DNA from: a phage
DNA length: 64,000 bases
Assembly: GCA_019326865.1 (NCBI GenBank)
Contig: GCA_019326865.1_4101.1
Reading direction: 5' to 3' (one strand)
Positions within the stretch are counted from its first letter, which is position 1. Every line of letters starts with the position of its first letter. The position numbers and the translations under genes were made by a program. This document shows, piece by piece, positions 1 to 64,000 of this stretch. The notes under the pieces are model-generated. The model had not been told where the DNA came from and ran no database searches. It was given only the letters and a program-made list of their open reading frames with translations.

Positions 1-95
1 AATAATTGAATCATATAATGTACAAGAACTTGATGTGAACAGTATTAAGTAGTATAATAAATAATAATATATTATATGTTAAAGGAGGGCACACG

Positions 96-1337
96 ATGCC
101 TAGTGATTATAATAATGGTGATATGAAGCACAGAAATGGTGCAATTGTTCAACATTCAAAACGCAAGTCGGAGTACCGCCCTGCTGGAAACTATCATAGT
201 GGTAGAAAAATGAGTCGTAACCAAAGCACTGGTGCACAAGGTGTAGAAAATGCAAAGCCAGGTGAAGTAACAGATACTTCCAAAATGAATCAACATGAAA
301 AATTAAAATACATGAATGCTTTGGGATTACTTAATGCTCATCAAAAAGAGCAACTAGCTGCAATGGATAAAGCACAAGAACGACCAGAAGCAGCAGAAGC
401 CCCCGCACAATCAAAAGCGACTAACCCTGTCAAAGAACTGTCTGATAAGTTAGGTAAGATCTTTGCAAATAAACCCCAACTTATTCAAGGTATTGTCAAA
501 GAATTGCAATCTGTACCTAAAGAAGAATTAAAAGTCAAAGCACAAGCTGTTCTGGATGCAATGAAAGGAAATACCAGTACTGAACCAACCGAAGTATTCA
601 GTACTATTATGCGTGCACTGGAAGGTAAACAACAAGGTGAAGAACGTGGTGATGAAGTAAGTCTTGAACGTGTTCTTAAAACATTTGATAGTATTGGGAA
701 AGAAGACCGTGTTAATGCACAACAGGTTAAAAATGTACTAGCAAAATTGGAAAACCGTCTAGAAGGTAAAGATGATAAGATTAAATTGGTATCCGATGCA
801 GTTGAAAATGCACTTAAATCTTATGTACAAGGTGAAAAGAGTCGTTTTGTAACTGCTATGGATGCTGCATTCAATACTATGAAAAAGTACGAAGCGGATC
901 ATGGAGAGAAGGTAACACGAGATGGTTATTTGATGCGTGATGATGAAGAAGGTGCAGTGGAACAGAATGATGTTCATTCTGACGAAGATATTGATGACAT
1001 GGAAGCAGAACTGTCACAGGACCGCCAAATGACTGAAAAATCTCACAATGAACTAAAGAAATTAATGCAGTGGGTTGCAGACGTAGGTGAAAAGGCGGGT
1101 GCTGACAAGAAGAGTATCAACCGAAACCTAAGTTGGATTAAAGATAAGGTTGGTAATAACGCTCGTAAACTACAAAAAGCATGGACTGATGTAGTGAATG
1201 GTGCAGTAGATATTGACGTTGAATCTGGTGAAGCATATGATTATGCATTGATTACACTTGATGATTCTTTTCGTGACTACGAAAAAGGAAACGTGACTCC
1301 TTGGGAAAAAGACATAATGAGCAAATACGGTAAATGA
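96..1337 (+). CDS. hypothetical protein (413 aa), highly charged/acidic, helix-rich
   Basis: Long ORF; SD aaaggaggg ~7 nt upstream of ATG; hairpin terminator directly downstream. Confidence 0.7.
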   Translation: MPSDYNNGDMKHRNGAIVQHSKRKSEYRPAGNYHSGRKMSRNQSTGAQGVENAKPGEVTDTSKMNQHEKLKYMNALGLLNAHQKEQLAAMDKAQERPEAAEAPAQSKATNPVKELSDKLGKIFANKPQLIQGIVKELQSVPKEELKVKAQAVLDAMKGNTSTEPTEVFSTIMRALEGKQQGEERGDEVSLERVLKTFDSIGKEDRVNAQQVKNVLAKLENRLEGKDDKIKLVSDAVENALKSYVQGEKSRFVTAMDAAFNTMKKYEADHGEKVTRDGYLMRDDEEGAVEQNDVHSDEDIDDMEAELSQDRQMTEKSHNELKKLMQWVADVGEKAGADKKSINRNLSWIKDKVGNNARKLQKAWTDVVNGAVDIDVESGEAYDYALITLDDSFRDYEKGNVTPWEKDIMSKYGK

Positions 1338-1344
1338 TAACAAA

Positions 1345-1372
1345 AAGGTTGACCTCGGTCAGCCTTTTTTGT
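1345..1372 (+). terminator. rho-independent terminator hairpin (ggttgac..gtcagcc + T-run); also carries TTGAC -35-like box
   Basis: Inverted repeat followed by tttttt, immediately after stop of 96..1337. Confidence 0.6.
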
Positions 1373-1406
1373 TATCATAGCTTTCCTAACTACAAAGGAT
1401 GACGTG

Positions 1407-2048
1407 ATGACTAAGCAAGAAATATTCAAAACATTAATTGACATTTTACGTTCATCTAAAACTCGTTGTGCAATGGAGTTTGATATTCCTTACGCTGAAC
1501 GAGTCATCTTTCCACAAGTAAAAGAGGCAGGGCTTACTTTACTTGGTATGGGGATGTACTCTGTAGTAGTTGAACATAAAAACTATCCAGGTCGTGCATT
1601 TAAAGTAACCACGTCACGATGGGATGGTTTTCGTGCTTATGCAAAGTACTGTATTGATAACACAGGAACTAAGTTTCTTCCTGTAATATACAGTGCAAAC
1701 GAGCAAGGAAACTTTGGATGGTATGAGATGGATAAGTACTACCCTATCATTAAACAAAAAAACAATTATGATGACTTTGTTAGCACTAAAATTGGAGATT
1801 TGTATTCGTATGCACATGCTGGTCAGCACGTAACTTCAGTGAATGAACTGCGTGGAAATTCAGAAGAGATTGCAATTGCAACTGTTGTAGCTAACATAAT
1901 GAAAGAGTTTCATGGTCGTTTTGTACCAGACATTCATTCCAGTAATGTAATGATGGATAAAGATGGAAATTTATTCATCACTGACCCTATTTCGTGTGAT
2001 GTACGTCGAGAAATACCAATCACTGAAGAAGACCCAATTTTTTATTGA
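1407..2048 (+). CDS. hypothetical protein, protein-kinase-fold-like (Gly-rich loop, AFKV lysine motif, C-terminal HSSNVMMDKDGNLFITDP)
   Basis: ORF with SD aaaggatg; alternative GTG start at 1404; motif order resembles kinase subdomains but catalytic Asp not canonical. Confidence 0.55.
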   Translation: MTKQEIFKTLIDILRSSKTRCAMEFDIPYAERVIFPQVKEAGLTLLGMGMYSVVVEHKNYPGRAFKVTTSRWDGFRAYAKYCIDNTGTKFLPVIYSANEQGNFGWYEMDKYYPIIKQKNNYDDFVSTKIGDLYSYAHAGQHVTSVNELRGNSEEIAIATVVANIMKEFHGRFVPDIHSSNVMMDKDGNLFITDPISCDVRREIPITEEDPIFY

Positions 2049-2111
2049 CAGAACTTGTGTTCTGGTGTATATTAAGTGAATTATAAACAAATTGTGACAC
2101 AGGATTAAATC

Positions 2112-2393
2112 ATGCGTTCATTTGAAAACTTAATAGGTAAACTTCTTTTATCTGAAATTAGTGAAGACGTTAAGGAATTATGCAAATCAAAAAGTTACAT
2201 TCATTTGGATGAACTGTTTGTTAAGTACGGAGAGATTAGTTTTAAATCATTATTTGTTTTTACTATGAAAGTACATAGTTTAAAGTACTTCGATTTAAGT
2301 TATAAAAATGGTCAACCAAATCTTTATCATATGTATTATCTCAAGAATATAGAAGAAGCTCATATCTTATTTTCTGAATATCTGAAGGTATAA
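2112..2393 (+). CDS. hypothetical protein
   Basis: ORF in operon-like spacing. Confidence 0.5.
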   Translation: MRSFENLIGKLLLSEISEDVKELCKSKSYIHLDELFVKYGEISFKSLFVFTMKVHSLKYFDLSYKNGQPNLYHMYYLKNIEEAHILFSEYLKV

Positions 2394-2394
2394 A

Positions 2395-2733
2395 ATGGAA
2401 CAATATTTTGAATTAGTTAATAAAGTGTCATTCTATGTAGTGTCATTGATTTGGGTTTATTTCATGTTTTGCTACATTATTGCATTCTTCCGATATACTA
2501 CTTTATATGAACGTATCTATTATGATGCACCAATTTCATTCTTGGTGTTCTGTGCATGTACCTTGGGAATATTAGAAGTACTGATATGTGGATATAGTAC
2601 TGATGGATTAAATCTGGTATCGGTATTGACTGGGTTATCACTTGGTGTTATGATATCTTTCTTTCCAGTATGGTTGTTCTTTGAACTGATCCATCGCATT
2701 GATGTATGGCGTTCTAATATCCCTGAAAAATAA
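2395..2733 (+). CDS. small multi-TM membrane protein, family A (C-terminal R.NIPEK-type tail)
   Basis: Hydrophobic ORF; paralogous to neighbours and to 11430-14210 cluster. Confidence 0.65.
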   Translation: MEQYFELVNKVSFYVVSLIWVYFMFCYIIAFFRYTTLYERIYYDAPISFLVFCACTLGILEVLICGYSTDGLNLVSVLTGLSLGVMISFFPVWLFFELIHRIDVWRSNIPEK

Positions 2734-2736
2734 GGA

Positions 2737-3084
2737 TTGATAATGATTTATTACACTAACGTGTTTGCCTATGCTGTTGCTTGCATTTACATTGTTTACT
2801 TCTTATTTGGTGGAGTGCTTTGCTTCTTTAAGTACAAAACACTGTTTAATAGGATGTATCCAAATCATCCTATTGTAGTTGTACTTTTGATTCTTTCTCT
2901 TTCCCAAATAATCGTTGAAACTACATTGGGTATCAGTAGTGTACATTATAGTTTTGGCACTATAGTAATTATTACTATGCTTATTGCATACATTTTAGTA
3001 CTTGGATATGGTATATTTGGTAATGTTGGAATGAAAATGTATCATCGAATTAAAACCTTACGTGATAATCTACCGGAGCGTTAA
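2737..3084 (+). CDS. small multi-TM membrane protein, family A
   Basis: Paralog; C-terminal RDNLPER. Confidence 0.65.
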   Translation: MIMIYYTNVFAYAVACIYIVYFLFGGVLCFFKYKTLFNRMYPNHPIVVVLLILSLSQIIVETTLGISSVHYSFGTIVIITMLIAYILVLGYGIFGNVGMKMYHRIKTLRDNLPER

Positions 3085-3085
3085 G

Positions 3086-3430
3086 ATGTATAATTTAAAC
3101 CTAATCTCATATATTATAACAACCCTGTTTACATTTTATGTCTATGTTGGTATAATCCTACTGTACTTTAAATTTTATAAAGTGTTTAACCGTTTCTATC
3201 CTTCAATGGAGAATGAGTTCTTCTTTGTGTTGTACGTCTGCTACACGCTAATGGCTACTTGTTTCACTGTAGTTGATGGTATCATTGGTATTAAAGCAGA
3301 TGGACCAAATGGTAGTACGCTGGTTGCATTTATTCTTACCGGATTCTTGGCAACTTATATTACCTTCATTTCAACATGGTCAGTGGTTGAATTTCTCTTA
3401 CGACTACGAAAGAATATGCCGAATCGATAG
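3086..3430 (+). CDS. small multi-TM membrane protein, family A
   Basis: Paralog; start chosen at ATG after SD ggag and upstream stop; C-terminal RKNMPNR. Confidence 0.6.
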   Translation: MYNLNLISYIITTLFTFYVYVGIILLYFKFYKVFNRFYPSMENEFFFVLYVCYTLMATCFTVVDGIIGIKADGPNGSTLVAFILTGFLATYITFISTWSVVEFLLRLRKNMPNR

Positions 3431-3439
3431 GAGACATAT

Positions 3440-3697
3440 ATGTTTGCATTGCGTAACAAAAACACTAAAGAATTATTATGTATTGATACAGTATGGGATT
3501 GTGCGGGTTCAACTACTGTTCTTGAAGAAGGTACTGGATATTGCGTGTTTGTTGTTCATGATAGGAATGAACTCGAATCATTGCTTGCTGAGTTTAATGC
3601 TGGTGGTAATCCTAACAGTACTAAATTCCCTGTGATTGTTAATCCTGCACCACCTGGTTCTTATGAAATTCTAACACTATGTGAGATGGATAAGTAA
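3440..3697 (+). CDS. hypothetical protein
   Basis: ORF, tightly packed. Confidence 0.5.
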   Translation: MFALRNKNTKELLCIDTVWDCAGSTTVLEEGTGYCVFVVHDRNELESLLAEFNAGGNPNSTKFPVIVNPAPPGSYEILTLCEMDK

Positions 3698-4077
3698 TGC
3701 GTCAAATGTACAAAGTGACCGAGCTAAACAAGCGTCTAGTTAAACAATCAATGTTCGAGGATAAAGAGTCTTATTATAACTTTAAACGTGCTGTAGAGGC
3801 TGCTATCCACATTCAGAAGCTTAAAGAACGTGGTTGTATTATTTTGGAAAATGGATCGGAAGTTGTATCGGATGACTTTAGTGTAGCGTTTGATGTTTCA
3901 CCTGATGGGACGCTATCAATGCCCCGCTTAGGAACTGGAAACATGACTGTTTGGGTTGGCTTCACTATGGGTAATGTACCAGGCACAGTGTATGTAGATG
4001 ATATGGAGTTGAAAGAAAGCTTCAAAAACTTATCTTATCTTGAACCACAATACGCACATGAAATGAATTTATTTTGA
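3697..4077 (+). CDS. hypothetical protein
   Basis: ORF overlapping upstream stop (ATGA-type coupling). Confidence 0.55.
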   Translation: MRQMYKVTELNKRLVKQSMFEDKESYYNFKRAVEAAIHIQKLKERGCIILENGSEVVSDDFSVAFDVSPDGTLSMPRLGTGNMTVWVGFTMGNVPGTVYVDDMELKESFKNLSYLEPQYAHEMNLF

Positions 4078-4153
4078 GTTGACAAACACATTCAGTACTG
4101 TATAATGCTTATCAAGGGGATGAACTTCTCATCCCTACAATCGAGGAACGACC

Positions 4154-4708
4154 ATGATTACTTTTAAGAAAACTGCTAACCACATCCATGAAATCTACAT
4201 TAACGGTCACAAAGCTGGCCTTCTTCGTTTACTCAGCCATCATCCTGATGTTATTGTATCTGATAATGAACCCAAAGATTGGCGTGTCTTTTTCTTTGGG
4301 AAGTACAGTGATTTTCAAGTATCAAATCTGAAGAACATTCGTTCAGTATGCACGTTAACTGAAATTAAAGAAAAGTTAGTAAAAGCATTGAAAACTAATC
4401 CAGATGCAGTTCTTCCACCAGATAACTTTGTAGAGAAAGGTTATGCCTTAGCTCATTTCAAAGATGGCACTATTCAATCTATCAGCACTGCATATGAATA
4501 TCAATGGACTGAGTACTTCACTTATGGCTCCCGTGAAACTTTGATGGCTTCACGTAGTAAATTGGAAGAAGTAATAACTATTATAAATGAACGTGAACGT
4601 CATTTATATGATAAACCTGAAATGTGGAGTTCAAATTACATTGACCGTATTGACTATGTTATTATGACTCCAATCTTTGACACTGCTTACTATGATTCTT
4701 TGAAATAA
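4154..4708 (+). CDS. hypothetical protein (184 aa)
   Basis: ORF with SD gaggaacgacc-ATG. Confidence 0.6.
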   Translation: MITFKKTANHIHEIYINGHKAGLLRLLSHHPDVIVSDNEPKDWRVFFFGKYSDFQVSNLKNIRSVCTLTEIKEKLVKALKTNPDAVLPPDNFVEKGYALAHFKDGTIQSISTAYEYQWTEYFTYGSRETLMASRSKLEEVITIINERERHLYDKPEMWSSNYIDRIDYVIMTPIFDTAYYDSLK

Positions 4709-4719
4709 GGATAACTTAT

Positions 4720-4896
4720 ATGAAACTACGTACTCGTAATCGTTTGATGGATGCACTGTACCACGAACAATGTACAATGAATGATGTAAAGCGTCAGTTA
4801 ATGTATACATATCAGTTACCAGCCCGTGCTGCGAAACAACGTTCCAAAGAATTACTGAAAGAAGCTATCGAGTACTGGGAATCTGATTCGTACTAA
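4720..4896 (+). CDS. hypothetical small protein (58 aa)
   Basis: Short ORF filling gap, SD aagga upstream; below track cutoff. Confidence 0.4.
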   Translation: MKLRTRNRLMDALYHEQCTMNDVKRQLMYTYQLPARAAKQRSKELLKEAIEYWESDSY

Positions 4897-4935
4897 TATT
4901 ACGTGATATGTCACGTTAATTAAGTGAGACTATAA

Positions 4936-5196
4936 ATGAAAATTTTATTAGTTCTAATACTACTAATACTACTAATTGTTTTACCATTTACTTTAGTATC
5001 TCCTGAACTTGCATGGAATGTGTTTGTGTACTTAGTATGTACTATTGCGGTAAATGGTATCTTGTTCTTAGTTCTATTCATAAATGGAATAGGACACGGG
5101 GGTGGGTGGACCAGTACTGCTGATATTGTACATAAAACCACTATGTCTTTATTTGTAGTGTGGAATTTATTCTGGACTTGGTTTGTGTTCTTCTAA
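4936..5196 (+). CDS. small hydrophobic membrane protein
   Basis: ORF encoding Leu/Ile-rich TM segments. Confidence 0.5.
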   Translation: MKILLVLILLILLIVLPFTLVSPELAWNVFVYLVCTIAVNGILFLVLFINGIGHGGGWTSTADIVHKTTMSLFVVWNLFWTWFVFF

Positions 5197-5209
5197 ATGA
5201 AAAAAAAAT

Positions 5210-5581
5210 ATGAATATAGATTTGAAAGGTGCAACCAGAACTGTTATCCTCATTGGTGAATACGCTATCAAGATTCCAACCTTCAAAAGCTGGAAGTTAT
5301 TCTTAACGGGAATGATAGCTAACCTAAATGAACGTTCGTGGATGCAGTACTCCAATCGTAGTGACAGTAGTATCTGTCCTACGTTGTGGTCATCATGTAC
5401 TGGACTAATAACTGTACAGAAACGTTGTAAGCCAGTACAACATAGGGGTTTATTTTGGGTGGAGTTGTGTGCTTTAGCATTGAATTCTGAGTTAAGTATT
5501 GACTTCTTCTATTCAGATGCGAAGCCAGAAAACTTTGGGTATCTGGGTGGTAAGTTAGTTAAACTTGATTATGGAGATTAA
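5210..5581 (+). CDS. hypothetical protein, kinase-fold-like (AIKIP; DAKPENF catalytic-loop-like; DYG at C-terminus)
   Basis: Motifs D-x-K-P-E-N and D-Y-G seen in translation; protein ends right after DYG. Confidence 0.5.
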   Translation: MNIDLKGATRTVILIGEYAIKIPTFKSWKLFLTGMIANLNERSWMQYSNRSDSSICPTLWSSCTGLITVQKRCKPVQHRGLFWVELCALALNSELSIDFFYSDAKPENFGYLGGKLVKLDYGD

Positions 5582-5582
5582 T

Positions 5583-5852
5583 ATGTACGCATTGTATAAT
5601 AAAGAAAAGAAACAATTTGCTAAGGTTGAAATTTCGATTGATACATTTGATATGTTGGAGTACTGTATTGTAACGGACCCATGTGCTAACTTGTATTACG
5701 TTCATGATGACGTATCAGTACTGCAACGATTGCTTGAGAGTTCAAAAAGTCAATGTCAGGGAATCCATGATGGTTCATCCTATGAAACTCCTGAGTGTTC
5801 ATATGGCTGTCTGGATGGATATGAGATTGTTAAGTTAGGGATCGTTGAATAA
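5583..5852 (+). CDS. hypothetical protein
   Basis: ORF; start at ATG after SD ggag and upstream stop. Confidence 0.5.
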   Translation: MYALYNKEKKQFAKVEISIDTFDMLEYCIVTDPCANLYYVHDDVSVLQRLLESSKSQCQGIHDGSSYETPECSYGCLDGYEIVKLGIVE

Positions 5853-5858
5853 AGAAAA

Positions 5859-5885
5859 GGGTTGACTTTAGTCAGCCCTTTTTTC
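5859..5885 (+). terminator. terminator hairpin gggttgac-ttta-gtcagccc + T-run
   Basis: Perfect 8-bp stem, T-run; recurs at 9255 and 10539. Confidence 0.7.
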
Positions 5886-5891
5886 TATAAT
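5862..5891 (+). promoter_or_regulatory. sigma70-like promoter embedded in terminator hairpin (TTGACT -18- TATAAT)
   Basis: -35 lies in hairpin loop, -10 tataat just after T-run, SD and ATG follow. Confidence 0.55.
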
Positions 5892-5919
5892 CATTTCATC
5901 GGAACGGAAGGATGTTGAA

Positions 5920-6402
5920 ATGAACTATTTAGATTTAATTAATACGTATGTCATCAGCCCATATCTTAACGATGAAAGTATCAAATGTGTAGTATCTGTT
6001 GATAATCATCCAAATGGTGCATTAGAACTATTCGGTGCAGGACAGATTAACAATCGTTGTGGGTATACTTTTGAGTACTTACCAGAAAGAGATGTATTTG
6101 GTTGTTATGACCACAAAATCAAAAAAGGTGCTATATGGGGTAATCACAAAGATATTGCACAATCTTCACTTTTCGAAGATCATAATGGATATATGTGGCG
6201 TTCTCTTGGTGCAGTCCTACTTGATATCGCCCGTAGATATAAAAAGCGTATAACTCTTACTTATACACATACAGTTGAATATAAAAATGAAGTACAAGTA
6301 GAAGATGAAGAATTTTTTAAAAGTATCCCGTACATTGAATTCAACTTCCAAAACGGGTATGCTATATATCCTGATGATTTTATTGGTGAAAAATATTTTT
6401 AA
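5920..6402 (+). CDS. hypothetical protein (160 aa)
   Basis: ORF downstream of promoter/terminator element, SD ggaaggatg. Confidence 0.6.
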   Translation: MNYLDLINTYVISPYLNDESIKCVVSVDNHPNGALELFGAGQINNRCGYTFEYLPERDVFGCYDHKIKKGAIWGNHKDIAQSSLFEDHNGYMWRSLGAVLLDIARRYKKRITLTYTHTVEYKNEVQVEDEEFFKSIPYIEFNFQNGYAIYPDDFIGEKYF

Positions 6403-6493
6403 AAAATATTTGAAAAGAAAAGAATAAGTGCTATAATTATTACATCAAGACAACAAACACTAACATGTAAACGCTACTAATTAGGAGACACAC

Positions 6494-6904
6494 ATGATTA
6501 ACAAACATTTCGCAGTTTCTAAAACAGTAACCATCGATAACGAATGGGAAATTACTATTCTTAATGATCCTGCTCGTGGGTTGCTTGCAGAGAATCTTGT
6601 ACAGAAATACATCGACTGTAAGTCTGAATTGATTATTCACGACCGTACCAAATTTCTTCTCATCAATGGCAAGAAGTGTAAAGTATTAGTATTCACGGAT
6701 AAAATGAGCCGTGCAGACATTATCACCAAATTGGTAAGTTCTTCACGTCACCGCCCAGGAGTTAACAAATCTATCGAAGAAGTTAAAGATATGAAGCCTG
6801 GTGATTTATTCATTATTGCGGGTTTTGATTCTAAAACAAGAGAAATGTACATTTCAGAAATGTACACTAATGCTGAAATGCGTAACAAATTCTTCTCTAA
6901 CTAA
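6494..6904 (+). CDS. hypothetical protein (136 aa)
   Basis: ORF with SD aggagac. Confidence 0.6.
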   Translation: MINKHFAVSKTVTIDNEWEITILNDPARGLLAENLVQKYIDCKSELIIHDRTKFLLINGKKCKVLVFTDKMSRADIITKLVSSSRHRPGVNKSIEEVKDMKPGDLFIIAGFDSKTREMYISEMYTNAEMRNKFFSN

Positions 6905-6935
6905 TCAACCTAATTATGTATTATACAAATCTATA

Positions 6936-8153
6936 ATGGATAAAAATATGATCTTCGAAACAGAAAAAACTTTACTTGAAACTTATACTTTAGAAAATCT
7001 TGTACAACTTAATCTGGCCCGTCCTGATATTCAACGAAACTGGCAATGGAAAAGTAATAATCAAAATAATCTTATAATTTCTATTCTAAAGAATTCACCA
7101 ATTGGACAATTTTTGGTATGGAATGAAACTTCTTCAAATACAATGTACATTACTGATGGACGCCATCGTTATACTGTAATTTCAAACTTCATTAATAATA
7201 AGTTCCCAGTAACAGTTAAAACCGAAAGTGGAACCAAAGATTATTATTATGGTTCTGACGATCCAATCGAAGAAGAAAACATTTCACTAAAACTTGGTGG
7301 TAAAAGTAAGACTTGGAATTTCTTATCAAAAGAAGAGCGTAATGCTTTTCGCAATAAAGAAGTATCAGTAACATTTGTTCATACAGATGATGCTGAGAAG
7401 ATTTCTGAAATGTTTATGGCTATCAACACTGCTTCATCTAATTTGTGTAAAGTAGACTTGCTGGTATGCAAGCACCACAAAAATGCATACATGAAACGTA
7501 TTGATAAACTATTTTCAATTGAGATTGAAAAAGATGACCAAATGGCAGTTCTAGTTAGCGATTTCTATCGTGCAATCGGACACTGTAATGTCAACGGTAA
7601 TTACGAGAAACATTTAGCTAAACTTAAAGCTAACCCAAAAGTTCAGAAGCGTGAATTTTTTGAGATGTATTTTATGGTACGAGCCTTCACCAAATTGTGT
7701 CGTGATGCTTTAAACGATACATTGAATTCATATCGTATGCCTAAGATGAATAAACAAATTGAAGATGCTATTATTAGTACTGAATCACTGAGTGAACAGC
7801 AAGCTAACGCCGATTTTGTTCAGTTCGTGAATGCAGTTCGTGAGATGAACCTTGTATCTCCAATAAAAGATTTACAAAAGTTTCAATTCATCCACGAAGA
7901 TATGAAGAATACCTTTAACAAGCGTCTTTTTTGTATCTTAATGGGATTATATTATGCTTACGGTACACGTTTACCATTGCATTTTCGTGATGTTTGGTGT
8001 GCCATTTATAATGAAATGTCAGAAAAAAGTACTGAACTACCAACAAACGGGACTGATAGTTCTTCTGCTATTGTAGCTGGTATCCAATTGATTGAACCGT
8101 ACTTTAGTTCAGCCTTTAATAATATTTCATTGAGTGCTCGCGTGGGAAAGTGA
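6936..8153 (+). CDS. DUF262/ParB-like (GmrS-like) domain protein; motifs PDIQRNWQW and ITDGRHRYT
   Basis: N-terminal motifs resemble DUF262 signature (QR..W ... DGQQR); start placed after upstream stop; ends GTG-GGA-AAG-TGA. Confidence 0.55.
   Translation: MDKNMIFETEKTLLETYTLENLVQLNLARPDIQRNWQWKSNNQNNLIISILKNSPIGQFLVWNETSSNTMYITDGRHRYTVISNFINNKFPVTVKTESGTKDYYYGSDDPIEEENISLKLGGKSKTWNFLSKEERNAFRNKEVSVTFVHTDDAEKISEMFMAINTASSNLCKVDLLVCKHHKNAYMKRIDKLFSIEIEKDDQMAVLVSDFYRAIGHCNVNGNYEKHLAKLKANPKVQKREFFEMYFMVRAFTKLCRDALNDTLNSYRMPKMNKQIEDAIISTESLSEQQANADFVQFVNAVREMNLVSPIKDLQKFQFIHEDMKNTFNKRLFCILMGLYYAYGTRLPLHFRDVWCAIYNEMSEKSTELPTNGTDSSSAIVAGIQLIEPYFSSAFNNISLSARVGK
8144..8150 (+). other. candidate -1 programmed frameshift heptamer G_GGA_AAG immediately before stop
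   Basis: X_XXY_YYZ heptamer in zero frame of DUF262 ORF; -1 frame continues directly into HNH ORF. Confidence 0.4.
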
Positions 8154-8362
8154 AAAATCGTGGAATACTAAATATTTCACAAAAACAATATATTTTGAAA
8201 AAATATCCCGTTTGTTATCTTTGTAAACAATTTATATTAGATACAGATAAACCACACTTTGATCATGTACAGTCATTGAAAAATGGTGGTAGTAATGACC
8301 TAGAAAATATTAGACCAACGCACCCCATTTGTAATTTACGCAAAGGTGCTAAAAGTATGTAG
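8150..8362 (+). CDS. HNH endonuclease domain (C-x2-C, DH, N, H-x2-C-N), possibly expressed as fusion with upstream ORF
   Basis: CYLC...FDHVQSLKNGGSNDLENIRPTHPICNLRKG; GTG start overlaps upstream stop. Confidence 0.65.
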   Translation: MKNRGILNISQKQYILKKYPVCYLCKQFILDTDKPHFDHVQSLKNGGSNDLENIRPTHPICNLRKGAKSM

Positions 8363-8367
8363 AATAA

Positions 8368-8394
8368 AGACTCCCATTGACTGGGAGTCTTGTT
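8368..8394 (+). terminator. hairpin agactccca-ttgac-tgggagtct
   Basis: 9-bp perfect inverted repeat after stop of HNH ORF. Confidence 0.5.
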
Positions 8395-8411
8395 ATATTA
8401 AAAGGATTTAT

Positions 8412-9248
8412 ATGAGTATTAAAAATAAATTAGATCAGTATTATACAAAACCAGAGTATGCTGTAGATTGTTATACTAAATCATTAGAATTAATTTCTGA
8501 ACGTATGGATATTAGTTCATCGTATTTTATGGAACCATGTGTCGGTACTGGTTCATTTTATCTACAATTTCCTGAAGAACGTCGTTTTGGTTGTGATATC
8601 GAACCAGTACATCTTGATGAAAATGTTATACATTCTGATTTTTTGCTTGAGTTCGGGATTAATGCAAGAAGTAAAGGTGAGCCAATAATTGTTATAAGTA
8701 ATCCACCATTTGGTAAGATTTCTTCTTTGGCTATCAAATTCTTTAATAAATGTGCATCTATGCCTGAAGTGAAATATATTTGTTTTATTGTACCTAAGAC
8801 ATTCCGTAAAGTTGCAACACAGAATAAACTAAACGAGATGTTCCATCTTGTTCTTGATGAAGATTCACCACATGATGCTTTTATTCTGCATGGCGAACCG
8901 CATCATGTACCATGTGTATTTCAGATATGGGAGCGTAGAGATGAAGTTCGTGAACAACACGAAATTAAAAATAAATCAAACTACTTCCAGTTTTGTACTA
9001 AGGATGAAGCGGATATTTACATTAAGCGTGTAGGAACTAAAGCTGGTGAGTATGCTGCACCTGGTAAAGAACACAAAGATGCAAGTATGTACTACATTAA
9101 AACTGATTATGTTGATGAAATTATTAGAATTTTGCAAAGTGAAGACTACATTGACGAGATTAAACGTATACGCAAAACCACCGCTGGTGTATTCTGTGTA
9201 TCTAAATCTGAACTTGTACTGAACATTGAAAAACGTTTGAATTTTTAA
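8412..9248 (+). CDS. putative DNA amino-methyltransferase (N6-adenine or N4-cytosine), motif I VGTGSF then motif IV NPPFG
   Basis: Motif I before motif IV with short spacing suggests gamma-like order; start at ATG with SD aaagga (track start 8346 overlaps HNH). Confidence 0.6.
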   Translation: MSIKNKLDQYYTKPEYAVDCYTKSLELISERMDISSSYFMEPCVGTGSFYLQFPEERRFGCDIEPVHLDENVIHSDFLLEFGINARSKGEPIIVISNPPFGKISSLAIKFFNKCASMPEVKYICFIVPKTFRKVATQNKLNEMFHLVLDEDSPHDAFILHGEPHHVPCVFQIWERRDEVREQHEIKNKSNYFQFCTKDEADIYIKRVGTKAGEYAAPGKEHKDASMYYIKTDYVDEIIRILQSEDYIDEIKRIRKTTAGVFCVSKSELVLNIEKRLNF

Positions 9249-9254
9249 AATACA

Positions 9255-9280
9255 GGGTTGACTTAGGTCAGCCCTTTTTG
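9255..9280 (+). terminator. terminator hairpin gggttgac-ttag-gtcagccc + T-run
   Basis: Same element as 5859. Confidence 0.7.
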
Positions 9281-9315
9281 CTAAAATTCTTTCATCGAAA
9301 CGTGAGGATGAATAC

Positions 9316-9831
9316 ATGACACGCATTAACTTAGTACACGTTAAAGAACTTGCAGACCAACATCTGATGGCTGAATATCGTGAACTACCACGTGTATTTG
9401 GTGCTGTACAAAAACACGTTCAAGCACGTAAGCGTGTACGTGATTTCAAAATTAACAGTACTTATCTGTTAGGTTCAGGTCATGTGACATTCTTTTACGA
9501 CAAGTTGCTGTACTTACAGAAGCGTCATATCGATATTGTCAACGAATGTTTGCGTCGTGGTATGAAGATTCAAAATACTGAAGTAAACGACATTAGCAGC
9601 TTCCCTGCTGAGTTTTGTAATGACTATGTACCATCGGAGTCAGAGATTGAAATGTCTCGTAAGCGTTTGATTGAGAAGCTTCAGATGAAGCCTACGTGGT
9701 ATAAGTTTACTGATGTTGAATGTCCACAGTACGTTACAGATATGCTGAACGTAAGTAGTAAGTTCGAATATAGTACGGCTATGTTAGACGAAATTGAAGA
9801 ACAAATCAAAGATGAAATGAATAATTATTAA
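9316..9831 (+). CDS. denV: endonuclease V-type pyrimidine dimer DNA glycosylase/AP lyase
   Basis: N-terminal ~130 aa closely resemble T4 endonuclease V as I recall it ([50 protein letters not shown]), with a C-terminal extension. Confidence 0.85.
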
Positions 9832-9869
9832 AGGAAAGGATTGACTTCGGTCACATAAAGGAACATAAC

Positions 9870-10064
9870 ATGTTATTAGTATATTCAAAGCGTTTCTGGA
9901 TTTCTTTTATTGTACTATCGCTAATCGGCTTCGGTGTGAGTATACTCTTTTCGTGGGATGAATTGGGCACATGGTATTATGAAGTCCCGTGGTACATGAA
10001 GATAGCTCCTTGTTACGCGGCATTGTTCGTATCATTCCTTATTGTTGTCTTCAGCGAGGATTAG
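9870..10064 (+). CDS. small membrane protein
   Basis: Hydrophobic ORF. Confidence 0.45.
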   Translation: MLLVYSKRFWISFIVLSLIGFGVSILFSWDELGTWYYEVPWYMKIAPCYAALFVSFLIVVFSED

Positions 10065-10171
10065 TTGATGTAGTATGTTCTACATCAAAAGTATTTGGAT
10101 ATTTGAGATATAAACATTGACACATGTTCTATCTTTCTGTATTATGTACATCACCAAATGAGGAATACAAC

Positions 10172-10531
10172 ATGGCATCTTTAAGTGAAATCGCGGAATA
10201 CAATCCACTAACAATCTCAACAATTCAACGTACAAAAACTTTTTATTTCCGTCCTGTTGATGGATGGAAACGTGGAATGAATAGTGACTATCGAGTACTG
10301 GAAGATTCACTCATCGAGCGTATCAACTCTGAACTACAGAAGTATGAAGGTGTTAAAGTTGTACGTTCAACTTCTCGTTATTTTGAGTACTATATTGAGT
10401 CTTTAACAGTAAATGAAAACTCATCATCATCTGTGGATAACACTGATATTCTTCGTAATGCAGTTGGTCTGTTATGCAACATTGCAGAAGAAATGGGATT
10501 AACTATCACAACAATGAGTGAAATAGAATAA
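10172..10531 (+). CDS. hypothetical protein
   Basis: ORF; start at MASLSEI with SD gagga (track start 10124 lies in promoter region). Confidence 0.55.
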   Translation: MASLSEIAEYNPLTISTIQRTKTFYFRPVDGWKRGMNSDYRVLEDSLIERINSELQKYEGVKVVRSTSRYFEYYIESLTVNENSSSSVDNTDILRNAVGLLCNIAEEMGLTITTMSEIE

Positions 10532-10538
10532 CAAAAAA

Positions 10539-10564
10539 GGGTTGACTTTAGTCAGCCCTTTTTG
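10539..10564 (+). terminator. terminator hairpin gggttgac-ttta-gtcagccc + T-run
   Basis: Identical to 5859 element. Confidence 0.7.
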
Positions 10565-10571
10565 CTATAAT
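10542..10571 (+). promoter_or_regulatory. promoter embedded in terminator (TTGACT..TATAAT)
   Basis: Same architecture as 5862. Confidence 0.55.
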
Positions 10572-10599
10572 CATTTCATCAACTGATGAGGATAACGAA

Positions 10600-11373
10600 A
10601 TGAACCGTACAGAGAAAGCACTCCAAATTGAAAAGAACTTCAACTCCATGATGGCAGCACTGGAATGTCTTCTTGATACACAAACTAACTCGATCAACTC
10701 GCTGATCGTTTCTGGTAAAGGTGGTGTTGGTAAAACTTACAATGTTGACCAACGGTTACAGAAAGCTGATGACAACTTTGAAATCGACTACAAGAAAATC
10801 AGTGGTAAAGTAACTACTGTAGGTCTGTACGAAGCACTGTATCGTTCACGTCATGCTGCTTCAGTACTGTTACTTGACGACGTTGATATCTTCTCTGATG
10901 AAACGAATATTGATTTGCTTAAAGCTGTATTGGATACTTCTGAGAAGCGTGTAGTGTCTTATGCTACATCTGCGAAGTACCTGGAACAGCAGGGTATCCC
11001 TAAACAGTTTGAATTCCGTGGTAAAGTAATCTTTCTGACTAACAAAAATCTGTCACAGATTGCTAAAGGTAAAAGCAGTTTAGCACCACACATTGATGCA
11101 CTGATTACTCGTAGTATCTTTGTTGACCTGCAACTGTTCACCAACGAAGAAGTTATGATTCACATTGAGAATATCATGAACAAAACTAACATCCTTGAGA
11201 ACAATGGTGTTAACAAAAATGGTTGTAAAGCAATTTTGAACTGGATGTTGAGTAATGAAGATCGTCTGCGTTCACCTTCACTGCGTATGCCAGTACTGAT
11301 CGCTGGACTGTATAATAAATTCCCATATGATTGGGAGTCAATGGCAGAGAATATGTTCCTTGAGAAAAATTGA
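10600..11373 (+). CDS. P-loop NTPase, AAA-like (Walker A GKGGVGKT, Walker B LLLDDVD)
   Basis: Walker motifs with ~55 aa spacing seen in translation. Confidence 0.6.
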   Translation: MNRTEKALQIEKNFNSMMAALECLLDTQTNSINSLIVSGKGGVGKTYNVDQRLQKADDNFEIDYKKISGKVTTVGLYEALYRSRHAASVLLLDDVDIFSDETNIDLLKAVLDTSEKRVVSYATSAKYLEQQGIPKQFEFRGKVIFLTNKNLSQIAKGKSSLAPHIDALITRSIFVDLQLFTNEEVMIHIENIMNKTNILENNGVNKNGCKAILNWMLSNEDRLRSPSLRMPVLIAGLYNKFPYDWESMAENMFLEKN

Positions 11374-11429
11374 TCACGAGCATTAACCGAACTAACAATG
11401 TGTAGTATTTAATTTACTGGAGACACCCA

Positions 11430-11771
11430 ATGTGTGAGTTTTTTGAATCTAATATAATGCTTGGTATTACATTGATATACATGTATGTATTCTTGTTTTA
11501 TCATTCAATTGTAATTAGTCTTTGGTATTTTAAAAGGAAAATGGTTTTTAAATTATATTCATATGATAATGTATTCTTAGTTATATATAGTATCATACAA
11601 GGTGGGTTTGTTCTATTTGGTATTATGACGTATGTGATTTATAGATTACAAATTGATAACACACCATACATTACACAATATGTTGTGTTTTCAGGACTAA
11701 TCGTATGGTTATTGGTGTGTATAATTTATTTTATAATTAAAGCTCGTGATAAAATTAAAGGGGATTTCTAA
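11430..11771 (+). CDS. small multi-TM membrane protein, family A (C-terminal RDKIKGDF)
   Basis: Paralog array, hydrophobic. Confidence 0.65.
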   Translation: MCEFFESNIMLGITLIYMYVFLFYHSIVISLWYFKRKMVFKLYSYDNVFLVIYSIIQGGFVLFGIMTYVIYRLQIDNTPYITQYVVFSGLIVWLLVCIIYFIIKARDKIKGDF

Positions 11772-12109
11772 TGTTAGAATTTTTTAAATCAGATGTGATG
11801 CTTAGTATTACATTGATTTATATGTTTGGTTTTTTATTTTATCATCTACTAGTTGTAGTTCTATGGTATTTTAAAAAGAAAATAGTTTTCAAACTGTATC
11901 CACCTAGTAACATTTTATTGTTTCTTTACACACTTATTCAAGGTATGTTTGTTATTATTGGTGTTATCACACACTTAATCTATTGTTATAATCCACATTT
12001 AAAATCAATAACACAATATATTGTTTTCTTTGGGTTGTTCATTTGGTTAATTATATACTTAATTGAACTCATTATTCATAGTAGAGAAAAAATTCGTGGA
12101 GACTTCTAA
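11771..12109 (+). CDS. small multi-TM membrane protein, family A
   Basis: Close paralog of 11430 gene (C-terminal REKIRGDF). Confidence 0.65.
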   Translation: MLEFFKSDVMLSITLIYMFGFLFYHLLVVVLWYFKKKIVFKLYPPSNILLFLYTLIQGMFVIIGVITHLIYCYNPHLKSITQYIVFFGLFIWLIIYLIELIIHSREKIRGDF

Positions 12110-12456
12110 TGTTTGAAGCTTATCTTGATTTTTTAAGAAATAGTCCAGTTGCACATTCACTTGCAGGAATTATACTAACAACTTATATCACATTTTGGGG
12201 AGTTATGTTTCTAGGATGGTATTTTAAACGACAATTCTATAAACGTAATGGCGAACATTTTATGAATTCTGTCATTAATCAATCGTTGTTTGCATCAACA
12301 TTTATAGCATCTATTTTAGCCATACTCACAGGAAAGGTTCTGCCAGCGTATTCAGTAACTTACGGAACACTTTGGATGATATGTTTAACTTTTATATTGA
12401 CCATTAAAATTTGTTGTGTTATGATTGAACTTCGAAATAAGATACCGGAGGAATGA
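12109..12456 (+). CDS. small multi-TM membrane protein, family A
   Basis: Paralog (RNKIPEE tail). Confidence 0.6.
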   Translation: MFEAYLDFLRNSPVAHSLAGIILTTYITFWGVMFLGWYFKRQFYKRNGEHFMNSVINQSLFASTFIASILAILTGKVLPAYSVTYGTLWMICLTFILTIKICCVMIELRNKIPEE

Positions 12457-12791
12457 TGGAGTATTTTATTGATTTACTGCCGTGGTATATGAAAGTGAGT
12501 ATTTTATACTATATTATTAGTACTGGATTCTACTTCCTGATGTGGTTTTTTAAACGACCAATTTCAGTGTACATTGCTAATAACATGCTGCAATTAAAAT
12601 TACACGCATGGTTTTTTATGGCGATGTTTATGCCTATTATTCACTACTCAATGATTAGTATAGGTTTACGTTCTAATGGTGAACCAATTGTATTAGTATT
12701 CTATTGGGGTTCAACTATAGTATATTTCGGTTTGCTATTGTTCCCCATCATTCATAAATTACGTGCTAAAGTTCCTGATGCGAGGTATTAA
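12453..12791 (+). CDS. small multi-TM membrane protein, family A
   Basis: Paralog (RAKVPDARY tail). Confidence 0.6.
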   Translation: MMEYFIDLLPWYMKVSILYYIISTGFYFLMWFFKRPISVYIANNMLQLKLHAWFFMAMFMPIIHYSMISIGLRSNGEPIVLVFYWGSTIVYFGLLLFPIIHKLRAKVPDARY

Positions 12792-13105
12792 TGGATATCG
12801 TAACATTGATCTACACGTTGTATTCATTCTATTTCATTATGTGTTGGGTTGGATTTTTATTTGTACTCAAGATGTTTGATTATGTTGAAAAACAGATAAA
12901 AGATTTTTGTATTCCTTTTATCGGTTCAACCATTATTAGTGTTTCTTGTGTTTATTTTTTAGTGTTTGATCCACCAGATAACACTGCGATGATTGACTTC
13001 ATGTTACTACCAACCACTGTAATTTTTTTATGTAGTCTGATGCCACCTATTAGTCGTGGATTAACTGAATTTAGACGCAAACAAAAGCGTAAAAGAGGGA
13101 TGTAA
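12791..13105 (+). CDS. small multi-TM membrane protein, family A
   Basis: Paralog, basic tail. Confidence 0.6.
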   Translation: MDIVTLIYTLYSFYFIMCWVGFLFVLKMFDYVEKQIKDFCIPFIGSTIISVSCVYFLVFDPPDNTAMIDFMLLPTTVIFLCSLMPPISRGLTEFRRKQKRKRGM

Positions 13106-13473
13106 TGGAAATTGCTCTTATTATCTTAACTGCTATGCTGTTTATTAGTACATTGGTTATAATTGGCAAATTCTTTTGTGTATCATTTTTAGAAACGGTA
13201 TACGATGAAATTGCTGATGATTATGAATTACACGCCGGATTTTTCATTACGTATTGGCTTAGTTTATTTTGTCTAGTCATTGTTTGGATTTTACATATCT
13301 TTAAATGGGGTATGGTGGACGGTGATCCTATCATGGCAATTATTGTTCTAGTGTTTGGTATCCTAGGTGGTGCAGTACATAATATGATGGTTATTTGGCA
13401 AACTGTTCAATGTGTATTGGTTCCTTATTTCGAAAAAATGCACAGTACAATTAAAAAACGTAAACGAGGTTAG
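13105..13473 (+). CDS. small multi-TM membrane protein, family A
   Basis: Paralog, basic tail KKRKRG. Confidence 0.6.
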   Translation: MEIALIILTAMLFISTLVIIGKFFCVSFLETVYDEIADDYELHAGFFITYWLSLFCLVIVWILHIFKWGMVDGDPIMAIIVLVFGILGGAVHNMMVIWQTVQCVLVPYFEKMHSTIKKRKRG

Positions 13474-13474
13474 T

Positions 13475-13837
13475 ATGAACGGGATTGAATTATCTTTCAT
13501 TGGTCAAATACTAGTAATGGTGAATACTTTCTTTTTCTCACTTATTGCATTAATGTGCATTGGAAAGTATTTTCATAAACAACCATTCTCAAATTTATAT
13601 GATGTAATAAAAAAGAAATATAGTCCTGCACATAGTGTACTTATTTGCAGTTTCAATTTTGGTTTTGTTGTATTAATAATTGGATTGTTAACATCAACGT
13701 CAAATGTAATGATCTTCGGTCTTATGATCTGTTCATTGGTATTAGCAGTAATTGTATGTTGTTTAGTACTGCACCTTGTAGTACTATTATATATAAAGCT
13801 CGTTGAAATCCATCAACGTTTAGGTATGAGGAAATAA
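13475..13837 (+). CDS. small multi-TM membrane protein, family A
   Basis: Start at ATG after upstream stop. Confidence 0.55.
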   Translation: MNGIELSFIGQILVMVNTFFFSLIALMCIGKYFHKQPFSNLYDVIKKKYSPAHSVLICSFNFGFVVLIIGLLTSTSNVMIFGLMICSLVLAVIVCCLVLHLVVLLYIKLVEIHQRLGMRK

Positions 13838-13838
13838 T

Positions 13839-14210
13839 ATGAGTTACCGTGAGATATTTTCCATTATTTCAATTATTATGTTCAGTGCTGGGACATTGGT
13901 GTGGGTATTATATTTTTTCTGTGTATCACCAGTGTATAATATGTTATGTAATATTAAATCAAGTTCTGGATATATGACTTTTATGATCTTTATGGGATAT
14001 TATTGTCTAAGCATTTTAGGTGTTGTTTTGGTTGTTATATTTGATGTAGGGCCAAATAAGGATGGTCTGAAAATGTATGAGTTAATAACTATGTTTGGGT
14101 GTATGATACCAACTGCACTAATGTTTGTAGCTATTGGTGCTGGATGTATAAAGTTATACAATTATTTAAAATCCATTCATCATTCCATTCATAATAAACG
14201 TATGTCATAA
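13839..14210 (+). CDS. small multi-TM membrane protein, family A
   Basis: Paralog. Confidence 0.6.
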   Translation: MSYREIFSIISIIMFSAGTLVWVLYFFCVSPVYNMLCNIKSSSGYMTFMIFMGYYCLSILGVVLVVIFDVGPNKDGLKMYELITMFGCMIPTALMFVAIGAGCIKLYNYLKSIHHSIHNKRMS

Positions 14211-14217
14211 TAAAAAT

Positions 14218-14237
14218 CCAGTACTGAATAGTACTGG
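14218..14237 (+). terminator. hairpin ccagtac-tgaata-gtactgg
   Basis: Perfect 7-bp stem after membrane array. Confidence 0.45.
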
Positions 14238-14251
14238 ACTAATAAGGAGTT

Positions 14252-14902
14252 ATGATGAAATCAAAATTAGGTTTGTTTTATGGAAACTACTTCATTAAAC
14301 AGCGTAAATTCATAAAAAAATACTTCTCCACAGAGAAATCTAGTCCTATAATTTTTAAAAGACCAAAATATAATTTTTACTTAGCAGGTGCTAAACAGTC
14401 TAAGAAATTCATTACATTTTTAAATAAAAACAAAATTAAAGCTTCTTATGTTGAAACTAGAAAGAACTCATCGATAATTCCTGGTGATTTCATTGAATAC
14501 GGATGTTTCAATATTAAGTACAATGATAGCACATACTGTATGGATATTGATTGCAATACATCAAATCTTTTTAACATTGTAATAAATCCATCGAAACAAT
14601 ATAATGTTTATGGTGATTCAATTATCAAATTAATAAAAAACAAAGATTGGTTTGATTTTGAAATAAATGTTTTAGATGAAAATTATGATGAAGTTCCAGT
14701 TAACCCTGAAATATGTGATATATTAAACAGTTTAAAAGGTAGTAGCTACAATATACCATCTGATTTAATGTTTCAGTACTCTTTAATACATAAAGATATT
14801 GAACATTATATTGTGTGTGCTAAAATCTTGAATTATCTGTATGATGAATTTAAAATGAGTTCTAAAATAACAGCATATACTCTTTATAATATTTCTATAT
14901 AA
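14252..14902 (+). CDS. hypothetical protein (216 aa), very AT-rich
   Basis: ORF with SD aaggag. Confidence 0.55.
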   Translation: MMKSKLGLFYGNYFIKQRKFIKKYFSTEKSSPIIFKRPKYNFYLAGAKQSKKFITFLNKNKIKASYVETRKNSSIIPGDFIEYGCFNIKYNDSTYCMDIDCNTSNLFNIVINPSKQYNVYGDSIIKLIKNKDWFDFEINVLDENYDEVPVNPEICDILNSLKGSSYNIPSDLMFQYSLIHKDIEHYIVCAKILNYLYDEFKMSSKITAYTLYNISI

Positions 14903-14913
14903 TTTAAAATATT

Positions 14914-14939
14914 AAAGCCAGTACGAGAGCACTGGCTTT
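14914..14939. terminator. bidirectional hairpin aaagccagt..actggcttt between convergent genes
   Basis: Inverted repeat with flanking A/T runs on both strands. Confidence 0.55.
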
Positions 14940-14943
14940 AATA

Positions 14944-16089
14944 TTATTTTTTCCAAGGAAGTAACGAAGTTGGAATCTTGATAGGTATATTTGATGCAAC
15001 AACATCAGGAAAATTTGCATCTCCACAAACATACAAATTATCGATTTCGTCTATCAATAATGTATAGTTGTAACTTCTACAAAAACCACTTAAGACTCTT
15101 CCCTCTAATGCAGATAAATTCATTTCAGTGAATTGAGTGATATATGTTTCATTTGAACCAACACCACATTGACCATTAGCATTTATACCACAAGTAAGCA
15201 ATTTATTATTGTTTTGAATTACACATGATGGTCCAGCAAGGTTCGTACCTAGTTCACCTACAACATTAACTTCACCTTTTAATGATAAATTTGGGATCAC
15301 TGTACTCATTGGGACTCGAGATGTATTTCCGACACCTGCTTGCCCTGAGCCATTAGTGGATGCTACTTTAACAGTACCGTCATTAAGAAAAATATAAGAT
15401 GTTTCGATTGTATTAACTGCTTGAGTAGCTGATGTTATTGACGTATCCTGTTTGAATTTAAGTACATTTGTCGTTGTTGAACCAGAGATAAATGTAGCAC
15501 CTGCGTACCAATATGTTCCATCCTGGAGTACTAAACCAGTACTTCTAATTGAACACCCAGCACTTCGAACATTTTCTATATGACTATATGTAAAGGTTGA
15601 TACGATTGAAGATTCACCATTACCGAACACCCCACCAGTACCTGCACCACAGAAAAACCATTTACCGTTTTTCAAAAATACACGCATACAAGCAGAAATA
15701 ACCACACTATCAATATCACTTGCAGTTACACCAAAATCGGTAAATAAATGAGTTATATCAATCCAATTACCACCAGTATTTGATGGGAGATGTGGAATTA
15801 CAACTCTAGTCCCTGTGTACCAGATTGTATCATCATCTTTAATAACAAGCGTACCTTGAACACCACCCCAATACCTGGTTACATTAGTATTAACAAGTGT
15901 CCACTCATTAGATGATTCCGTTGAGCCATTACCACCTTGACCATATGATGATGAACCGCACCAGTATAAATTGCCATTTTTATTTAAATAAAATTTTGCA
16001 TCAGCCGAGCATTGTAATCTGTATTTGAATACGGTTTTTGGTGCTGGTGCAATATTTGCATACTTAATCATTCTTCCAAAAGGTAACAT
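14944..16089 (-). CDS. RCC1-repeat-like (beta-propeller) protein, paralog 1; N-terminus MLPFGRMIKYAN
   Basis: Repeated G-x-N-x-x-GQ-x-G-like motifs (e.g. LYWCGSSSYGQGGNG); conserved 5' cassette. Confidence 0.7.
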   Translation of the reverse strand: MLPFGRMIKYANIAPAPKTVFKYRLQCSADAKFYLNKNGNLYWCGSSSYGQGGNGSTESSNEWTLVNTNVTRYWGGVQGTLVIKDDDTIWYTGTRVVIPHLPSNTGGNWIDITHLFTDFGVTASDIDSVVISACMRVFLKNGKWFFCGAGTGGVFGNGESSIVSTFTYSHIENVRSAGCSIRSTGLVLQDGTYWYAGATFISGSTTTNVLKFKQDTSITSATQAVNTIETSYIFLNDGTVKVASTNGSGQAGVGNTSRVPMSTVIPNLSLKGEVNVVGELGTNLAGPSCVIQNNNKLLTCGINANGQCGVGSNETYITQFTEMNLSALEGRVLSGFCRSYNYTLLIDEIDNLYVCGDANFPDVVASNIPIKIPTSLLPWKK

Positions 16090-16138
16090 AATTTCTCTCC
16101 TTCATTCATTATACTGTATTTAACCCAATTAAGAAAAG

Positions 16139-16155
16139 CCAGTATCAAGTACTGG
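16139..16155 (-). terminator. hairpin ccagtatcaagtactgg
   Basis: Perfect inverted repeat after stop of 16163..17512; recurs at 17561 and 19997. Confidence 0.55.
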
Positions 16156-16162
16156 TATTTTA

Positions 16163-17512
16163 TTATTGTAATGGAATTTCAGTGAGTGTTTTATATGTAC
16201 TTCCGTTATACACCCCTCTCCAATATACTTTACCATCAGTACTAACCACTAATAATCCATATGTTGTAAACCCAAGAGTACCACCAACATACATAGCATC
16301 TTTGATTCTAATACCAATGTCTTCATATGTAAATGACGCGACTGCACCCGCTTGCCATGAAGGACTAGCGTAGTAATCACTATAAACACCATGTGCTTTA
16401 TATATTGATGTTGTTCCTGGTTCAAAAATTACAGTTCCACAGTAGTTCATTCGTATTTTAGTACTGGATGAAGTTGGTACATTTATACCTACGTCATCTT
16501 TTATCCCTGTGGTTAGGACGTTAAAACCACCCGCCACACGGTTGACGTCATTCGCACCGATTAAATACATACCAACGTTGTAGCCCATATAAAACACACT
16601 AGAGCTTCCATTCCAGAAAGAAAAACCACCACCATTCCCACAGCGATATAGTTGTGAATTTGAGCAGTACATCATACCTTCGTTTGTCGCATCAAATTCA
16701 TCTGCTTTTCCTATTGTAGCTACTGTAGTCCAAGTTTTAATTACTTGGTTTGTACTAGCTGGTGTTTGTATACCATATCGTATATTATACCCTTTACCGA
16801 CTATTGTACCATCTTCTAATTTGGCATAAAGTACAGGTCTATTACCAACAAAATACATATTATTGTGTGACATGTCTATTGTGCATCTTAATGAAACTAC
16901 TTTTTGTTTCAATTGATTATCTTTAGTAAAAGAAGTAAAGTAGTAATCTGATGTTGAGTTGTTTATTAAACCTTGTATTGACAACCCCATATACCAGATT
17001 TCTCCATTACTGTTCAATGCTGCCAAAATACAACTATATTTTGAAGTATATGCTGGGGTTACTGATGTTGCTGGTCCTTTATCATATCCACCACAGAATA
17101 CCATCTCCACAACTTCACCCACGTTAGCAAAATAAGAAGATACATTGATAAAACCATTTGTTATAAAAGGTGCTGTATTTATACTTGAATGTGTGAATAT
17201 CCCATTTGCATATACACCACAAAAATGATATGAACCATCATTATCTTGGACTATTATTCCATTTGATAGTAACCAAAAATTGTTTACATTTTTTCTTACT
17301 AATTCGATTCCTGCCCCATTAGTTGGCGTTATACCAAAAGAAACATATTTTGTTTGACCAATTCCATATAAATTTCCATTTGATGCTAATATTGCACCAA
17401 ACCAATTACCACCACCATTCTTGTTATGACCCATACCTATAGAATCAAATTTCTTAACAGTAGGAGCTTGTACTTTGTTCCCATAATTCACCATTCTTCC
17501 AAAAGGTAACAT
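16163..17512 (-). CDS. RCC1-repeat-like protein, paralog 2; N-terminus MLPFGRMVNYGN
   Basis: Conserved N-terminus and upstream motif; G/S/T/N-rich repeats. Confidence 0.65.
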   Translation of the reverse strand: MLPFGRMVNYGNKVQAPTVKKFDSIGMGHNKNGGGNWFGAILASNGNLYGIGQTKYVSFGITPTNGAGIELVRKNVNNFWLLSNGIIVQDNDGSYHFCGVYANGIFTHSSINTAPFITNGFINVSSYFANVGEVVEMVFCGGYDKGPATSVTPAYTSKYSCILAALNSNGEIWYMGLSIQGLINNSTSDYYFTSFTKDNQLKQKVVSLRCTIDMSHNNMYFVGNRPVLYAKLEDGTIVGKGYNIRYGIQTPASTNQVIKTWTTVATIGKADEFDATNEGMMYCSNSQLYRCGNGGGFSFWNGSSSVFYMGYNVGMYLIGANDVNRVAGGFNVLTTGIKDDVGINVPTSSSTKIRMNYCGTVIFEPGTTSIYKAHGVYSDYYASPSWQAGAVASFTYEDIGIRIKDAMYVGGTLGFTTYGLLVVSTDGKVYWRGVYNGSTYKTLTEIPLQ

Positions 17513-17560
17513 ATTTCCCTCCTTTATTCATTATACTATATTTAATACTAAAAGAAAAAG

Positions 17561-17577
17561 CCAGTATCAAGTACTGG
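17561..17577 (-). terminator. hairpin ccagtatcaagtactgg
   Basis: Same hairpin, after stop of 17585..18694. Confidence 0.55.
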
Positions 17578-17584
17578 CATTATG

Positions 17585-18694
17585 TCATTTTGGTAAATTA
17601 ATTTTAGTAAAGGCTGCAACATCCTCGATTGCACCAGGAATTGCGTAATACGATCCAGTACTATATACATCTCCGTCTTTGGTTAATATTGATGTTAAAC
17701 CATCACTAAAAAGAACATCCCTAATCTCACTAACTTCAACGGGTAATTGTAAATTAGTAGCACTATATATTGCACCAGTTTGAGAATTGTTTAATCCCAA
17801 ACCACGGTTCGCCCCAACACCCTTCTGATATGTACTAGTAATTACCATTTGTGTAGCAGTATTTAAGGCAGGTGAATTCGTCATAAACAACGGTGAACTA
17901 TTAGGCAAAGTACTTGCAGGAACTGCACGAAATGTAGTTGTATCTGAACTAAGAAAGTTTGGCGTTTGACCACATACGAAATATGATGTACCATTATAGT
18001 AATTAAATGCATTACCACCAATGACTGCATCGATTACACCAGAGCTACGTAATCCCCACGTGTTAATTTGTGTTCGGTTCCCCGTGCCATGCTGACCCCT
18101 GTCATTCCACCCAGAACTATATAACTTATTATCTAATGTAATATACATACTGTCATTTGCATTCGTCATTACTTTACGCACATTAGTAGCACATTGAGTT
18201 AATGTGTAAATTGATGATGAACCAATACCTAAAGCACCACGATATCCATTAGCTCCTGCACCATAGAGTACTGAACTAGTGCTAAGTACAAATATTAAAC
18301 CATACGAACATACAATATTAGCAATTTCACTCACTGGTATAGCACTGGTAAACCAATTAGTTCTTTCAACTAATACTGTGCTGTAAGAAGTAGTTGTAGA
18401 CGATGTGAACCAATATGTTTCCCCTGATGTCCATATAGTATTATCATTTTTAATAATAACAAGTGCACGATCACCTACGAAAAAATTAGAAACATCTGCA
18501 CTTACTAATATCCATGAAGATACCGTGTTTTTATTACCATTTCCAGATTCACCACCTTGATTTCTACCTATGTAATATAAATCATGTGAATCAGTTAATA
18601 AGAATTGACCCTGTGTAGATGCACCAACTTTAATTATATTTTTAGGACCAGGTACAATATTCCCATAATCAAACATTCTTACAAAAGGTAACAT
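17585..18694 (-). CDS. RCC1-repeat-like protein, paralog 3; N-terminus MLPFVRMFDYGN
   Basis: Start placed at conserved MLPF methionine with SD ggag (track start is 15 nt upstream); motifs LYYIGRNQGGESGNG, LYSSGWNDRGQHGTGN. Confidence 0.65.
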   Translation of the reverse strand: MLPFVRMFDYGNIVPGPKNIIKVGASTQGQFLLTDSHDLYYIGRNQGGESGNGNKNTVSSWILVSADVSNFFVGDRALVIIKNDNTIWTSGETYWFTSSTTTSYSTVLVERTNWFTSAIPVSEIANIVCSYGLIFVLSTSSVLYGAGANGYRGALGIGSSSIYTLTQCATNVRKVMTNANDSMYITLDNKLYSSGWNDRGQHGTGNRTQINTWGLRSSGVIDAVIGGNAFNYYNGTSYFVCGQTPNFLSSDTTTFRAVPASTLPNSSPLFMTNSPALNTATQMVITSTYQKGVGANRGLGLNNSQTGAIYSATNLQLPVEVSEIRDVLFSDGLTSILTKDGDVYSTGSYYAIPGAIEDVAAFTKINLPK

Positions 18695-18768
18695 AACTAA
18701 AATCTCCATATAATAATTATAATGTATTTACAAAAAAATACCAGTACGTATTTCAGTACTGGTATCAT

Positions 18769-19950
18769 TTATGGTAAAATGATAGATTGTAACGAACTCA
18801 TACCCAATGCTGGAACACTAGCCTGTGGTGCTGGAGAATTCAATTTTGGTGATGAAACCGCATATGACATTCCTGAACCCAAATCTGGATCAAAAACTAC
18901 AGCACAATAATTCCCACTATATATAAGTCCATTCTTGTATCCTTGTGCACTTTGAATGCATTTCGTGAACGTACCAATATCTGTCGTGGCATTTATTAAG
19001 TTCCTCCCACGATAACCGCAGGTGTATATGAAATTATCATCGCCTATGTACATACTAGAATCCCCAGAAGAACTACATAGATACGACATATAAGCACGCA
19101 TGTTTTTAGGAGCAACTGACAATGTACCTGCATAGAATTTATTATTCGAACCCGTAATATCACCATCACCCAATGCACCAAAACTTCCCCAGCCAGTACC
19201 GTAATATCTCTTATCACTCAAAAATATAATACAGTTGTTATTACACATCTTGATTTGATATATCAATGAAGGATCAACCCCAGGGAATGATTCAGTGAAT
19301 GTTAGAACAGCCGGATCAGTACTAGCATTACATTGATGATATGTATTAGTACCAGCGGACAAGATTGTTCCATTAGCTAACAGAATTCTCGCAGTACCAG
19401 TACCAGCAGTACAAGCAACTGCACTTCCTGCACTTCCGGTGTATATTTGTCTGAAAGTAAAGAAACCAACAGTTTTACTTCCCTGCCCACTCCAACCAGT
19501 ATTATCAACTCCACACGCCCATACTGAACCATCTTGCATGATCATCATTACACCAAAGCGTTCTATTGAAATATAAACAATCTTCGTTGTATCAACTGCA
19601 CTAAATCTAGAAGTTATATCAGTCCATACCTTAACACTTACCGCCGTCGCACTGGAAGTAGGATCTTCACCAGCTATCATTATCCTCCCATTGTTAGTAA
19701 GATACATTGTCTGACTATAACCAGTACTACAAAACTTAACACTATCAGTCTCTGGAACTTTTAACCACTCGTTGTAACGTGTTACGTTAGTGTTATTACC
19801 TAACTGATAATAGTTATTCATCCCAGATACATATAACACACCATCCTTTATTAAACTATAAGTCGCACTATAGTCACTACAGGTATAACGTGTACCCACA
19901 GGTCGCTCAACGACGTTCCCGTACTTAACCATTCTCCCAAAAGGTAACAT
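18769..19950 (-). CDS. RCC1-repeat-like protein, paralog 4; N-terminus MLPFGRMVKYGN
   Basis: Motifs LYVSGMNNYYQLGNN, VWACGVDNTGWSGQG. Confidence 0.7.
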   Translation of the reverse strand: MLPFGRMVKYGNVVERPVGTRYTCSDYSATYSLIKDGVLYVSGMNNYYQLGNNTNVTRYNEWLKVPETDSVKFCSTGYSQTMYLTNNGRIMIAGEDPTSSATAVSVKVWTDITSRFSAVDTTKIVYISIERFGVMMIMQDGSVWACGVDNTGWSGQGSKTVGFFTFRQIYTGSAGSAVACTAGTGTARILLANGTILSAGTNTYHQCNASTDPAVLTFTESFPGVDPSLIYQIKMCNNNCIIFLSDKRYYGTGWGSFGALGDGDITGSNNKFYAGTLSVAPKNMRAYMSYLCSSSGDSSMYIGDDNFIYTCGYRGRNLINATTDIGTFTKCIQSAQGYKNGLIYSGNYCAVVFDPDLGSGMSYAVSSPKLNSPAPQASVPALGMSSLQSIILP

Positions 19951-19996
19951 ATTTTCCTCCTTTATTCATTATACTATATTTAATACAAAAAGAAAT

Positions 19997-20015
19997 GCCA
20001 GTATCAAGTACTGGC
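19997..20015 (-). terminator. hairpin gccagtatcaagtactggc
   Basis: Same hairpin, after stop of 20024..21172. Confidence 0.55.
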
Positions 20016-20023
20016 ATATTAAT

Positions 20024-21172
20024 TCATTGTATAAATGACATATCTACTTCTGTATAATTAAGAACGTTCTGTCCAGAAATACCACCCATTACTACTATTG
20101 CAAGGCCACAATAATATAATTTTCCAGTATCCGTAAGTATAAGTGATCCAGATGGACTGCGTACCAAATCACACGAACTATTAAAAGAAGTATAAGAAGG
20201 AGTATAGGAGTACTGATTATTATTATTACCAACACCTAATTGCCCAAACCCATTCGATCCAGAAGCATATAGAACTTCATCTGCTTTGACAATATGTGAT
20301 GCCATGTTACCAACACAAGTATATAGAGTATAAACTCCTGAACTCAATAATGTCGGAGTTTTATATTGTATATCTGTAGATGTAGAAGTACCACCTGTAC
20401 CAAATTCGTTCCCATATTGTGCACCGAACTGTTTACCACAAGCGTACAAATTATTATCCGATTTGATAAAAAATGTACTCTGATAACTTACATTAAAATC
20501 TATAACATCCGAAGAAATCATCGTCACCCCAGTAATAGAAGTTTGATTACCCGTGCCCAACTGGTAGTAATAGTTAAAACCACAACCCCATAAAGTATTA
20601 TCTTCTCGCAAATAAATGTTACCAACTGCCTTTTTAACCGAAGTTATAGTATCTACTCTTTTGAATGTGTTAAAAGAATTAATGTTTGTACCATCACCAA
20701 ATGATGATATGTTCGATATATTGTTAACTCCACAACAATACAATGTACCATCTTTTGTTATCAAATTCACCTTCATATCATAAAAACTACTCATGTATTT
20801 TATATCAGAAACATTAACACCACTTGATGTTATCCACGTAGTACAGTCCGTCCACAAAGTTTTTCTATCAGTTACACCAGTGAATGCCTTCGTGTTACCA
20901 GTGATAAAAACTTTTCCAGTACCTTTCTCTTCATACAATTGACAATCACTACTGTTATCTTCCAATAGAACTCGTTTAACATTCTCCGCACAAAGAATAA
21001 ATTTACTCGATGCTACACCTGTACCAGTACCCCAATTCGTCGCAGAAGATGCATACAACTTATCAGTATAAGTATCATGAAGATACATAGAATCACTGGA
21101 ATATATTTTAAAACGCCCTTCTTTCTCAGGTATAATATTCCCGTACTTAACCATTCTCCCAAAAGGTAACAT
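20024..21172 (-). CDS. RCC1-repeat-like protein, paralog 5; N-terminus MLPFGRMVKYGN
   Basis: Clearest RCC1-like motifs: LYASGSNGFGQLGVGN, LWGCGFNYYYQLGTGN. Confidence 0.75.
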   Translation of the reverse strand: MLPFGRMVKYGNIIPEKEGRFKIYSSDSMYLHDTYTDKLYASSATNWGTGTGVASSKFILCAENVKRVLLEDNSSDCQLYEEKGTGKVFITGNTKAFTGVTDRKTLWTDCTTWITSSGVNVSDIKYMSSFYDMKVNLITKDGTLYCCGVNNISNISSFGDGTNINSFNTFKRVDTITSVKKAVGNIYLREDNTLWGCGFNYYYQLGTGNQTSITGVTMISSDVIDFNVSYQSTFFIKSDNNLYACGKQFGAQYGNEFGTGGTSTSTDIQYKTPTLLSSGVYTLYTCVGNMASHIVKADEVLYASGSNGFGQLGVGNNNNQYSYTPSYTSFNSSCDLVRSPSGSLILTDTGKLYYCGLAIVVMGGISGQNVLNYTEVDMSFIQ

Positions 21173-21268
21173 ATCCCCTCCTTATTCATTATATCATATT
21201 TACCCAAAAAACACTTGACACCCTTTCAGTACTGTTGTACGATAGAAGGAATATTAGGAGAACTACAC

Positions 21269-21496
21269 ATGACAAATACCCTTAAGTACTACCTCAATAC
21301 TCTGCCCGACCTAGAGTACGGGAAGTTTCTCGCAGATAGTTCGTGGCTGATTGAGCTAAAAACACATAACAGCCCTGGATGCACCCTTATGATGAACAAT
21401 GCAATTGATACCCTTATAGTGAGTATTTTACATAGCAATATCTACGAGGATAACAATAAACAATTAACAAAAATCTTAGTACTGCTATCTCTATGA
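21269..21496 (+). CDS. small protein, family C (MHKEFY...LIYRY-type)
   Basis: Start at ATG with SD aggag; tandem paralog. Confidence 0.5.
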   Translation: MTNTLKYYLNTLPDLEYGKFLADSSWLIELKTHNSPGCTLMMNNAIDTLIVSILHSNIYEDNNKQLTKILVLLSL

Positions 21497-21705
21497 ACAC
21501 TATGAGCACTGAACAGTTCTACATCAATGCACTACCAACTAAAAGTCTTCAAGAAAGCTTACTGTATACACAAAAGAATTTTAAAAACTTCAAACGTTGC
21601 CCTAAACTACTGAACTCGTACAGGAATAATATTATAAGAAATGTTTTACAAGGAGAAGAAAGTATGCAATACTATCACATCCTTATCCTTATATTGGAGT
21701 ACTAA
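21493..21705 (+). CDS. small protein, family C
   Basis: Tandem paralog, ATGA overlap. Confidence 0.5.
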   Translation: MNTMSTEQFYINALPTKSLQESLLYTQKNFKNFKRCPKLLNSYRNNIIRNVLQGEESMQYYHILILILEY

Positions 21706-21706
21706 T

Positions 21707-21916
21707 ATGAATACTGAACATAAAGAATTCTACACCAAATACCTCAGTAACGAAGAACAATTGTTTCTAAGAAGTGTATCACCTGTAAGTACCAATACTC
21801 AATTCGGTAGAGATTGCTTTAATAATTGTATACGTAGTACCCTAGAAGCTATCGAATACAATAACAAAAATATTATGTACTCAGGTTTAATAGGACTAAT
21901 ATTCTTCTATGAATAA
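21707..21916 (+). CDS. small protein, family C (MNTEHKEFY..)
   Basis: Start at family-typical N-terminus. Confidence 0.55.
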   Translation: MNTEHKEFYTKYLSNEEQLFLRSVSPVSTNTQFGRDCFNNCIRSTLEAIEYNNKNIMYSGLIGLIFFYE

Positions 21917-22103
21917 TCATAAAGATTTCTATGGTAGTAAACTACACAAACATGAACAGCTATCATTCTCTTTAGCACCACCTATGAGAAAGGATAATCT
22001 ATATTATAATTACGATTTCAGGATGGCGACACGTTATGCAATAGAACATCAGTTCCCTGAAACTAAGTACCGCTCTATCCTGAACCTCATCTTTAAGTTC
22101 TAA
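21909..22103 (+). CDS. small protein, family C (MNNHKDFY..LIFKF)
   Basis: Tandem paralog. Confidence 0.55.
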   Translation: MNNHKDFYGSKLHKHEQLSFSLAPPMRKDNLYYNYDFRMATRYAIEHQFPETKYRSILNLIFKF

Positions 22104-22150
22104 AAACCGCACCAGGGTCCGAGTACTTTAACATAGTAAGGCTAATTACA

Positions 22151-22336
22151 ATGAATCACATAAGCTACTACTACCAACAACTATCCGACAGAGACAAGTA
22201 CAGCCACAATTCCCATGTATGGTACTACAAACGCGGCAGTATAAGAGACAAACAACATTACTTCTGTATTTCTATTAAAGAAGCACTAACAACTAAGTAC
22301 ACGTACAGAGCAGTACTTAAACTAATCTCTATCTAA
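22151..22336 (+). CDS. small protein, family C
   Basis: Tandem paralog. Confidence 0.5.
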   Translation: MNHISYYYQQLSDRDKYSHNSHVWYYKRGSIRDKQHYFCISIKEALTTKYTYRAVLKLISI

Positions 22337-22344
22337 GGAATACT

Positions 22345-22524
22345 ATGCAAGAATTCTATATAGAACATATAACCATAAAAGACCGTTTCATGTACGACAC
22401 CTTCGTGAAATACTACAAACTGGGAACAAAAAGTACTAAAAATATTAATCTCAATAGCTGCATACACCAAGCACTAACAAAAGATAATCCCTTCAGGGAA
22501 ATCCTCGCTCTCGCATCTGTATAA
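22345..22524 (+). CDS. small protein, family C (MQEFYIEH..), 59 aa
   Basis: Below track cutoff; found by translating gap. Confidence 0.45.
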   Translation: MQEFYIEHITIKDRFMYDTFVKYYKLGTKSTKNINLNSCIHQALTKDNPFREILALASV

Positions 22525-22534
22525 AGGAAACCAA

Positions 22535-23194
22535 ATGAAACTTAATCAACACAGCAAACAATACCTTAAACACTTTAAGTACCTCAACAGTATTCAAGCA
22601 GAATCTTTTACACCAGCATATACGTATCACCCAAATGTACTAAAGAAACGAAATAAAAAGAAAAAATCCAGAAATGTTCTCGTATCTAAGAACCTCAAAT
22701 CGTACTTGAAGAAAAATAATATAGCTCTTGCTTTTATTAATATCTATAATACTGATTTAAAAGTATTGAGTACTAATACCAGCACAAAAGCACTAAAGAA
22801 TGCATCTATCTATATACACATGGATAATATCCCGTGCACTATAATTCTATCTTCCGGGAATGTATACTTCTTCGGGAATTGTAATAGCACCCATGATATC
22901 AGTACTGCACAATTCCAAATCGGAGATATGTACTGCATGGGTTCAGAAAAAATACACGATAACATGCACTTCTTCCAAAAGCAACGTACTAACGAAACTG
23001 ATACAGTACTGCAATTCCTCAAAGAATTACAAAACAAAGAATTATCCGAGGAAGAAGAATTCATGTACAGTACTGTAATCGATAATCCAGGACTCTATAA
23101 AAACGCGTACAAACTAACAAAACATGTACAGGAACTTATCAGTACTGATAAGAAATTCCATCACCTCATTACGTATATTTCAAACTATGTATAA
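22535..23194 (+). CDS. hypothetical protein (219 aa) within family C array
   Basis: Longer ORF. Confidence 0.55.
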   Translation: MKLNQHSKQYLKHFKYLNSIQAESFTPAYTYHPNVLKKRNKKKKSRNVLVSKNLKSYLKKNNIALAFINIYNTDLKVLSTNTSTKALKNASIYIHMDNIPCTIILSSGNVYFFGNCNSTHDISTAQFQIGDMYCMGSEKIHDNMHFFQKQRTNETDTVLQFLKELQNKELSEEEEFMYSTVIDNPGLYKNAYKLTKHVQELISTDKKFHHLITYISNYV

Positions 23195-23369
23195 AGAATT
23201 CTACAAAGATAAAATCCCAATGCATCTACAACACCATATACCAAACGTTGCATTGGGCATAAAAGATCACGCAAAGATAATGTTCCAACAATGTACTAAG
23301 TACACGCTCATATACGATGATAATCCATATATGCTGTACTACGTAGTAATGCTAACATTCAGGTACTAA
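23187..23369 (+). CDS. small protein, family C (MYKEFYKD..LTFRY)
   Basis: Tandem paralog. Confidence 0.55.
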   Translation: MYKEFYKDKIPMHLQHHIPNVALGIKDHAKIMFQQCTKYTLIYDDNPYMLYYVVMLTFRY

Positions 23370-23370
23370 T

Positions 23371-23550
23371 ATGCACAAATATAAAGAATTCTACCTCTCG
23401 TACCTTAATTCCGATATAGTAACATCCAATACCTTCAGTACTAAAATTATCTATAATGAAGTAATGAAAGAATGTATTAAAGGTGCTATTAACCCTAAAG
23501 ATACGTATGACTTGTACTATGCAGTACTAACCCTTGTTTTCACGAAATAA
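23371..23550 (+). CDS. small protein, family C (MHKYKEFY..), 59 aa
   Basis: Found by translating gap. Confidence 0.45.
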   Translation: MHKYKEFYLSYLNSDIVTSNTFSTKIIYNEVMKECIKGAINPKDTYDLYYAVLTLVFTK

Positions 23551-23558
23551 CACATAAT

Positions 23559-23747
23559 ATGAATAACCACAAAGAATACTACATACAATTTCTCCCCAGT
23601 ATTTTTGAACACTACGCCAGATATAAAGTCCCCCTGGATAACGATTTGGCAGTACTGGGATTCAATCACTGCATAGAACGAAGTATAGAAAATAGTAATA
23701 GCTATGAACAATTATATAACACTATCCTACTTATATTCAGGTACTAA
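23559..23747 (+). CDS. small protein, family C (MNNHKEYY..LIFRY)
   Basis: Tandem paralog. Confidence 0.55.
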   Translation: MNNHKEYYIQFLPSIFEHYARYKVPLDNDLAVLGFNHCIERSIENSNSYEQLYNTILLIFRY

Positions 23748-23748
23748 T

Positions 23749-23937
23749 ATGCACAAAGAATACTACGCAAAATATTTCCCAATGTATCTCAGAACTAATC
23801 TATTAGATAAACCTCGCGATATCAATGCACAAAACGATAAAGTGTACTTTATTATGTGCACTAAAGCATGTATACTAGATCATGACAGCTACCATCGAGT
23901 ACTGTATCATACACTGTACCTAGCTTTCGTATTCTAA
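23749..23937 (+). CDS. small protein, family C (MHKEYY..LAFVF)
   Basis: Tandem paralog. Confidence 0.55.
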   Translation: MHKEYYAKYFPMYLRTNLLDKPRDINAQNDKVYFIMCTKACILDHDSYHRVLYHTLYLAFVF

Positions 23938-23946
23938 GAGAACAAT

Positions 23947-24132
23947 ATGCATAAAGAATTCTACTTAAGCCATCTGGATCTAAACTCCCAAATGCTTATA
24001 CCACTAATCCCAATAGATATCAAGGATAAGAAAAATACCGAACAATTCATTTACCATACACAGTGTGCGATCACCCCAAATTACATTCCATATGAATTGT
24101 ACTACATTCTCGCCCTAATATATAGGTACTAA
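23947..24132 (+). CDS. small protein, family C (MHKEFY..LIYRY)
   Basis: Tandem paralog. Confidence 0.55.
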   Translation: MHKEFYLSHLDLNSQMLIPLIPIDIKDKKNTEQFIYHTQCAITPNYIPYELYYILALIYRY

Positions 24133-24133
24133 T

Positions 24134-24319
24134 ATGCATAGAGAATACTACACACAATTTGTTAAAGGGAACTACAAACATGCCGTACCCAGAACCCCTT
24201 TAAATTCTCATGACCCAAGTACTATATTCCTGTTTAATGACGCAATACGTACAGTACTCAATACTAAAGATGAACAAGTGCAGTACGTATTCTTACTTTT
24301 ACTTATATACAGACACTAA
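24134..24319 (+). CDS. small protein, family C (MHREYY..LIYRH)
   Basis: Tandem paralog. Confidence 0.55.
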   Translation: MHREYYTQFVKGNYKHAVPRTPLNSHDPSTIFLFNDAIRTVLNTKDEQVQYVFLLLLIYRH

Positions 24320-24342
24320 CTAATATACAGACACTAACTAAT
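24307..24342. repeat. perfect 18-bp tandem duplication (atacagacactaactaat x2) spanning stop codon
   Basis: Two identical adjacent 18-mers read directly. Confidence 0.8.
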
Positions 24343-24525
24343 ATGAATAAAGAACATAAAGACTTCTACATAAGAAAACTAACATTCGTCCCCGTAAGAA
24401 TATACAAAGAATGCGACCCAAGATTATACCTATGGCACTTCAATGAGTGCATAAAAGATTCTATATACCCTAAGAACTATAAAGAACAATTGTGCTCAGT
24501 ACTAACACTAGTACTATCATATTAA
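24343..24525 (+). CDS. small protein, family C (MNKEHKDFY..)
   Basis: Tandem paralog. Confidence 0.55.
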   Translation: MNKEHKDFYIRKLTFVPVRIYKECDPRLYLWHFNECIKDSIYPKNYKEQLCSVLTLVLSY

Positions 24526-24538
24526 TAGAGATAATACT

Positions 24539-24730
24539 ATGTATAAAGAGTACTATATAAGTAAACTCAAAGAGAATGAACAAGCATGGATTAAATCTAT
24601 AATAGCACTTGCATTTAATAGATATGCATTTAACAGATGCACAGAGATTGCTATAGAACCTTGTCCTATTAAAGAGAAGGCACAGTACAATCAGTACTAC
24701 TATATGTTAATGCTTATATATAGAAAGTAA
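24539..24730 (+). CDS. small protein, family C (MYKEYY..LIYRK)
   Basis: Tandem paralog. Confidence 0.55.
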   Translation: MYKEYYISKLKENEQAWIKSIIALAFNRYAFNRCTEIAIEPCPIKEKAQYNQYYYMLMLIYRK

Positions 24731-25386
24731 TTCAACATAGAGACAGGGGAAGCTCCGCAGGGTAAGCATTGGACAGGCTTTAACATATGTTATATATGTT
24801 AAAATTCAGCCTGGACAAATGCGATCACTAGGATTCTCCCCAGGCTAAACCCCGTAATCATATATAAACATTTAAGTAATCATTTATAATCATTGTGGTG
24901 ATCAGTAGTGATTAGTATTGAGTACTAGAGTGTAATAGAGTACAGGAATGTGCACGTTTAATCAAGAACGTAGCAGTACTGATATGCCACTAAGTAGGCA
25001 GAGGAAGTCTGCCGTACTTTGTAGTTTCCAAGCTCCTTTTCCATTTTGCAAATTACATCAAATGTAATCAAAAGTAATCACGTAATGATTAGTACTGAAA
25101 TATTAGTTTCATCTTTTTTCAAATACCTTTTTACCCTTCGGGATAAATGTATTTTTATCCATTTACCTTTGGGGTAAAATCCCATTACCCCTTGAGGCTC
25201 CAGCAAAAAGTTGGAAAGTACTCCATCGTAAATATGGATCGTAAAAATTTTGGAGTACCTATGAAATAAAAGTTGGATCTTCGAAAGTTGAAATTTACGT
25301 TGGGACATTGATGTTTTTTGGGATATAATGAGTTTTGTAGTGATGAAGTTTGTACGATTACAGTACTGAATAATGAAAGAAAGCTA

Positions 25387-25414
25387 TTGACATTATGATT
25401 CAGTACTGTATAAT
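25387..25414 (+). promoter_or_regulatory. orphan sigma70-like promoter (TTGACA -16- TATAAT) with no ORF downstream
   Basis: Consensus hexamers; only a ~20-codon ORF follows. Confidence 0.45.
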
Positions 25415-25785
25415 GTTCTACATAGAGAGATGAGTTGCCGCAAACAATTCATTCACTCTACCTCCTGTCGTGAGACAGTACAGAAAAGATAGTTCCTCCT
25501 ATGCGTGGTACATCTTTTTATAACCTCTTTTTTCGTAATATAAACAGTACTGGTATTAACAGAATGGTATCAGTACTGACTTTAATCTAATACATTATGC
25601 CACCAGCACAAGCTGGTGGATTCCCTCTAACAGTATTCAGTACTACATGATAGTCTTCATCCTCCTAGGGTAACATAGTGAGGGCTATTGTGGGAGTACT
25701 GAATACTCCTTTCAAAAGATAGAATAATGGTATAGTACCGACGGATTTTGGGCGTAGTTACCCTGGGTGGATTTTGGACGTAGAT

Positions 25786-25930
25786 ATGTCTAGCCCTCCA
25801 GAAGTCTGGAAGTAAAGATGGCTATCCATCTAGACGGCTAAACGGATAGATTTCTAGATGGCTGTATGGCTAGACGTTTGGATGGCTAAACGGCTAGATG
25901 GTTACACGTCTGGAAGTATAGACGGCTAAA
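25786..25930. repeat. cluster of short direct repeats (ggctaaacgg / ctagatgg / tctggaagta units), iteron-like
   Basis: Repeated 8-12 nt units in noncoding DNA. Confidence 0.5.
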
Positions 25931-26619
25931 TCAAAATTTTTATTTTGTTTTTCCAATAGTTCCCCTACCGCGTGAGGATATTTTTCCCCGCAGTATCTGG
26001 AGTTAGATTTTTCTGAATCTGGAATCATTATCTAATAAACTGGGGGCAATGTCAACCGCCTGGATGAATATTTTTAAAAATAATCTAGTACTGAATTTTG
26101 GGCGTAACTATGCACCCGGTGGGCTTGAGTCTTTCTCGACTTGATGAAACTATTATACAGTACTAGAAAAATAAAGCAATACCCTAAACGCAAAAAATTT
26201 AATTAATTTGCTTGCTATCCTGGGCCGTACTATGGTACTATTAGTTCAGTACTGAGAAAGTGCTTTAACCTGCTAGGGTGCGGGAGTGTATCCTTTTTAA
26301 ATTATATGAATTTTGGACGCAATCCCGCACCCTGTGGGTTAGTGCCTTGTGTCCGGCTTATGTAGTAATTATACGCTTTTTCAGTACTGAGTCAATAGCT
26401 AAAAACAAAAATAATTGAAAATAATTTAACGCGTTTAAACGGCCCGTAAAGCCCTGGAGTGATTGGAATGGTACAAATGTATAGCTTAGGTGTATTAATG
26501 CGTTAGAATGCGTCTGAGGCCGTTTTACGGGGTGTAGTGGTGATTTGGTTGATTCAGTACTGAATGATAGTATTCCTATATAGAAAGAAAACTATTTTAA
26601 AAGTACATGTAGAAAGTAC

Positions 26620-26647
26620 TTGCAAAGTATTGGGAAAGGTGTAGAAT
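26620..26647 (+). promoter_or_regulatory. early-type promoter TTGCAA -16- TAGAAT, followed by leader hairpin gcgggaacacttcccgc
   Basis: Hexamers and spacing read from sequence. Confidence 0.55.
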
Positions 26648-26702
26648 GTTTTACATCGAGAGCGGGAACACTTCCCGCTGCACATAAAGAGAGATTAAAA
26701 CG

Positions 26703-27065
26703 ATGGCTACTCAAATCAATAAAATTATTGCTAACCTGGTTAACTTCCGCGACGAGATGAAAGGTCTTCCGGCTGAAACGGTAAAAATTCACATTTCAGC
26801 TTATCGGGAACTTATTGCAATGTTACCGCTTAAGCGTGAACAATACGCCGCTACCGTGATGCTTGATGCGATGATCCATGAGATGATCGCCAGTGATTTA
26901 ACGATGGTTTATCAGTACATGGGCGAAAATTTCGCGGTGTCTGGTAAGCCAGTACCAGGGATGGCAACTACTGAGGAATTGCACGGTTTAAATTTAAAAC
27001 AAGATGCATGGGATAATATGCCTCGTTTCCTGGTATGGGCTGACAGTGGCAAAATTTACAAATAA
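26703..27065 (+). CDS. hypothetical protein (120 aa)
   Basis: ORF after promoter + leader hairpin; starts ATGGCT. Confidence 0.65.
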   Translation: MATQINKIIANLVNFRDEMKGLPAETVKIHISAYRELIAMLPLKREQYAATVMLDAMIHEMIASDLTMVYQYMGENFAVSGKPVPGMATTEELHGLNLKQDAWDNMPRFLVWADSGKIYK

Positions 27066-27079
27066 GTTTAATAAAGTAC

Positions 27080-27107
27080 TTGCATACTAAGTTAAAACAA
27101 GTATAAT
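27080..27107 (+). promoter_or_regulatory. early-type promoter TTGCAT -16- TATAAT
   Basis: Followed by two leader stem-loops (27127-27146, 27151-27165). Confidence 0.6.
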
Positions 27108-27150
27108 ACTTTCTATCAGGTGCAACGGGAAGTTTTTAAACTTCCCTATA

Positions 27151-27165
27151 GGGGAATAGTTCCCC
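27151..27165 (+). other. 5' leader palindrome ggggaatagttcccc
   Basis: Perfect 6-bp stems; same motif class upstream of >25 genes in 26.6-44.5 kb. Confidence 0.6.
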
Positions 27166-27186
27166 ACTATATAAGAGGATTAAAAA

Positions 27187-27426
27187 ATGGCTAAATCAAA
27201 AATGTTCTTAGGTCACAAAAACAAAACTCATTGGAATGTAAGCCTTTGGATTAATAACGATGAGTCATTGTACCGGTTGGCCCAGGACTTTATTGCCGCC
27301 AACACTAATCGCAATGATGCGGCCCGTCATATGATGTTATTTTTAGAACAGACTGGACAAGATAAAACACCGGACGGATTCAAATATAGCACTACTGCGA
27401 TCCGTGCGGCGATGGTTGGAATGTAA
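27187..27426 (+). CDS. hypothetical protein (79 aa), paralog of 29223 gene
   Basis: Shares HKNKTHWNVSLWINNDESLYR and GFKYSTTAIRAAMVGM with 29223..29462. Confidence 0.7.
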   Translation: MAKSKMFLGHKNKTHWNVSLWINNDESLYRLAQDFIAANTNRNDAARHMMLFLEQTGQDKTPDGFKYSTTAIRAAMVGM

Positions 27427-27511
27427 TAGAATTTATTTAAAGTACTATCGCAAAAAATGATAGTACTTTATAATAGTGTTTTATTCATACACCAACGATA
27501 AGGGCAACAGC

Positions 27512-27778
27512 ATGAATATTAAGTATTTTGCGACGCGTGAACAAGCTCGGAAGGCGGCGAAAGTGGAAGGTGCAACGTTTAAAGATATGGGCATACAATC
27601 GGAACGTGGTAAACGTTGGGCCATTGTAAAGCGTAGTACAGCCAGATCATTACAGTACTGGTTATCAGCTTTAAAAAGTCCTGATAGTGTATCGCGTCGA
27701 GTGGTAGAAATAAAGCTCGACCGTAAGGGGAATCGTGTTACCGTGTACCGTACTAAAAAGATTGCAGTACTTGAATAA
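27512..27778 (+). CDS. hypothetical protein, paralog of 39936 gene
   Basis: Shares KYFATREQAR..FKDMG..RKGNRVTVY; start at MNIKYF. Confidence 0.65.
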   Translation: MNIKYFATREQARKAAKVEGATFKDMGIQSERGKRWAIVKRSTARSLQYWLSALKSPDSVSRRVVEIKLDRKGNRVTVYRTKKIAVLE

Positions 27779-27784
27779 AAGTAC

Positions 27785-27812
27785 TTGCAAAGTAAGTTAA
27801 AAGGCGTATAAT
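27785..27812 (+). promoter_or_regulatory. early-type promoter TTGCAA -16- TATAAT + leader hairpin ggggaatacttcccc
   Basis: Read from sequence. Confidence 0.6.
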
Positions 27813-27862
27813 ACTTTCTATCAGGTGGGGAATACTTCCCCACTACATAAGAGGATTTAAAA

Positions 27863-28093
27863 ATGGCTACCATGTACATGACCGAAGTTAAAACCGTAAA
27901 AGATACTACCACAAATAAAACTACTTACTTACAGCGGATCTGTGGTGTATGGCAACGTATTAGTAAAGTAAAGTACTTTAAATTAACATCATATGCCAAT
28001 CGTTCGGATTCATTCAGTACTGAAATAAAAGGTAATAAAGTACACCAATACGGCACTTATTATTATTATAGCCTGGACGCGATTGCAGTATAA
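27863..28093 (+). CDS. hypothetical protein
   Basis: ORF after promoter cassette. Confidence 0.6.
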   Translation: MATMYMTEVKTVKDTTTNKTTYLQRICGVWQRISKVKYFKLTSYANRSDSFSTEIKGNKVHQYGTYYYYSLDAIAV

Positions 28094-28519
28094 GCAGTTT
28101 ACAAATCTTTACAATTGCCGGTATTGACTTAAAATGTCAGTACTGGCATAATGTATCTATTGAAACGAACAATTTGGCCCACGGGGTGCGGGAGTGTATC
28201 TATAGAAAAAGTAGTTTAGTACAGTTACAATTGTGCACCCGGTGGGTTAGCTGTTGTCATGGGGTATATTATGCCAGTACTTGATAATGCTGTCAATACC
28301 TTTTTACTATTCAGTACTGAAAACTATTTGATAAAAAGTACTTGCAAACTATGTTTAAAGGCGTATAATGTTTTACATCAGGACGGGGAACGAAATAAGT
28401 AACTTCCCGTTAAGTAGCCCAGGAGTAAGGCATACGAAAAACTCCCCTGATAAAATAGTTTGACAATTGTTTTTAAAAGCGTATAATACTTACATCAACT
28501 ACTTAATGAGGGTTACAAA

Positions 28520-29131
28520 ATGAAAACTATCACTACTACTACTTATGTTATGGATTTTTCTGAATTAAACGCAGAACAAAAAACGTCAGCTATCGAACTG
28601 GTTCGGGAACGTGAAAAAAACTTAAACGACGATTATTTTTCTGAAAGTGAAATTGAATACTATAAAGAAACAGTACTACCGGAATATGGCATTAATGAAG
28701 CTGAAATACAATTCAGTGGTTTTTGGTCGCAGGGTGACGGTGCATCAATTAGTACTGACCACGTTGACGCAGTGAAGTTTTTACGTAAGGTAAGAGCATT
28801 AACTAAGTATCGCTCAATCCGTCACCTGCTGAATGAAGATGATTTGGCGATGAGTGTAAAGCGTTCTCACTCCCGCTACTCACATGAGAACACTGTAAGC
28901 GGGTACATTGAATCGGCTTACACTGATTTAACCGCAAAACAAGAAACGTTAGTTAATGGGCTTGAGGAACTGCTCACTGATACTATTCGTGAATTGTCAC
29001 GCAAGTTATACCGTGATTTAGAGAATGCATATGAGGATCAATTCACTACTGAAAACATCGTATCACTGATTGAGGGTAACGAATATCAATTCAATGTTAT
29101 TGATGGCGTAGTAGAATCAATTGCATATTAA
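28520..29131 (+). CDS. hypothetical protein (203 aa)
   Basis: ORF after promoter TTGACA..TATAAT. Confidence 0.65.
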   Translation: MKTITTTTYVMDFSELNAEQKTSAIELVREREKNLNDDYFSESEIEYYKETVLPEYGINEAEIQFSGFWSQGDGASISTDHVDAVKFLRKVRALTKYRSIRHLLNEDDLAMSVKRSHSRYSHENTVSGYIESAYTDLTAKQETLVNGLEELLTDTIRELSRKLYRDLENAYEDQFTTENIVSLIEGNEYQFNVIDGVVESIAY

Positions 29132-29138
29132 AAAGTAC

Positions 29139-29166
29139 TTGCAAACTAAGTTTAAAAGCGTATAAT
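29139..29166 (+). promoter_or_regulatory. early-type promoter TTGCAA -16- TATAAT + leader hairpin gggggaatggttcccc
   Basis: Read from sequence. Confidence 0.6.
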
Positions 29167-29222
29167 ACTTTATATCGAGGCGGGGGAATGGTTCCCCTGC
29201 TCAAACAAACGAGGATTTAAAA

Positions 29223-29462
29223 ATGGCTAGTACTAAAACTTACAACGGACACAAAAACAAAACTCATTGGAATGTTTCATTGTGGATTAATAACGATGAA
29301 TCATTATACCGGATTGCTCAAAATTGCATCGCTCAAAGTAAAACGAAAGATATTGCAGCGGAATTTATGTACCGCAGATTAAAAGCCAACGGTACTACTA
29401 CAACGCCGGACGGATTCAAGTATAGCACTACGGCGATCCGTGCTGCAATGGTTGGAATGTAA
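29223..29462 (+). CDS. hypothetical protein, paralog of 27187 gene
   Basis: High identity to 27187..27426. Confidence 0.7.
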   Translation: MASTKTYNGHKNKTHWNVSLWINNDESLYRIAQNCIAQSKTKDIAAEFMYRRLKANGTTTTPDGFKYSTTAIRAAMVGM

Positions 29463-29518
29463 CATTCAGTACTGAATCAATGGCGGGTGTGGTTCCCGCC
29501 TTTACTGAGGATTATCTA

Positions 29519-29800
29519 ATGAGTAAAGTAATTAACTATACAGTACTAAGCAAGTCATTATCTATTAGCCAGTGCACCGATGGTTTTTGGCTGTACGATG
29601 AAACGCGTGGCATGAATTTAGCTATGCAGGAGAAAACTGCTGATGCGGCATATCTTAAAGCACTGGAATACTACCAGAAGCGTTTAACGGAAGTAGAAAA
29701 CGATTATAATAACCTTAAAGCGAAAGTGGATAATTTCGTTGGTCAATTCGTTGACGATGACGAGGGGCACTACTGCGACCGTTGTGGATCTTACAGTTAA
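29519..29800 (+). CDS. hypothetical protein
   Basis: Start at MSKVINY with SD gagga. Confidence 0.55.
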   Translation: MSKVINYTVLSKSLSISQCTDGFWLYDETRGMNLAMQEKTADAAYLKALEYYQKRLTEVENDYNNLKAKVDNFVGQFVDDDEGHYCDRCGSYS

Positions 29801-29817
29801 GTACTAAGGATTATATA

Positions 29818-30021
29818 ATGAGTGATTTAATTGAACGTATCAAAGAGCTTGAAGAAAAAGAATTGCAGTTGATCGGTTTACAGAATAAAATCTATCATGA
29901 TTTGGGGAGTTTTATCAATGCGTGGGATAATGGCGATCCTGATGCGTTACCTGCTAACCGCCAGGCAATGATCAATGATGTGCGTGGTGTCTTTGAGTAT
30001 GTTTTAAAGCAATTAAATTAA
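29818..30021 (+). CDS. hypothetical protein
   Basis: Start at MSDLIERIK. Confidence 0.55.
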   Translation: MSDLIERIKELEEKELQLIGLQNKIYHDLGSFINAWDNGDPDALPANRQAMINDVRGVFEYVLKQLN

Positions 30022-30031
30022 AAAAAAGTAC

Positions 30032-30059
30032 TTGCAATTAGTTTTTAGTACTGTATAAT
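30032..30059 (+). promoter_or_regulatory. early-type promoter TTGCAA -16- TATAAT + leader hairpin ggggagaaatggttctccc
   Basis: Read from sequence. Confidence 0.6.
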
Positions 30060-30109
30060 GTTTTACATAGAGGGGAGAAATGGTTCTCCCTGGTAATGAG
30101 GAAAATACA

Positions 30110-30331
30110 ATGGCTAATATCACTACTCTTTCTCAACTGGAAGCACTGGTTAAATCTATGCGGGAACATGCCGACAAAATCGGCGTAAAAGATCCAGCCG
30201 TTTGCTTCTGCGACGAAATGAATGATGATACATTGGTAATAGCAGAAGTTCAGGACGTTTCTAACTATTCATCGCGTTACACTGGCGGCGTAGCAAATAA
30301 AGGTGACTTCTGTTTATACCTTACCAAATAA
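30110..30331 (+). CDS. hypothetical protein
   Basis: Start at MANITTL; track start 30080 lies inside leader hairpin. Confidence 0.6.
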   Translation: MANITTLSQLEALVKSMREHADKIGVKDPAVCFCDEMNDDTLVIAEVQDVSNYSSRYTGGVANKGDFCLYLTK

Positions 30332-30574
30332 CAACGCGGGGAGATAATAACTCCCCGTTACTTTTTCAGTACTGAATAATTTAATAGACGGATCTATGCA
30401 CCCAGTGGGTTAGTGACTGTTTCGTCTTTATGTAGTAATTATGCCAGTACTGGATGCACTTGTCAACAACTATTTTTCAAATACTTTTTATTAAAATACT
30501 TGCAATTAGTTTTTAAACGCGTATAATGTTTTGCATAGGGGGAGCGGTTCCCCTGGTAACTAAGGAATAAGAAA

Positions 30575-30811
30575 ATGGTCGAACAAATCAAATCAACGTC
30601 TTCGAATGTAACGGGAACGGTAGCACACTTTACTTGTGATGAATCGCGGGGCGTTCCCTATTGTGCTGTACATGTAAACACTGAGGGTAACTACTGGTTT
30701 ACGGTTTACGGATCATATTCATTTGGACGGCCAGGGCATCAAAAAATTCTGGATAAAGTACAACCAACGGGTAAAAATATCACTGCCGAAATGTTTTATA
30801 AAAACAAATAA
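30575..30811 (+). CDS. hypothetical protein
   Basis: Promoter cassette upstream. Confidence 0.6.
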   Translation: MVEQIKSTSSNVTGTVAHFTCDESRGVPYCAVHVNTEGNYWFTVYGSYSFGRPGHQKILDKVQPTGKNITAEMFYKNK

Positions 30812-30905
30812 AAGTACTTGATAATAGTTTGACTATGTATTACAGTACTGTATAATAGATACATAAGGGGCGAATAGTTTGCCCCTAGTACAAAGGGGAA
30901 ACATT

Positions 30906-31136
30906 ATGCCAGGCCGAATAGTTTTACTTAACGCTGGAAGTACTACACAACTCCTTAACGCCGTGTATTATGATATTGAAACGAGCGTCAATCTTATCAG
31001 TACTGTAGTATTGTTGGACACTGGAAAGGTCGCAAATGATAAAGCGATTGCAGGTATACTAACGGATCTTAAACCAGGTTGCAGTACTCCAATAACTTTA
31101 AATGATAAAGTGTTTAATATTTTACTAACTGATTAA
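30906..31136 (+). CDS. hypothetical protein
   Basis: Start after leader hairpin ggggcgaatagtttgcccc. Confidence 0.55.
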   Translation: MPGRIVLLNAGSTTQLLNAVYYDIETSVNLISTVVLLDTGKVANDKAIAGILTDLKPGCSTPITLNDKVFNILLTD

Positions 31137-31143
31137 GTACATA

Positions 31144-31165
31144 GCCCACCTGGTGGGCTTTTTTG
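31144..31165 (+). terminator. terminator gcccac-ctg-gtgggc + T-run
   Basis: GC stem then tttttt. Confidence 0.6.
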
Positions 31166-31360
31166 TTTTTGTAGTACTGCATACTTTGAAAATAGTTTTA
31201 AAAAAGTAGTTGACATTACCGCAAAAAGGCGTAGAATGTATTACATCAAGACGGGGAGCACTAAGTAGACCGCCAGTAAGTCGAACGAAAAACTGGACAC
31301 GTCGAGAAAACTTTGATACACTAACTAACATAAACTAAACTTTAATTGAGGATTTATAAA

Positions 31361-31843
31361 ATGGCTAATGTAAAATCATTTCTGAAAGCACTGATTTCTA
31401 ACGATACTGCTATTGCTGCTGAATTGCTGGCGGATCTGGATAGCGATACCATGAAAGCGGTACGCAACAATTTTAACATTGCGTACAGTGAAGCTAAAGA
31501 ACTGCAAGCCAAAAAGATAGCAGAACTGGAAGAACAGAAAAAAGCCCGTGAAGAAGAATTACAAGCAACAATTGAAAGTATTCAGGCGGCGGTTGCAGGG
31601 TTGGATCTGGAAGTAGTTATTGAAATGGCACATAAAGCCCTGGCAGTTAAGTACGGTGAAGATAAGCCAGTATCTAAACCTAAAAAATGGATTCAGGAAC
31701 GCGTAACGGTTGTTCTTGATAATGGCGAGGAACATTTAATTCCCGTGCGTGGTAACTGCATTGCGGTAGTTCTGGATGCTATCAAAGAAAGCGGATTGAC
31801 TCGCGAGGAATGGATCGAAGCTCACCGCAAGATTGAAGCATAA
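31361..31843 (+). CDS. hypothetical protein (160 aa), charged/helical
   Basis: Start MANVKSF. Confidence 0.65.
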   Translation: MANVKSFLKALISNDTAIAAELLADLDSDTMKAVRNNFNIAYSEAKELQAKKIAELEEQKKAREEELQATIESIQAAVAGLDLEVVIEMAHKALAVKYGEDKPVSKPKKWIQERVTVVLDNGEEHLIPVRGNCIAVVLDAIKESGLTREEWIEAHRKIEA

Positions 31844-31864
31844 CAATTAAAGTACTGAATCACT

Positions 31865-31892
31865 AGCCCACTTCTTATAGTGGGCTTTTTTG
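31865..31892 (+). terminator. terminator agcccac..gtgggct + T-run
   Basis: Stem-loop then tttttt. Confidence 0.6.
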
Positions 31893-32107
31893 TGTTTATC
31901 GTTTACCAGTCCACTAGCACCGCCTAGAATCGATTCTAACGCATTAAACTGGTCGCCCTAGCTGGTGGCATTAATGCCGTTAGAACGCGATTGAGGACGT
32001 TTAAAGTATTTTTGCAAAAAGTAATAAAAAGTACTTGCACGATTAAGAGATTAGAGTATAATTAATTACATCAAGACAAGACACCTTAACTAACTGAGGA
32101 TATAAAG

Positions 32108-32260
32108 ATGAATACTTATGAACTGGATTGTTTTACTTTACAAGTAATGTCAGTATGCAGTAAAAAAGATTGGTCATCAAAGGAATTTAAAGCAGTTATT
32201 GCGTGTGCAAAACACGGCAAGACTATCAATGAAACGGCATCAATCATTGATAAACTTTAA
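32108..32260 (+). CDS. hypothetical small protein (50 aa)
   Basis: Short ORF after promoter, SD gagga. Confidence 0.4.
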   Translation: MNTYELDCFTLQVMSVCSKKDWSSKEFKAVIACAKHGKTINETASIIDKL

Positions 32261-32331
32261 AAAATAGTTTGACAATAGTTTTAAGTACTGCGATAATACA
32301 TACATCAACTACTGAATAGGAATAAAAAACA

Positions 32332-32559
32332 ATGGCTATCGTAATCACTCGCGTAACTGGTACTACTGGCACTGCTTCAAATGTTGCTGTAATTACTAAT
32401 AAGAAAGGTGCAGAATTACATTTTGCAATGGATAAATGGGCCGTTAATGAGTTTGGTCAGTGGGCAAGTGTAGCATACATTGAAACCTATCAAGTGCCAT
32501 CGATTAGCTTAACTGATTTAGGTGTAGAACGTATCCTTTGCCTGGATGAATTAAATTAA
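32332..32559 (+). CDS. hypothetical protein
   Basis: Starts ATGGCT after promoter. Confidence 0.6.
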   Translation: MAIVITRVTGTTGTASNVAVITNKKGAELHFAMDKWAVNEFGQWASVAYIETYQVPSISLTDLGVERILCLDELN

Positions 32560-32645
32560 AAAAGTACTTGCAAAGTAAATCGAATAAAGTATAATACATT
32601 ACATCAAGGGGAGAAAATGGTTCTCCCCACTAAGAGGAAACTAAT

Positions 32646-32789
32646 ATGAAAACTTGTCAATGTGGTAAAAAATCTATTACTGGTTTGAAACGGGGCGTTG
32701 CACTTTGCCAGTACCATTATAATTTACAAGTATGGGGTAAAGAATGGGCCGATCAGGTGGAAGCAATAAAGAAAGCAAAAAGTAAGTAA
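32646..32789 (+). CDS. hypothetical small Cys-containing protein (47 aa)
   Basis: Short ORF after promoter + hairpin. Confidence 0.4.
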   Translation: MKTCQCGKKSITGLKRGVALCQYHYNLQVWGKEWADQVEAIKKAKSK

Positions 32790-32869
32790 AAAATATTATC
32801 ACAGTACTATTGACATAGATTGATAGTACTGGCATAATAGATTTTATTAAAACAACTGAGGAAATTAAA

Positions 32870-33082
32870 ATGGCTATCATTACTAAAATCAAAGTAAACA
32901 AAACACTGGTTAAGCTGGAACAAGTGAAAGAAGGTTATAAAGTATCTTGGTGCGGTATGTATCGGACGTTCGCAGATGTAGACGATGCAATCAATTACTA
33001 CACTGACACGGTTAAAAACTTTGTTCGTGCTGATGTGGTTATGGCAGTGGCAACATATAAAGCATCAAAAGAAAGTAAGTAA
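32870..33082 (+). CDS. hypothetical protein, paralog of 35824 gene
   Basis: Identical promoter block upstream; N-terminus MAII. Confidence 0.6.
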   Translation: MAIITKIKVNKTLVKLEQVKEGYKVSWCGMYRTFADVDDAINYYTDTVKNFVRADVVMAVATYKASKESK

Positions 33083-33164
33083 AAATATTATCACAGTACT
33101 ATTGACATAGATTGATAGTACTGGCATAATAGATTTTATCAAGACAACTAAGAGGAAATTAAAA

Positions 33165-33509
33165 ATGGCTAACATCAATACTATAGCAGCACAAAATATC
33201 AACCTGTCTTCTGTTGAAGTTGTACACATTGCCGCCCGGCGTTGGTTCCAGGCGTCTTATGGTAATACGTATTTCTCTTTAACGGTAGATGTTGAAATCA
33301 ATGGCGAATTTATTGAAGTAGTAAACGTGCCGTTCCAATATGGCTACGGGGATCATTTTGACACTGTAGCAATGGAAGAATTTAGCAAGGTTATTAATAT
33401 GGAAGGTAAAGAGTTTTTACGCGGTTCTTATCTTTCCCGTTTTTGCCGTGATAATAATATCACTGTTTATAGTTCTGTTAGTGATGTTAAACGCAAAAAA
33501 GATCTTTAA
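33165..33509 (+). CDS. hypothetical protein, paralog of 39526 gene (C-terminal VKRKKD)
   Basis: Shared C-terminal motif. Confidence 0.6.
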   Translation: MANINTIAAQNINLSSVEVVHIAARRWFQASYGNTYFSLTVDVEINGEFIEVVNVPFQYGYGDHFDTVAMEEFSKVINMEGKEFLRGSYLSRFCRDNNITVYSSVSDVKRKKDL

Positions 33510-33589
33510 TTAGCTTTACTTTATGCAGATACTTTGATATAGTGTCTGCATAGGGGAAAGAAATTAAATCAACTTAAGAGGATAGTAAA

Positions 33590-33859
33590 ATGAAAAATAT
33601 CAGTACTTTAATCGATGCAGGTACACATGTTCGTCGGTCTATGGTTGCAACCAGTTCTACAAAACAAGTAGCGAGCGGTTATCTTGTATTTGTGCACGAT
33701 GGAAAACTCCTGGAACGTTCAATCAATTTTGATGTTAAAAACAATTGCCGTTTTATTATCTTTCGCCGTGAACAATACAAGATCGACATTCCAGCAAAGC
33801 CCATTAGCGGGGCGTACAACGTGCAATCATTGTTTGAGCGTCAACCATACACCTATTAA
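33590..33859 (+). CDS. hypothetical protein
   Basis: ORF with SD gagga. Confidence 0.55.
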   Translation: MKNISTLIDAGTHVRRSMVATSSTKQVASGYLVFVHDGKLLERSINFDVKNNCRFIIFRREQYKIDIPAKPISGAYNVQSLFERQPYTY

Positions 33860-33910
33860 TCAAAACATCGTTAGCGGTCGATTTAGGCCGCTTATACTGG
33901 GGATTATATA

Positions 33911-34183
33911 ATGAATACTAATCAAGTACTGAATGAGATTGAAAGCATCATTAAACCGATGAAGCGTACTGATGCAATGTTAACACCGGAAGAATGCCGC
34001 CTATATGAGCGTTATAGCGTCGAACAAGTCCAGGAAATGGCTATGGCTATCCCTGCCGTTCAACAGCCTGAGAATGCGTCACAGGACGTTACAGGGGATT
34101 ATAACATCAATCCAGTACTAGGGAAGATTACACCAATTACCGAAGAAGAAAAAGACTACTTAAGCCAGTACTTAAAAGGTTAA
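33911..34183 (+). CDS. hypothetical protein
   Basis: ORF. Confidence 0.55.
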   Translation: MNTNQVLNEIESIIKPMKRTDAMLTPEECRLYERYSVEQVQEMAMAIPAVQQPENASQDVTGDYNINPVLGKITPITEEEKDYLSQYLKG

Positions 34184-34188
34184 TTAAT

Positions 34189-34398
34189 ATGCTTACTGTA
34201 CAGGATAAGATCGACATCTTAAAGGTTAATATGTATGTGATTGATGCAGATCCTGAAAAAGTATTTGCATACGATGATTCTAATCGTAGTCCTTTTTATT
34301 GTAGTCATGTAGTTGGATATGTGCCGTTATCGTATGTTATCGAAAGAGTGGTTGATTCAGCATACAAACATTTTTTAGAAAATAGTACTTGCAATTAG
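34189..34398 (+). CDS. hypothetical protein
   Basis: ORF. Confidence 0.5.
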   Translation: MLTVQDKIDILKVNMYVIDADPEKVFAYDDSNRSPFYCSHVVGYVPLSYVIERVVDSAYKHFLENSTCN

Positions 34399-34466
34399 TT
34401 TTTAGTACTGTATAATGTTTTACATGAAGGGGGGAAATGATTCTCCCCAATAACAGGAGAAACAAA

Positions 34467-34619
34467 ATGAAACAATACAACGCTCGGTTTGATGTTACTA
34501 TCGGCAACGGCAAAGGTCAATTCTCTTTCAGTGCTCGTAAGAGTTATACAGAAAACTTCTTGCGTAATTGTGCACTGACCGCCGCACAAATTAAACATTA
34601 TTTTCAGGCTAAAAAATGA
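34467..34619 (+). CDS. hypothetical small protein (50 aa)
   Basis: Start after leader hairpin, SD aggag. Confidence 0.45.
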   Translation: MKQYNARFDVTIGNGKGQFSFSARKSYTENFLRNCALTAAQIKHYFQAKK

Positions 34620-34850
34620 AATCATTAGCTTATTATAGCTCGGCCCTGGTCGGTGCATTGATCGCGGCATTGTTAGTAGCTTATCTATTCTTTATGGTGA
34701 TTTAAATGAATCCTAACGGTATAATTTACAGTACTCCTAAAACTAAAGCAGATAAAGCGGAAGCACGTAAAGCGAAAGTAAAGGAGTACATCAAGCAAGG
34801 TATGACACGAAAGGCGGCGATTCTAAAAGCTAAAAATAAATGAAAAAAAG

Positions 34851-34940
34851 TGGTTGACTTCGGTCAGCCATTTTGCTATTATATATTCATTGAGAGATAG
34901 CTCACTAGCCCACAGGGTGCGGGAGTGTATCTATTATATA
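34851..34940 (+). repeat. ~90-bp repeat element copy 1 (hairpin ggttgacttcggtcagcc + ...tagcccacagggtgcgggagtgtatc...)
   Basis: Near-identical copies at 38578, 41587, 43870. Confidence 0.75.
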
Positions 34941-35065
34941 AGTATTGAGTACTGAAAACTATTTTAAAAGTACATGTATAAAGTACTTGCAAACTATCTC
35001 AATTGGCGTATAATGTTTTACATCGAGAGGGGAAACGGTTTCCCCTAGTAATAAGGAATAAAATC

Positions 35066-35407
35066 ATGACTATTGCAATTGTACAATCTAACTTTGAAAA
35101 TGAAATCATCGCCCAAGCACTGCGTTTAAATGATGGTCGGGCCGAAATTAATTACGGTTTCAATTCAGGCGGTTGTGAAAAATATCAGTACTTTATAACT
35201 GCTGATGGCGGTGTCCTGGGTATTAATACAGTTATTGTAAACATTCAGAAAATTAATTTCAATGATCCAGACGATAGCCAGTTTTACATTGTAGGCGTAG
35301 ACGTGAACTATGAGGATGACTCACTAACTGATGATTACACTGGCGAGAAGTTAGAAAGTGCATACGGTGAAGATGATTATCAGTCAGTACCGGAAGATTT
35401 TGAATAA
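35066..35407 (+). CDS. hypothetical acidic protein
   Basis: Start at MTIAIVQ after leader hairpin. Confidence 0.55.
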   Translation: MTIAIVQSNFENEIIAQALRLNDGRAEINYGFNSGGCEKYQYFITADGGVLGINTVIVNIQKINFNDPDDSQFYIVGVDVNYEDDSLTDDYTGEKLESAYGEDDYQSVPEDFE

Positions 35408-35531
35408 TATTAAAAAATAGTTTGACAATAGATTATAGTACTGTATAATAGTTTACATCAAGGGCGACGGGAAGTTTTAAAAACTTCCCTATAGGGAGAA
35501 TAGTTCTCCCCACTAACAGAGAGAAAACAAA

Positions 35532-35744
35532 ATGGCTAATATCTGCACTGTACTGAAAAATGCAAAACAAGTTTTATTTTCTGATCACGATCATTTAAAC
35601 AAGGATATTACTGGCGTTCGGAATATCAAAGATGTAAAACGTGTTATGGGTATCTATTGCAATATGAAACGTGTCGGCACGTTCGGTAATAAATTTCTAT
35701 ACCAGGCGGGGGATTACAATTTTACACTGACTATCATTAACTAA
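35532..35744 (+). CDS. hypothetical protein
   Basis: Promoter with two leader stem-loops upstream. Confidence 0.6.
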   Translation: MANICTVLKNAKQVLFSDHDHLNKDITGVRNIKDVKRVMGIYCNMKRVGTFGNKFLYQAGDYNFTLTIIN

Positions 35745-35823
35745 AAATATTATCACAGTACTATTGACATAGATTGATAGTACTGGCATAATAGATTTTA
35801 TTAAAACAACTGAGGAAATTAAA

Positions 35824-36003
35824 ATGGCTATCATCGCAAAAACTGAAATCATCGGCCTGGATTCTATCATCATGACGTTTGAAGATCAAAAAGGTATGTA
35901 TGTAGTTTCCTATGGTGATTATGTTCGGGAGTATGAAACGGTAGACGAAGCCTTTGAAAGTTACATTCGCCAGGTGAATAAAGCATACGACGATTACCGC
36001 TAA
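35824..36003 (+). CDS. hypothetical protein (59 aa), paralog of 32870 gene
   Basis: Same promoter block as 32790-32869. Confidence 0.5.
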   Translation: MAIIAKTEIIGLDSIIMTFEDQKGMYVVSYGDYVREYETVDEAFESYIRQVNKAYDDYR

Positions 36004-36104
36004 AATATATTACCAGTACTATCAAAGCTATTGACAACGTTTGATAGTACTGTATAATAAGTTTTATCAACTGTAGTTAACTTAACAAAAGAGAGAGAAA
36101 CAAA

Positions 36105-36248
36105 ATGATCGCACTGGATTCATTCATCGATGCAGTTCTGGCAAAAACTGGCGAGGATCTGACCGCAGAACAATACGCGATGATCGAGCAATGCCAGCAA
36201 GACGGTAAATCGGTGAAAGATACTGTTAAGATTATCCGCAAGATGTAA
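36105..36248 (+). CDS. hypothetical small protein (47 aa)
   Basis: After promoter with AGTACTATCAA inverted repeat around TTGACA. Confidence 0.4.
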   Translation: MIALDSFIDAVLAKTGEDLTAEQYAMIEQCQQDGKSVKDTVKIIRKM

Positions 36249-36354
36249 GATTATAAGCCCATTAGTTAACGCTGGTGGGCTTTAATCATTTACCCTATAC
36301 AATGCCAGTACTAAACCGTTTATCTCGTTAGAATGCATTACAGGACGTTTAACA

Positions 36355-36552
36355 ATGATTAGCATGAAATCAGTACAAAAACAAATAGAAACATTATCAA
36401 AAATTAAACGTAAACAGTACTCATTAGAATATAATATCAATGGTAACTATCATCTAATGAAAGAGAATAATTTTATCGTCATTGATGAATCATTGCAAAT
36501 TATTAGTATAGTACTGAAAGCATTAATTAATGATAGAAAAAGGTTAAAATAA
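36355..36552 (+). CDS. hypothetical protein
   Basis: ORF. Confidence 0.45.
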   Translation: MISMKSVQKQIETLSKIKRKQYSLEYNINGNYHLMKENNFIVIDESLQIISIVLKALINDRKRLK

Positions 36553-36809
36553 TGGCAGTAGGATTCGCGAAAGATGGAGCCGAGCAAGATGAGATTAACG
36601 CAGTTATTCAAGCCGCCGTTAACCACGCTAGAAAGCAAATTAACGCACAAATAGAATCACTGATACATTGCCTCGACTGCGGCGATAAAATCCCTGAGAA
36701 TCGCCGACAGGCTGTTAAGGGATGTAAGTACTGCATAACCTGCCAGGAAGATCATGATAGTACTTTTAAACGAGATCCGCGTAATTGTTGGCATAGATCT
36801 ATGAGATAA
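36552..36809 (+). CDS. TraR/DksA-like C4 zinc-finger protein
   Basis: C-x2-C-x13-C-x2-C-x2-C with IPENRR motif. Confidence 0.55.
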   Translation: MAVGFAKDGAEQDEINAVIQAAVNHARKQINAQIESLIHCLDCGDKIPENRRQAVKGCKYCITCQEDHDSTFKRDPRNCWHRSMR

Positions 36810-36873
36810 AAAGTAATTGACAGTACTGAAAGATAGTGTATAATGTTTTATATCTTAACTGAGGATAGAAATC

Positions 36874-37230
36874 ATGGGAATACAACATATCACGCTGACC
36901 ACTGACAATGGCGAGATCACTGGTTATCAAGTACAGGGCAAAGTAGCACAATTGCAGTACTGGTTTGTTAAACGTGGAATCATTGCACCGGATCTTGATT
37001 ATGACCGTGTAGCGTTTATTGATTCTCTTTATGTTGATCCTGAAAGTCGGGGCAATGGTGAAGGTAACGAATTAATGAATGCCTTTATTGATGCCGCCGA
37101 TGATTCAGATTGTATCATTTTAGAATGCGATACGGGAGAAGATAACGCCTTCAATCTTAAAGAATGGTATGAAGGTTTCGGATTCGAAGTACTGATCGAT
37201 AGTGAATATCCTATCATGATTTTATCATAG
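36874..37230 (+). CDS. hypothetical acidic protein
   Basis: ORF with SD gagga. Confidence 0.6.
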   Translation: MGIQHITLTTDNGEITGYQVQGKVAQLQYWFVKRGIIAPDLDYDRVAFIDSLYVDPESRGNGEGNELMNAFIDAADDSDCIILECDTGEDNAFNLKEWYEGFGFEVLIDSEYPIMILS

Positions 37231-37319
37231 TACTAAAAAAGTAATTGACAGTACTATCAGATAGTATATAATGTTTTACATAGAGGGGAAACATCTTCCC
37301 CTACTAAGAGGAAAGAAAA

Positions 37320-37508
37320 ATGGAAAACTTATCAAGTATTTTAGTACAAGATGATTTTGGTAATCCTGGAAGTGCTATCATTGTTCGGGGTAATAAAGCA
37401 ACGTTTGTTATTGCTGGTGGACCTGTACAGCGTAGCATTAAAAACAATGCTGTTACTATTAATAATGTACGCTATCGCTTAGATAAAGAATTGATTCATA
37501 AACTGTAA
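37320..37508 (+). CDS. hypothetical protein
   Basis: After promoter + hairpin ggggaaacatcttcccc. Confidence 0.55.
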   Translation: MENLSSILVQDDFGNPGSAIIVRGNKATFVIAGGPVQRSIKNNAVTINNVRYRLDKELIHKL

Positions 37509-37535
37509 TATTAATTTAATAGAGGATAACAATAA

Positions 37536-37859
37536 ATGTACATTCATACTACTATCACAAAGGAAGTCCGTTGCCAGTTCGAAAGTATTCCGGGCGTATG
37601 TTTCATCACTGGTACGTTTTCCCCTGGTGATCGTGATAATCCAGTACTGTTACAGTTACGCCATCCATTATGGGATAAAGCATTTGATCTACCGTTGAAT
37701 GAATTCGCAACTACTGCTGAAAAGTACATTAAAAATATTCGCGAGAATGATCGACTATTCATTAATGCTTTTAGTGATTCCGCGTTAAGCGAGATCCACG
37801 GCGTATTGGTTGCAATCATGGAATCAATGGAGAAAACTAAATTCAAACAAGGTGAATAA
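37536..37859 (+). CDS. hypothetical protein
   Basis: ORF with SD gagga. Confidence 0.6.
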   Translation: MYIHTTITKEVRCQFESIPGVCFITGTFSPGDRDNPVLLQLRHPLWDKAFDLPLNEFATTAEKYIKNIRENDRLFINAFSDSALSEIHGVLVAIMESMEKTKFKQGE

Positions 37860-37943
37860 AAACTATTGACAATGTAATCTAGTACTGTATAATAAGTTAC
37901 ATGAAGGGGAGAAATGATTCTCCCTACTAAGAGGAAAGAAAAA

Positions 37944-38156
37944 ATGCAAGGTCAACTAATCGTTCGTAAATGGTCTGATACTAATGAAAAACCGTGGGAT
38001 GTACAATACATCGGACCGGATGGGGTATCACGTTATCAGCCTGGCGTAACGCATAGTACTGAGCAATATGCCGCCGCTCATCGTGAACGCCTGTTAGAAT
38101 CTATGCAACAGGGTTTAGGTGAAAAATTCATTCAAGATCATTGGCTGAAAGATTAA
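37944..38156 (+). CDS. hypothetical protein
   Basis: Start after leader hairpin ggggagaaatgattctccc. Confidence 0.55.
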   Translation: MQGQLIVRKWSDTNEKPWDVQYIGPDGVSRYQPGVTHSTEQYAAAHRERLLESMQQGLGEKFIQDHWLKD

Positions 38157-38242
38157 AAAGTACTTGTGTAGTATAGAAAATAAAGTATAATGTTTAATAC
38201 AGGAAGGGGAATAGTTCCCCTCCTAACAAAAAGGAAAGTAAC

Positions 38243-38416
38243 ATGATTCATGTAGAATTGTCAGTACTGAGAGATTTGTTTTATCGGATGGGTACTACTG
38301 GCGAATATCCGAAGGGTGATACTGCAAAACTTTTTGTATCTCTCGACTTATGGCAACGCGAACAATTAGTAATGTCGTGGCGTAAAGGTAAAGCAGATCG
38401 CGAGGTGAAAGCATGA
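38243..38416 (+). CDS. hypothetical small protein (57 aa)
   Basis: After promoter + hairpin. Confidence 0.45.
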   Translation: MIHVELSVLRDLFYRMGTTGEYPKGDTAKLFVSLDLWQREQLVMSWRKGKADREVKA

Positions 38417-38562
38417 AAGAATTTTTATTCGAAGTAGTTTTTATTGGTGTAAGTAGTCACCAATTGATTCGCTCAAGTGGTTACAATGTTTGCCAGGCAT
38501 GGAATAACATTAAACAAATGTACCCGAACGCTATCACATATCGCAACCCAAAACAAGTTTAA
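38413..38562 (+). CDS. hypothetical small protein (49 aa)
   Basis: ATGA-coupled to upstream ORF. Confidence 0.35.
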   Translation: MKEFLFEVVFIGVSSHQLIRSSGYNVCQAWNNIKQMYPNAITYRNPKQV

Positions 38563-38577
38563 AAATAATTAAAAAAA

Positions 38578-38667
38578 GGATTGACTTCGGTCAGTCCTTT
38601 TTGCTATTATATATTCATTGAGAGATAGCTCACTAGCCCACAGGGTGCGGGAGTGTATCTATTATAT
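38578..38667 (+). repeat. ~90-bp repeat element copy 2
   Basis: Matches 34851 copy. Confidence 0.75.
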
Positions 38668-38894
38668 GTTGGTGGGTGTATTATCTAGTACTGAAAACTA
38701 TTTGATAAAAAGTACTTGCATTGTACTTAGAATCAAGTATAATGTTTTACATCAGGACAGGGAACGAAATAAGTAACTTCCCGTTAAGTAGCCCAGGAGT
38801 AAGGCATACGAAAAACTCCCCTGATAAAATAGTTTGACAATAGTTTTAAGTACTGATAAAATAATCACATCAACTACTGATAAGGAAACATAAA

Positions 38895-39170
38895 ATGCGG
38901 GTTCTTCTGACAGCTAACGAAATCGAGCAAGTACTTACTACTAACCTGGAACAATGGAAACGTGAAGCAGATATCCAGGCGGTTCAATTGTTAAATGAGA
39001 AGTTAACGCCGGATGATTTAAGTAAGATTGTAGATCCTCAATTCTACGAAGATATTCACGACACCGCGTTAAGCGTCGAGGATGTACTAGATAAACACTA
39101 CATTGATACTAATTTACAGGGTTACGGTCGTAAAAATTTTATTACTATTCACGACATTTACAATAATTAA
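38895..39170 (+). CDS. hypothetical protein
   Basis: ORF after promoter. Confidence 0.6.
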   Translation: MRVLLTANEIEQVLTTNLEQWKREADIQAVQLLNEKLTPDDLSKIVDPQFYEDIHDTALSVEDVLDKHYIDTNLQGYGRKNFITIHDIYNN

Positions 39171-39256
39171 GTATTGACAAAGTATCTTAGTACTGTATAA
39201 TAGTTTACATCAAGTGAGGGGAATGGTTCCCCTCCTAACAAAGAGAGAAATAAAAA

Positions 39257-39439
39257 ATGGCTAAGTGCACTATCTGTAAGAAAGAAATAGTATTAGTTCC
39301 AAGTGCCCGTGAGCGTGCAGCTCGGTTCGGTGGCAAAGCGTCAGACTATACAAAAATGTTTACTACTCATGCAAATTGCCAGGTAGCAAAACGTTCACAA
39401 GAAAGCGTAGAATTAATGCGTAAACTTTCCAAAAAATAA
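39257..39439 (+). CDS. hypothetical small Cys-containing protein
   Basis: Promoter block duplicated at 39440-39525. Confidence 0.55.
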   Translation: MAKCTICKKEIVLVPSARERAARFGGKASDYTKMFTTHANCQVAKRSQESVELMRKLSKK

Positions 39440-39525
39440 GTATTGACAAAGTATCTTAGTACTGTATAATAGATTACATCAAGTGAGGGGAAACGGTTCC
39501 CCTCCTAACAAAGAGAGAAATAAAA

Positions 39526-39849
39526 ATGACTATGATCCTTGCCCAGAAAGTAGAACTGAAAATTGTAACTTCCTTTGACATTAAAGTTAATCGCTGGACT
39601 GATCGGAACGGTAATACTTACCACTCTTGCTACGTGTCTGCATTGATTGGTGATCGTTGGGAAGACTTGGGACACGAAACCTTTACATACGGTTACGGTA
39701 CGCAAGGCGAATACACTGGTTTGGAGATCATTAAAGAAACCGTTATAGGTTTCAACCCGAAAGAAAAAGTTATTCACCGCATCGAAAAAGAGATTAATAA
39801 AGAAATAACAGTTCGCTACTACGATGTAAAACGTAAGAAAGACATGTAA
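39526..39849 (+). CDS. hypothetical protein, paralog of 33165 gene
   Basis: Shared C-terminal VKRKKD motif. Confidence 0.6.
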   Translation: MTMILAQKVELKIVTSFDIKVNRWTDRNGNTYHSCYVSALIGDRWEDLGHETFTYGYGTQGEYTGLEIIKETVIGFNPKEKVIHRIEKEINKEITVRYYDVKRKKDM

Positions 39850-39935
39850 TAGAATCCATTTAAAGTACTATTTGACATTACACAGATAGTACTTTATAAT
39901 AGACTCTAACTTGTAGTATTAACTTAACTAATAGG

Positions 39936-40340
39936 ATGTATACCATGATTACTAAATTCTACGCTACCCGTGAAGCTGCCCGTATTGTTGCACGCGAGGA
40001 AGGAGCGGCATTTAAAGACATGGGCAAAGATGCACCGAAAGGCCAACGCTGGAGCGTACAGTTCAAAGAAATCTCTGATATTGTGAATTCACCTGAACCA
40101 GTACTGACAGCAGCAGAACAGAAGAAAGCTGATGAACTGGCGGCAATTCTTAACGCTCAAGATGAATTCGTCGAGGGTGCTGATATCCAGGTTGTAGTAA
40201 ATTCGAATGCATGGACTCACGCGGATCATCTGGCTAACCTGAAGCGTCCAAGCGTATTGATTCGCAACCATAAAGAGATCCGACACGACCGCAAGGGCAA
40301 CCGTGTTACTGTATACAGTAAACGCCGCCAGGTTATCTAA
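39936..40340 (+). CDS. hypothetical protein, paralog of 27512 gene
   Basis: Shared KFYATREAAR..FKDMG..RKGNRVTVY; alternative start 39945. Confidence 0.6.
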   Translation: MYTMITKFYATREAARIVAREEGAAFKDMGKDAPKGQRWSVQFKEISDIVNSPEPVLTAAEQKKADELAAILNAQDEFVEGADIQVVVNSNAWTHADHLANLKRPSVLIRNHKEIRHDRKGNRVTVYSKRRQVI

Positions 40341-40362
40341 TACCTAGCAGTACTAACAACAC

Positions 40363-40387
40363 GGCGGGATCTGTTCCCGCCTTTTTT
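40363..40387 (+). terminator. terminator ggcggga-tctg-ttcccgcc + T-run
   Basis: GC stem then tttttt. Confidence 0.65.
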
Positions 40388-40402
40388 ACAGGATAAACTA
40401 AA

Positions 40403-40657
40403 ATGATTAAGGTAAAACTATCTAAAGATAATATCTTGCGGGTACACTATAAAGCCCCTCAGAGAATCATCACAAAGGCCGTACAGCTTGCGAATGAGTT
40501 TATTAATGGTAATCTATTACCTAGGAAGTTAAGCAACGGAAAACTGCGTGTAATCGATGTAGACACTAACAACAGAATAGTAATAGAGAATACCGGAAAG
40601 ATAAACCTATATGAACACCAACAATATAATAAGAAAATAAAACTAATTAGTCGTTGA
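40403..40657 (+). CDS. hypothetical basic protein
   Basis: ORF. Confidence 0.55.
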   Translation: MIKVKLSKDNILRVHYKAPQRIITKAVQLANEFINGNLLPRKLSNGKLRVIDVDTNNRIVIENTGKINLYEHQQYNKKIKLISR

Positions 40658-40711
40658 CAGTACTCAAATGTTTTAGTACTATATATCTATACCAACACGG
40701 AGAGAAACAAA

Positions 40712-40930
40712 ATGAAATTATCTAAAATCGAAAAGAAAACTATTGACGTAGCTATCCAACATGGTTACACCTTTCGTAATGATTTACATTTTACCAATTT
40801 TCAACAAGGGTATCGTACTATTAAAAAACTAATTGACAAAGGTTTATTAGTTAAAGTAGACAACGGCAACGGCGTTGAATATCAACCAACACAGGACGCA
40901 TTTAATTTTAAGAAATATAATATTATCTAA
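40712..40930 (+). CDS. hypothetical protein
   Basis: ORF with SD ggagag. Confidence 0.55.
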   Translation: MKLSKIEKKTIDVAIQHGYTFRNDLHFTNFQQGYRTIKKLIDKGLLVKVDNGNGVEYQPTQDAFNFKKYNII

Positions 40931-40987
40931 TTGACAGTACTCAAATGTTTTAGTACTATATCTATACCAACACAGGAAAAAAACAAA

Positions 40988-41572
40988 ATGCGTAATTATA
41001 CTAAATTCATCCGTACACTGTCAGAAATGGAAACCAACAAAGAGATCTTGACAGCTTGTCGGTTAGCTGGTCTGGAGATCATCGGTGCGGGGTCTTCCCG
41101 TATTGTATTCGCTTTAAATGATCGGTTAGTGATTAAGGTCGCGAATTGTGATGCGGGTGTAGAACAAAATGAAACAGAATGTAAAGTATGGAATTTTTTA
41201 GATTATGACCGACCTCAGTTGAAACAGTTCTTTGCTAAAGTACATATGCATTTAAGCGATCCTGATAATATGTTTATTGTTATGGATCGGTTGAGTACTG
41301 CAAGTAAAGGCAGTGTAAAGCACGTTAACGCGTGCAACGAATTAAAGTACAATATTAAACGTAATGCAATCGAACGCCAGCACCGCTTTGCTGATGCACT
41401 ACAACACGTCGATGATACATTATCAACACTAACGATCAGAGATATCAGAAAACAGAATATCGGACAGGATCGAAATGGACTGATTAAAGTACTTGATTAT
41501 GGTTTAACCCGCAATATCTGGAATCAGTACTATAAAAAGCGTGATGTAAAAGCCGTAACTATAACACGATAA
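40988..41572 (+). CDS. hypothetical protein, kinase-fold-like (IIGAGSSRIVF, VIKV, DIRKQN, LDYG)
   Basis: Gly-rich loop, lysine motif and catalytic/DFG-like motifs in canonical order; start at MRNYTKF. Confidence 0.5.
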   Translation: MRNYTKFIRTLSEMETNKEILTACRLAGLEIIGAGSSRIVFALNDRLVIKVANCDAGVEQNETECKVWNFLDYDRPQLKQFFAKVHMHLSDPDNMFIVMDRLSTASKGSVKHVNACNELKYNIKRNAIERQHRFADALQHVDDTLSTLTIRDIRKQNIGQDRNGLIKVLDYGLTRNIWNQYYKKRDVKAVTITR

Positions 41573-41586
41573 AAAAGATTAAAAAA

Positions 41587-41675
41587 GGGATTGACTCCGG
41601 TCAGTCCCTTTGCTATTATATATTCATTGAGAGATAGCTCACTAGCCCACAGGGTGCGGGAGTGTATCTATTATA
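41587..41675 (+). repeat. ~90-bp repeat element copy 3
   Basis: Matches 34851 copy. Confidence 0.75.
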
Positions 41676-41787
41676 TAAGTATTGAGTACTGAAAACTATT
41701 TTTAAAAAGTACTTGCATTGTACTTAGATTCAAGTATAATGTTTTATATCGAGAGGGGGAACGTCCCTGATAATAAGGAATAAAATC

Positions 41788-42009
41788 ATGACTACAATGA
41801 CTTGCATTTACGCTTCCAATCTTCTGAATGATGCTGTTTTTAATGTTGATTCAGAATATCAATGTTATCGGGATGAAAATAAAAAAGTTTTTGTAGTTGA
41901 TAATAATGGTTTCCATATTGAATTACAATCCGGCTTCACTGGTGTTGATGGTAAATCAGTATGGGGCGTACAGGATGATAAAGGCACATATCATTTTAAA
42001 CGTAATTAA
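41788..42009 (+). CDS. hypothetical protein
   Basis: ORF after promoter. Confidence 0.55.
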   Translation: MTTMTCIYASNLLNDAVFNVDSEYQCYRDENKKVFVVDNNGFHIELQSGFTGVDGKSVWGVQDDKGTYHFKRN

Positions 42010-42124
42010 GTATTGACAAAGTATCTTAGTACTGTATAATAGTTTACATCAAGGGCAACGGGAAGTTTTAAAAACTTCCCTATAGGGAGAACAGTTCTCC
42101 CCGATACTAAAAGGAAACAAAAAT

Positions 42125-42397
42125 ATGTCTAGCTACTCCGCTACTATGATCATTAAAGATATGAACGGTAATCCTACTGCTGCTGGTGGATCATTTGGAA
42201 ACATTAACTTAGATGGTCGGTTAACCATGCAATCAGCCATCAATGCAGCGAAAGAAGTTTTTAAGAATGAATGCACTGTAAGTAAGCTGGATTATATGGG
42301 ATTCGCTATCGAGAAAACTAATCGTTTTGTGAACTACAAAAATCCACTGATGATTGATACTAACCTGAAAGCTAACGAAGTGGAATACTTATTATGA
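42125..42397 (+). CDS. hypothetical protein
   Basis: ORF after promoter with two leader stem-loops. Confidence 0.6.
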   Translation: MSSYSATMIIKDMNGNPTAAGGSFGNINLDGRLTMQSAINAAKEVFKNECTVSKLDYMGFAIEKTNRFVNYKNPLMIDTNLKANEVEYLL

Positions 42398-42585
42398 CAG
42401 TTGAAGAAGTTAAAAAAGTACTGGCAGTTCTACGCTATCATAACCATTGCAAGGTGAAGAATGATTCTGATTATCTTGATTCATCCCTTGAGGAAGACAC
42501 ATTAAACGCAATAAGCTATATGCAAACATTATTAAAACGTATGACCGAAAAGAATAGACCGGACTATATCGGAAATAAAATTTAA
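42394..42585 (+). CDS. hypothetical protein
   Basis: ATGA-coupled. Confidence 0.5.
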   Translation: MTVEEVKKVLAVLRYHNHCKVKNDSDYLDSSLEEDTLNAISYMQTLLKRMTEKNRPDYIGNKI

Positions 42586-42671
42586 AAAGTACTTGCATTG
42601 TAGTTAGATTAACGTATAATGTTTTATATCGAGAGGGGAAATGGTTTCCCCTCAAGTCCAGGAGATACACA

Positions 42672-42935
42672 ATGAACACTATCGAAATCACTATCAATGC
42701 TCACGTATACGACAACGTAGTACTGCAAACTACTATGACCGCTAATGATACCAGTACTTTGCGGAATACTGTTATTAGTGCTGTATGTGCCGCTATCGGT
42801 GATGTCGCCCTGGAAAATGCAAAACACGTAAACGATGGTTTCACTATGTGCAAGCGTGATAACGCAAAACATATCATCGTAGAAGGTTACGGCGGTGTAG
42901 AATATAATGTTTATATGAAAAAAGTACTTGCATAA
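42672..42935 (+). CDS. hypothetical protein
   Basis: ORF after promoter + hairpin. Confidence 0.6.
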   Translation: MNTIEITINAHVYDNVVLQTTMTANDTSTLRNTVISAVCAAIGDVALENAKHVNDGFTMCKRDNAKHIIVEGYGGVEYNVYMKKVLA

Positions 42936-43002
42936 TAACTAAAACAAAGTATAATGTTTTGCATAGGGGGAGATATCCTCCCCCACTAAAAGGAGTAATA
43001 AA

Positions 43003-43227
43003 ATGGCTAACTTTGATGAACTGATGCGGGAAGTAGCTAACCTGGCAGAAGAGAAGAAATCATTCGATTCTATCTATAACACCTCTTACCGTGATTCAGT
43101 ACTGGCATGTAACCAGGATCAAAAAGATGAACTAATCGCCACCTATTATGAAGCATGGAAGTACTACCGACAATGGGAGAAAGAAGAAAGTGAGTCTACC
43201 ATTGACGGCCTCAATAATCTAATCTAA
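43003..43227 (+). CDS. hypothetical protein
   Basis: ORF after promoter + hairpin gggggagatatcctccccc. Confidence 0.6.
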   Translation: MANFDELMREVANLAEEKKSFDSIYNTSYRDSVLACNQDQKDELIATYYEAWKYYRQWEKEESESTIDGLNNLI

Positions 43228-43302
43228 AGTTTTATTTCAGTACTATTGACATAGATTGATAGTACTGATATGATAACTTTACTATCTACAAGGGGAAACA
43301 TC

Positions 43303-43560
43303 ATGGAACAATTCACACAATATCGGGTAAATCCTCAAGCTATGGCATACGTAGAAGACCATAAAACGTTACCAGTACAAACACCAATTAAAGGCCATAT
43401 CTATCGTGCAATGTCATGGAATCCGGCCCAGTATGGCTATAACACCGTAGCCGTGGGCATGTACTGCGGCAATGGTGAATGGTTTGATCCTAACAATCCG
43501 ATTGCACTTGATAGTACTGAAAAAATGAAATGGGCCGACTACATCGAAGATATTTCATAA
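43303..43560 (+). CDS. hypothetical protein
   Basis: Start at MEQFTQY. Confidence 0.55.
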   Translation: MEQFTQYRVNPQAMAYVEDHKTLPVQTPIKGHIYRAMSWNPAQYGYNTVAVGMYCGNGEWFDPNNPIALDSTEKMKWADYIEDIS

Positions 43561-43650
43561 AAATTATTTGACAGTACTAACCAGTAATGTATAATGTTTT
43601 ACATAGAGCGGGGGAATAGTTCTCCCGCCAATAGTTTGGAGTAAAACATT

Positions 43651-43851
43651 ATGTCTATCGCTATCGCCCTGGTCGAAGTACTGAAAGAAGCTAAAGCCAA
43701 CCTTATCGATGTACAGATTAAGGAATTGCAAAATGGCTTAATCGGCTGTACTTGTACCGCTGGTGGCCCGTCAGACTATCGGGAATTCGAATCACTTGAA
43801 TCGATGGTCCGTTATCTTACAATCATCGTAGAAGATTGGAGAATCATCTAA
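43651..43851 (+). CDS. hypothetical protein
   Basis: ORF after promoter + hairpin. Confidence 0.55.
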   Translation: MSIAIALVEVLKEAKANLIDVQIKELQNGLIGCTCTAGGPSDYREFESLESMVRYLTIIVEDWRII

Positions 43852-43869
43852 CAAAAAAAAAGAATAAAA

Positions 43870-43955
43870 AGGGATTGACTCCGGTCAGTCCCTTTGCTAT
43901 TATATACGCATAGACAAAAACTAGCCCACAGGGTGCATAGGTGTATCTTAAATAT
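43870..43955 (+). repeat. ~90-bp repeat element copy 4 (diverged 3' half)
   Basis: Matches 41587 copy at 5' end. Confidence 0.65.
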
Positions 43956-44097
43956 ATAGTTAATAACGGTGAGTAACTATCTGCTGGTGGGGTGAAAACT
44001 ATTAATAAAAAGTATTGACAAAGTATATCAGTACTGCAATAATGTATCTCGTAGGGCGGCAATGGTGCGACGGTCCACAAAGTTAGGAGATTCACAA

Positions 44098-44430
44098 ATG
44101 AGTACTTCAATCGCTATCGTTAAAGCTTTCATCCGTACCAACGTTTCATCTGTATTCATTGACGGACTGGATCGGGAAGTAGAATACTCAATCATTATCG
44201 CACAAACTGCAAACGGTGCTCGGTACATCCTTAATAATAGTGAAGCAAATCACTACTACTTCACTAAAGCCACTGGCTTTAAACGCATCGATGCTGATGT
44301 AGTATACGCTAAGATGAATAAGCTGGTAGACAAGATTAACGCGAAAGGTACTATCGATTTACAGTACTGGACCGAAACCGATCCAGAATATGGATCTCAC
44401 CGCTACCTGAATCCAGGTATTAAAATGTAA
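44098..44430 (+). CDS. hypothetical protein
   Basis: Start at MSTSIAIV with SD aggag. Confidence 0.6.
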   Translation: MSTSIAIVKAFIRTNVSSVFIDGLDREVEYSIIIAQTANGARYILNNSEANHYYFTKATGFKRIDADVVYAKMNKLVDKINAKGTIDLQYWTETDPEYGSHRYLNPGIKM

Positions 44431-44519
44431 AAAGTACTTGCATAGTACTTAGATTTAAGTATAATGTTTTTCATAGAGAGGGGGAAATGGTTCTCCCTCC
44501 TAAATTAAGGAGTTTTATC

Positions 44520-44921
44520 ATGACCTTCTCAATCACTTCCTTCGCTGACGTTTTAGTACTGGCTCGGACTTTCGGCAAAGCTGGCCTTGAGCACGCTGTA
44601 AGTAATGGTTATATGCACCCGGAATATTGCCGCATTATCGGTAGCTGTAAACGTTGGGCCGTGTCCCGTAATATTGAGATTGAAAACTTCAATGATGGTA
44701 ACAACGAATATACAGTTGATGCAGTATTCGAATCCGTTGATCTCGGCGGTATCTATAACACTAACCTGAATGATGTGCGTATTGTTCGCACGGGGTTCGG
44801 TGCTTATGATGTATCTATCCGTGAAGCGATGGACAAGGGATACATTAGCAAGGATCAGTTAGCTTACATTATGCAGCAGACTAAAGAGCGTAATGAAGCA
44901 CGCACTATCTTAGGTCTGTAA
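44520..44921 (+). CDS. hypothetical protein
   Basis: Start at MTFSITSF with SD aaggag. Confidence 0.6.
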   Translation: MTFSITSFADVLVLARTFGKAGLEHAVSNGYMHPEYCRIIGSCKRWAVSRNIEIENFNDGNNEYTVDAVFESVDLGGIYNTNLNDVRIVRTGFGAYDVSIREAMDKGYISKDQLAYIMQQTKERNEARTILGL

Positions 44922-44989
44922 GCATTACACATCACTAAACATCATAGGCCGCTCTCTAGCGGCCTTAACTATATCAGGAGTACATACAC

Positions 44990-45199
44990 ATGATCTATAC
45001 AGTATACAGTGTTCTAGGCACTATTGCAGGTGTACACGATAATGTCGATGATACTATGATTACAGTACTGCAACAGGTTCCACTAAAGCCTAAGACAGTT
45101 AAGAAGATGACCGCACGACTAACCAGGGCGACGGCTGGCGTGGAAGTATGGCAGGACTACGGGGATACACAGGTAATCGTAAGCGTAACGAGGGATTAA
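44990..45199 (+). CDS. hypothetical protein
   Basis: ORF with SD ggag. Confidence 0.5.
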   Translation: MIYTVYSVLGTIAGVHDNVDDTMITVLQQVPLKPKTVKKMTARLTRATAGVEVWQDYGDTQVIVSVTRD

Positions 45200-45448
45200 T
45201 ACGTAAAATGATTTAGTACTGATTCAGAAAAAAGTCAAGGCGTTTTTAAAATTATGCGTTAAAAAAATGCATAGGTAATCCCTTGACTTTTTTGAAATAA
45301 AAGGGATTGGACTATGGCAAAATGCGTAGGGGGGCTAAAGTGCGGGTAACTTAGCGGCTTCGATAAAGGGGTATTACGAATAAAATGTTATTGACTTTTT
45401 ATATAAATCGTATAAAATATGATTGATAATAATTTTAAGGGAGTCCCT

Positions 45449-45646
45449 GTGCGTATTTTAACTCAAGCAGAACACCACGAAAGACTTATCAATAACATGG
45501 CTATGATAATGTATAAGTCCCATGACCGTGGTATTGCCTATAAGCGTGAATTAGTACTGGAACTATTCATTGGAACTAACTTTCAGGAAAGGTATGTCAA
45601 CGATTGGATTTGGTATTTAATTGAAGATATAACGAGTAAACTATGA
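45449..45646 (+). CDS. GTNYQ-family small protein, member 1 (GTG start after SD aagggag)
   Basis: N-terminus VRILTQAEHHERL aligns with family M.IL..EY; C-terminal GTNFQERYV. Confidence 0.55.
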   Translation: MRILTQAEHHERLINNMAMIMYKSHDRGIAYKRELVLELFIGTNFQERYVNDWIWYLIEDITSKL

Positions 45647-45837
45647 TCATTTTAAATAAAGAAGAATATCAAGAACTGTTACGTAAAAACTTTGTAAAGA
45701 TTTATAATACAGACACACACGTAGAACGAATGGAGTTATACCTTTTGATTACATTGGGAACTAACTATCAGGAAAGATGGGTGATTCAATATATGGATAC
45801 ATTGAAAAATAAAATATTGTCCACGAGGAAACAATGA
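45643..45837 (+). CDS. GTNYQ-family small protein
   Basis: C-terminal LGTNYQERWV; ATGA-coupled. Confidence 0.65.
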   Translation: MIILNKEEYQELLRKNFVKIYNTDTHVERMELYLLITLGTNYQERWVIQYMDTLKNKILSTRKQ

Positions 45838-46043
45838 AAACTATAACACGAACCCAATCATTCGGACTTATCTTGAAATACATGGACTTAATGGTGGATA
45901 TCAGCAAAGACCTGCCTAAAACTGCAATTGAAGTTGCAAGAGCAGAGATCCGCATGTTGGCTGTACTGAACACAAACCATCAGGAAGAGTATGTTGACGA
46001 TTGGATTCGATTTTTAATAGAAGATATTAAGAGTAAACTATGA
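45834..46043 (+). CDS. GTNYQ-family small protein
   Basis: Family motif; coupled. Confidence 0.65.
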   Translation: MKTITRTQSFGLILKYMDLMVDISKDLPKTAIEVARAEIRMLAVLNTNHQEEYVDDWIRFLIEDIKSKL

Positions 46044-46252
46044 TTATATTAACACCTGAAGAATATAAGAAACGTTTTAATTCTGTCCAGACTGAAATAT
46101 TACTTATATACCTTTCAAATGCAGATCTTAACTTATCAAGGGTAATGGAGAAGGATTTACTTATGGGTGCATTTTTGGATACAGACTTTCAGGAGTATTA
46201 TGTAGGGGAATACTTTATTGCACTTCAGAACCACATTAAGAGTAAACTATGA
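46040..46252 (+). CDS. GTNYQ-family small protein
   Basis: Family motif; coupled. Confidence 0.65.
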   Translation: MIILTPEEYKKRFNSVQTEILLIYLSNADLNLSRVMEKDLLMGAFLDTDFQEYYVGEYFIALQNHIKSKL

Positions 46253-46464
46253 TTATTCTAGAAAAATCATATCAATATACTGAACGCATCGCTGCCAGAC
46301 AACTTGAAATCCTCATAATATACGAAGAGACTTCTGATTTAAACTTAGCCGAGGTATTGGAAAATGAAATACTTTTGGGTGCATTCTTGGGAACAGACTA
46401 TCAGGAGTATTATGAGGAAAAGTATTTGTCATCTCTTGAGAAATACGTCAGGAGCAAACTATGA
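46249..46464 (+). CDS. GTNYQ-family small protein
   Basis: Family motif; coupled. Confidence 0.65.
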   Translation: MIILEKSYQYTERIAARQLEILIIYEETSDLNLAEVLENEILLGAFLGTDYQEYYEEKYLSSLEKYVRSKL

Positions 46465-46688
46465 AACATTTAAGTAATATAGAGAAGAATAAAATTATCA
46501 TTGCTGTAATAAACAAATATTTTACACTTCCACAAAAAGAATGTTTATCTATAAGGGAACACAGGATAAACACCACCGAGATTCGCATGTTGGCTGTACT
46601 GGGGACTAACTTCCAAGAAGGCTATGTTCATGAGCACATCGTTGCACTCACTAATTACATAATGGACAAATGCAATGAACATCATTAA
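46461..46688 (+). CDS. GTNYQ-family small protein
   Basis: Family motif; coupled. Confidence 0.65.
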   Translation: MKHLSNIEKNKIIIAVINKYFTLPQKECLSIREHRINTTEIRMLAVLGTNFQEGYVHEHIVALTNYIMDKCNEHH

Positions 46689-46899
46689 TAACTTTGAATA
46701 CGAGGCCCGTGTTAAGAGTGCCAGAAAAAAAGAGAACACCATTTACTTCACTATGATGTACTTACAATGGACTGAAATTGAAGAAAAGGTTGCTGAAGTA
46801 TGGATGTTGGAATTCATGGGGACGCAGTATCAGAATAGGTTTGCGGGTGAGTATATCAATGTTCTTATGAAACAAATAGAAAGGAAGGAAAAGAACTAA
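46675..46899 (+). CDS. GTNYQ-family small protein
   Basis: Family motif (MGTQYQNRF). Confidence 0.6.
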   Translation: MNIINNFEYEARVKSARKKENTIYFTMMYLQWTEIEEKVAEVWMLEFMGTQYQNRFAGEYINVLMKQIERKEKN

Positions 46900-46984
46900 T
46901 GGAGGGATGCTGTACTTTATTGGAACTTTTATATATTCATGAACACATAGTTGCCCTCACAAATCTAATAAAGGATAAATGTAA
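46900..46984 (+). pseudogene. decayed fragment of a GTNYQ-family gene
   Basis: Translates in pieces to LYFIGT.. and EHIVALTNLIKDKCK, matching C-terminus of 46461 gene, without intact ORF. Confidence 0.5.
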
Positions 46985-47242
46985 ATGAAACACTTGACTG
47001 ATGATGAACATGAAACTATAATTCGTAAACTAACCCCCATCACAAGGATAGTCTACGGTGATCCCAGCCTCACATGGAACCAAATGCGAGCTAAAGTTAA
47101 TGAGCTATGGTTGCTGTACTTTATGGGGACTCAATATCAAGATAAGTTTTGCACAGAATATATCGAACAATTAACGAATGTTATACAGGATAAACTAAAT
47201 GAACGAATTGTGGAAAAATATGAAAACTTTATCAAGCATTGA
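46985..47242 (+). CDS. GTNYQ-family small protein (extended C-terminus; usual coupled stop lost)
   Basis: Family motif; junction aaactaAATGaa instead of aaactATGA. Confidence 0.6.
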   Translation: MKHLTDDEHETIIRKLTPITRIVYGDPSLTWNQMRAKVNELWLLYFMGTQYQDKFCTEYIEQLTNVIQDKLNERIVEKYENFIKH

Positions 47243-47471
47243 GTATCAGACTGCCCTCTTCTCTCTTCTAAACACCCTCCGCACGAACAATAAACTTTAT
47301 AATTCACGTGAAGCTGATATTGTCAACGCTGATGTATATCTTAATAAATTTATAGGGACTAACTATCAAGAACTGTTTGTTTTACGATATATCTCTGCAC
47401 TAAGAAACGAAATATCAGATAAAACCCGCCAAGCCAGAAGAGAATGGAAGAGACAATGCAACAAAGACTAA
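47199..47471 (+). CDS. GTNYQ-family small protein
   Basis: Family motif FIGTNYQELFV. Confidence 0.6.
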   Translation: MNELWKNMKTLSSIEYQTALFSLLNTLRTNNKLYNSREADIVNADVYLNKFIGTNYQELFVLRYISALRNEISDKTRQARREWKRQCNKD

Positions 47472-47707
47472 ATCACAAAATGTATTGTAAACTATTACAG
47501 AATCTAGGACAAAAACACTATGATACAGTATCTGAAATATTACCCTATGATATCATGCGTTTAATTCATAGTGAGGCAGAGATGCTTGTACTGATGACCG
47601 GTACTGATAAAACAGCAATCACCAGATCGATAGAGCAATATATTGATGCACACTGTCAATGTATTAGAACTGAGATATGGAGGCGAGTAAATGAAAGTAC
47701 TGAATGA
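47444..47707 (+). CDS. GTNYQ-family-like small protein (diverged motif MTGTDKTA)
   Basis: Position in array; weak motif. Confidence 0.45.
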   Translation: MEETMQQRLNHKMYCKLLQNLGQKHYDTVSEILPYDIMRLIHSEAEMLVLMTGTDKTAITRSIEQYIDAHCQCIRTEIWRRVNESTE

Positions 47708-47906
47708 GTATCAGTATCATTGGAGGTTACAAACTATAAGAGGGAAAGTTGTTAGTATTTCTTTAGACAAGTCTATTGCACAAGAGGACAAATGTGTTAT
47801 AATAGCTGAAATGAAGTTGGGTGTATTTGTAGGAACAAACTATCAAAACATCTACACTGACGTATTATTAAGTGCCTTACGCAACAAGGTGTTATCCAGA
47901 GAATGA
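47691..47906 (+). CDS. GTNYQ-family small protein
   Basis: Family motif. Confidence 0.65.
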   Translation: MKVLNEYQYHWRLQTIRGKVVSISLDKSIAQEDKCVIIAEMKLGVFVGTNYQNIYTDVLLSALRNKVLSRE

Positions 47907-48121
47907 GAAAATTAATAGGTTACGAATATGTTAAGCTTCTGAAAACCTGTAGTATTAGCAGGGTAAAGATTCAATCTGATAAGAGTATTCCTGTTGAACT
48001 AAAGTACGCAATGATGGCTGAACTTTATGTAGGTGCACTATTGGGGACAAACTATCAACAAATGTATGTAGACCTATGGGTTGACGCTCTACTGAAAGAG
48101 GTCCAAAGTAAATGCAAATGA
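47903..48121 (+). CDS. GTNYQ-family small protein
   Basis: Family motif. Confidence 0.65.
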   Translation: MRKLIGYEYVKLLKTCSISRVKIQSDKSIPVELKYAMMAELYVGALLGTNYQQMYVDLWVDALLKEVQSKCK

Positions 48122-48333
48122 TTCATTTATCTTACTATGAATATCAAAAACGTTTAAATGCATCAAGGGATATAAGGATTAAAATCTACAATAACAAAAG
48201 ATTGAAATCTGAAGCCAAAAAAATCAAAATGATAGAAGCTGAATTATGCAACTTCCTTGGGACGAACTATCAGGATGATAAGGTAACAAACTATCTTAGA
48301 GAACTAATGATTAGTATCAAGAGTAAATGTTAG
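48112..48333 (+). CDS. GTNYQ-family small protein
   Basis: Family motif. Confidence 0.65.
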   Translation: MQMIHLSYYEYQKRLNASRDIRIKIYNNKRLKSEAKKIKMIEAELCNFLGTNYQDDKVTNYLRELMISIKSKC

Positions 48334-48337
48334 GCAG

Positions 48338-48595
48338 ATGTACATGAAAATGATTAAATTATCTCAAGCAAAATATAAAGAACGCCTGGAAAAAATTACA
48401 CCTAGACTTAATGAAATCCATCACGGAGAAGTCATTAAACACGGAAATAAGATGATTATGAAACTTGAGTTAAAGGTGGGTGCATTCATAGGAACAAACT
48501 ATCAGGAGTATTATGTAGATGAATACATAATCGCACTTAAGAGATACATTGGAAGAAAACTATATCTACAAACTAAAGAATTGTATTGCAAATAA
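48338..48595 (+). CDS. GTNYQ-family small protein
   Basis: Family motif. Confidence 0.65.
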   Translation: MYMKMIKLSQAKYKERLEKITPRLNEIHHGEVIKHGNKMIMKLELKVGAFIGTNYQEYYVDEYIIALKRYIGRKLYLQTKELYCK

Positions 48596-48876
48596 ATGCA
48601 AGGATAATGAATATGAAAATGATCAATTTAAGTAAAGATGAATATACCGAGCGTATGACAAAAATTACGCACAAACGTAATACAATCTATCACAACCCAG
48701 AAATTCAACACAGTAAGAAAATGATTATGATGCGTGAGTTAAAGATGGGTGTATTCTTGGGAACAAACTATCAAGATACAGAAGTAAATCGCTTAATCGC
48801 GGAGTTACTACTGGAAATCAGAGGTAAGCTGTACTTTCATCAAATGACCCAACCACTGAGGTGTACTAAGAAATGA
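48586..48876 (+). CDS. GTNYQ-family small protein
   Basis: Family motif. Confidence 0.65.
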   Translation: MQINARIMNMKMINLSKDEYTERMTKITHKRNTIYHNPEIQHSKKMIMMRELKMGVFLGTNYQDTEVNRLIAELLLEIRGKLYFHQMTQPLRCTKK

Positions 48877-49088
48877 TCAACATCACATTGCAAGAAAGAT
48901 TCATCCGAATCAACTATGCAATTACCAAATTAGATGCTACTATAGGATTCCAAAGTCTACCGTTCCAAACAAGAATGATATTAGAGTGCGAAGCTAAATT
49001 GGGTGTACTGTTAGGAACGCAACACCAACAACGATATGTGGAAATCTGGATTGATCTTTTAACCCAAAATGTACATGAGAAAATGTAA
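48873..49088 (+). CDS. GTNYQ-family small protein
   Basis: Family motif (LGTQHQQRYV). Confidence 0.6.
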   Translation: MINITLQERFIRINYAITKLDATIGFQSLPFQTRMILECEAKLGVLLGTQHQQRYVEIWIDLLTQNVHEKM

Positions 49089-49325
49089 ATGAAAAATGAA
49101 ATGATATACTTAACGAATGAAGAGTTTCAAGAGAAGATGTTAAAAATCTATGATAATACTCTTGAGTACGTTCCAAATCAATCAATATATGAAGTGTCTG
49201 CGAATGTATTATTTCAGAAGCTACCATACGTTCTTGGAACGGATAAACAAGAATTTATGGTCAAAAATATGATTGAACATCTTATGATGAGTATTAAGGA
49301 AAAAGTGAATGCAAAAGAAAAATGA
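49089..49325 (+). CDS. GTNYQ-family small protein
   Basis: Family motif (LGTDKQEF). Confidence 0.6.
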   Translation: MKNEMIYLTNEEFQEKMLKIYDNTLEYVPNQSIYEVSANVLFQKLPYVLGTDKQEFMVKNMIEHLMMSIKEKVNAKEK

Positions 49326-49572
49326 AATGATATACTTAACACCTGCTGAGTTAACAGAAAGACTAGTTAAATCCAGAAGATATACAAATCAACTTCCTCA
49401 CAACCCAAATCAAACCCCAGCGGAAAGGAGTGCAGAAGTTTTATTCCAATCACTACCATACCTTCTTGGAACTAATAGACAAGAGTATCATATCGAACGT
49501 ATAATTAAATATCTTAAAATTACTATTAAGGAAAAAGTAAATGCTCAAGAATTTAAAAATCCTAACAGTTAA
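49309..49572 (+). CDS. GTNYQ-family small protein
   Basis: Family motif (LGTNRQEY). Confidence 0.6.
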   Translation: MQKKNEMIYLTPAELTERLVKSRRYTNQLPHNPNQTPAERSAEVLFQSLPYLLGTNRQEYHIERIIKYLKITIKEKVNAQEFKNPNS

Positions 49573-49783
49573 TGAATATCATAAGATTGTAATGAAAACT
49601 AATAGTGCAATTTCTAAAAAATCAAACCCAAAGTACATACTGGAACACACATTTGAAGAACGTCAATTAGCTTTAGTTGAAGCAAAACTTCTTGCACTCT
49701 TAGGAACAAACTATCAGGAAGAATACATCAGAAAACTAATATACCTTTTAACTAAACACATCAGGAAAAGAAAAAAAGCATGA
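49541..49783 (+). CDS. GTNYQ-family small protein
   Basis: Family motif. Confidence 0.65.
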   Translation: MLKNLKILTVNEYHKIVMKTNSAISKKSNPKYILEHTFEERQLALVEAKLLALLGTNYQEEYIRKLIYLLTKHIRKRKKA

Positions 49784-50010
49784 AGCACTTGACAGATGAT
49801 GAACATGGGCTTATAGTAATGGATGTAATCAACATCGAATACAAAAAGTTGATACGCTATCGTTGTTATGAAGATAAGCAACTAGTTCTAGCAGAACAGA
49901 AGTTGTTTCGACTCTTAAACACAAACTTCCAAGCACAATACGAAGAATCGTATATGTACCTTTTGGCGAGGAAAGCAAAAAGAGATTATGAAAATTTTAA
50001 GCAAAGGTGA
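49780..50010 (+). CDS. GTNYQ-family small protein
   Basis: Family motif (LNTNFQAQY). Confidence 0.6.
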   Translation: MKHLTDDEHGLIVMDVINIEYKKLIRYRCYEDKQLVLAEQKLFRLLNTNFQAQYEESYMYLLARKAKRDYENFKQR

Positions 50011-50209
50011 TTCAGTAATATTACTTATAGAGAGTTCAAATAAATTCTTAAACATAACACTGTCTGATATAGATGAAGATGATAAAGAAGTACTGAGAGC
50101 AGATTTAAGAGTACTGTTACATCTCGGAACAAACCTACAAGAAGAATATGTAGAGTACTACATTGATGAACTTAAAGAATCAGTACTGAGAAGATGCAAA
50201 TGCGAATGA
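49988..50209 (+). CDS. GTNYQ-family small protein
   Basis: Family motif. Confidence 0.6.
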   Translation: MKILSKGDSVILLIESSNKFLNITLSDIDEDDKEVLRADLRVLLHLGTNLQEEYVEYYIDELKESVLRRCKCE

Positions 50210-50421
50210 TTACCGACGAAGAATACCTAACAATTATAAATGGATTGTTTTTGAAGTTGTTTGTTATTAACACATCAGATATACCAGATATGGATAAAAT
50301 TATTAAGAGAAATGAAATCTATGTTCTAGCTACCCTGGGAACTAACTATCAAGAATGCAATATTAATGATTATATTAATACACTTAAAGGAGCGATTGAA
50401 CTAAAATGCCAAAACCACTAG
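50194..50421 (+). CDS. GTNYQ-family small protein
   Basis: Family motif. Confidence 0.65.
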   Translation: MQMRMITDEEYLTIINGLFLKLFVINTSDIPDMDKIIKRNEIYVLATLGTNYQECNINDYINTLKGAIELKCQNH

Positions 50422-50621
50422 GAACAGCAGAATACATTGAACTCATGGGATTACACTTCTCATCCTTTCAGAAACTTATGCGAGAATCAAAGAATGATTT
50501 AGAATATACCATCAGAGGTTCAGATTTAAGAATGCTTCTCACCCTAGACACAGATTCCCAAGAGAGATTTGTCAATGAGCATATTAGAGCACTTTTAATG
50601 GAAATTAAAAGTAAACTATGA
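50406..50621 (+). CDS. GTNYQ-family small protein
   Basis: Family motif (LDTDSQERF). Confidence 0.6.
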   Translation: MPKPLGTAEYIELMGLHFSSFQKLMRESKNDLEYTIRGSDLRMLLTLDTDSQERFVNEHIRALLMEIKSKL

Positions 50622-50833
50622 AGGTAATATCAAACCAAGAGTACTTGGCACTATTCAGGAAGAATAATCACAAATATATGGCACTTGATTCAAGAACTGA
50701 TATAGGGGAACTTGAAAAAAATCTTTTGCGTTCAGAGATGATAGTACTGACACTCTTAGGAACACAACATCAAGAGAGAACTGTTGATTCATATATTGAG
50801 ATTCTTAAGAAGCTTATACAGGAAAAACTATGA
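50618..50833 (+). CDS. GTNYQ-family small protein
   Basis: Family motif. Confidence 0.65.
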   Translation: MKVISNQEYLALFRKNNHKYMALDSRTDIGELEKNLLRSEMIVLTLLGTQHQERTVDSYIEILKKLIQEKL

Positions 50834-51060
50834 GAATCATAACACAAACAGACATATTTAAGTTAGCAAGGGAACATACATCTGAAATTGATGCTATAGT
50901 ATCAAAAAGTTACAATGACCCTTATACACAAGATGTGCACTACAATGAATTATGGGTGTATATACTTTTAGGTACAAATTATCAAGAGCAAGCAGTACAG
51001 AAGTATTTGGCAGCTTTAAGTACTGCTACTGCTAATAGTATAGGTATTAAAAAATGCTAG
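50830..51060 (+). CDS. GTNYQ-family small protein
   Basis: Family motif. Confidence 0.65.
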   Translation: MRIITQTDIFKLAREHTSEIDAIVSKSYNDPYTQDVHYNELWVYILLGTNYQEQAVQKYLAALSTATANSIGIKKC

Positions 51061-51290
51061 TACTGACAGAACTAGAAATGTATCATAGATTTAATAAGTA
51101 CTATCATTTACTTAAGCCTATACAGAGGATTAAATGTCCATTTGAAGAGAAACAGGTATTAATTTATGAGCATAAGTTATTTGTATCATTAGGTACGAAT
51201 GAACAAGAGTATTATTTGAAGTTGTACTTAATTACTTTAATTGAATTGATTAATCACAAAACACAGAAAGCTAAGAAATCTAAAAAATGA
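51054..51290 (+). CDS. GTNYQ-family small protein
   Basis: Family motif (LGTNEQEYY). Confidence 0.6.
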   Translation: MLVLTELEMYHRFNKYYHLLKPIQRIKCPFEEKQVLIYEHKLFVSLGTNEQEYYLKLYLITLIELINHKTQKAKKSKK

Positions 51291-51625
51291 AAACTAATAT
51301 TCAACTCAAGGTATACATATCTTATGAATCTATATACATCAAATGCAGTCTATGTAAAGATGTAATGGATTATAAAGGTAAGCCATTCACAATTACTTAC
51401 AGTCTAACAGGAGGCTTTTATATATCTTTTGTTGATTACGAAAATAAAATATACAAGCACATTGATATTAAAGATTTAAGTACCTTGTCAGATGAGGAAT
51501 ACTTTCAAGAATCATTAGTATGGGATTTAGAGTTTCCTATGACATTAGTACACAAAATGATAGTACTAATGAAAGAAACTAAACCTGAGCCGAGTGGTTA
51601 TGAAGAATTCATTATTGAGTATTAA
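51287..51625 (+). CDS. FQxSLV-family protein (EEYFQESLVWD) embedded in GTNYQ array
   Basis: Motif seen in translation. Confidence 0.6.
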   Translation: MKTNIQLKVYISYESIYIKCSLCKDVMDYKGKPFTITYSLTGGFYISFVDYENKIYKHIDIKDLSTLSDEEYFQESLVWDLEFPMTLVHKMIVLMKETKPEPSGYEEFIIEY

Positions 51626-51637
51626 GAGTACTGATAT

Positions 51638-51853
51638 ATGAAAAGATTATCATACAAAGATTACAGTAAACTTATCAGTACTTTACAACCAGAAATTAGA
51701 AGAATTAATTATCTTCCTATATCTAACGAAGAACGTGTAGTACTGAAAAATGAGTTAATATTAAAACGCACAGTAGGTACTAACTATCAAGATAATAGTG
51801 TTTGCGATTTAATTAGAGGGTTAATGATCACAATAAAGGCCAAGTGCTATTGA
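51638..51853 (+). CDS. GTNYQ-family small protein
   Basis: Family motif. Confidence 0.65.
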   Translation: MKRLSYKDYSKLISTLQPEIRRINYLPISNEERVVLKNELILKRTVGTNYQDNSVCDLIRGLMITIKAKCY

Positions 51854-51917
51854 CAGTACTTGACGGAGCTTTTCATTACTGATATAGTATACTAACGTTA
51901 ATCATAGGGTAGAAATT

Positions 51918-52163
51918 ATGTTAAAATTTTTAAATTTCCTTATCGTCTTGTGTATTGTTCTTGGGATTGCACCGTTTGTACTGGTGTATATGGATTCAGA
52001 TGAAATGCAAAAGATGAATTGCACAAAGACGGGACAGAGTAGAGAAGAGACGATTCTTATGCCTGTTACTGTTATTGTTAATAATATGCCCATTACAAAC
52101 ATGGTCCCTACCCTAACGACAACGTACCAGTACTCTTGTACAGACGGGGAGAGGTGGAGATGA
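51918..52163 (+). CDS. small protein with N-terminal hydrophobic segment
   Basis: ORF after TTGACA-like promoter. Confidence 0.45.
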   Translation: MLKFLNFLIVLCIVLGIAPFVLVYMDSDEMQKMNCTKTGQSREETILMPVTVIVNNMPITNMVPTLTTTYQYSCTDGERWR

Positions 52164-52480
52164 AATTTAATATAGCAAAAACATCGAATGTATGTATATT
52201 TGGTTATGCAGAAGAGTTAGGTGATATTGACATTCTTTTGTACAAAAAGGATGGTGTTATGCATTTCAAGTACCAGGATGAAGAGGCAGACAATTATCTT
52301 TTGCCTAATTTAGTACAAATGCAGGAAGAGGAATTATTCCAGTACAGCTTAGTATATGACATTGATATTTGCACGATGCCAGTACTAATTAATATTCAAA
52401 AAGTGATGCTCGATGTGTTTGATAGGCTAATACAAGGCACACAAGGAAGAACCATATATGTCAATGTACAAGACAATTAA
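52160..52480 (+). CDS. FQxSLV-family protein (EELFQYSLVYD)
   Basis: Start at MKFNIAK with SD ggag. Confidence 0.6.
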   Translation: MKFNIAKTSNVCIFGYAEELGDIDILLYKKDGVMHFKYQDEEADNYLLPNLVQMQEEELFQYSLVYDIDICTMPVLINIQKVMLDVFDRLIQGTQGRTIYVNVQDN

Positions 52481-52673
52481 TCAAGAATGGAAGAATCAAA
52501 AGTACAGAGAATTCAATAGGAATTTTACAAAAGACGAATTGAATATAAAAACAACAGAATTTGATATGTTTATTTTTCTCGGAACACGTTCTCAGGAGCA
52601 ATTTGTTCATTATTATATAAATTCGTTGCGAGCGGAGATAGTATGCAAAACAAAGGGTATTATAAAAAGGTAA
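52458..52673 (+). CDS. GTNYQ-family small protein (LGTRSQEQFV)
   Basis: Family motif, diverged. Confidence 0.55.
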   Translation: MSMYKTINQEWKNQKYREFNRNFTKDELNIKTTEFDMFIFLGTRSQEQFVHYYINSLRAEIVCKTKGIIKR

Positions 52674-52909
52674 ACCAACATTTGTACGCTACAAAGTACA
52701 GGGATTTTTGTTTAAAGGGTGGTGATGAAGATTTTTCTTTGCGATTATCAGAATTTAATCTGTTATTTTATCTTGGTACATCGGAACAAGAAGAAATGGC
52801 ACAGAAATTTCTCAATCACCTTGTACAAAAAATTAATATGCAAATTTTGATGCTTAAGTTACAGGATGAGATAAATGAATATGAACCCAACAATAGTACA
52901 GGATCTTAA
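52643..52909 (+). CDS. GTNYQ-family small protein (LGTSEQEEM)
   Basis: Family motif, diverged. Confidence 0.55.
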   Translation: MQNKGYYKKVNQHLYATKYRDFCLKGGDEDFSLRLSEFNLLFYLGTSEQEEMAQKFLNHLVQKINMQILMLKLQDEINEYEPNNSTGS

Positions 52910-53270
52910 ACAAGTAATATTCCTTTTGAATACAAGAAGTGAATTGTATACAGAGTTTAAAGAGATTAATGCATTTTATCAGAATTTTGTAATTCAAGAG
53001 TTCAGTGATTTAATTACAGATGCATTATTTGAATTATCGGAAAAATACAAAGGAACAGAGTTCAGTGTTAAAAATGTATTACGTTCTTTATCAACGCGTA
53101 TAATAAAATTAGATCATTTCAAATTTGAAAATAAAGATTTATTCAGTCACAATCCAAGTACAGCTTTATATTTTATTCCTGATTCAGACAAAAATCATCC
53201 TATTCATTACGGATGGATTTTGTCGTACATAGTACAAGGAAAGGAGTATCCTATTAAATGGAACGATTAG
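52875..53270 (+). CDS. hypothetical protein
   Basis: ORF in array, no family motif recognised. Confidence 0.5.
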   Translation: MNMNPTIVQDLKQVIFLLNTRSELYTEFKEINAFYQNFVIQEFSDLITDALFELSEKYKGTEFSVKNVLRSLSTRIIKLDHFKFENKDLFSHNPSTALYFIPDSDKNHPIHYGWILSYIVQGKEYPIKWND

Positions 53271-53418
53271 GGCGATTAGATTATTACACAATTAATACAA
53301 ATTATTTGTTGCGTAATATAAAATCCGATTACAAAATATGGATAAAGAACAGAGATAGCATGTGTTATGAATTTTATTTAGATTATGCTATCAAACGATT
53401 TTTAAGAGAAGAACATTA

Positions 53419-53622
53419 GTGCAAAATAGTAATACGATAACATTAAATGCATTACAGGATTCATTATTAGATAGTATTAAGATGTATTACAATATACATT
53501 TGAGGGGTGGCATTGATGATTATAATTATTATTTGAGTTTAATTGTAATTGAGCACCTTTCAGTACAGGACAGGATTTTACATCCTACAAATCCTAGGTA
53601 TCCATCGATAGGTAAATTATGA
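53419..53622 (+). CDS. hypothetical protein (GTG start)
   Basis: ORF from track. Confidence 0.35.
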   Translation: MQNSNTITLNALQDSLLDSIKMYYNIHLRGGIDDYNYYLSLIVIEHLSVQDRILHPTNPRYPSIGKL

Positions 53623-54176
53623 ATGAGATAGAGTTATTAGCACACAAGATAAGTACAATAATGCTTATCCTCAATAACAACCATCCTATATCGCAGATAG
53701 ATGGAATCCTGAGTCAGAGGACAGGTGGTAGTTTATATTTGTCCCTAAACGCAAATATCGCAAGGAAATACATTGACATTGGTGATGTTGATGCTGAAAT
53801 CGAATGTGATACAACTGGAATTGTTGATGTAGGTGCATTAATCAGTTCAAATCCTGTATCAGTATCCCCGTTGACCAAAGGTGTTAGTACAGGATTCGAA
53901 GGATATTTGTGGTATAATGCTAATGATAATTATTTTATATATCAGCATTCTAATACAAATTATGATGAAGATAAATTTGAGTTCATTGACCCTTATGATG
54001 AAGCTGGAGTATTTCAACAATCATTAATCACAAAACCACATCAAATGATGTATCTAATGTTATTCAGTACAATGAATTTGAATCCATTAATTAATGGTTT
54101 AAAGTTTTATATTCAATTGAATTTGGTTCATGTAGTTTATGATTTATTAATGCAAGGATATAGTTATGAAGTATAA
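53619..54176 (+). CDS. FQxSLV-family protein (AGVFQQSLITKP)
   Basis: Family motif. Confidence 0.6.
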   Translation: MNEIELLAHKISTIMLILNNNHPISQIDGILSQRTGGSLYLSLNANIARKYIDIGDVDAEIECDTTGIVDVGALISSNPVSVSPLTKGVSTGFEGYLWYNANDNYFIYQHSNTNYDEDKFEFIDPYDEAGVFQQSLITKPHQMMYLMLFSTMNLNPLINGLKFYIQLNLVHVVYDLLMQGYSYEV

Positions 54177-54468
54177 AATGATGTATACTCCAGATATGAT
54201 TTATGTTGAATTAGAAGACGATGACGACGGCTGGAATTTGATTTATTCAATTAGTTCAGGTTGGTACATGGCACATTTAAATGATAACAAAGTTACAGAT
54301 TATTTTGTAGATTTCAACACCTTATCCGATGAAGAATTGTTTCAACAACAATTAGTGATTGATACAGGTGGTTATGATGTGTTATTATTAAAAAAGATAC
54401 AGAAAGCTGTTATTGATTTTAAGCCCAATATGTTGCAAAGGAAATATTATGACATCGAAGTACAATAA
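54166..54468 (+). CDS. FQxSLV-family protein (EELFQQQLVID)
   Basis: Family motif. Confidence 0.6.
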   Translation: MKYKMMYTPDMIYVELEDDDDGWNLIYSISSGWYMAHLNDNKVTDYFVDFNTLSDEELFQQQLVIDTGGYDVLLLKKIQKAVIDFKPNMLQRKYYDIEVQ

Positions 54469-54802
54469 TGTATTTGATATTAAGAAATTAAAAGAATGGG
54501 TTTATAGTATTGAAATTGAAGCAATTCCTTATCATAGATACAAACAATATGATTTATGTAATATAGATATTCGTGAGTTGTACGCATATTATCAGAGTGC
54601 ATTAGAGATGCATAAGATATTTTTGAGTTCAAATTACATGACACGTTGTAATGATGCTTTTAAAGAATTTAATAATTATAATTTAGTACAAAAATATGTA
54701 GTATCAAAGTACATGTACAATCAAGGAATTAAAGGTTGTATTGAATTCAATTCGGTCTTTGCTTTAGTTGAGATAATTTTATGCAGTACATGTCTGATTT
54801 AG
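54449..54802 (+). CDS. hypothetical protein
   Basis: Start at MTSKYNNVF. Confidence 0.45.
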   Translation: MTSKYNNVFDIKKLKEWVYSIEIEAIPYHRYKQYDLCNIDIRELYAYYQSALEMHKIFLSSNYMTRCNDAFKEFNNYNLVQKYVVSKYMYNQGIKGCIEFNSVFALVEIILCSTCLI

Positions 54803-55278
54803 AGTTTAGTTTAGATGCTGCTTTTAAATTTGTACACAAGATAGAAACAATATATCGTACATTATGTGCAATACGATTAGTAACATCTGAACTTGATGTT
54901 GGTAAAAGGTATCAGGTATGGAATAACACATTTCTAGACAAAGAGCGTTGTTCAACTGGGTTTAATATTTTATCATTTAATCCAAGTAATTGTTACCCAG
55001 AGAAGCATGAGCGTTATCCGAATGATGACATGTGGTTTGAGTACAAAGAAGATGGTGATATGTCGTTCATTGAAGTTCCTGATGATTTTAATGCACAAGA
55101 TTTAACAGAAGAATGGTGGTTCCAGCAGAATTTAGTCCACGATGATATTGATTTATTTTTTTATGTAGTATTTAAAATGCTTTATCACAACAAGATAGTA
55201 CAAGATAGTGTATTTTTTTCATGTCTATATATTGATGATTTGTACAATGAAATTCAAATCAACATGCCTGTATCGTAA
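54781..55278 (+). CDS. FQxSLV-family protein (EEWWFQQNLVHD)
   Basis: Family motif. Confidence 0.6.
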   Translation: MQYMSDLEFSLDAAFKFVHKIETIYRTLCAIRLVTSELDVGKRYQVWNNTFLDKERCSTGFNILSFNPSNCYPEKHERYPNDDMWFEYKEDGDMSFIEVPDDFNAQDLTEEWWFQQNLVHDDIDLFFYVVFKMLYHNKIVQDSVFFSCLYIDDLYNEIQINMPVS

Positions 55279-55358
55279 GATATGGGCTTTTTTTGTTTTG
55301 GTATTGACATAGAAGTACAAAACTGTTATCATGGGTAATCATTTTAAAGGAGGAATTT

Positions 55359-55880
55359 ATGGCGAGTTTTATGGTTCCAAGTACATACGAAGATGCATCA
55401 AGTGCAGTGCATAAGGTTCATCATATTTTTAATTTAATTATTAATGCATCAAAAAATAAAATGTATGCACCTCTAGTGAAATTTAATAAAAATGAGGAAA
55501 TTTTTGTTAGTACAGAACAAACGATTTTTCCATATTTCAATAAAGATAGATTATGGTTCATGCATTCAGTTGCATTACAAAGATATAATATAACAAGATC
55601 CAACGAAAATCATAATCCAGGATATTTGCATATATCGTTATACCATCCCGATATTGGAGAGGATGTATATTTTCAGTACAGCACAGTACACTGCCATGAA
55701 GATATCTTTGCTGCTATGCTTATTGCTAAACTGAACACCGTTGATTTGGAGTACCACAAATACAATAATAAATCATTTAAGATCATAATCCCTGCATTCA
55801 TAGCTCTTTATGATTATGTGGTGCATAACAAAAAAGATGATACATATGCTTTCAATGAAGAGTATTTGGATTTTTTTTAA
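55359..55880 (+). CDS. FQxSLV-family protein (EDVYFQYSTVH)
   Basis: SD aaaggagg; family motif. Confidence 0.65.
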   Translation: MASFMVPSTYEDASSAVHKVHHIFNLIINASKNKMYAPLVKFNKNEEIFVSTEQTIFPYFNKDRLWFMHSVALQRYNITRSNENHNPGYLHISLYHPDIGEDVYFQYSTVHCHEDIFAAMLIAKLNTVDLEYHKYNNKSFKIIIPAFIALYDYVVHNKKDDTYAFNEEYLDFF

Positions 55881-55889
55881 GGAGAACAT

Positions 55890-56435
55890 ATGAGCAGTAC
55901 AACAGTACAGAAAGCAATGACATTCAATGAAATTGGTGCATTTAAAGATAAGATTATTGATAGTATTGAATATTTGATTTGTTGTAACATCAATAAGATA
56001 GATGTATATAACAAGGTAAATGGTTCATGTCACACAATGTACATGACAAACAACAATGGAACTATTCCATTTATTTCGGATAGTACAATATGGTACGCAT
56101 GTGATACAACAAAATACACAGCAGGTTCGTATGTGTTAGGGACACATAAGGAATTAATTATTCCTGAGCATTGTATACAAGAAGAAGAATATTTTCAAAT
56201 GCAGTTAGTACACGCACCATTAGAGATGGTTGCTTTATATATGATACCTTATATCTCTAAATGTGTTCATGAGAATAAAGCTCCATGGAATCATGAATTT
56301 GGTTCGTTGAAGTTATTGTATAATGTTTTAGCACAATATTATGATTACAGACACGAGGGTACAATCAGCGATGTATGGGATTTTGAATCACTAAGGGTGA
56401 AAACATACACAGGTGAATTATATGTCCAGAATTAA
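55890..56435 (+). CDS. FQxSLV-family protein (EEEYFQMQLVH)
   Basis: SD aaggag; family motif. Confidence 0.65.
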   Translation: MSSTTVQKAMTFNEIGAFKDKIIDSIEYLICCNINKIDVYNKVNGSCHTMYMTNNNGTIPFISDSTIWYACDTTKYTAGSYVLGTHKELIIPEHCIQEEEYFQMQLVHAPLEMVALYMIPYISKCVHENKAPWNHEFGSLKLLYNVLAQYYDYRHEGTISDVWDFESLRVKTYTGELYVQN

Positions 56436-57036
56436 AATGTGTGATTTGATGCAGTACAGTAAAATTGCAATTCCAGTACTTAATAAAGTTCTTGATGCAT
56501 TCATTGCAAAATACCCTGAGAATTCAGAATTACGTATTCCGTTTCGTGTACCAGACATAGATGATACATTCTATGTAAATGTCAGTACACGTGGTATTAC
56601 ATTGCAGCAGAAATACAGGGATACAGAATACTATGGAATAAAGTTGGATTCGGGGCAGGGTTCTAAATCATCCTATGATTTTTTTGTTCCTAATAATATA
56701 GAGTCATGGGAAACAAACATTTCAAAGAAAGATGAAAATGATGTTCCTATTAGTGGTGAATTAAGCAATAAAGTTTTTTATTATTACGAAACTGATAAAT
56801 TCCCTGAAGAGTTATATTACAATTCAGAAATGAGTGAAGATGTAGATGCATTCATGTTTCAATTATCTTTAGTACAGGATATAATTAATGTTCAAGAGTT
56901 AAGAGCAGAAATCAATTTAGCTAAAGAGTTGTCGGACATGTTGCCACCGTTTAGTATGATTTTTTGTGAAGGAGGTTATTTTACAAAAGAAGTGTTTGAA
57001 CATTTCGTAGATGTTGTAAAAGGGTTGGATATATAG
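56413..57036 (+). CDS. FQxSLV-family protein (DAFMFQLSLVQD)
   Basis: Family motif. Confidence 0.6.
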   Translation: MNYMSRIKMCDLMQYSKIAIPVLNKVLDAFIAKYPENSELRIPFRVPDIDDTFYVNVSTRGITLQQKYRDTEYYGIKLDSGQGSKSSYDFFVPNNIESWETNISKKDENDVPISGELSNKVFYYYETDKFPEELYYNSEMSEDVDAFMFQLSLVQDIINVQELRAEINLAKELSDMLPPFSMIFCEGGYFTKEVFEHFVDVVKGLDI

Positions 57037-57037
57037 T

Positions 57038-57268
57038 ATGCTTACTGATGATATTAAACAAAAATACCGTAAGTTTGATTGGTTCACCGACAGTTTCCAG
57101 CTTGAATTACTGCATTTGAATATAAGTGAGACATTATGTGCAGAAACACAAGATGAATTTGATGACAGAGTTCTTAACATAGTAATGCTTTCTTGCTTTA
57201 AACACTTTGGTTATTTTTCGAACAGGATTAAGGTACAAAATGCATCAACACAAGCATCATTCATATGA
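57038..57268 (+). CDS. hypothetical small protein
   Basis: ORF. Confidence 0.4.
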   Translation: MLTDDIKQKYRKFDWFTDSFQLELLHLNISETLCAETQDEFDDRVLNIVMLSCFKHFGYFSNRIKVQNASTQASFI

Positions 57269-57755
57269 TTTTGCAATTAACATTATGAAGTTCATTCGAG
57301 CGTTGGAGGATGGGAAGCTTAGTCATAAGTACAGGAAAGAGGGTAACAATTGGTTCAGAAATGATTCCGAGTTCAGGAGTCATAACATCGTGTATAGCAA
57401 TCAGTACAGTGCTAATTACCTACAAGATGTAGTGATGTGTTTTGAATATGTATTGCAGTTCAGGGGTACAATCCAGAATGAATTAATGGATCACATGTAC
57501 ATCCGATACCTTCCAATGCATAAAGATGAAAATGCATTATTAGGTTCAATATACCAACGAGTAAGGGAAATTGAGTGCAGGGATATATTAGATACAGAAG
57601 AATCGTATTTCCAGCAATCTCTTATTACTGCACCTGATTCATTACAGGCACATAATTTGTTTAATACATTACGTCAGAACATCAGTACAGACATATTTTT
57701 GTCATTATTGGATTATGATACATTTGTCAAAGATTTAGAGGAAATAGGTTTATGA
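57240..57755 (+). CDS. FQxSLV-family protein (EESYFQQSLITAP)
   Basis: Start at MHQHKHH with SD aagg; family motif. Confidence 0.55.
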   Translation: MHQHKHHSYDFAINIMKFIRALEDGKLSHKYRKEGNNWFRNDSEFRSHNIVYSNQYSANYLQDVVMCFEYVLQFRGTIQNELMDHMYIRYLPMHKDENALLGSIYQRVREIECRDILDTEESYFQQSLITAPDSLQAHNLFNTLRQNISTDIFLSLLDYDTFVKDLEEIGL

Positions 57756-58108
57756 GTATATTTTCGGTTTATATAGTAAACGTCCACAACGATGGTAGTT
57801 TAATTGAATTTGATCTAGTTGATAACGATGATAATGCATATGGTATTAAAGTGCAGGGAGATGAAGTGCAGTTCACTACAAGAACAAATTTTGAAAATCC
57901 AGTCCAAGTTCCTAATTTCATAGAAGATGAAGCTGCACGATTCCAATACGAAACGATATACGAGAATGTACATATGCATACTGTTATGCAACAAAGTTTA
58001 GTTCAATTAGTTCCTTTGTTTAAACAAAATATATATGTACATGAATTGTCGATTAATGACGTTCGCAGTTCCGTTTTGTTCGGTTCCAGTGATACCGATG
58101 ATATGTAA
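57752..58108 (+). CDS. FQxSLV-family protein (ARFQYETIY..MQQSLVQL)
   Basis: Family motif, diverged. Confidence 0.55.
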   Translation: MSIFSVYIVNVHNDGSLIEFDLVDNDDNAYGIKVQGDEVQFTTRTNFENPVQVPNFIEDEAARFQYETIYENVHMHTVMQQSLVQLVPLFKQNIYVHELSINDVRSSVLFGSSDTDDM

Positions 58109-58117
58109 GGAAGTGTT

Positions 58118-58666
58118 ATGAGTTTATTAGATACATTAGAAAAAGACCGAAGTGCAATTAAACGATTAAAAAAGCAAATTCAAAAGATTGTATACAACGT
58201 TGATAAGTTTGAGGTTCCTGGGAGAGTAGGTGATATTTCCCATACTGAGATCAAATCCCTTAAGTCAGATTTGTTGTTAAAAAATAAAAATGAGTTGATT
58301 TTAGTTTTGAGTTCAGATATGATGGGGGTAAGATATGGTTTTAATTCAGTATCAGTGCATCCTAAGAGTGAAGGGATATATCTATCACAGGGTTTCAATA
58401 GCAACGAGCAGAAGTGTTTTTACGATGCTGTACATGAACCTTTGAAGTTTACGAGAAGTGAAGCTCAAGCGTTATTAGAGCTATCAGACGAGAGTTTGTT
58501 TCAGTACAGTACAATGTACGACAATGACAAGCTTCGTTGTATGTACGCAGTGAAGCATTATGCACATGAGTTCTCTGGATTTGAATACCTTTTAGTTAGA
58601 ACCAATACAATGTATCTTGATATGTTAGAAGAATACATCGATAAAGTTGTTAATGAGTATCACTAA
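58118..58666 (+). CDS. FQxSLV-family protein (DESLFQYSTMYD)
   Basis: Family motif. Confidence 0.6.
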   Translation: MSLLDTLEKDRSAIKRLKKQIQKIVYNVDKFEVPGRVGDISHTEIKSLKSDLLLKNKNELILVLSSDMMGVRYGFNSVSVHPKSEGIYLSQGFNSNEQKCFYDAVHEPLKFTRSEAQALLELSDESLFQYSTMYDNDKLRCMYAVKHYAHEFSGFEYLLVRTNTMYLDMLEEYIDKVVNEYH

Positions 58667-58827
58667 TGAAAGAGTTATTTGAAGATCAGTTCAATACCTA
58701 TGTGGATAATATTCTTTATTCCAATCGTGCCAGTCAACGAGGAAATCGTGCTTACAATATTGATTACCTATTAGTGGTACTGAGTTCACAGTACACACAC
58801 GCTGTACAGAGGATGTATTATGAATAG
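58666..58827 (+). CDS. hypothetical small protein (53 aa)
   Basis: Gap-filling ORF coupled on both sides. Confidence 0.35.
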   Translation: MKELFEDQFNTYVDNILYSNRASQRGNRAYNIDYLLVVLSSQYTHAVQRMYYE

Positions 58828-59023
58828 TTATCACGATATTGCAAAGGAGAAGTTGGAGTGTAGTTTAGATTACGGTTTAAATAATTTTCTTACATGCACA
58901 ATGTACAGGGATGAAGATTATGAACAATCCGTAATTTCGTTGCATAGATATTTCGAAATAATTTACGCAAGATATCTTAGAAGGTTAGACGGGATAGGGG
59001 ATTGGAATTATGATTACGTTTGA
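58820..59023 (+). CDS. hypothetical small protein
   Basis: ORF. Confidence 0.45.
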   Translation: MNSYHDIAKEKLECSLDYGLNNFLTCTMYRDEDYEQSVISLHRYFEIIYARYLRRLDGIGDWNYDYV

Positions 59024-59264
59024 AGAACCTGAAACAATGAGTCCATATACGATGAAAGGTTTTGAATTCATGATGGATTCGATTTTGAAGAGTTCGTGTT
59101 TAGTACACAATCCTGGATGTGCTACAGTGAGGGAATATCAGGACAATGCATTGCATCGTGTAATGAATATGTACAGGAATACGAGCCGTAAGCTTTGTGC
59201 GATTAAAAGGATTAAAGAAATCAAGGCTTCTAAGATGAATAAAATCAATCCGTGTGATTTTTGA
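59010..59264 (+). CDS. hypothetical small protein
   Basis: ORF. Confidence 0.45.
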   Translation: MITFEEPETMSPYTMKGFEFMMDSILKSSCLVHNPGCATVREYQDNALHRVMNMYRNTSRKLCAIKRIKEIKASKMNKINPCDF

Positions 59265-59300
59265 AATCTTCGTATTCATATATCATAAGGTTTAATAAAA

Positions 59301-60029
59301 ATGAAATATAAAGAATTTTGTATAAAAACATGGATGTACACTGGTGAATTGCTTACGTGCTGTAATTTGTACAAGCGTGATGTAAACTTCACAAAGGACA
59401 AAGTTATCAAGTATGAAAATTCTCAATTTTATTTGATGGATTTTAGTACTGGGTTTCATGGTAAATCAACCGAGATGCTGGATTATACATTAATGGATGA
59501 GGCGGCACTATTTCAAGAATCATTAGTATTTGATAAGAAGTACATCTGTACATTAGAAGAGATGATTGAAATTCAGAATAAAATTAAATGTGTTCACAGG
59601 GAATGTATTGATAAATGGTGTAAAACTGGTGAAACTGATTTTAGTAATCATTTTAATTTAGGAGAAAGAGTGATGGAATTTGATTTTTTAATATCAGTGC
59701 ATACATTCAAGAATACACATCAGTACTTTTGTAATTTAAACAAAGGTGATTTAATGCACAGTGCGAATGAGTATATTCATTTTATGGATGGTAAATTCAC
59801 ATTCATTGATTACAGTTCATTACAATATCCACATCAAGATATGCCGGACTATACAATAATGAATGAGGCTGAACTATTTCAAGCTTCATTAGTATTTGAC
59901 AAGAAGTACATCTGTACATTTGAAGAAGTAATTACTATACAAAATGAAATGAAGGAGTATGCATCTTTGAATAAACCCAATGAAGGTATTAATCAAGAAT
60001 ACAAATTCAATATAGAGATTCCAAAATGA
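59301..60029 (+). CDS. FQxSLV-family protein with internal duplication (two ALFQESLVFDKKYICT units)
   Basis: Two ~30-aa near-identical segments in one ORF. Confidence 0.65.
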   Translation: MKYKEFCIKTWMYTGELLTCCNLYKRDVNFTKDKVIKYENSQFYLMDFSTGFHGKSTEMLDYTLMDEAALFQESLVFDKKYICTLEEMIEIQNKIKCVHRECIDKWCKTGETDFSNHFNLGERVMEFDFLISVHTFKNTHQYFCNLNKGDLMHSANEYIHFMDGKFTFIDYSSLQYPHQDMPDYTIMNEAELFQASLVFDKKYICTFEEVITIQNEMKEYASLNKPNEGINQEYKFNIEIPK

Positions 60030-60385
60030 CATATGATTATTCTATGTACTATTATAAGTTACCTAAAGGATGGGACTTGTGCTGTAATCTTATTAAGGGA
60101 GACTCGGAACATGAGTTGAATTTATATATGCACTACAAAGATTCTTGTTTTAAATTTATTCATGTATCACATGATGACTATGACTATGAATCTGAGAGTC
60201 TTATAGATTATACAGTACTGGACGATGGCGAACTATTTCAGGAAGCATTAGTGTTTGATAAGAATAAGTACTCCTGTACATTTGAAGAAATGGTTTCTTT
60301 GCAAACTGAAATGAAGAGATTTGAAAAAGAAAACGTATTTAATCCATCCCCATCAAGAACGAATAATTATTATTTCAATATATGA
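60026..60385 (+). CDS. FQxSLV-family protein (GELFQEALVFDKNKYSCTFEE)
   Basis: Close paralog of 59301 gene. Confidence 0.65.
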   Translation: MTYDYSMYYYKLPKGWDLCCNLIKGDSEHELNLYMHYKDSCFKFIHVSHDDYDYESESLIDYTVLDDGELFQEALVFDKNKYSCTFEEMVSLQTEMKRFEKENVFNPSPSRTNNYYFNI

Positions 60386-60394
60386 GATTATAAA

Positions 60395-60877
60395 ATGACA
60401 TTACAGAGTTCATTGGAAAAAGCAAAGAAGATTCATGAGTACATGAATATGGCAAAAGAAGGTTCAGTTTACGGTGTTTTCAAAGACACAAGTACTCAAT
60501 ATTATGTGCCGGATAACCTCCTTTATAATGACTACTCAGATACAGAAACGTGCGTACTGGATACCGACCCTAAAGATTATGAATGTTTCATTGATATGCA
60601 TTATGAGTACATGGTCTATATTAATGATGCAGATATTACCATATACAGTACTGACTGCGATTCTGATGACATTATAATTCCTAGTGAAGTTCTGAATGGC
60701 CCGTGGGATAGTGAAGAGTATTACTTCCAACAAAGTACTGTATACAATGAAGAAGTACTTGATGTTATTATAATTATGTGGTACTTTAAAAATATTGGTT
60801 CTGATAACTTCTATTTCGATTACAGATACGTAAAGAAAGCTATAGATAACGATATTAATAAACCACACGGGGGTTGA
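60395..60877 (+). CDS. FQxSLV-family protein, MSLQSALEKAKK subfamily (EEYYFQQSTVYNEEVLD)
   Basis: Subfamily with conserved N- and C-terminal blocks. Confidence 0.65.
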   Translation: MTLQSSLEKAKKIHEYMNMAKEGSVYGVFKDTSTQYYVPDNLLYNDYSDTETCVLDTDPKDYECFIDMHYEYMVYINDADITIYSTDCDSDDIIIPSEVLNGPWDSEEYYFQQSTVYNEEVLDVIIIMWYFKNIGSDNFYFDYRYVKKAIDNDINKPHGG

Positions 60878-60878
60878 A

Positions 60879-61349
60879 ATGAGTTTAGAAAGAGCATTAG
60901 AGATTGCGAAGTTAATTGATTTATGCAGCAAAGAAATTGTATCAAATTGTCTCAATGGATATCTATTCAAGGAAGGTAAATCATATTGTCGAATGAGATA
61001 CGATGACAGTAGTGAGTATATTCACATGTATGAAGAAGACCTTGATGATTCCGAAATAACACTGAATGGGTGTGATGTTAATCTGGAAGATAATTACATT
61101 TACTTCAGTCGTGGTGCTGATATTTTAATACAAGAAACATCAATTCAACATGTGAATCCAGATGTATATCTTCCATATTCAGTACTGGATAATGACTGGG
61201 GAAGTGAAGAGGTTTACTTTCAGCATAATACTATCTACGATGAAGATGTGCTTGACAAGCTTGTCATTCTGTGGTACTTTAAGAACACTGATACTCCCAA
61301 CTTCTATATGGATTTGGATCTACTACGAGTTATAAAAGAGGATATATGA
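60879..61349 (+). CDS. FQxSLV-family protein, same subfamily
   Basis: EEVYFQHNTIYDEDVLD..WYFKN. Confidence 0.65.
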   Translation: MSLERALEIAKLIDLCSKEIVSNCLNGYLFKEGKSYCRMRYDDSSEYIHMYEEDLDDSEITLNGCDVNLEDNYIYFSRGADILIQETSIQHVNPDVYLPYSVLDNDWGSEEVYFQHNTIYDEDVLDKLVILWYFKNTDTPNFYMDLDLLRVIKEDI

Positions 61350-61789
61350 GTTTAGCAAGTGCACTTAAACTGGCACACAAAATACATCACTTCCACGATA
61401 ACATAAAAAGTGGGTTCAATGGTGATAAAGTAAGTGCATTGGGTAATGAGTATTATCTATCAGGTATAAAGACATACTCTGATGATATTTTACTTATGGG
61501 ACATGATAAAGACAATACTATACAGTACTCTTCATGTAGTCAATATACTAGTTTTATGGTATATATTCCAGGTACTAAGATTACGTTTGACACATCAAAT
61601 TCACCTGTTGACTTCGGGGTACTTGATGGCCCGTGGGGTACTGAAGAGTATTACTTCCAACAGAGTCTTATTTTCAACCAAGAAATTCTTGATTCCTTGG
61701 TTGTTTTGTGGTACTTTAAGGAATTGAATTTTGAACCATTCTTTCTTGACTGGGGAGCATGTGAGTATTTAAGTACAGGGGATTTGTAA
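61346..61789 (+). CDS. FQxSLV-family protein, same subfamily
   Basis: EEYYFQQSLIFNQEILD..WYFKE. Confidence 0.65.
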   Translation: MSLASALKLAHKIHHFHDNIKSGFNGDKVSALGNEYYLSGIKTYSDDILLMGHDKDNTIQYSSCSQYTSFMVYIPGTKITFDTSNSPVDFGVLDGPWGTEEYYFQQSLIFNQEILDSLVVLWYFKELNFEPFFLDWGACEYLSTGDL

Positions 61790-62277
61790 TGTCGTTACAA
61801 AGTGCATTAAAAGAAGCAAAGAAAATCCATGAGTACATGATTATGGTACAAGAAGGTTCAGTCCCAGGTGTGTATAAAACATCTGATACTGAATTTTTTG
61901 TAAAAGACCGTGACGATTATGATGAGTCAGAGATATGTGCAGAAACGTTAGTACTGCACACTGATACTGGTGATAGTGATAACTGTGAATATCATATGTA
62001 CAATCAATACATTAGTTATTGCCGTAATGAAGATATTACCATCTACAACACAGATATTGATGCTGATGACACTATCATTCCGTATTCAGTACTGGAAGGT
62101 CCGTGGGATAGTGAAGAGTATTACTTTCAGAATAGTACTATCTACAATGAAGAAGAACTGGATGTTATTGTGATTATGTGGTACTTTAAAAGTATTGACT
62201 CCAGTAGTTTCTATTTTGATTATGAATATGTAGAGAATACAGTAGGAGAAGGTAATGTCATTACAAAGTGCTCTTGA
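61789..62277 (+). CDS. FQxSLV-family protein, same subfamily
   Basis: EEYYFQNSTIYNEEELD..WYFKS. Confidence 0.65.
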   Translation: MSLQSALKEAKKIHEYMIMVQEGSVPGVYKTSDTEFFVKDRDDYDESEICAETLVLHTDTGDSDNCEYHMYNQYISYCRNEDITIYNTDIDADDTIIPYSVLEGPWDSEEYYFQNSTIYNEEELDVIVIMWYFKSIDSSSFYFDYEYVENTVGEGNVITKCS

Positions 62278-62701
62278 AAAAGCAAAAGAACTACATGGAT
62301 ACTTTGAAGATATAAAGGCAGGAAAGTTCAAAGAAGTATACAAAGCCGAGAACGGTAACTACTACAAAGATGAAATATATAATAATTCCGTTGGTGTAAG
62401 GGTTATTCTTGGGTTGAATTCCAATAGTCCTGTGTCGTTTTCTGAATACAATAGAGATGCAGAATTCATTAGTTATGTTGAAAATGGTAGCATTCGTTTT
62501 ATTAATAGACAAAAACCATTAATTTTGAATTATGAAGTTCTGGATGGTCAATGGGATAATGAAGAGTATTACTTCCAAAACAGTACTGTATACGACGATG
62601 AAGTACTTGAAGCATTAGTTATTATGTGGTACTTCAAGAGTATTAACTGTCCTCGATTTTATTTGGATTTCGAAGAACTTGGTAAAGATCCAGAGGTATA
62701 G
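62255..62701 (+). CDS. FQxSLV-family protein, same subfamily
   Basis: EEYYFQNSTVYDDEVLE..WYFKS. Confidence 0.65.
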   Translation: MSLQSALEKAKELHGYFEDIKAGKFKEVYKAENGNYYKDEIYNNSVGVRVILGLNSNSPVSFSEYNRDAEFISYVENGSIRFINRQKPLILNYEVLDGQWDNEEYYFQNSTVYDDEVLEALVIMWYFKSINCPRFYLDFEELGKDPEV

Positions 62702-62702
62702 A

Positions 62703-63017
62703 ATGAAAAACTTATTCAGTGTTCAGTACGTTCCAGGTGAAATTAGTTTATTGTATCTCTTTGACCATGATAATTCATTATTACTAGTAGTAAAGAAATG
62801 TCAAGCTAGTTCGTTTGTTGAATACATTCACGATAATGAATATATACCTGATTTTTTAGAGTGCGATTATTACGATGATCATGAATCATTTATTTTTCAG
62901 GAATCGCTAGTATGGGACAAATCGATTAACTTCTTTACGTTAATTGAATTACAAAAGCAAGTGAAGTATCATTGGGATTATTTAATTACACAGGATTACA
63001 TTGAGATAGAAATATAA
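62703..63017 (+). CDS. FQxSLV-family protein (ESFIFQESLVWD)
   Basis: Start at MKNLFSV with SD gagg. Confidence 0.55.
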   Translation: MKNLFSVQYVPGEISLLYLFDHDNSLLLVVKKCQASSFVEYIHDNEYIPDFLECDYYDDHESFIFQESLVWDKSINFFTLIELQKQVKYHWDYLITQDYIEIEI

Positions 63018-63325
63018 TGACTAAAAATGAATTTGATTCACTTTGTACTGTTTATAATTCATTAACAGAAATACCTAACTTTATTAGTTATATTTCAGCT
63101 TTAAATCACATTATGCATAGTTTTGAACAATCGTTTGAGGAGAAATATGCTGGAAGAAAAGTTCTATGTCATATGCCAATGTACTTAGGAGATGGTGAGC
63201 CTTACACTACAAGTACTACATGTGAAATAAAAAAATATAATATATTATTGGGTACTATAGAATTCACAGTATCCAATGGCGGTAGTTATATGTACTTTAG
63301 AGATGGAGTGGTTGAATTATTATGA
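63017..63325 (+). CDS. hypothetical protein
   Basis: ORF. Confidence 0.45.
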   Translation: MTKNEFDSLCTVYNSLTEIPNFISYISALNHIMHSFEQSFEEKYAGRKVLCHMPMYLGDGEPYTTSTTCEIKKYNILLGTIEFTVSNGGSYMYFRDGVVELL

Positions 63326-63771
63326 GTTACGAAAGTGCAATCAAGAAAGCAAATGATATTCTACGCGTCGTTCAATTCTTCAAAGAAAATCCTGAATACG
63401 TAGATGATAAAAACCAAGAGCACGATGAGAGATTGAGACGAAAAATTATCTCTTTATTTGACACTAATAAAGATAATTGGAGTCTAATTGAGTTAGCATA
63501 CGATTATATTTCATTGAACCGAAATGATGATGTAGTTAAGATAGAAAGGCATGAATCAGAAGAATCTTTTAAAATTTCAGATATTTTATCCCTGAGTACT
63601 GAAGAAGGGTACTTCCAGGGTAGCACTCTTTATAATGAAGAAACACTTGACAATCTATGCACATTCAGTGTAATATATCAGAAATCTGTACTAGATATAT
63701 TTTATCTTGACACTGCTGAACTGCATACCCTAACCAATTTTGTTACTACCGAAGAGGCTACATTCGAGTGA
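63322..63771 (+). CDS. FQxSLV-family protein (EEGYFQGSTLYNEETLD)
   Basis: Family motif. Confidence 0.6.
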   Translation: MSYESAIKKANDILRVVQFFKENPEYVDDKNQEHDERLRRKIISLFDTNKDNWSLIELAYDYISLNRNDDVVKIERHESEESFKISDILSLSTEEGYFQGSTLYNEETLDNLCTFSVIYQKSVLDIFYLDTAELHTLTNFVTTEEATFE

Positions 63772-64000
63772 TGAAAGTTAACATTAATGACTTTGATGCA
63801 TTACAAGATTTATCAAAAAAGATTCGCACCATCGTACCAGTACTTAAAAAATGCAGTACTGGTTTAATCGATCCTAGTTCTGTTGTCAATGAGAAGTACA
63901 ATTTTCATCGTGTATTACAGGGGACAGGTGCATTTCAGAAGTGTGAGGTACGTGAGAAACATGTAATTGATACATCGTTGTTTTCTATTGGTGCACCTGT
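63771..64000 (+). CDS. hypothetical protein, 5' partial (runs off window)
   Basis: ATG overlapping upstream stop; ORF open to end. Confidence 0.4.
   Translation, partial: MKVNINDFDALQDLSKKIRTIVPVLKKCSTGLIDPSSVVNEKYNFHRVLQGTGAFQKCEVREKHVIDTSLFSIGAP

What the first reader, a model, noticed from the sequence alone, without database searches (positions are those of the whole stretch)
45200..45448. Structured leader upstream of the GTNYQ array: 13-bp inverted repeat and a GC-rich island
aaaaaagtcaagg ... ccttgactttttt is a perfect 13-bp inverted repeat separated by ~40 nt, followed by an atypically GC-rich segment (gcgtaggggggctaaagtgcgggtaacttagcggcttcg) in AT-rich surroundings, then TTGACT..TATAAA and the first array gene. 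This could be a regulatory RNA or protein-binding site controlling the array.
Basis: seen in the sequence. Interest (0 to 1): 0.42.

Follow-up and report, generated by a model that had tools for sequence, protein, structure and literature searches.

The report
Right end of phage terminal repeat
The flagged stretch is not a leader for the gene array: it is where the 20-kb terminal repeat of this jumbo coliphage ends, and the packaged chromosome is cut inside the "GC-rich island", 35 bases after a 9-base box that is invariant across related jumbo phages.

Summary
There is a perfect 13-bp inverted repeat (45228-45240 / 45281-45293), a 59% GC island, and a TTGACT-16-TAAAAT promoter.

The window comes from an Asteriusvirus-type jumbo coliphage. 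Seven relatives deposited with both repeat copies all end at one nucleotide, which corresponds to window 45351, inside the island. They all start at window 24993. The window therefore holds one collapsed 20.4-kb direct terminal repeat (DTR).

Across at least 14 lineages, including another genus whose ends were mapped with PhageTerm, three things never change. These are the box TGGACTATG (one lineage has a variant), an exactly 35-nt spacer, and the cut CT^TAG.

The inverted repeat lies inside the repeat. It is the local form of a long hairpin plus T-tract that keeps its position but not its sequence. That hairpin folds better as + strand RNA, so it is most likely the terminator of the last repeat gene.

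The array promoter lies 40 nt beyond the cut. Neither element is therefore in the array's leader.

The repeat and its ends are already published for relatives. The box-35-cut signature appears not to have been described.

Interest: modest.

The parts
24993..45351 (+). Direct terminal repeat (DTR), present once in this collapsed assembly; about 20.36 kb. It is packed with + strand sigma-70-type promoters.
   Evidence: Five relatives start with AGTAGGCAGAGG..., which aligns to window 24993. Seven relatives end with ...GGGTAACCT, which aligns to window 45351. vB_Ec-M-J annotates positions 1..21525 as 'Direct Terminal Repeats'. Published DTR lengths are 20,993 bp (PMC13070987) and 20,668 bp (PMC11895373). 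There are 26 promoters of two AGTACT-containing classes inside the DTR and none after 45351.
44990..45199 (+). Last gene of the DTR (69 aa, phrog_17833, function unknown).
   Evidence: tblastn finds homologues in 69 phage records across the Rak2-like group. The gene sits 17-22 kb from the record start, or about 150-165 nt from the record end, wherever records are arranged by physical ends. The structure model is confident (pLDDT 95.8) but has no informative fold match.
45228..45293 (+). Extended hairpin. The inner 9-bp stem is 45252-45274. The 3' arm ends in T6 (45288-45293).
   Evidence: MFE -24 kcal/mol, z = -3.1. Long hairpins occur at the same position in other lineages with different sequences. 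The + strand RNA folds better than the - strand in 11 of 12 lineages.
45305..45316 (+). Box GATTGGACTATG. The invariant core is TGGACTATG at 45308-45316.
   Evidence: There is a single exact copy in the window. The core is invariant in 13 of 14 compared lineages; L053 has GACCTATG.
45317..45351 (+).
   Evidence: The length is exactly 35 in every lineage, although the sequence is only about 30-40% conserved between genera. Relative to its close relatives the window has +1 G and -1 C, so the net length is unchanged.
45350..45355 (+). Cut site CT^TAGC. The last base of the packaged chromosome is predicted to be 45351.
   Evidence: Seven Asteriusvirus records end at the homologous nucleotide. The PhageTerm-mapped DTR of fENko-Kae01 ends at the homologous CT|TAGC (PMC11218385). 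fEgEco12 ends were confirmed by restriction digests (PMC13070987).
45391..45418 (+). Sigma-70-type promoter TTGACT-16-TAAAAT of the GTNYQ array, 40 nt beyond the cut, in unique DNA.
   Evidence: It is conserved in all Asteriusvirus junctions except SD-15_S21, which has a deletion. An equivalent promoter lies 29-39 nt after the cut in five of the six Logan/ENA lineages (L050-L054), and fENko-Kae01 has TTGACA-17-TATACT at about +29 (read from the sequence).
45449..45646 (+). First gene of the GTNYQ array (GTG start, ribosome-binding site AAGGGAG at 45437-45443).
   Evidence: It matches phrog_4148, function unknown.
24993..25018 (+). Left physical end of the chromosome, which opens directly into a palindrome: AGTAGGCAGA-GGAAG-TCTGCC(G)TACT.
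   Evidence: The fENko-Kae01 left end likewise starts with TATCTTCT-CTGTATA-AGAAGATA at nucleotide 1.

Best explanation
The interval is the right-hand boundary module of the phage's ~20.4-kb direct terminal repeat (DTR). Read 5'->3', it has five parts.

1. The last DTR gene (44990-45199).
2. It is most likely the intrinsic-terminator-like 3' end of rightward early transcription. It would keep RNA polymerase from running off the DNA end in the right copy, or into the array in the left copy. This step is inferred, at about 50%.
3. An invariant box, TGGACTATG.
4. A spacer of exactly 35 nt, which in this genus is the G-rich island.
5. The cleavage point CT^TAG, where the packaged chromosome ends (45351).

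Only after this, in unique DNA, comes the sigma-70 promoter that drives the GTNYQ array.

Proposed mechanism: on replicated DNA the packaging nuclease (terminase, possibly with a partner) is positioned by the box and cuts a fixed 35 bp away to make the right end. The left end is made at 24993, at the foot of a palindrome.

Shown: the position of the ends in relatives, the invariance of the box, the spacing and the cut, and the position of the promoter.

Inferred: that this phage is cut at the same place, that the box is the recognition element, which enzyme cuts, and what the hairpin does.
For: The window belongs to the 121Q/PBECO4/G17 group: 37 phage records match, at up to 94.8% identity.

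Ends in relatives:
- vB_Ec-M-J annotates a DTR at 1..21525 whose end falls in this intergenic region.
- Seven records from different sources end at the identical nucleotide ...GGGTAACCT. Five start at AGTAGGCAG....
- The ends of fEgEco12 were determined by PhageTerm and confirmed by restriction digests (PMC13070987). Sharanji was mapped by PhageTerm (PMC11895373), and G17 by read coverage (PMC6563267).
- In Klebsiella phage fENko-Kae01, which belongs to another genus, the PhageTerm DTR ends at the homologous CT|TAGC, 145 nt after a homologous last gene (36% identity, E = 4e-14).

Conservation of the module:
- An anchored comparison shows TGGACTATG, then 35 nt, then CT|TAG, in window, fEgEco12, 121Q, JNE01, Turkey5, Kae01 and L042-L044.
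- The same arrangement is present in L049-L052 and L054. L053 has a variant box with the same spacing.
- The flanking sequence is largely unalignable between these lineages.
- The window carries two length-compensating indels inside the spacer.
- The last DTR gene keeps this position across 69 records of the Rak2-like group.

Hairpin:
- Folding z-scores are -2 or lower in 8 of 12 lineages.
- The + strand RNA is more stable than the - strand in 11 of 12 lineages, with 47 versus 22 G.U pairs.
- A U-rich tract follows the 3' arm.

The promoter lies downstream of the cut.
Against: - No reads or virion DNA exist for this particular phage, so its ends are inferred by homology.
- One record (BAU.Micro_ELP-22) ends 128 nt earlier. 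The 8.3-kb DTR reported for UE-S1 disagrees, although PMC13070987 calls it doubtful.
- Several records may have been arranged to follow earlier ones, so the seven are not certainly independent determinations.
- The left and right boundaries share no significant similarity, so one recognition element cannot explain both cuts.
- Nothing shows that the box binds a protein.
- The hairpin is not a canonical terminator: the outer loop is 40 nt and the stem is AT-rich. The terminator scan does not list it, and the UE-S1 annotation marks no terminator there.
- The inverted repeat is absent in JNE01 and Turkey5, and folding is unremarkable in 4 of 12 lineages.
Confidence: 0.8

Rival explanations
1. One reading: the inverted repeat and GC island form a structured 5' leader, or an operator, that regulates the GTNYQ array.
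For: The elements lie immediately upstream of the array. The region folds better than shuffled sequence (z = -3.27). Read-through transcripts from DTR promoters could carry these elements into the array mRNA from the left repeat copy.
Against: The array promoter lies downstream of both elements. The genome end splits the island. JNE01 and Turkey5 have the same promoter and array without the repeat. No Rfam family matches. The features conserved across genera are the box, the spacing and the cut; the GC content is not conserved.
Confidence: 0.07
2. The inverted repeat is not an RNA hairpin. It is two copies of a protein-binding element, TTGACTTTT, that belongs to the packaging recognition region, for example sites for a small terminase subunit next to the cut.
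For: TTGACTTTT recurs 16-46 nt upstream of the box in several lineages. It appears as one or two copies, in direct orientation (L031, L043, L049) or inverted orientation (window, Kae01, L050). It lies within about 125 nt of the DNA end.
Against: The copy number, orientation and distance to the box all vary, which is unusual for a recognition array. The element is absent in JNE01, Turkey5, L042 and L054, which keep the box-35-cut arrangement. The strand asymmetry and the use of G.U pairs point to RNA. The motif is not enriched in the window.
Confidence: 0.15
3. The hairpin is an RNase III processing site or a 3'-stabilising hairpin in a long early transcript, rather than a terminator.
For: It is a long (25-30 bp), imperfect, AT-rich double-stranded RNA stem with internal loops, placed between transcription units. 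This resembles the RNase III sites of phage T7 early mRNA (from my own knowledge, not tested here).
Against: A U-tract directly follows the stem in most lineages, which fits termination. There are no transcript data.
Confidence: 0.15
4. The region is a T5-like injection stop signal: DNA entry pauses at the end of the left repeat until repeat-encoded early proteins have been made.
For: The architecture resembles T5: a long DTR full of small genes with strong host-type promoters, and inverted repeats in an untranslated stretch of the left repeat. [quoted passage not shown]
Against: The T5 iss region is large and carries 8 ordered DnaA boxes. Here DnaA boxes are not enriched, and none lies in 45200-45450. 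The stretch is only about 150 nt. No two-step transfer has been reported for these phages in the papers read.
Confidence: 0.04

Closest known systems
Exact-end, long-DTR chromosomes of T5-like phages (about 10-kb repeats) and of other Rak2-like jumbo phages (CBB 22.5 kb, fENko-Kae01 19.7 kb, fEgEco12 21.0 kb)
   Same: The ends are fixed and not permuted. A repeat of tens of kb carries many small early genes under host-type promoters. The repeat ends in an intergenic region (PMC5259590, PMC11218385, PMC13070987, PMC10644984).
   Different: None of the papers read describes a cis-acting end signal for these phages. Here a conserved box, a 35-nt spacer and a cut can be read directly from sequence comparison.
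Lambda cos (cosB binding sites beside the cosN nicking site) and the general terminase scheme of a binding site with an adjacent cut
   Same: A sequence-specific element is proposed to position a nuclease that cuts at a defined nearby point. This general scheme is summarised in PMC3896407.
   Different: The product here is a terminally repeated chromosome, not 12-nt cohesive ends. The two ends lie 20 kb apart on the replicated template and share no significant similarity. No binding protein has been identified.
T7/T3 concatemer junction (short DTR, pac elements, a hairpin-forming repeat implicated in duplicating the repeat); from my own knowledge, not tested here
   Same: The DTR ends are exact, and an inverted repeat lies close to a repeat boundary.
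   Different: The T7 repeat is 160 bp, and its hairpin lies outside the repeat. Here the repeat is 20 kb and the hairpin lies inside it, 58-123 nt from the end. Its strand asymmetry also points to RNA.
Rho-independent terminators, including bidirectional ones with an A-tract, a stem and a T-tract
   Same: The element has the form A6 - stem - T6, starts 28 nt after a stop codon, and has a U-tract directly after the 3' arm.
   Different: The outer stem encloses 40 nt that fold into a second stem. The whole hairpin is 66 nt and AT-rich, which is outside the range of standard terminator predictors.

Membership tests
Phage chromosome with exact direct terminal repeats (PhageTerm class 'DTR, long') | Both physical ends fall at fixed nucleotides | tested here: met
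   This holds for relatives. Seven records end at the same base and five start at the same base. The PhageTerm-mapped Kae01 end is at the homologous CT|TAGC. For the window's own phage this is inferred by homology only.
Phage chromosome with exact direct terminal repeats (PhageTerm class 'DTR, long') | The same sequence is present at both ends in direct orientation | tested here: met
   The right end of vB_Ec-M-J (last 1574 nt) aligns over 1572 nt to window 43776-45350, the same stretch that lies just inside the end of the left repeat copy annotated at 1..21525. In other records the gene hits occur twice, about 20 kb from the start and about 150 nt from the end.
Phage chromosome with exact direct terminal repeats (PhageTerm class 'DTR, long') | Roughly 2x read depth over the repeat and read-start peaks at the ends, in this phage | not testable with these tools
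   No sequencing reads are available for the window's source.
Cis-regulatory 5' leader RNA (riboswitch, attenuator, thermosensor) | Lies between the transcription start and the start codon of the regulated gene | tested here: not met
   The promoter -35 element is at 45391, whereas the repeat ends at 45293 and the island at 45363. The promoter is conserved at this position.
Cis-regulatory 5' leader RNA (riboswitch, attenuator, thermosensor) | Match to a described RNA family, or covariation support | tested here: not met
   The best Rfam hits have E = 5.4 and 8.8, far below the gathering scores. Close relatives show only two haplotypes of the hairpin, with one possible compensatory change, which is too little to test covariation.
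Rho-independent terminator | Compact G+C-rich stem with a 3-8 nt loop | tested here: not met
   The scan does not list it. The outer loop is 40 nt and only 4 of the 13 outer pairs are G-C.
Rho-independent terminator | Stable hairpin immediately followed by a U-tract, downstream of a stop codon | tested here: met
   The MFE is -24 kcal/mol with z = -3.1. T6 lies at 45288-45293. The hairpin starts 28 nt after the stop codon at 45199. Hairpins in other lineages are followed by ACUUUUCU.
Rho-independent terminator | Transcript 3' ends map to the U-tract | not testable with these tools
   No transcript data are available, and none was found in the papers searched.
T5-type injection stop signal | Large untranslated repeat region with an ordered set of DnaA boxes | tested here: not met
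   There are 11 TTWTNCACA matches in the window against 13 expected, and none lies in 45200-45450. The feature definition comes from bioRxiv 10.1101/866236.
Terminase recognition and cleavage site (cos/pac-like) | Conserved sequence at a fixed distance from the mapped end | tested here: met
   TGGACTATG, then 35 nt, then CT|TAG is found in 13 of 14 lineages, and with a variant box in the fourteenth.
Terminase recognition and cleavage site (cos/pac-like) | Bound or cut by the phage terminase, and required in cis for packaging | not testable with these tools
   This needs biochemistry or genetics.

The most novel reading that the evidence does not exclude
TGGACTATG-N35-CT^TAG is the cis-acting right-end (packaging or termination) signal shared by the whole Rak2-like jumbo-phage group. 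The nuclease measures a fixed 35 bp from the box. Both chromosome ends carry terminal palindromes and are flanked on the outside by mirror-image TAGYG, which suggests one active site working in both orientations. This would be the first defined end signal for jumbo phages with 20-kb repeats. It would also allow their true ends to be predicted from sequence alone in the many deposited genomes that are arbitrarily permuted.
Probability: 0.45. Interest if true: 0.5.

Novelty: new member of a known kind. Interest (0 to 1): 0.33.

Why it matters
It corrects the reading of this locus. The "GC island" is where the virion DNA ends, and it is not an array regulator.

It places the GTNYQ array as the first operon of unique DNA, directly behind the early-gene repeat.

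It gives a simple sequence signature: last DTR gene, hairpin, TGGACTATG, 35 nt, CT^TAG. Using it, the physical ends of about 70 related jumbo-phage genomes could be located and the records re-oriented.

It also provides a defined, mutable target for studying how 350-kb chromosomes with 20-kb repeats are cut and packaged, about which the papers found here say nothing.

Tried and rejected
- RNA families and tRNA or tmRNA: no hit.
- Promoter read from either repeat arm (TTGACT): no acceptable -10 element at 16-19 nt on either strand (read).
- Shared motif between the left and right boundaries: the local alignment is no better than shuffles. The exact box occurs only once in the window.
- Covariation between the outside flanks. 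In the window the outward-reading flanks are TAGTGGC and TAGCGGC; in vB_Ec-M-J they are TAGTGAC and TAGCGAC. This looked promising. It was rejected because 121Q shows the left flank GCCACTA with the right flank TAGCGAC, and G17, PBECO4, phAPEC6 and others match the window's left flank at 100% while those whose right flank is held (PBECO4, phAPEC6) also read TAGCGAC. Only the mirror-image TAG(Y)G remains.
- Small inverted repeat across the cut (GCTAAAGG..CCT|TTAGC). It is perfect only in vB_Ec-M-J and has one compensatory-looking change in the window. It is lost in JNE01, Turkey5 and the OEQX-type contigs, so I do not rely on it.
- Mini-ORF starting at the ATG inside the box: its length and frame are not conserved (read).
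- DnaA boxes, as in the T5 iss: none found.
- The first exact 30-mer search of IMG/VR found nothing. Six of the nine metagenome pattern hits were chance matches inside coding sequence.

Full report
**1. Observation**

The sequence features are as described.
- AAAAAAGTCAAGG (45228-45240) and CCTTGACTTTTTT (45281-45293) are perfectly complementary, with 40 nt between them.
- Perfect inverted repeats of 13 bp or more with short loops are expected 0.21 times per shuffled window. Six loci are seen, so this one is non-random but not unique.
- The island (45325-45363) is 59% GC against 27% for the rest of the intergenic region. That puts it in the top 0.4% of 39-nt windows.
- TTGACT (45391) - 16 nt - TAAAAT (45418) is a 10-of-12 sigma-70 match.
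- The array's first gene starts at GTG 45449, behind AAGGGAG.
- No ORF of 30 aa or more, no tRNA and no Rfam family lies in the interval.

**2. What the window is**

BLAST places the window in the Asteriusvirus group of about 350-kb jumbo coliphages (121Q, PBECO4, G17 and others). There are 37 matching records, at up to 94.8% identity over 44900-45700.

In vB_Ec-M-J the annotated feature 'Direct Terminal Repeats' (1..21525) ends inside the homologous intergenic region. I fetched the ends of records that are long enough to hold both repeat copies.
- Seven of them (vB_Ec-M-J, E9.1, CRJP21, BF17, fEgEco12, G17, WPEC3) end at exactly the same nucleotide...GCGTAGGGGGCTAAAGGGCGGGTAACCT. This is 152 nt after the stop codon of the last gene.
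- Five start at AGTAGGCAGAGGAAGTCTGCC.

These points align to window 45351 and 24993.

The literature agrees.
- fEgEco12: 20,993-bp DTR by PhageTerm, confirmed by restriction digests (PMC13070987).
- Sharanji: 20,668 bp by PhageTerm (PMC11895373).
- G17: about 20 kb from read coverage (PMC6563267).
- CBB: 22,456 bp (PMC5259590).

Two records disagree. BAU.Micro_ELP-22 ends 128 nt earlier. UE-S1 reports an 8.3-kb DTR, which PMC13070987 considers misassigned.

**3. What is conserved**

Thirteen Asteriusvirus junctions were aligned. The divergent pair JNE01/Turkey5 lack the 13-bp repeat altogether. They keep GGGATTGGACTATG, the G-run, GGTAACC-TTAGC and the downstream promoter.

Klebsiella phage fENko-Kae01 belongs to another genus, and its DTR (1..19736) is annotated from PhageTerm (PMC11218385). 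It has a homologous last gene (36% identity, E = 4e-14). Its repeat ends 145 nt after that gene, at ...GATTGGACTATG-(35 nt)-...TGCCT|TAGCC.

More distant relatives were found in three ways:
- a pattern search of IMG/VR and metagenome contigs;
- a protein-guided search of IMG/VR;
- protein homologues followed by contig look-ups.

An ungapped comparison anchored on the box was then made. TGGACTATG, a spacer of exactly 35 nt and CT|TAG(C/T) are present in window, fEgEco12, 121Q, JNE01, Turkey5, Kae01, L042, L043, L044, L049, L050, L051, L052 and L054. L053 has the variant GACCTATG, with the same 35-nt spacing and the same CT|TAGC.

Four further points follow.
- Outside these elements the sequences are barely alignable. 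The distance from stop codon to box varies from 93 to 121 nt.
- The GC-richness is specific to Asteriusvirus. It is the spacer length that is conserved.
- Relative to its closest relatives, the window has one extra G in the G-run and one fewer C in AACC. This keeps the spacer at 35 nt.
- The last DTR gene (phrog_17833) is found in 69 records across the Rak2-like group. Where records are arranged by physical ends, it lies about 150-165 nt from the end.

**4. The inverted repeat**

The repeat lies inside the DTR, 58-123 nt from the end. As RNA, the stop-to-box segment folds into a 66-nt extended hairpin: a 13-bp outer stem, a short middle stem, a 9-bp inner stem, then T6. Its z-score is -3.1.

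The same position holds long hairpins of different sequence in most other lineages:

| Lineage | z-score |
|---|---|
| vB_Ec-M-J | -3.4 |
| Kae01 | -2.6 |
| L042 | -2.05 |
| L049 | -4.9 |
| L051 | -3.3 |
| L052 | -5.7 |
| L053 | -4.2 |
| L050 | -1.9 |
| L054 | -1.1 |
| L043 | -0.9 |
| JNE01 | -0.35 |

These hairpins are usually followed by ACUUUUCU.

The + strand RNA is more stable than the - strand in 11 of 12 lineages, and it uses 47 G.U pairs against 22. This argues for a sense-strand RNA structure rather than a DNA cruciform or a symmetric protein site.

An AAGTCA/TGACTT outer stem recurs in the main Asteriusvirus group, Kae01, L050 and L043, with loops of 18-55 nt.

Within close relatives only two haplotypes exist. 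They differ at opposed positions (CAG/TTG versus CAT/ATG) in a way that keeps pairing. That is too little for a covariation test.

My reading is a terminator-like hairpin that closes rightward early transcription before the DNA end or the array. It fails the compact-stem criterion of canonical terminators. An RNase III site and a protein-binding repeat remain open alternatives.

**5. Context**

The DTR carries at least 26 + strand promoters of two stereotyped classes: TTGACA-N9-AGTACTG-TATAAT and AAAAAGTACTTGCA-N17-TATAAT. None of them occurs beyond 45351.

The array promoter is of a different flavour and lies 40 nt after the cut. An equivalent promoter lies 29-39 nt after the cut in five of the six Logan/ENA lineages (L050-L054), and fENko-Kae01 has TTGACA-17-TATACT at about +29 (read from the sequence). 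The flagged interval is therefore the seam between the early-gene repeat and the first operon of unique DNA.

**6. The other end**

The left end (24993) opens directly into a palindrome, AGTAGGCAGA-GGAAG-TCTGCC(G)TACT. The Kae01 left end starts with an unrelated 8-bp palindrome at nucleotide 1.

Reading outward from each end, the flanks are TAGTGGC and TAGCGGC in the window, and TAGCGG and TAGCCA in Kae01. So a mirror-image TAG(Y) is shared. The two boundaries otherwise show no significant similarity, and an apparent flank covariation did not survive more genomes.

**7. Verdict**

The 'leader/regulator of the array' interpretation is not supported. The region is the right boundary of the DTR, and the chromosome end lies inside the GC island.

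The existence and position of the DTR are already known for relatives. The box-35-cut signature and the position-conserved hairpin appear not to have been described in the papers searched.

All functional assignments (which protein recognises the box, how the repeat is duplicated, what the hairpin does) are inferences that need the experiments listed under next steps.

Noticed in passing
whole window, densest at 22000-46000: AGTACT occurs 227 times against 21.6 expected. It is nearly absent from the GTNYQ array (46-50 kb). Inside the DTR it is built into two stereotyped + strand promoter classes: TTGACA-N9-AGTACTG-TATAAT (11 copies) and AAAAAGTACTTGCA-N17-TATAAT (15 copies).
   Followed up: partly
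window 24993-25018: The left physical end of the chromosome opens directly into a palindrome, AGTAGGCAGA-GGAAG-TCTGCC(G)TACT. The fENko-Kae01 left end starts with an unrelated 8-bp palindrome at nucleotide 1. CAGTACT lies 13-21 nt outside the cut in both phages.
   Followed up: partly
window 24993-26700: About 1.7 kb at the left of the DTR has no convincing ORF and is full of short repeats (GTAATCA, TTACCCC/GGGGTAA). vB_Ec-M-J annotates no gene in its first 1500 nt.
   Followed up: no
L001 6452 and L005 1049 (vB_Ec-M-J): This phage has one extra base at both DTR junctions, in mirror-symmetric positions: CACTAA|AGTAGG and AACCT|TTAGCG. Its close relative fEgEco12 has neither. This could be a homopolymer error at coverage steps, or a trace of how the ends are regenerated.
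   Followed up: partly
window 45317-45351 and homologous spacers: A second copy of the cut-site core lies inside or upstream of the spacer in several lineages. Kae01 has ACCTTAGTG about 20 nt before the cut. L043 and L050 have GCTTAGTT. JNE01 and Turkey5 have ACCTTAGCG about 70 nt before the cut. Asteriusvirus has the inverted form GCTAAAG at that place.
   Followed up: no
L027 (Turkey5), L020 (PBECO4), L025 (SD-15_S21): The junction is a hot spot for rearrangement. Turkey5 has an ~80-nt tandem duplication just after the last DTR gene. PBECO4 has an extra gene inserted after the cut, behind a copy of the same promoter. SD-15_S21 has a deletion starting about 20 nt after the cut.
   Followed up: no
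window 44990-45199: The 69-aa last DTR gene (phrog_17833) is conserved across Escherichia, Klebsiella, Salmonella, Erwinia, Yersinia, Serratia, Cronobacter, Pectobacterium and Xanthomonas jumbo phages, and always sits next to the repeat end. Its AlphaFold model is very confident (pLDDT 95.8; two strands, two helices, two strands) but resembles no solved structure informatively.
   Followed up: yes
window 44946-44965: A perfect GC-rich hairpin, AGGCCGCTCTCTAGCGGCCT, lies between the last two DTR genes. It is listed as terminator-like only on the - strand.
   Followed up: no

What the first reader, a model, noticed from the sequence alone, without database searches (positions are those of the whole stretch)
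46900..47242. Evidence of turnover inside the array: a decayed copy and a frame-disrupted junction
46900-46984 translates in pieces to family-like peptides (LYFIGT.., EHIVALTNLIKDKCK) without an intact ORF. At 47199 the usual aaactATGA stop/start junction has become aaactaAATGaa, extending the upstream gene by ~14 codons and creating a 44-nt overlap.
Basis: seen in the sequence. Interest (0 to 1): 0.4.

Follow-up and report, generated by a model that had tools for sequence, protein, structure and literature searches.

The report
Gene remnant in jumbo-phage paralog array
Inside a run of about 28 small look-alike genes in a giant E. coli phage, this spot holds the shrunken leftover of one copy and an old, conserved gene overlap: ordinary gene-family gain and loss, not a new kind of element.

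Summary
The window comes from an Asteriusvirus (PBECO4/121Q-like E. coli jumbo phage). From 45419 to 51853 it carries 27 tandem copies of an orphan ~70-aa family (phrog_4148, no Pfam match; confident four-helix model, no informative fold match).

The "decayed copy" is real. Bases 46899-46988 are the remnant of a family member, and its 3' 57 nt align to the neighbouring copy far above chance. PBECO4, slurp01 and G17 carry a longer 52-aa version at the same place. The window lineage lost 58 + 11 nt more.

The two deletions total 69 nt (23 codons), which leaves an intact 29-codon ORF from the upstream stop (TAATG) to the downstream start (ATGA). That outcome has a chance probability of about 0.25.

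The slot between the flanking genes has four alleles across the genus: empty, a different gene, B + 52-aa remnant, and B + 29-aa remnant. The empty allele is an A::remnant chimera, the signature of recombination between paralogs.

The junction at 47199 is as described (14 extra codons, 44-nt overlap). However, it has the same geometry in all 23 related loci, and 12 of the array's 28 junctions overlap by 7-44 nt. It is ancient, not recent turnover.

The result is ordinary birth-and-death evolution of a gene family. Interest is low.

The parts
45419..51853 (+). Tandem array of 27 intact ~64-96-aa paralogs (phrog_4148), plus the remnant and one unrelated 112-aa ORF at 51287..51625. A divergent 28th copy lies at 52458..52673.
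   Evidence: ORF list. Family HMM scan with E from 1e-17 to 1e-27 per copy. phrog_4148 hits. Junction census.
46461..46688 (+). Gene A (array copy 6). Its 3' end is the closest paralogous match to the remnant. Its stop is displaced (DKCNEHH*), giving a 14-nt overlap with gene B.
46675..46899 (+). Gene B (copy 7). It is present only in alleles that also carry the remnant.
46899..46988 (+). Remnant f29: a 29-codon ORF, MEGCCTLLELLYIHEHIVALTNLIKDKCK*. Codons 2-13 read the old ...GWMLYFLGT... segment out of frame. Codons 14-29 (46938-46985) read the old C-terminal helix in frame.
   Evidence: Alignment to the 52-aa orthologue, showing 58-nt and 11-nt deletions. HMM E = 0.0025.
46907..46942 (+). 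Ancestral-frame piece MLYFIGTFIYS*, a relic of the WMLYFLGT core motif that now runs into a stop.
46985..47242 (+). Gene C (copy 8), with a conserved 14-codon C-terminal extension, NERIVEKYENFIKH.
47192..47203 (+). Junction aaactaAATGaa. Compared with the usual AAACTATGA it has two extra bases, so the TGA is out of frame for gene C.
   Evidence: Conserved in every relative examined.
47199..47471 (+). Gene D (copy 9). The first ATG is at 47199 and the family-consistent ATG at 47220, giving an overlap with C of 44 or 23 nt.
   Evidence: The profile starts at residue 8. Public annotations split 4:4 between the two starts.
48555..48606 (+). Second remnant (approximate bounds). The tail of gene 14 (YLQTKELYCK*) and the bases after it are the 3' end of a copy-13-type gene read out of frame.
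   Evidence: alignment score 93 against a null of 20 +/- 3. HMM E = 0.054.

Best explanation
This is a relic of birth-and-death evolution in a tandem array of orphan four-helix proteins of an Asteriusvirus jumbo phage.

A family member once sat between genes B and C. It first lost its N-terminal part, giving the 52-aa form still present in PBECO4, slurp01 and G17. In the lineage of this window it then lost 58 nt just after its ATG and a further 11 nt inside the core GT..Q motif.

Because 58 + 11 = 69 = 23 codons, the reading frame comes back. A 29-codon ORF now exactly bridges the stop of B and the start of C. It retains only the last helix of the fold, so it is almost certainly non-functional as a family protein (inferred).

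The slot is a recombination hotspot. Homologous exchange between the similar 3' ends of gene A and the remnant removes B and most of the remnant, producing the 'empty' allele seen in 121Q-like phages. The chimera is shown; the direction of the event is inferred.

The C/D junction is a separate and old feature. A 2-nt difference from the standard AAACTATGA junction put C's stop out of frame long ago. The resulting 14-codon tail and 23/44-nt overlap have been inherited by every relative examined.
For: Identity of the phage and family:
- The window matches only coliphage/Salmonella jumbo-phage records, and those inspected are classed as Asteriusvirus; UE-S1 is closest at 94%.
- The copies hit phrog_4148 and no Pfam family.
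- Only 85 clusters at 50% identity match the profile in a library of 1.84 billion proteins.

Homology of the remnant:
- Alignment score of 55 against a null maximum of 35.
- HMM E = 0.0025.
- Base-by-base alignment to the 52-aa orthologue shows exactly two deletions, of 58 and 11 nt.

The ORF is intact. The same form, with 1-2 SNPs and always open, is in UE-S1 and in the other assemblies from at least 12 different samples.

Four slot alleles exist. The empty-slot gene A follows A up to CACATAGTTGC and then follows the remnant's 3' end.

Turnover elsewhere in the array:
- Genes 4, 5, 14, 20 and 21 are present or absent between near-identical phages, with mid-gene identity breakpoints.
- A second remnant lies at about 48555-48606.
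- A 154-aa two-copy fusion and a 58-aa internally deleted copy occur in public data.

The C/D junction geometry is identical in all 23 loci plus the window, in two diverged haplotypes. Twelve of the 28 junctions overlap by more than 4 nt.
Against: - No full-length progenitor of the remnant was found in 50,697 phage records. The claim that it was once a full copy therefore rests on family alignment.
- The polarity of the slot polymorphism (deletion versus insertion) cannot be rooted, because no outgroup carries the family.
- Most of the population loci were retrieved by exact match to B or C. They are biased towards the same haplotype and do not measure its frequency.
Confidence: 0.85

Rival explanations
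1. The 29-codon ORF is kept open by selection. It would carry ribosomes from the stop of B to the ATGA start of C (translational coupling), or keep the mRNA covered by ribosomes, so the second deletion was a compensatory fix.
For: - The ORF spans exactly TAATG to ATGA.
- Without it there would be an 85-nt untranslated gap. No other junction in the array leaves more than 12 nt.
- The ORF stays open in all three SNP variants across about 15 sequences.
Against: - A random second deletion of 1-30 nt restores such an ORF in about 25% of simulations.
- The clade is too shallow (0-2 SNPs) to show constraint.
- Gene C has its own AGGA Shine-Dalgarno-like motif 9 nt upstream of its ATG (read from the sequence).
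Confidence: 0.2
2. The slot polymorphism arose by insertion. An ancestral A-C arrangement acquired a block (variant A 3' end + B + 5' part of f) by recombination with another phage's array. On this reading the 52-aa form was never a full gene at this locus.
For: - The chimeric pattern is symmetric with respect to direction.
- Mosaic exchange between co-circulating phages is frequent in the array.
- No full-length f is known.
Against: One homologous deletion explains the empty allele simply. The 52-aa form has family-typical core and C-terminal helices but lacks the N-terminal ~20 residues, as expected of a truncated copy.
Confidence: 0.3
3. The junction at 47199 is a recent frameshift lesion or a sequencing error in this genome.
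For: Relative to the commonest junction, AAACTATGA, it differs by two inserted bases.
Against: The length and geometry are identical in the 23 other loci, which come from isolates and metagenomes on several continents, including a second haplotype that differs at most of the 17 intervening bases. Only BF17 differs, through a TGA-to-GGA read-through.
Confidence: 0.02
4. The remnant is an independent functional micro-protein, a single amphipathic helix that for example modulates its full-length paralogs.
For: - The ORF is open.
- It retains the conserved last helix, HEHIVALTNLIKDKCK.
- The 52-aa form is 100% identical in 9 phage records.
Against: - Codons 2-13 are out-of-frame read-through of old coding sequence.
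- The AlphaFold model places this helix as one element of a packed four-helix domain.
- There is no evidence of expression.
Confidence: 0.05

Closest known systems
Pseudogene relics in tandem multigene families evolving by birth and death through unequal or homologous recombination (general concept, from established knowledge)
   Same: - A truncated, frame-shifted copy sits inside an array of intact paralogs.
- Copy number varies between close relatives.
- Chimeric genes occur at deletion joints.
   Different: Here the relic happens to remain an open 29-codon ORF, with coupled start and stop signals at both ends. The family is an orphan restricted to one phage genus.
Lineage-specific expansions of small proteins in jumbo phages, for example the ~35-copy zinc-ribbon expansion in Bacillus phage G (PMC7824862)
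   Same: Dozens of copies of a small protein in a single jumbo-phage lineage, with unknown or speculative function.
   Different: This family has no zinc-ribbon or other recognisable domain. I found no description of this array in the papers I searched and checked.
ATGA/TAATG stop-start overlaps used for translational coupling in bacterial and phage operons (established knowledge, e.g. E. coli trp operon junctions)
   Same: Thirteen of the 28 junctions in the array are ATGA overlaps, and the remnant keeps TAATG and ATGA at its two ends.
   Different: Coupling is not demonstrated here. Many junctions in this array use longer overlaps of 7-44 nt.

Membership tests
phrog_4148 array family (orphan ~70-aa four-helix protein of Asteriusvirus) | Significant match to the family profile | tested here: met
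   The stop-to-stop piece 46851-46985 hits HMM positions 55-72 with E = 0.0025. The 3' 57 nt score 55 against a null maximum of 35.
phrog_4148 array family (orphan ~70-aa four-helix protein of Asteriusvirus) | Complete domain: helices 1-4 and the invariant GT..Q core motif (T49, Q52 in alignment A1) | tested here: not met
   Only the last helix is in frame. The GT motif is read out of frame and its Q region is deleted.
phrog_4148 array family (orphan ~70-aa four-helix protein of Asteriusvirus) | Position in the tandem array, same strand, with stop/start signals shared with its neighbours | tested here: met
   TAATG at 46897-46901 and ATGA at 46985-46988.
Pseudogene / gene remnant | Homology to intact paralogs or orthologs together with loss of essential parts | tested here: met
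   Deletions of 58 nt and 11 nt relative to the 52-aa orthologue, which itself lacks the N-terminal ~20 residues.
Pseudogene / gene remnant | No open reading frame across the relic | tested here: not met
   A 29-codon ORF at 46899..46988 is open in the window and in every relative that carries this allele.
Pseudogene / gene remnant | Not expressed as a functional product | not testable with these tools
   This needs Ribo-seq, proteomics or genetics.
Translationally coupled overlapping gene pair (C/D junction) | The upstream stop lies at or downstream of the downstream start, on the same strand | tested here: met
   Stop at 47240-47242; candidate starts at 47199 and 47220.
Translationally coupled overlapping gene pair (C/D junction) | Downstream translation depends on upstream translation | not testable with these tools
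   This needs reporter assays.

The most novel reading that the evidence does not exclude
The array is a recombination-driven cassette locus of orphan four-helix proteins, plausibly host-takeover or anti-defence factors. The near-invariant junction (AGTAAACTATGA) and the core motif (GGxACxAAxTAxCA) would double as crossover sites, and relics such as f29 would be kept open because translation of the whole array is coupled end to end.
Probability: 0.12. Interest if true: 0.5.

Novelty: new member of a known kind. Interest (0 to 1): 0.2.

Why it matters
The main value is for annotation and for reading this array correctly.

- The 85-nt "gap" is a gene relic that still forms a 29-codon ORF.
- The long C/D overlap is a conserved feature that annotators currently resolve inconsistently (4 records use the first ATG, 4 the second).
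- The array is a documented hotspot of gene gain, loss and mosaic exchange among Asteriusviruses.

The array could be a convenient natural system for studying how phages diversify small accessory proteins. The specific finding, however, does not reveal a new mechanism.

Tried and rejected
- Pfam on six family members gave only sub-threshold noise.
- PHROGs gave only phrog_4148, of unknown function.
- The afdb50 Foldseek library was not available.
- The profile search of 1.84 billion representatives found only 85 clusters. All are short array-type proteins apart from one long protein matched in nine partial stretches (not examined further), so there is no outgroup and no annotated relative. The word-index search gave the same picture.
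- An exact-pattern scan of IMG/VR for the remnant's 3' end found nothing.
- tblastn with the 52-aa form found no full-length progenitor.
- The promoter and terminator scan was not above chance: 44 sites against 40.5 +/- 6.7 expected. No regulatory role is proposed for the relic.
- I tested whether frame restoration indicates selection. Simulation gives P of about 0.25, which is not significant.
- Literature searches found no description of this gene family.
- No tRNA genes are present in the window.

Full report
**Context.** The 1.1-kb stretch around the finding matches only jumbo coliphage and Salmonella-phage records. Those inspected are classed as Asteriusvirus (the PBECO4, slurp01 and 121Q/Ecwhy_1 group). 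The best match is UE-S1 at 94.3%. A Logan assembly contig (SRR15217871_88, locus L011) encodes proteins 100% identical to the window's across this part of the array.

From 45419 to 51853 the + strand carries 27 intact tandem ORFs of 64-96 aa. All of them match a family HMM with E between 1e-17 and 1e-27. A divergent 28th copy lies at 52458..52673. The family is phrog_4148, of unknown function, and has no Pfam match.

**Observation 1: the decayed copy.** MLYFIGTFIYS* lies at 46907-46942, and ...HEHIVALTNLIKDKCK* ends at 46988.

At nucleotide level, the 3' 57 nt align to the 3' end of the copy at 46461..46688 with score 55. The null distribution is 23.3 +/- 2.5 with a maximum of 35, both for shuffles and for random 90-mers from elsewhere in the window. 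The family HMM hits the piece at positions 55-72 with E = 0.0025. The 5' part on its own (score 31) is not significant, but its orthologue settles the matter.

In slurp01, G17 and PBECO4 the same position holds a 52-aa ORF, MVFINISDQLDTKLEVEQSEG[W/G]MLYFLGTSHQNFYIHEHIVALTNLIRDKCK. It keeps the family core and last helix but lacks the N-terminal ~20 residues. Relative to that form, the window and UE-S1 carry a 58-nt deletion immediately after the ATG and an 11-nt deletion inside the GT..Q motif.

**Correction to observation 1.** In fact 58 + 11 = 69 nt = 23 codons, so the frame is restored. ATG 46899 to TGA 46988 is an open 29-codon ORF, MEGCCTLLELLYIHEHIVALTNLIKDKCK*.

- Its ATG overlaps the TAA of the upstream gene (TAATG).
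- Its TGA overlaps the ATG of the downstream gene (ATGA).
- Codons 2-13 are out-of-frame read-through of old coding sequence.
- Codons 14-29 are the old last helix, in frame.

The same ORF, with one or two SNPs and always open, is present in UE-S1 and in the other assemblies from at least 12 different samples.

Is the open frame meaningful? I applied the 58-nt deletion to the PBECO4 form and then added a random second deletion of 1-30 nt. This restored an ORF ending at the ATGA junction in about 25% of trials. Open-frame preservation is thus compatible with chance. Selection for translational coupling remains a minority rival: without the ORF, this would be the only gap in the array longer than 12 nt.

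**Turnover at this slot.** Between gene A (46461..46688) and gene C (46985..47242), the genus shows four alleles:

1. Empty: Ecwhy_1 (121Q-like), SP27, E9.1 and BF17.
2. A different intact family member: ph0011.
3. B plus the 52-aa relic: PBECO4, slurp01, G17, JP4, CRJP21, Sharanji and the Salmonella SD phages (11 records).
4. B plus the 29-aa relic: the window, UE-S1 and the metagenomic relatives.

In the empty allele, gene A follows the A sequence of PBECO4 up to CACATAGTTGC. It then switches to the 3' end of the relic (TDLIRDKCK* and the ATGA junction) rather than A's own KNYIMDKCNEHH* end. That is the footprint of recombination between the homologous 3' ends of two paralogs. The simplest reading is a deletion that removed A's 3' end, B and the relic's 5' part. 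The reverse event, an insertion, cannot be excluded because no outgroup exists.

**Turnover elsewhere in the array.**

- Genes 4, 5, 14, 20 and 21 are present or absent, and genes 4 and 5 change order, between phages that are otherwise 97-100% identical. Identity often changes mid-gene, for example 100% to 82%, 73%, 68% and 79%, then back to 97% across genes 10-12 in locus L012.
- A second relic exists in the window. The tail of gene 14 and the bases after it (about 48555-48606) are the 3' end of a copy-13-type gene read out of frame (score 93 against a null of 20 +/- 3).
- Public data also contain a 154-aa in-frame fusion of copies 19 and 20, and a 58-aa internally deleted copy.

**Observation 2: the junction.** The description is accurate. 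aaactaAATGaa lies at 47192-47203. Gene C continues for 14 codons (NERIVEKYENFIKH) to TGA at 47240-47242 and overlaps the ORF starting at 47199 by 44 nt.

Three facts change the interpretation.

1. Both the PHROG profile and my own HMM begin at residue 8 of that ORF, that is at ATG 47220 (MKTLSSIEYQ...). The family-consistent start therefore gives a 23-nt overlap. Public annotations split 4:4 between the two ATGs.
2. The geometry AAACTA[A/G]ATGA - 17 nt - ATGAA...TGA has the same length in all 23 related loci and the window, in two haplotypes that differ at most of the 17 intervening bases (NERIVEKYENFIKH versus DDYLLTKHEDFIRS). Only BF17 has lost the stop, through a TGA-to-GGA change that gives read-through. 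The junction is therefore ancestral to the sampled genus.
3. Twelve of the array's 28 junctions have overlaps of 7-44 nt, 13 are ATGA, one is TAATG, and the remaining two leave gaps of 4 and 12 nt. A displaced stop is a normal state in this array, including the A/B junction at 46675-46688.

**Mechanism.** The homology, the two deletions, the open ORF, the four alleles, the chimeric joint, the mosaic exchange and the junction conservation are all shown. Three points are inferred: that the relic descends from a once full-length copy, that the empty allele arose by deletion, and that the relic is non-functional as a protein because it keeps only one of the four helices of the modelled domain. The promoter and terminator scan was not above chance, so I propose no regulatory role.

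**Verdict.** This is a real but ordinary gene relic, plus an old conserved overlap, inside a little-studied and rapidly reshuffled orphan gene array. It is a new example of a known kind of process.

Noticed in passing
window 48555-48606 (alternative frame 48531-48632): A second relic. The C-terminal tail of gene 48338..48595 (YLQTKELYCK*) is the 3' end of a copy-13-type gene (…NYLRELMxSIENKC…) read out of frame. The nucleotide alignment to Ecwhy_1 scores 93 against a null of 20 +/- 3.
   Followed up: partly
window 46630-46688 compared with 46930-46988: Gene A of the window reads VHEHIVAL like the relic (IHEHIVAL), whereas gene A of PBECO4 and slurp01 reads VIAHIVAL. This may be a short gene-conversion patch from the relic into its neighbour.
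   Followed up: partly
window 46994-47022 and 49789-49817: Two 11-of-12 matches to the sigma-70 consensus (TTGACT-17-TATAAT and TTGACA-17-TATAGT) lie inside the shared MKHLTDDEH N-terminal coding sequence of copies 8 and 20. Another match (TTGACT-16-TAAAAT, 45391-45418) sits just upstream of the first array gene. The overall promoter-like count is not above chance.
   Followed up: no
window 51287-51625: A 112-aa ORF unrelated to the family interrupts the array between copies 26 and 27. It has only weak hits to PHROGs of unknown function.
   Followed up: partly
window 14944-21172, minus strand: Five tandem ORFs of 374-449 aa. The four that were scanned match the PHROG 'regulator of chromosome condensation' family (phrog_4219), and three of them also match Pfam RCC1-like beta-propeller models. 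This appears to be a second paralog expansion in the same window.
   Followed up: partly
window 11430-14210, plus strand: A run of back-to-back ORFs of 104-141 aa. The three that were scanned match three different PHROGs of unknown function, and one also has a weak membrane-protein hit. This may be a third array of small genes.
   Followed up: partly
P0001 (ENA contig, 154 aa) and P0131 (58 aa): Public assemblies contain an in-frame fusion of the orthologues of window copies 19 and 20, and an internally deleted copy of the 17/18 type. These are further examples of junction and copy decay in the family.
   Followed up: partly
L014 (Logan ERR11566739_5846), about 2690-2915: Gene B is split into two ORFs that are each 100% identical to the window's B. 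This is either a frameshift or nonsense variant, or an assembly error.
   Followed up: no
L003 (BF17) 1986..2294: In phage BF17 the stop of gene C is mutated (TGA to GGA). C therefore reads on to about 102 aa across the start of gene D.
   Followed up: partly

What the first reader, a model, noticed from the sequence alone, without database searches (positions are those of the whole stretch)
51287..63771. Second expanded family (FQxSLV motif, ~20 copies) contiguous with and interleaved into the GTNYQ array
About 20 ORFs of 100-240 aa share a near-C-terminal acidic-aromatic-FQ-(Q/E/N)-S-(L/T)-(V/I)-(Y/F/W)-(D/N) block, often followed by VLDxhVIMWYFK. Two members sit inside the GTNYQ array, and both families share a core of aromatic-Q-(E/Q)-x-aromatic-(V/I)-x-(D/E), so they may be one superfamily with short and long forms. 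A five-member subfamily (60395-62701) and an intragenic duplication (59301-60029) indicate ongoing duplication. Together the two families occupy ~18 kb of the window.
Basis: seen in the sequence. Interest (0 to 1): 0.82.

Follow-up and report, generated by a model that had tools for sequence, protein, structure and literature searches.

The report
Acidic FQ-motif gene family array
A giant E. coli phage carries a long tandem run of about 40 related genes (20 of them in this window) for small acidic proteins built around an invariant Phe-Gln motif. The family is real, old, shared with related giant phages of Klebsiella and Erwinia, and matches no solved structure, but it is not related to the neighbouring GTNYQ family and its function is still unknown.

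Summary
On the + strand, 20 ORFs (21 domain units) between 51287 and 63771 form one family with an invariant F-Q dyad. Each is recognised by a leave-one-out profile (E 4e-26 to 6e-4), and the motif occurs 22 times against 0.14 expected.

The window comes from an Asteriusvirus jumbo phage (96% identical to UE-S1). The array is cut by the window end. UE-S1 has 18 more members downstream, about 38 in all over roughly 27 kb.

The family is also found at the same genomic position in Klebsiella phage RaK2 (27 members) and an Erwinia Eneladusvirus (about 8).

- **GTNYQ link:** profile-profile probability is 0.1-0.3%, against 90-97.5% for positive controls. The predicted folds also differ (all-alpha versus alpha/beta).
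- **Ongoing duplication:** not supported. 19 of 20 genes have one-to-one orthologues in phAPEC6, with dN/dS 0.03-0.70.
- **Intragenic duplication:** ORF 59301-60029 is a fusion of two neighbouring paralogues.

The proteins are acidic (median pI 4.5), absent from the published phAPEC6 virion proteome, and match no Pfam family or solved structure. They sit behind conserved sigma70-type promoters just inside the left terminal repeat.

My best inference, not shown, is that they are early, host-directed binding proteins.

The parts
51287..51625 (+). FQ family member, short form, 112 aa (DEEYFQESLVW). Lies among GTNYQ genes.
   Evidence: Leave-one-out HMM E 1.6e-12.
52136..52480 (+). FQ family member, short form, 114 aa from the TTG start. 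The real start is probably GTG 52154 or ATG 52160 (EEELFQYSLVY). Lies among GTNYQ genes.
   Evidence: Leave-one-out E 1.5e-11. Matches phrog_13866 at 8e-42.
53619..54176 (+). FQ family member, long form, 185 aa (DEAGVFQQSLIT).
   Evidence: Leave-one-out E 6.7e-9. Matches phrog_19795.
54166..54468 (+). FQ family member, short form, 100 aa (DEELFQQQLVI).
   Evidence: Leave-one-out E 2.9e-5. BLASTP to 51287 at 1e-5.
54781..55278 (+). FQ family member, long form, 165 aa (TEEWWFQQNLVH). Last gene before the internal terminator.
   Evidence: Leave-one-out E 1.1e-11.
55266..55287 (+). Intrinsic terminator-like hairpin followed by a T-run, inside the array.
   Evidence: Annotated as a terminator in UE-S1. 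Conserved in phAPEC6.
55304..55332 (+). Sigma70-type promoter TTGACA-17-TATCAT with a TG extension, followed by AGGAGG and the ATG at 55359.
   Evidence: Both hexamers are unchanged in phAPEC6 while the spacer carries substitutions.
51860..51888 (+). Sigma70-type promoter TTGACG-17-TATAGT with a TG extension, in the 64-nt gap before 51918/52136.
   Evidence: The -10 element is conserved in phAPEC6, where the -35 is TTGACA.
55359..55880 (+). FQ family member, long form, 173 aa (GEDVYFQYSTVH).
   Evidence: Leave-one-out E 3.2e-7.
55890..56435 (+). FQ family member, long form, 181 aa (QEEEYFQMQLVH).
   Evidence: Leave-one-out E 2e-7.
56413..57036 (+). FQ family member, long form, 207 aa from the GTG start (VDAFMFQLSLVQ). 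Weakest member.
   Evidence: Leave-one-out E 6.2e-4. E 0.045 with a profile built from window members only.
57207..57755 (+). FQ family member, long form, 182 aa from the TTG start; the real start is probably ATG 57240 (TEESYFQQSLIT).
   Evidence: Leave-one-out E 4e-8. phrog_28680 matches residues 12-182.
57752..58108 (+). FQ family member, 118 aa (DEAARFQYETIY). Weak member.
   Evidence: Leave-one-out E 3.5e-4.
58118..58666 (+). FQ family member, long form, 182 aa (SDESLFQYSTMY).
   Evidence: Leave-one-out E 3.5e-9.
59301..60029 (+). Fusion of two adjacent short-form paralogues, 242 aa. Units are about 59301-59669 (EAALFQESLVF) and 59670-60029 (EAELFQASLVF).
   Evidence: Each half is 39-40% identical to 60026-60385. 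The halves are separate genes in other phages. The same fusion occurs in UE-S1.
60026..60385 (+). FQ family member, short form, 119 aa (DDGELFQEALVF).
   Evidence: leave-one-out E 3.1e-6.
60395..60877 (+). FQ family member, five-member subfamily, 160 aa (SEEYYFQQSTVY...VLDVIIIMWYFK). This is the protein that was modelled.
   Evidence: leave-one-out E 3.3e-25.
60879..61349 (+). FQ family member, five-member subfamily, 156 aa.
   Evidence: leave-one-out E 5.8e-15.
61346..61789 (+). FQ family member, five-member subfamily, 147 aa.
   Evidence: leave-one-out E 4.4e-18.
61789..62277 (+). FQ family member, five-member subfamily, 162 aa, net charge -26.
   Evidence: leave-one-out E 4e-26.
62255..62701 (+). 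FQ family member, five-member subfamily, 148 aa.
   Evidence: leave-one-out E 5.6e-19.
62679..63017 (+). FQ family member, short form, 112 aa from the TTG start; the real start is probably ATG 62703 (HESFIFQESLVW).
   Evidence: leave-one-out E 7.7e-6.
63322..63771 (+). FQ family member, 149 aa (TEEGYFQGSTLY). Distant sixth relative of the five-member subfamily, and the last complete member before the window ends.
   Evidence: leave-one-out E 3.6e-14.
51638..52909 (+). Context only, not FQ family. Three GTNYQ-family genes (51638-51853, 52458-52673, 52643-52909) are interleaved with the first two FQ genes. An 81-aa ORF with a hydrophobic N-terminus lies at 51918-52163.

Best explanation
**Shown.** The region is the first part of a tandem array of paralogous, protein-coding genes. 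There are about 38 members over about 27 kb in the nearest complete genome, and 20 of them are in the window.

The proteins are 100-240 aa, cytoplasmic-looking and strongly acidic, and share one alpha/beta domain. The conserved core is the C-terminal part: acidic residues, an aromatic residue, the invariant F-Q, then S-(L/T)-(V/I)-aromatic-(D/N), an amphipathic helix, and an FYxD strand. The N-terminal helix and beta region vary in length and sequence.

The family is old and specific to RaK2-like jumbo phages (Asteriusvirus, Alcyoneusvirus, Eneladusvirus). It always lies upstream of the dam methylase and cytidylyltransferase genes. Each copy is kept under purifying selection. It is unrelated to the adjacent GTNYQ three-helix family.

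**Inferred.** The genes are transcribed early by host RNA polymerase, as long operons from sigma70-type promoters with extended -10 elements. They start just inside the left terminal repeat, and many genes are translationally coupled.

The products stay in the infected cell and act as a panel of binding proteins. The conserved FQ core supplies the scaffold, and the divergent acidic surfaces give each paralogue its own host target, either in host takeover or in neutralising defence or nucleic-acid-binding proteins.

The confidence given (0.45) is for the whole statement. The 'shown' part alone is about 0.9 and the inferred mechanism about 0.4.
For: **Family and extent**
- establish the family in the window.
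- 18 further members lie in UE-S1 downstream of the window end.

**Cross-genus conservation and synteny**
- The Asteriusvirus profile hits 27 RaK2 ORFs at E<1e-3. They carry TEEGYFQ(G/Y/A)S(T/L) in the array ORF412-440, upstream of dam/cytidylyltransferase.
- hhalign gives 97.5% probability, E 9e-12.
- A RaK2 member hits Asteriusvirus genomes directly by tblastn (31% identity, E 2e-4 against 2.3 Gb).
- In an Erwinia Eneladusvirus, 4 ORFs reach E<1e-3 and about 4 more carry the motif, at the same position.
- Foldseek against BFVD finds only uncharacterised proteins of 121Q, SP27, RaK2, GAP32, Serratia BF and Yersinia fHe-Yen9-03.

**Real genes**
- dN/dS is 0.03-0.70 against phAPEC6, with orthologues for 19 of 20.

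**Fold**
- The AlphaFold model has pLDDT 88 and pTM 0.81. The motif region has pLDDT 95-97.

**Not structural**
- None of gp430c-gp476c is among the 62 virion proteins of phAPEC6 (PMC7247149).
- RaK2 ORF412-440 are not annotated as structural.

**Acidity**
- Median pI is 4.5 and median net charge -11 (range -4 to -26). The background median pI is 7.1.

**Early transcription**
- A terminator followed by TTGACA-17-TGtTATCAT lies at 55266-55332, and TTGACG-17-TGaTATAGT at 51860. In phAPEC6 the hexamers are conserved while the spacer or flank changes.
- Similar promoters occur in gaps of the RaK2 array.
- 47 of 59 gene junctions overlap or abut.
- These phages use host RNA polymerase plus a phage sigma factor (PMC11895373).
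- In fEgEco12, whose termini were verified, the arrays start about 2.4 kb inside the 21-kb left terminal repeat.
Against: - No experiment or transcriptome was found for these genes, so timing and targets are inferred.
- Promoter-like sites as a whole are not enriched in the region (107 found versus 112 expected). Only the few that lie in intergenic gaps and are conserved carry weight.
- Anti-defence genes are usually variable accessory genes. This array is rather stable within the genus and old, which fits a core phage function as well as a host-directed one.
- No PADLOC, Pfam or NCBIfam family matches.
- Absence from one virion proteome does not exclude low-abundance packaging.
- The fold comes from a 21-sequence alignment of paralogues and was not compared with the AlphaFold database, because that library was unavailable.
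Confidence: 0.45

Rival explanations
1. One reading: the FQ and GTNYQ families are short and long forms of one superfamily descended from a common ancestor.
For: - Both have an aromatic-Q-(E/Q)-x-x-V string.
- The two families are adjacent and interleaved in Asteriusvirus, and also in RaK2, where a GTNYQ-like ORF (L006 16777-16998) lies between two FQ genes.
Against: - hhalign probability is 0.09-0.3% in seven profile pairings, against 90-97.5% for the positive controls.
- No GTNYQ ORF scores better than E 0.8 with the FQ profile.
- The predicted folds differ.
- The charges differ: median pI 4.5 versus 7.9.
- The Eneladusvirus locus has FQ genes but no GTNYQ genes.
Confidence: 0.03
2. The array is a young, actively expanding and contracting 'accordion', driven by a current arms race. 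Copies are recent duplicates with rapid turnover.
For: - Tandem same-strand arrangement.
- A five-member subfamily and a two-unit ORF.
- Copy number differs between genera: about 38, 27 or more, and about 8.
- Neighbouring orthologues differ widely in identity to UE-S1 (73-100%), which suggests recombinational exchange.
Against: - Even the closest paralogues are only 57% identical.
- 19 of 20 genes have positional one-to-one orthologues in phAPEC6, with dN/dS below 1.
- All 36 genomes show 3-6 places for a subfamily query, 5-6 in most.
- The two-unit ORF is a fusion, not a new duplicate.
Confidence: 0.08
3. The proteins serve the phage's own biology rather than acting on host factors. Examples would be non-virion assembly chaperones for its many fibres, or accessory factors for replication or DNA condensation, with paralogues matched to paralogous phage partners.
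For: - The family is old, syntenic and under purifying selection in three genera that infect different hosts.
- It lies next to nucleic-acid metabolism genes.
- These phages have other large paralogous sets, such as the RCC1-like virion proteins.
Against: - Sigma70-type promoters and a position next to the terminal repeat suggest early rather than late expression.
- No member is in the phAPEC6 virion proteome.
- No similarity to known chaperone or replication folds.
Confidence: 0.25
4. The E-E-x-Y-F-Q-(G/S) string is a cleavage site for a 3C- or TEV-like protease, so the family is a set of processed precursors.
For: Some members resemble the TEV site ENLYFQ|G/S (from my own knowledge). Examples are TEEGYFQGS at 63322-63771 and TEEGYFQGS/SEEGYFQGS in RaK2.
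Against: - The residue after Q is G or A in only 2 of 21 units. Otherwise it is Q, E, N, Y, M, L or H.
- The motif lies in a confidently folded helix (pLDDT 95-97) and is followed by about 45 conserved, structured residues.
- No such protease was seen. The RaK2 authors report that virion protein sizes match prediction, but that covers structural proteins only.
Confidence: 0.02

Closest known systems
PHROGs phrog_9317, 12674, 13866, 15629, 19795, 28680, 33775, 34516 and others (all 'unknown function')
   Same: These are the same proteins. Each window member matches one of them strongly (E 1e-42 to 1e-128), and cross-matches link several of them.
   Different: PHROGs splits the family over 19 separate groups with no name or function. 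The unifying FQ motif, the single fold and the cross-genus array are not captured. No Pfam, NCBIfam or PADLOC model exists.
[quoted passage not shown] 2017, PMC5646251), and the remark that about 10% of RaK2 proteins are paralogues (PMC3622015)
   Same: Same genomes and the same phenomenon: genome growth by tandem duplication.
   Different: Each is a single sentence with no coordinates, family definition, motif, structure or function. 'Very similar genes' fits the ~70-aa GTNYQ array better than the much more divergent FQ family.
Multigene families of large eukaryotic DNA viruses (ASFV MGF110/360/505, poxvirus host-range families) and the lineage-specific expansion of about 35 zinc ribbons in phage G (PMC7824862)
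   Same: Dozens of diverged tandem paralogues of small non-structural proteins near a genome end, specific to one lineage (for phage G; the eukaryotic virus families are from my own knowledge).
   Different: No sequence or fold relationship. The host-range and immune-evasion role known for the ASFV and poxvirus families is only an analogy here and is untested.
Acidic DNA-mimic anti-restriction proteins (T7 Ocr, ArdA, T4 Arn)
   Same: Small, early, strongly acidic phage proteins. FQ proteins carry a net charge of -4 to -26. The properties of Ocr, ArdA and Arn are from my own knowledge.
GTNYQ family (phrog_4148), the neighbouring array
   Same: Adjacent, interleaved, on the same strand and probably in the same operons. 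It is co-conserved with FQ in RaK2.
   Different: All-alpha three-helix protein of about 70 aa with near-neutral to basic pI. No profile similarity. Absent from the Eneladusvirus locus examined.

Membership tests
   Leave-one-out HMMs give E 4e-26 to 6.2e-4 for all 20 in a 345-ORF database. The control ORF 14252-14902 fails at E 1.6.
   F and Q are invariant in 21 and in 65 aligned units. The motif occurs 22 times against 0.14 expected.
FQ + GTNYQ common superfamily | Statistically supported profile-profile alignment. | tested here: not met
   hhalign probability is 0.09-0.3%, with positive controls at 90-97.5%.
FQ + GTNYQ common superfamily | Same predicted fold. | tested here: not met
   FQ is a helix, six strands, then helices. 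GTNYQ is three helices only.
Tandem lineage-specific multigene family | Three or more homologous genes, adjacent, on the same strand, restricted to one viral lineage. | tested here: met
   - 20 in the window plus 18 downstream.
- Only 36 Asteriusvirus records match by tblastn.
- Only 71 representatives among 1.84 billion proteins. All ten sampled clusters come from Asteriusvirus phages, E. coli-labelled assemblies with ~350-kb contigs, or unnamed contigs.
Tandem lineage-specific multigene family | Members are functional genes rather than decaying copies. | tested here: met
   dN/dS is 0.03-0.70 for orthologue pairs, with intact ORFs in all the genomes compared.
Pfam T4_MRH (PF24070) | Score at or above the gathering threshold (24.4 bits). 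| tested here: not met
   15 bits, E 0.024, in 1 of 21 units only.
3C/TEV protease substrate site | Small residue (G/S/A) after the Q. | tested here: not met
   G or A in 2 of 21 units, and bulky or charged residues in the rest.
3C/TEV protease substrate site | Site lies in an exposed, unstructured linker. | tested here: not met
   The motif is in helix 107-113 of the model, where pLDDT is 95-97.
3C/TEV protease substrate site | A cognate chymotrypsin-like cysteine protease is encoded by the phage. | not tested
   The whole genome was not screened. Only ClpP-like and prohead proteases are annotated in relatives.
DNA-mimic anti-restriction proteins (Ocr/ArdA type) | Strong net negative charge. 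| tested here: met
   Median charge -11, down to -26.
DNA-mimic anti-restriction proteins (Ocr/ArdA type) | Structural similarity to a known mimic. | tested here: not met
DNA-mimic anti-restriction proteins (Ocr/ArdA type) | Binding and inhibition of restriction or other DNA-binding enzymes. | not testable with these tools
   Needs biochemistry.
Known defence-system components (PADLOC) | Significant match to a PADLOC model. | tested here: not met
   Best E is 0.009, in 1 of 21 units.

The most novel reading that the evidence does not exclude
The roughly 40 FQ proteins, which match no solved structure, are an early-expressed arsenal. Each acidic paralogue would bind and disable a different host defence, nucleic-acid-binding or housekeeping protein. 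That would make the array the bacteriophage counterpart of the host-range multigene families of ASFV and poxviruses. Its conservation across three jumbo-phage genera would mark it as a main determinant of how these phages take over diverse enterobacterial hosts.
Probability: 0.3. Interest if true: 0.8.

Novelty: new variant of a known kind. Interest (0 to 1): 0.5.

Why it matters
In these 350-kb phages about four fifths of the genes have no assigned function, and this one family accounts for about 7-8% of the genome. Recognising some 40 'hypothetical proteins' per genome as one domain family turns scattered ORFans into a single tractable question. The family has an invariant motif, a confident model with no solved counterpart, a fixed genomic position in three genera, and probable early expression.

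If the proteins are host-directed, the array is a ready-made library of natural binders or inhibitors of enterobacterial proteins. It may also influence host range in phages being developed for therapy against E. coli, Klebsiella and Erwinia.

Tried and rejected
- **Curated libraries:** Pfam, NCBIfam and PADLOC scans of all 21 units gave only isolated sub-threshold hits.
- **AlphaFold database:** the fold search library was unavailable.
- **tblastn with the HMM consensus:** no result, probably because of low-complexity masking.
- **tblastn with 57207-57755 at E up to 10:** no RaK2 hit. The cross-genus link needed profiles or a RaK2 query.
- **Large protein database:** the window-only profile found only Asteriusvirus proteins. 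Two wider profile searches (A3, A4) timed out.
- **ORF 14252-14902:** it carries SDLMFQYSLIH but was rejected as a member (E 1.6).
- **TEV/3C cleavage-site idea:** considered and rejected because of the variable residue after Q and the structured context.
- **Literature:** searches on UE-S1, phAPEC6, RaK2, CBB, Sharanji, fEgEco12, 121Q and two jumbo-phage reviews found no description of this family and no transcriptome for these genera.
- **dN/dS for 57207 versus phAPEC6:** the value of 1.00 with dN 2.2 is an alignment artefact and was ignored.

Full report
**Source and setting**

The window is from a 121Q/PBECO4-type jumbo myovirus, genus Asteriusvirus. Region 51287-63771 is 96.3% identical over its full length to Escherichia phage UE-S1 and about 89-90% identical to 121Q, PBECO4, SP27 and others. 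Every gene under the match is annotated 'hypothetical protein'.

Yes. The + strand between 51287 and 63771 carries 29 tightly packed ORFs. Twenty of them contain, near the C-terminus, acidic residues, an aromatic residue, F-Q, then x-S-(L/T)-(V/I)-aromatic-(D/N).
- In a MAFFT alignment of the 21 units (one ORF has two), F and Q are the only invariant internal columns.
- The pattern FQ.[SNQEA][LTV][VILM] occurs 22 times in the region's + strand ORFs and once in all other ORFs of the window. It occurs 0.14 times on average after shuffling.
- Pairwise BLASTP links only the closest sets. jackhmmer from a single seed collects 16-17 members.
- A profile built from Asteriusvirus and RaK2 members without the target recognises each of the 20, with E from 4e-26 to 6.2e-4. 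The weakest are 56413-57036 and 57752-58108.
- A motif-bearing ORF outside the region (14252-14902) fails this test (E 1.6).

The five-member subfamily (60395-62701; 31-57% identity) and its more distant sixth relative 63322-63771 are confirmed. Two FQ genes (51287, 52136) do sit among GTNYQ genes (51054, 51638, 52458, 52643).

**The array is larger and older than the window shows**

In UE-S1 the genes downstream of the window end include 18 more members (EEELFQES, EEMYFQES, EEQYFQLS and so on). That makes about 38 over roughly 27 kb, or about 7.6% of the genome.

Searches from window members find only Asteriusvirus. A tblastn search returns 36 records, all Escherichia or Salmonella. A full scan of 1.84 billion representatives returns 71 proteins, and the ten clusters sampled came from Asteriusvirus phages, from ~350-kb contigs inside E. 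coli assemblies, or from unnamed contigs.

A Foldseek search of the model against viral predicted structures returned uncharacterised proteins of RaK2, GAP32, Serratia BF and Yersinia fHe-Yen9-03. I therefore examined RaK2 and an Eneladusvirus directly.
- **RaK2:** the segment syntenic with UE-S1, upstream of dam methylase, cytidylyltransferase, RnlA, PseT, ligase and ClpP, holds a run of 125-200-aa genes, ORF412-440. The Asteriusvirus profile hits 27 RaK2 ORFs at E<1e-3 (best 3.6e-14), and they carry TEEGYFQ(G/Y/A)S(T/L)(L/I)Y.
- **Profile and BLAST confirmation:** profile-profile comparison gives 97.5% probability, E 9e-12. One RaK2 member hits Asteriusvirus genomes directly by tblastn (31% identity over 82% of its length, E 2e-4).
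- **Erwinia phage pEa_SNUABM_50 (Eneladusvirus):** the same position holds about eight genes with EExxFQx(S/L/M)T. Four reach E<1e-3 and the others are borderline.

The family therefore predates the divergence of at least three genera, with copy numbers of about 38, 27 or more, and about 8.

**Relationship to GTNYQ**

The 29 GTNYQ genes align well with one another but not with FQ.
- hhalign gives 0.09% probability for the two window alignments and 0.1-0.3% for six other pairings that include RaK2 profiles.
- The same procedure gives 97.5% for each family against its RaK2 counterpart and 90.3% for FQ short versus long forms.
- The GTNYQ AlphaFold model (pLDDT 96) is three helices.
- The FQ model (pLDDT 88, pTM 0.81) has an N-terminal helix, six strands, a short helix holding EEYYFQQ, a coil STVYN, a long amphipathic helix EEVLDVIIIMWYFKN, a strand FYFD and a last helix.
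- The shared aromatic-Q-E-x-x-V string is therefore in different structural contexts.
- The families also differ in charge: median pI 4.5 versus 7.9.

They are, however, co-located in RaK2 too. It has at least 10 GTNYQ-like ORFs, one of them between two FQ genes. That points to shared regulation or cooperation rather than common descent. The Eneladusvirus locus has FQ genes without GTNYQ genes.

**Duplication dynamics**

The evidence does not support ongoing duplication.
- 19 of 20 window genes have positional orthologues in phAPEC6, and 20 of 20 in UE-S1. dN/dS is 0.03-0.70, apart from one misaligned pair.
- All 36 genomes show 3-6 places for a subfamily member, 5-6 in most.
- Identity to UE-S1 varies gene by gene from 73% to 100%, which suggests allelic exchange by recombination.
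- ORF 59301-60029 is not an internal duplication. In other phages the two halves are separate genes of about 118 aa (P0018-P0026; phAPEC6 gp444c). In the window and UE-S1 a frame change at the TGATG stop/start overlap reads NLGERVMEFD instead of NLGEE-stop followed by MEFD.

**What the proteins are like**

- No Pfam, NCBIfam, PADLOC or PDB sequence match was found.
- PHROGs splits the family across 19 groups, all of unknown function.
- The proteins are strongly acidic, with net charge -4 to -26, and contain 11-18% aromatic residues.
- I saw no N-terminal hydrophobic segment in their sequences.
- None of the corresponding phAPEC6 products (within gp430c-gp476c) is among the 62 virion proteins found by mass spectrometry (PMC7247149).

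**Expression context**

- 47 of 59 junctions in the two arrays overlap or abut.
- The few gaps hold near-consensus sigma70 promoters with extended -10 elements. One is TTGACG-17-TGaTATAGT at 51860. The other is a hairpin and T-run terminator at 55266-55287 followed by TTGACA-17-TGtTATCAT and AGGAGG before 55359.
- In phAPEC6 the hexamers are unchanged while the spacer differs, and comparable sites sit in gaps of the RaK2 array.
- Promoter-like matches overall are not enriched, so only these conserved intergenic ones count.
- These phages rely on host RNA polymerase plus a phage sigma factor (PMC11895373).
- In fEgEco12, whose ends were verified experimentally (20,993-bp direct terminal repeats; PMC13070987), homologues of 57207 and 61789 lie at 35.0 and 39.8 kb. 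That places the start of the GTNYQ array about 2.4 kb inside the left repeat, with all genes reading inward. I infer this from coordinate offsets.
- From my own knowledge, this layout recalls the pre-early and early regions of phage T5.

**Most likely mechanism**

Shown: an old, lineage-specific, tandem family of non-virion, acidic alpha/beta proteins under purifying selection. The family is built on a conserved FQ core and has variable N-terminal parts.

Inferred, with about 0.4 confidence: the genes are transcribed early by host polymerase, and the proteins act as a panel of binders of host proteins for takeover or anti-defence. The invariant F would be buried and the Q would cap the short helix, so the motif would be structural rather than catalytic.

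The main rival, at about 0.25, is a phage-internal, non-virion role in assembly or DNA handling. The family's age and stability fit that equally well.

A TEV/3C-like cleavage-site reading is unlikely. The residue after Q is small in only 2 of 21 units, and the motif is in a confidently folded helix.

**Novelty**

[quoted passage not shown] In the papers searched I found no definition of this family or its motif, no description of its predicted fold or cross-genus synteny, and no functional data.

The phenomenon of lineage-specific tandem expansion in a giant virus is known. This family is a new and unusually large example with no solved structural counterpart. Interest is moderate because the function is still open.

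Noticed in passing
window 14944-21172 (- strand): Five tandem paralogous genes of 374-449 aa. Relatives annotate them as 'regulator of chromosome condensation' or 'DNA condensation protein'. Proteins carrying that annotation are virion proteins in phAPEC6.
   Followed up: partly
window 11430-14210 (+ strand): A run of about seven or eight small (104-123 aa), very hydrophobic, multi-pass membrane-like ORFs. Only the first two are detectably similar to each other.
   Followed up: partly
window 14252-14902 (+ strand): A 216-aa ORF with SDLMFQYSLIH followed by an amphipathic helix, far from the array. It is not supported as an FQ member (leave-one-out E 1.6) and could be a very distant relative or a chance match.
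   Followed up: yes
window 20001-45000: This stretch is much more mosaic than the FQ array. Only 23% of it is covered by UE-S1, even though the FQ region is 96% identical to UE-S1. Short pieces are shared with unrelated phages such as W70 and Shigella SF1-1. Annotated genes under the matches include a GNAT acetyltransferase and DksA-like proteins. Several short repeated ORF fragments lie at 26-44 kb.
   Followed up: partly
window 51918-52163 (+ strand): An 81-aa ORF with a hydrophobic N-terminus lies directly after the sigma70-like promoter at 51860-51888, between GTNYQ and FQ genes. It overlaps the upstream end of 52136-52480.
   Followed up: no
protein clusters P0037-P0182: Many assemblies labelled Escherichia coli contain 345-358-kb contigs encoding these proteins. 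These are whole Asteriusvirus genomes inside bacterial assemblies, from a carrier state, pseudolysogeny or contamination.
   Followed up: no
L006 27677-28087 and 30102-30578 (RaK2); L007 23657-24085 and 25126-25638 (Erwinia phage); L002 14888-15361 (UE-S1): Two non-FQ genes are conserved inside or at the end of the FQ arrays. One (MI(L/V)(Y/F)H(C/A)STV...GGLH(F/L)GG, 136-142 aa) is shared by RaK2 and the Erwinia phage. The other (a 157-170-aa protein with (I/L)MF(N/S)(V/I)(K/R)DI(I/V)QCLF) is found in all three genera. Both are useful synteny anchors and possibly functionally linked.
   Followed up: no
window 52875-53622, 54413-54802, 57038-57268, 58666-59264, 63017-63325: Nine small ORFs inside the array belong to neither the FQ nor the GTNYQ family. 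Eight have orthologues in phAPEC6 with dN/dS mostly below 0.5, so they are probably real genes of unknown function.
   Followed up: partly
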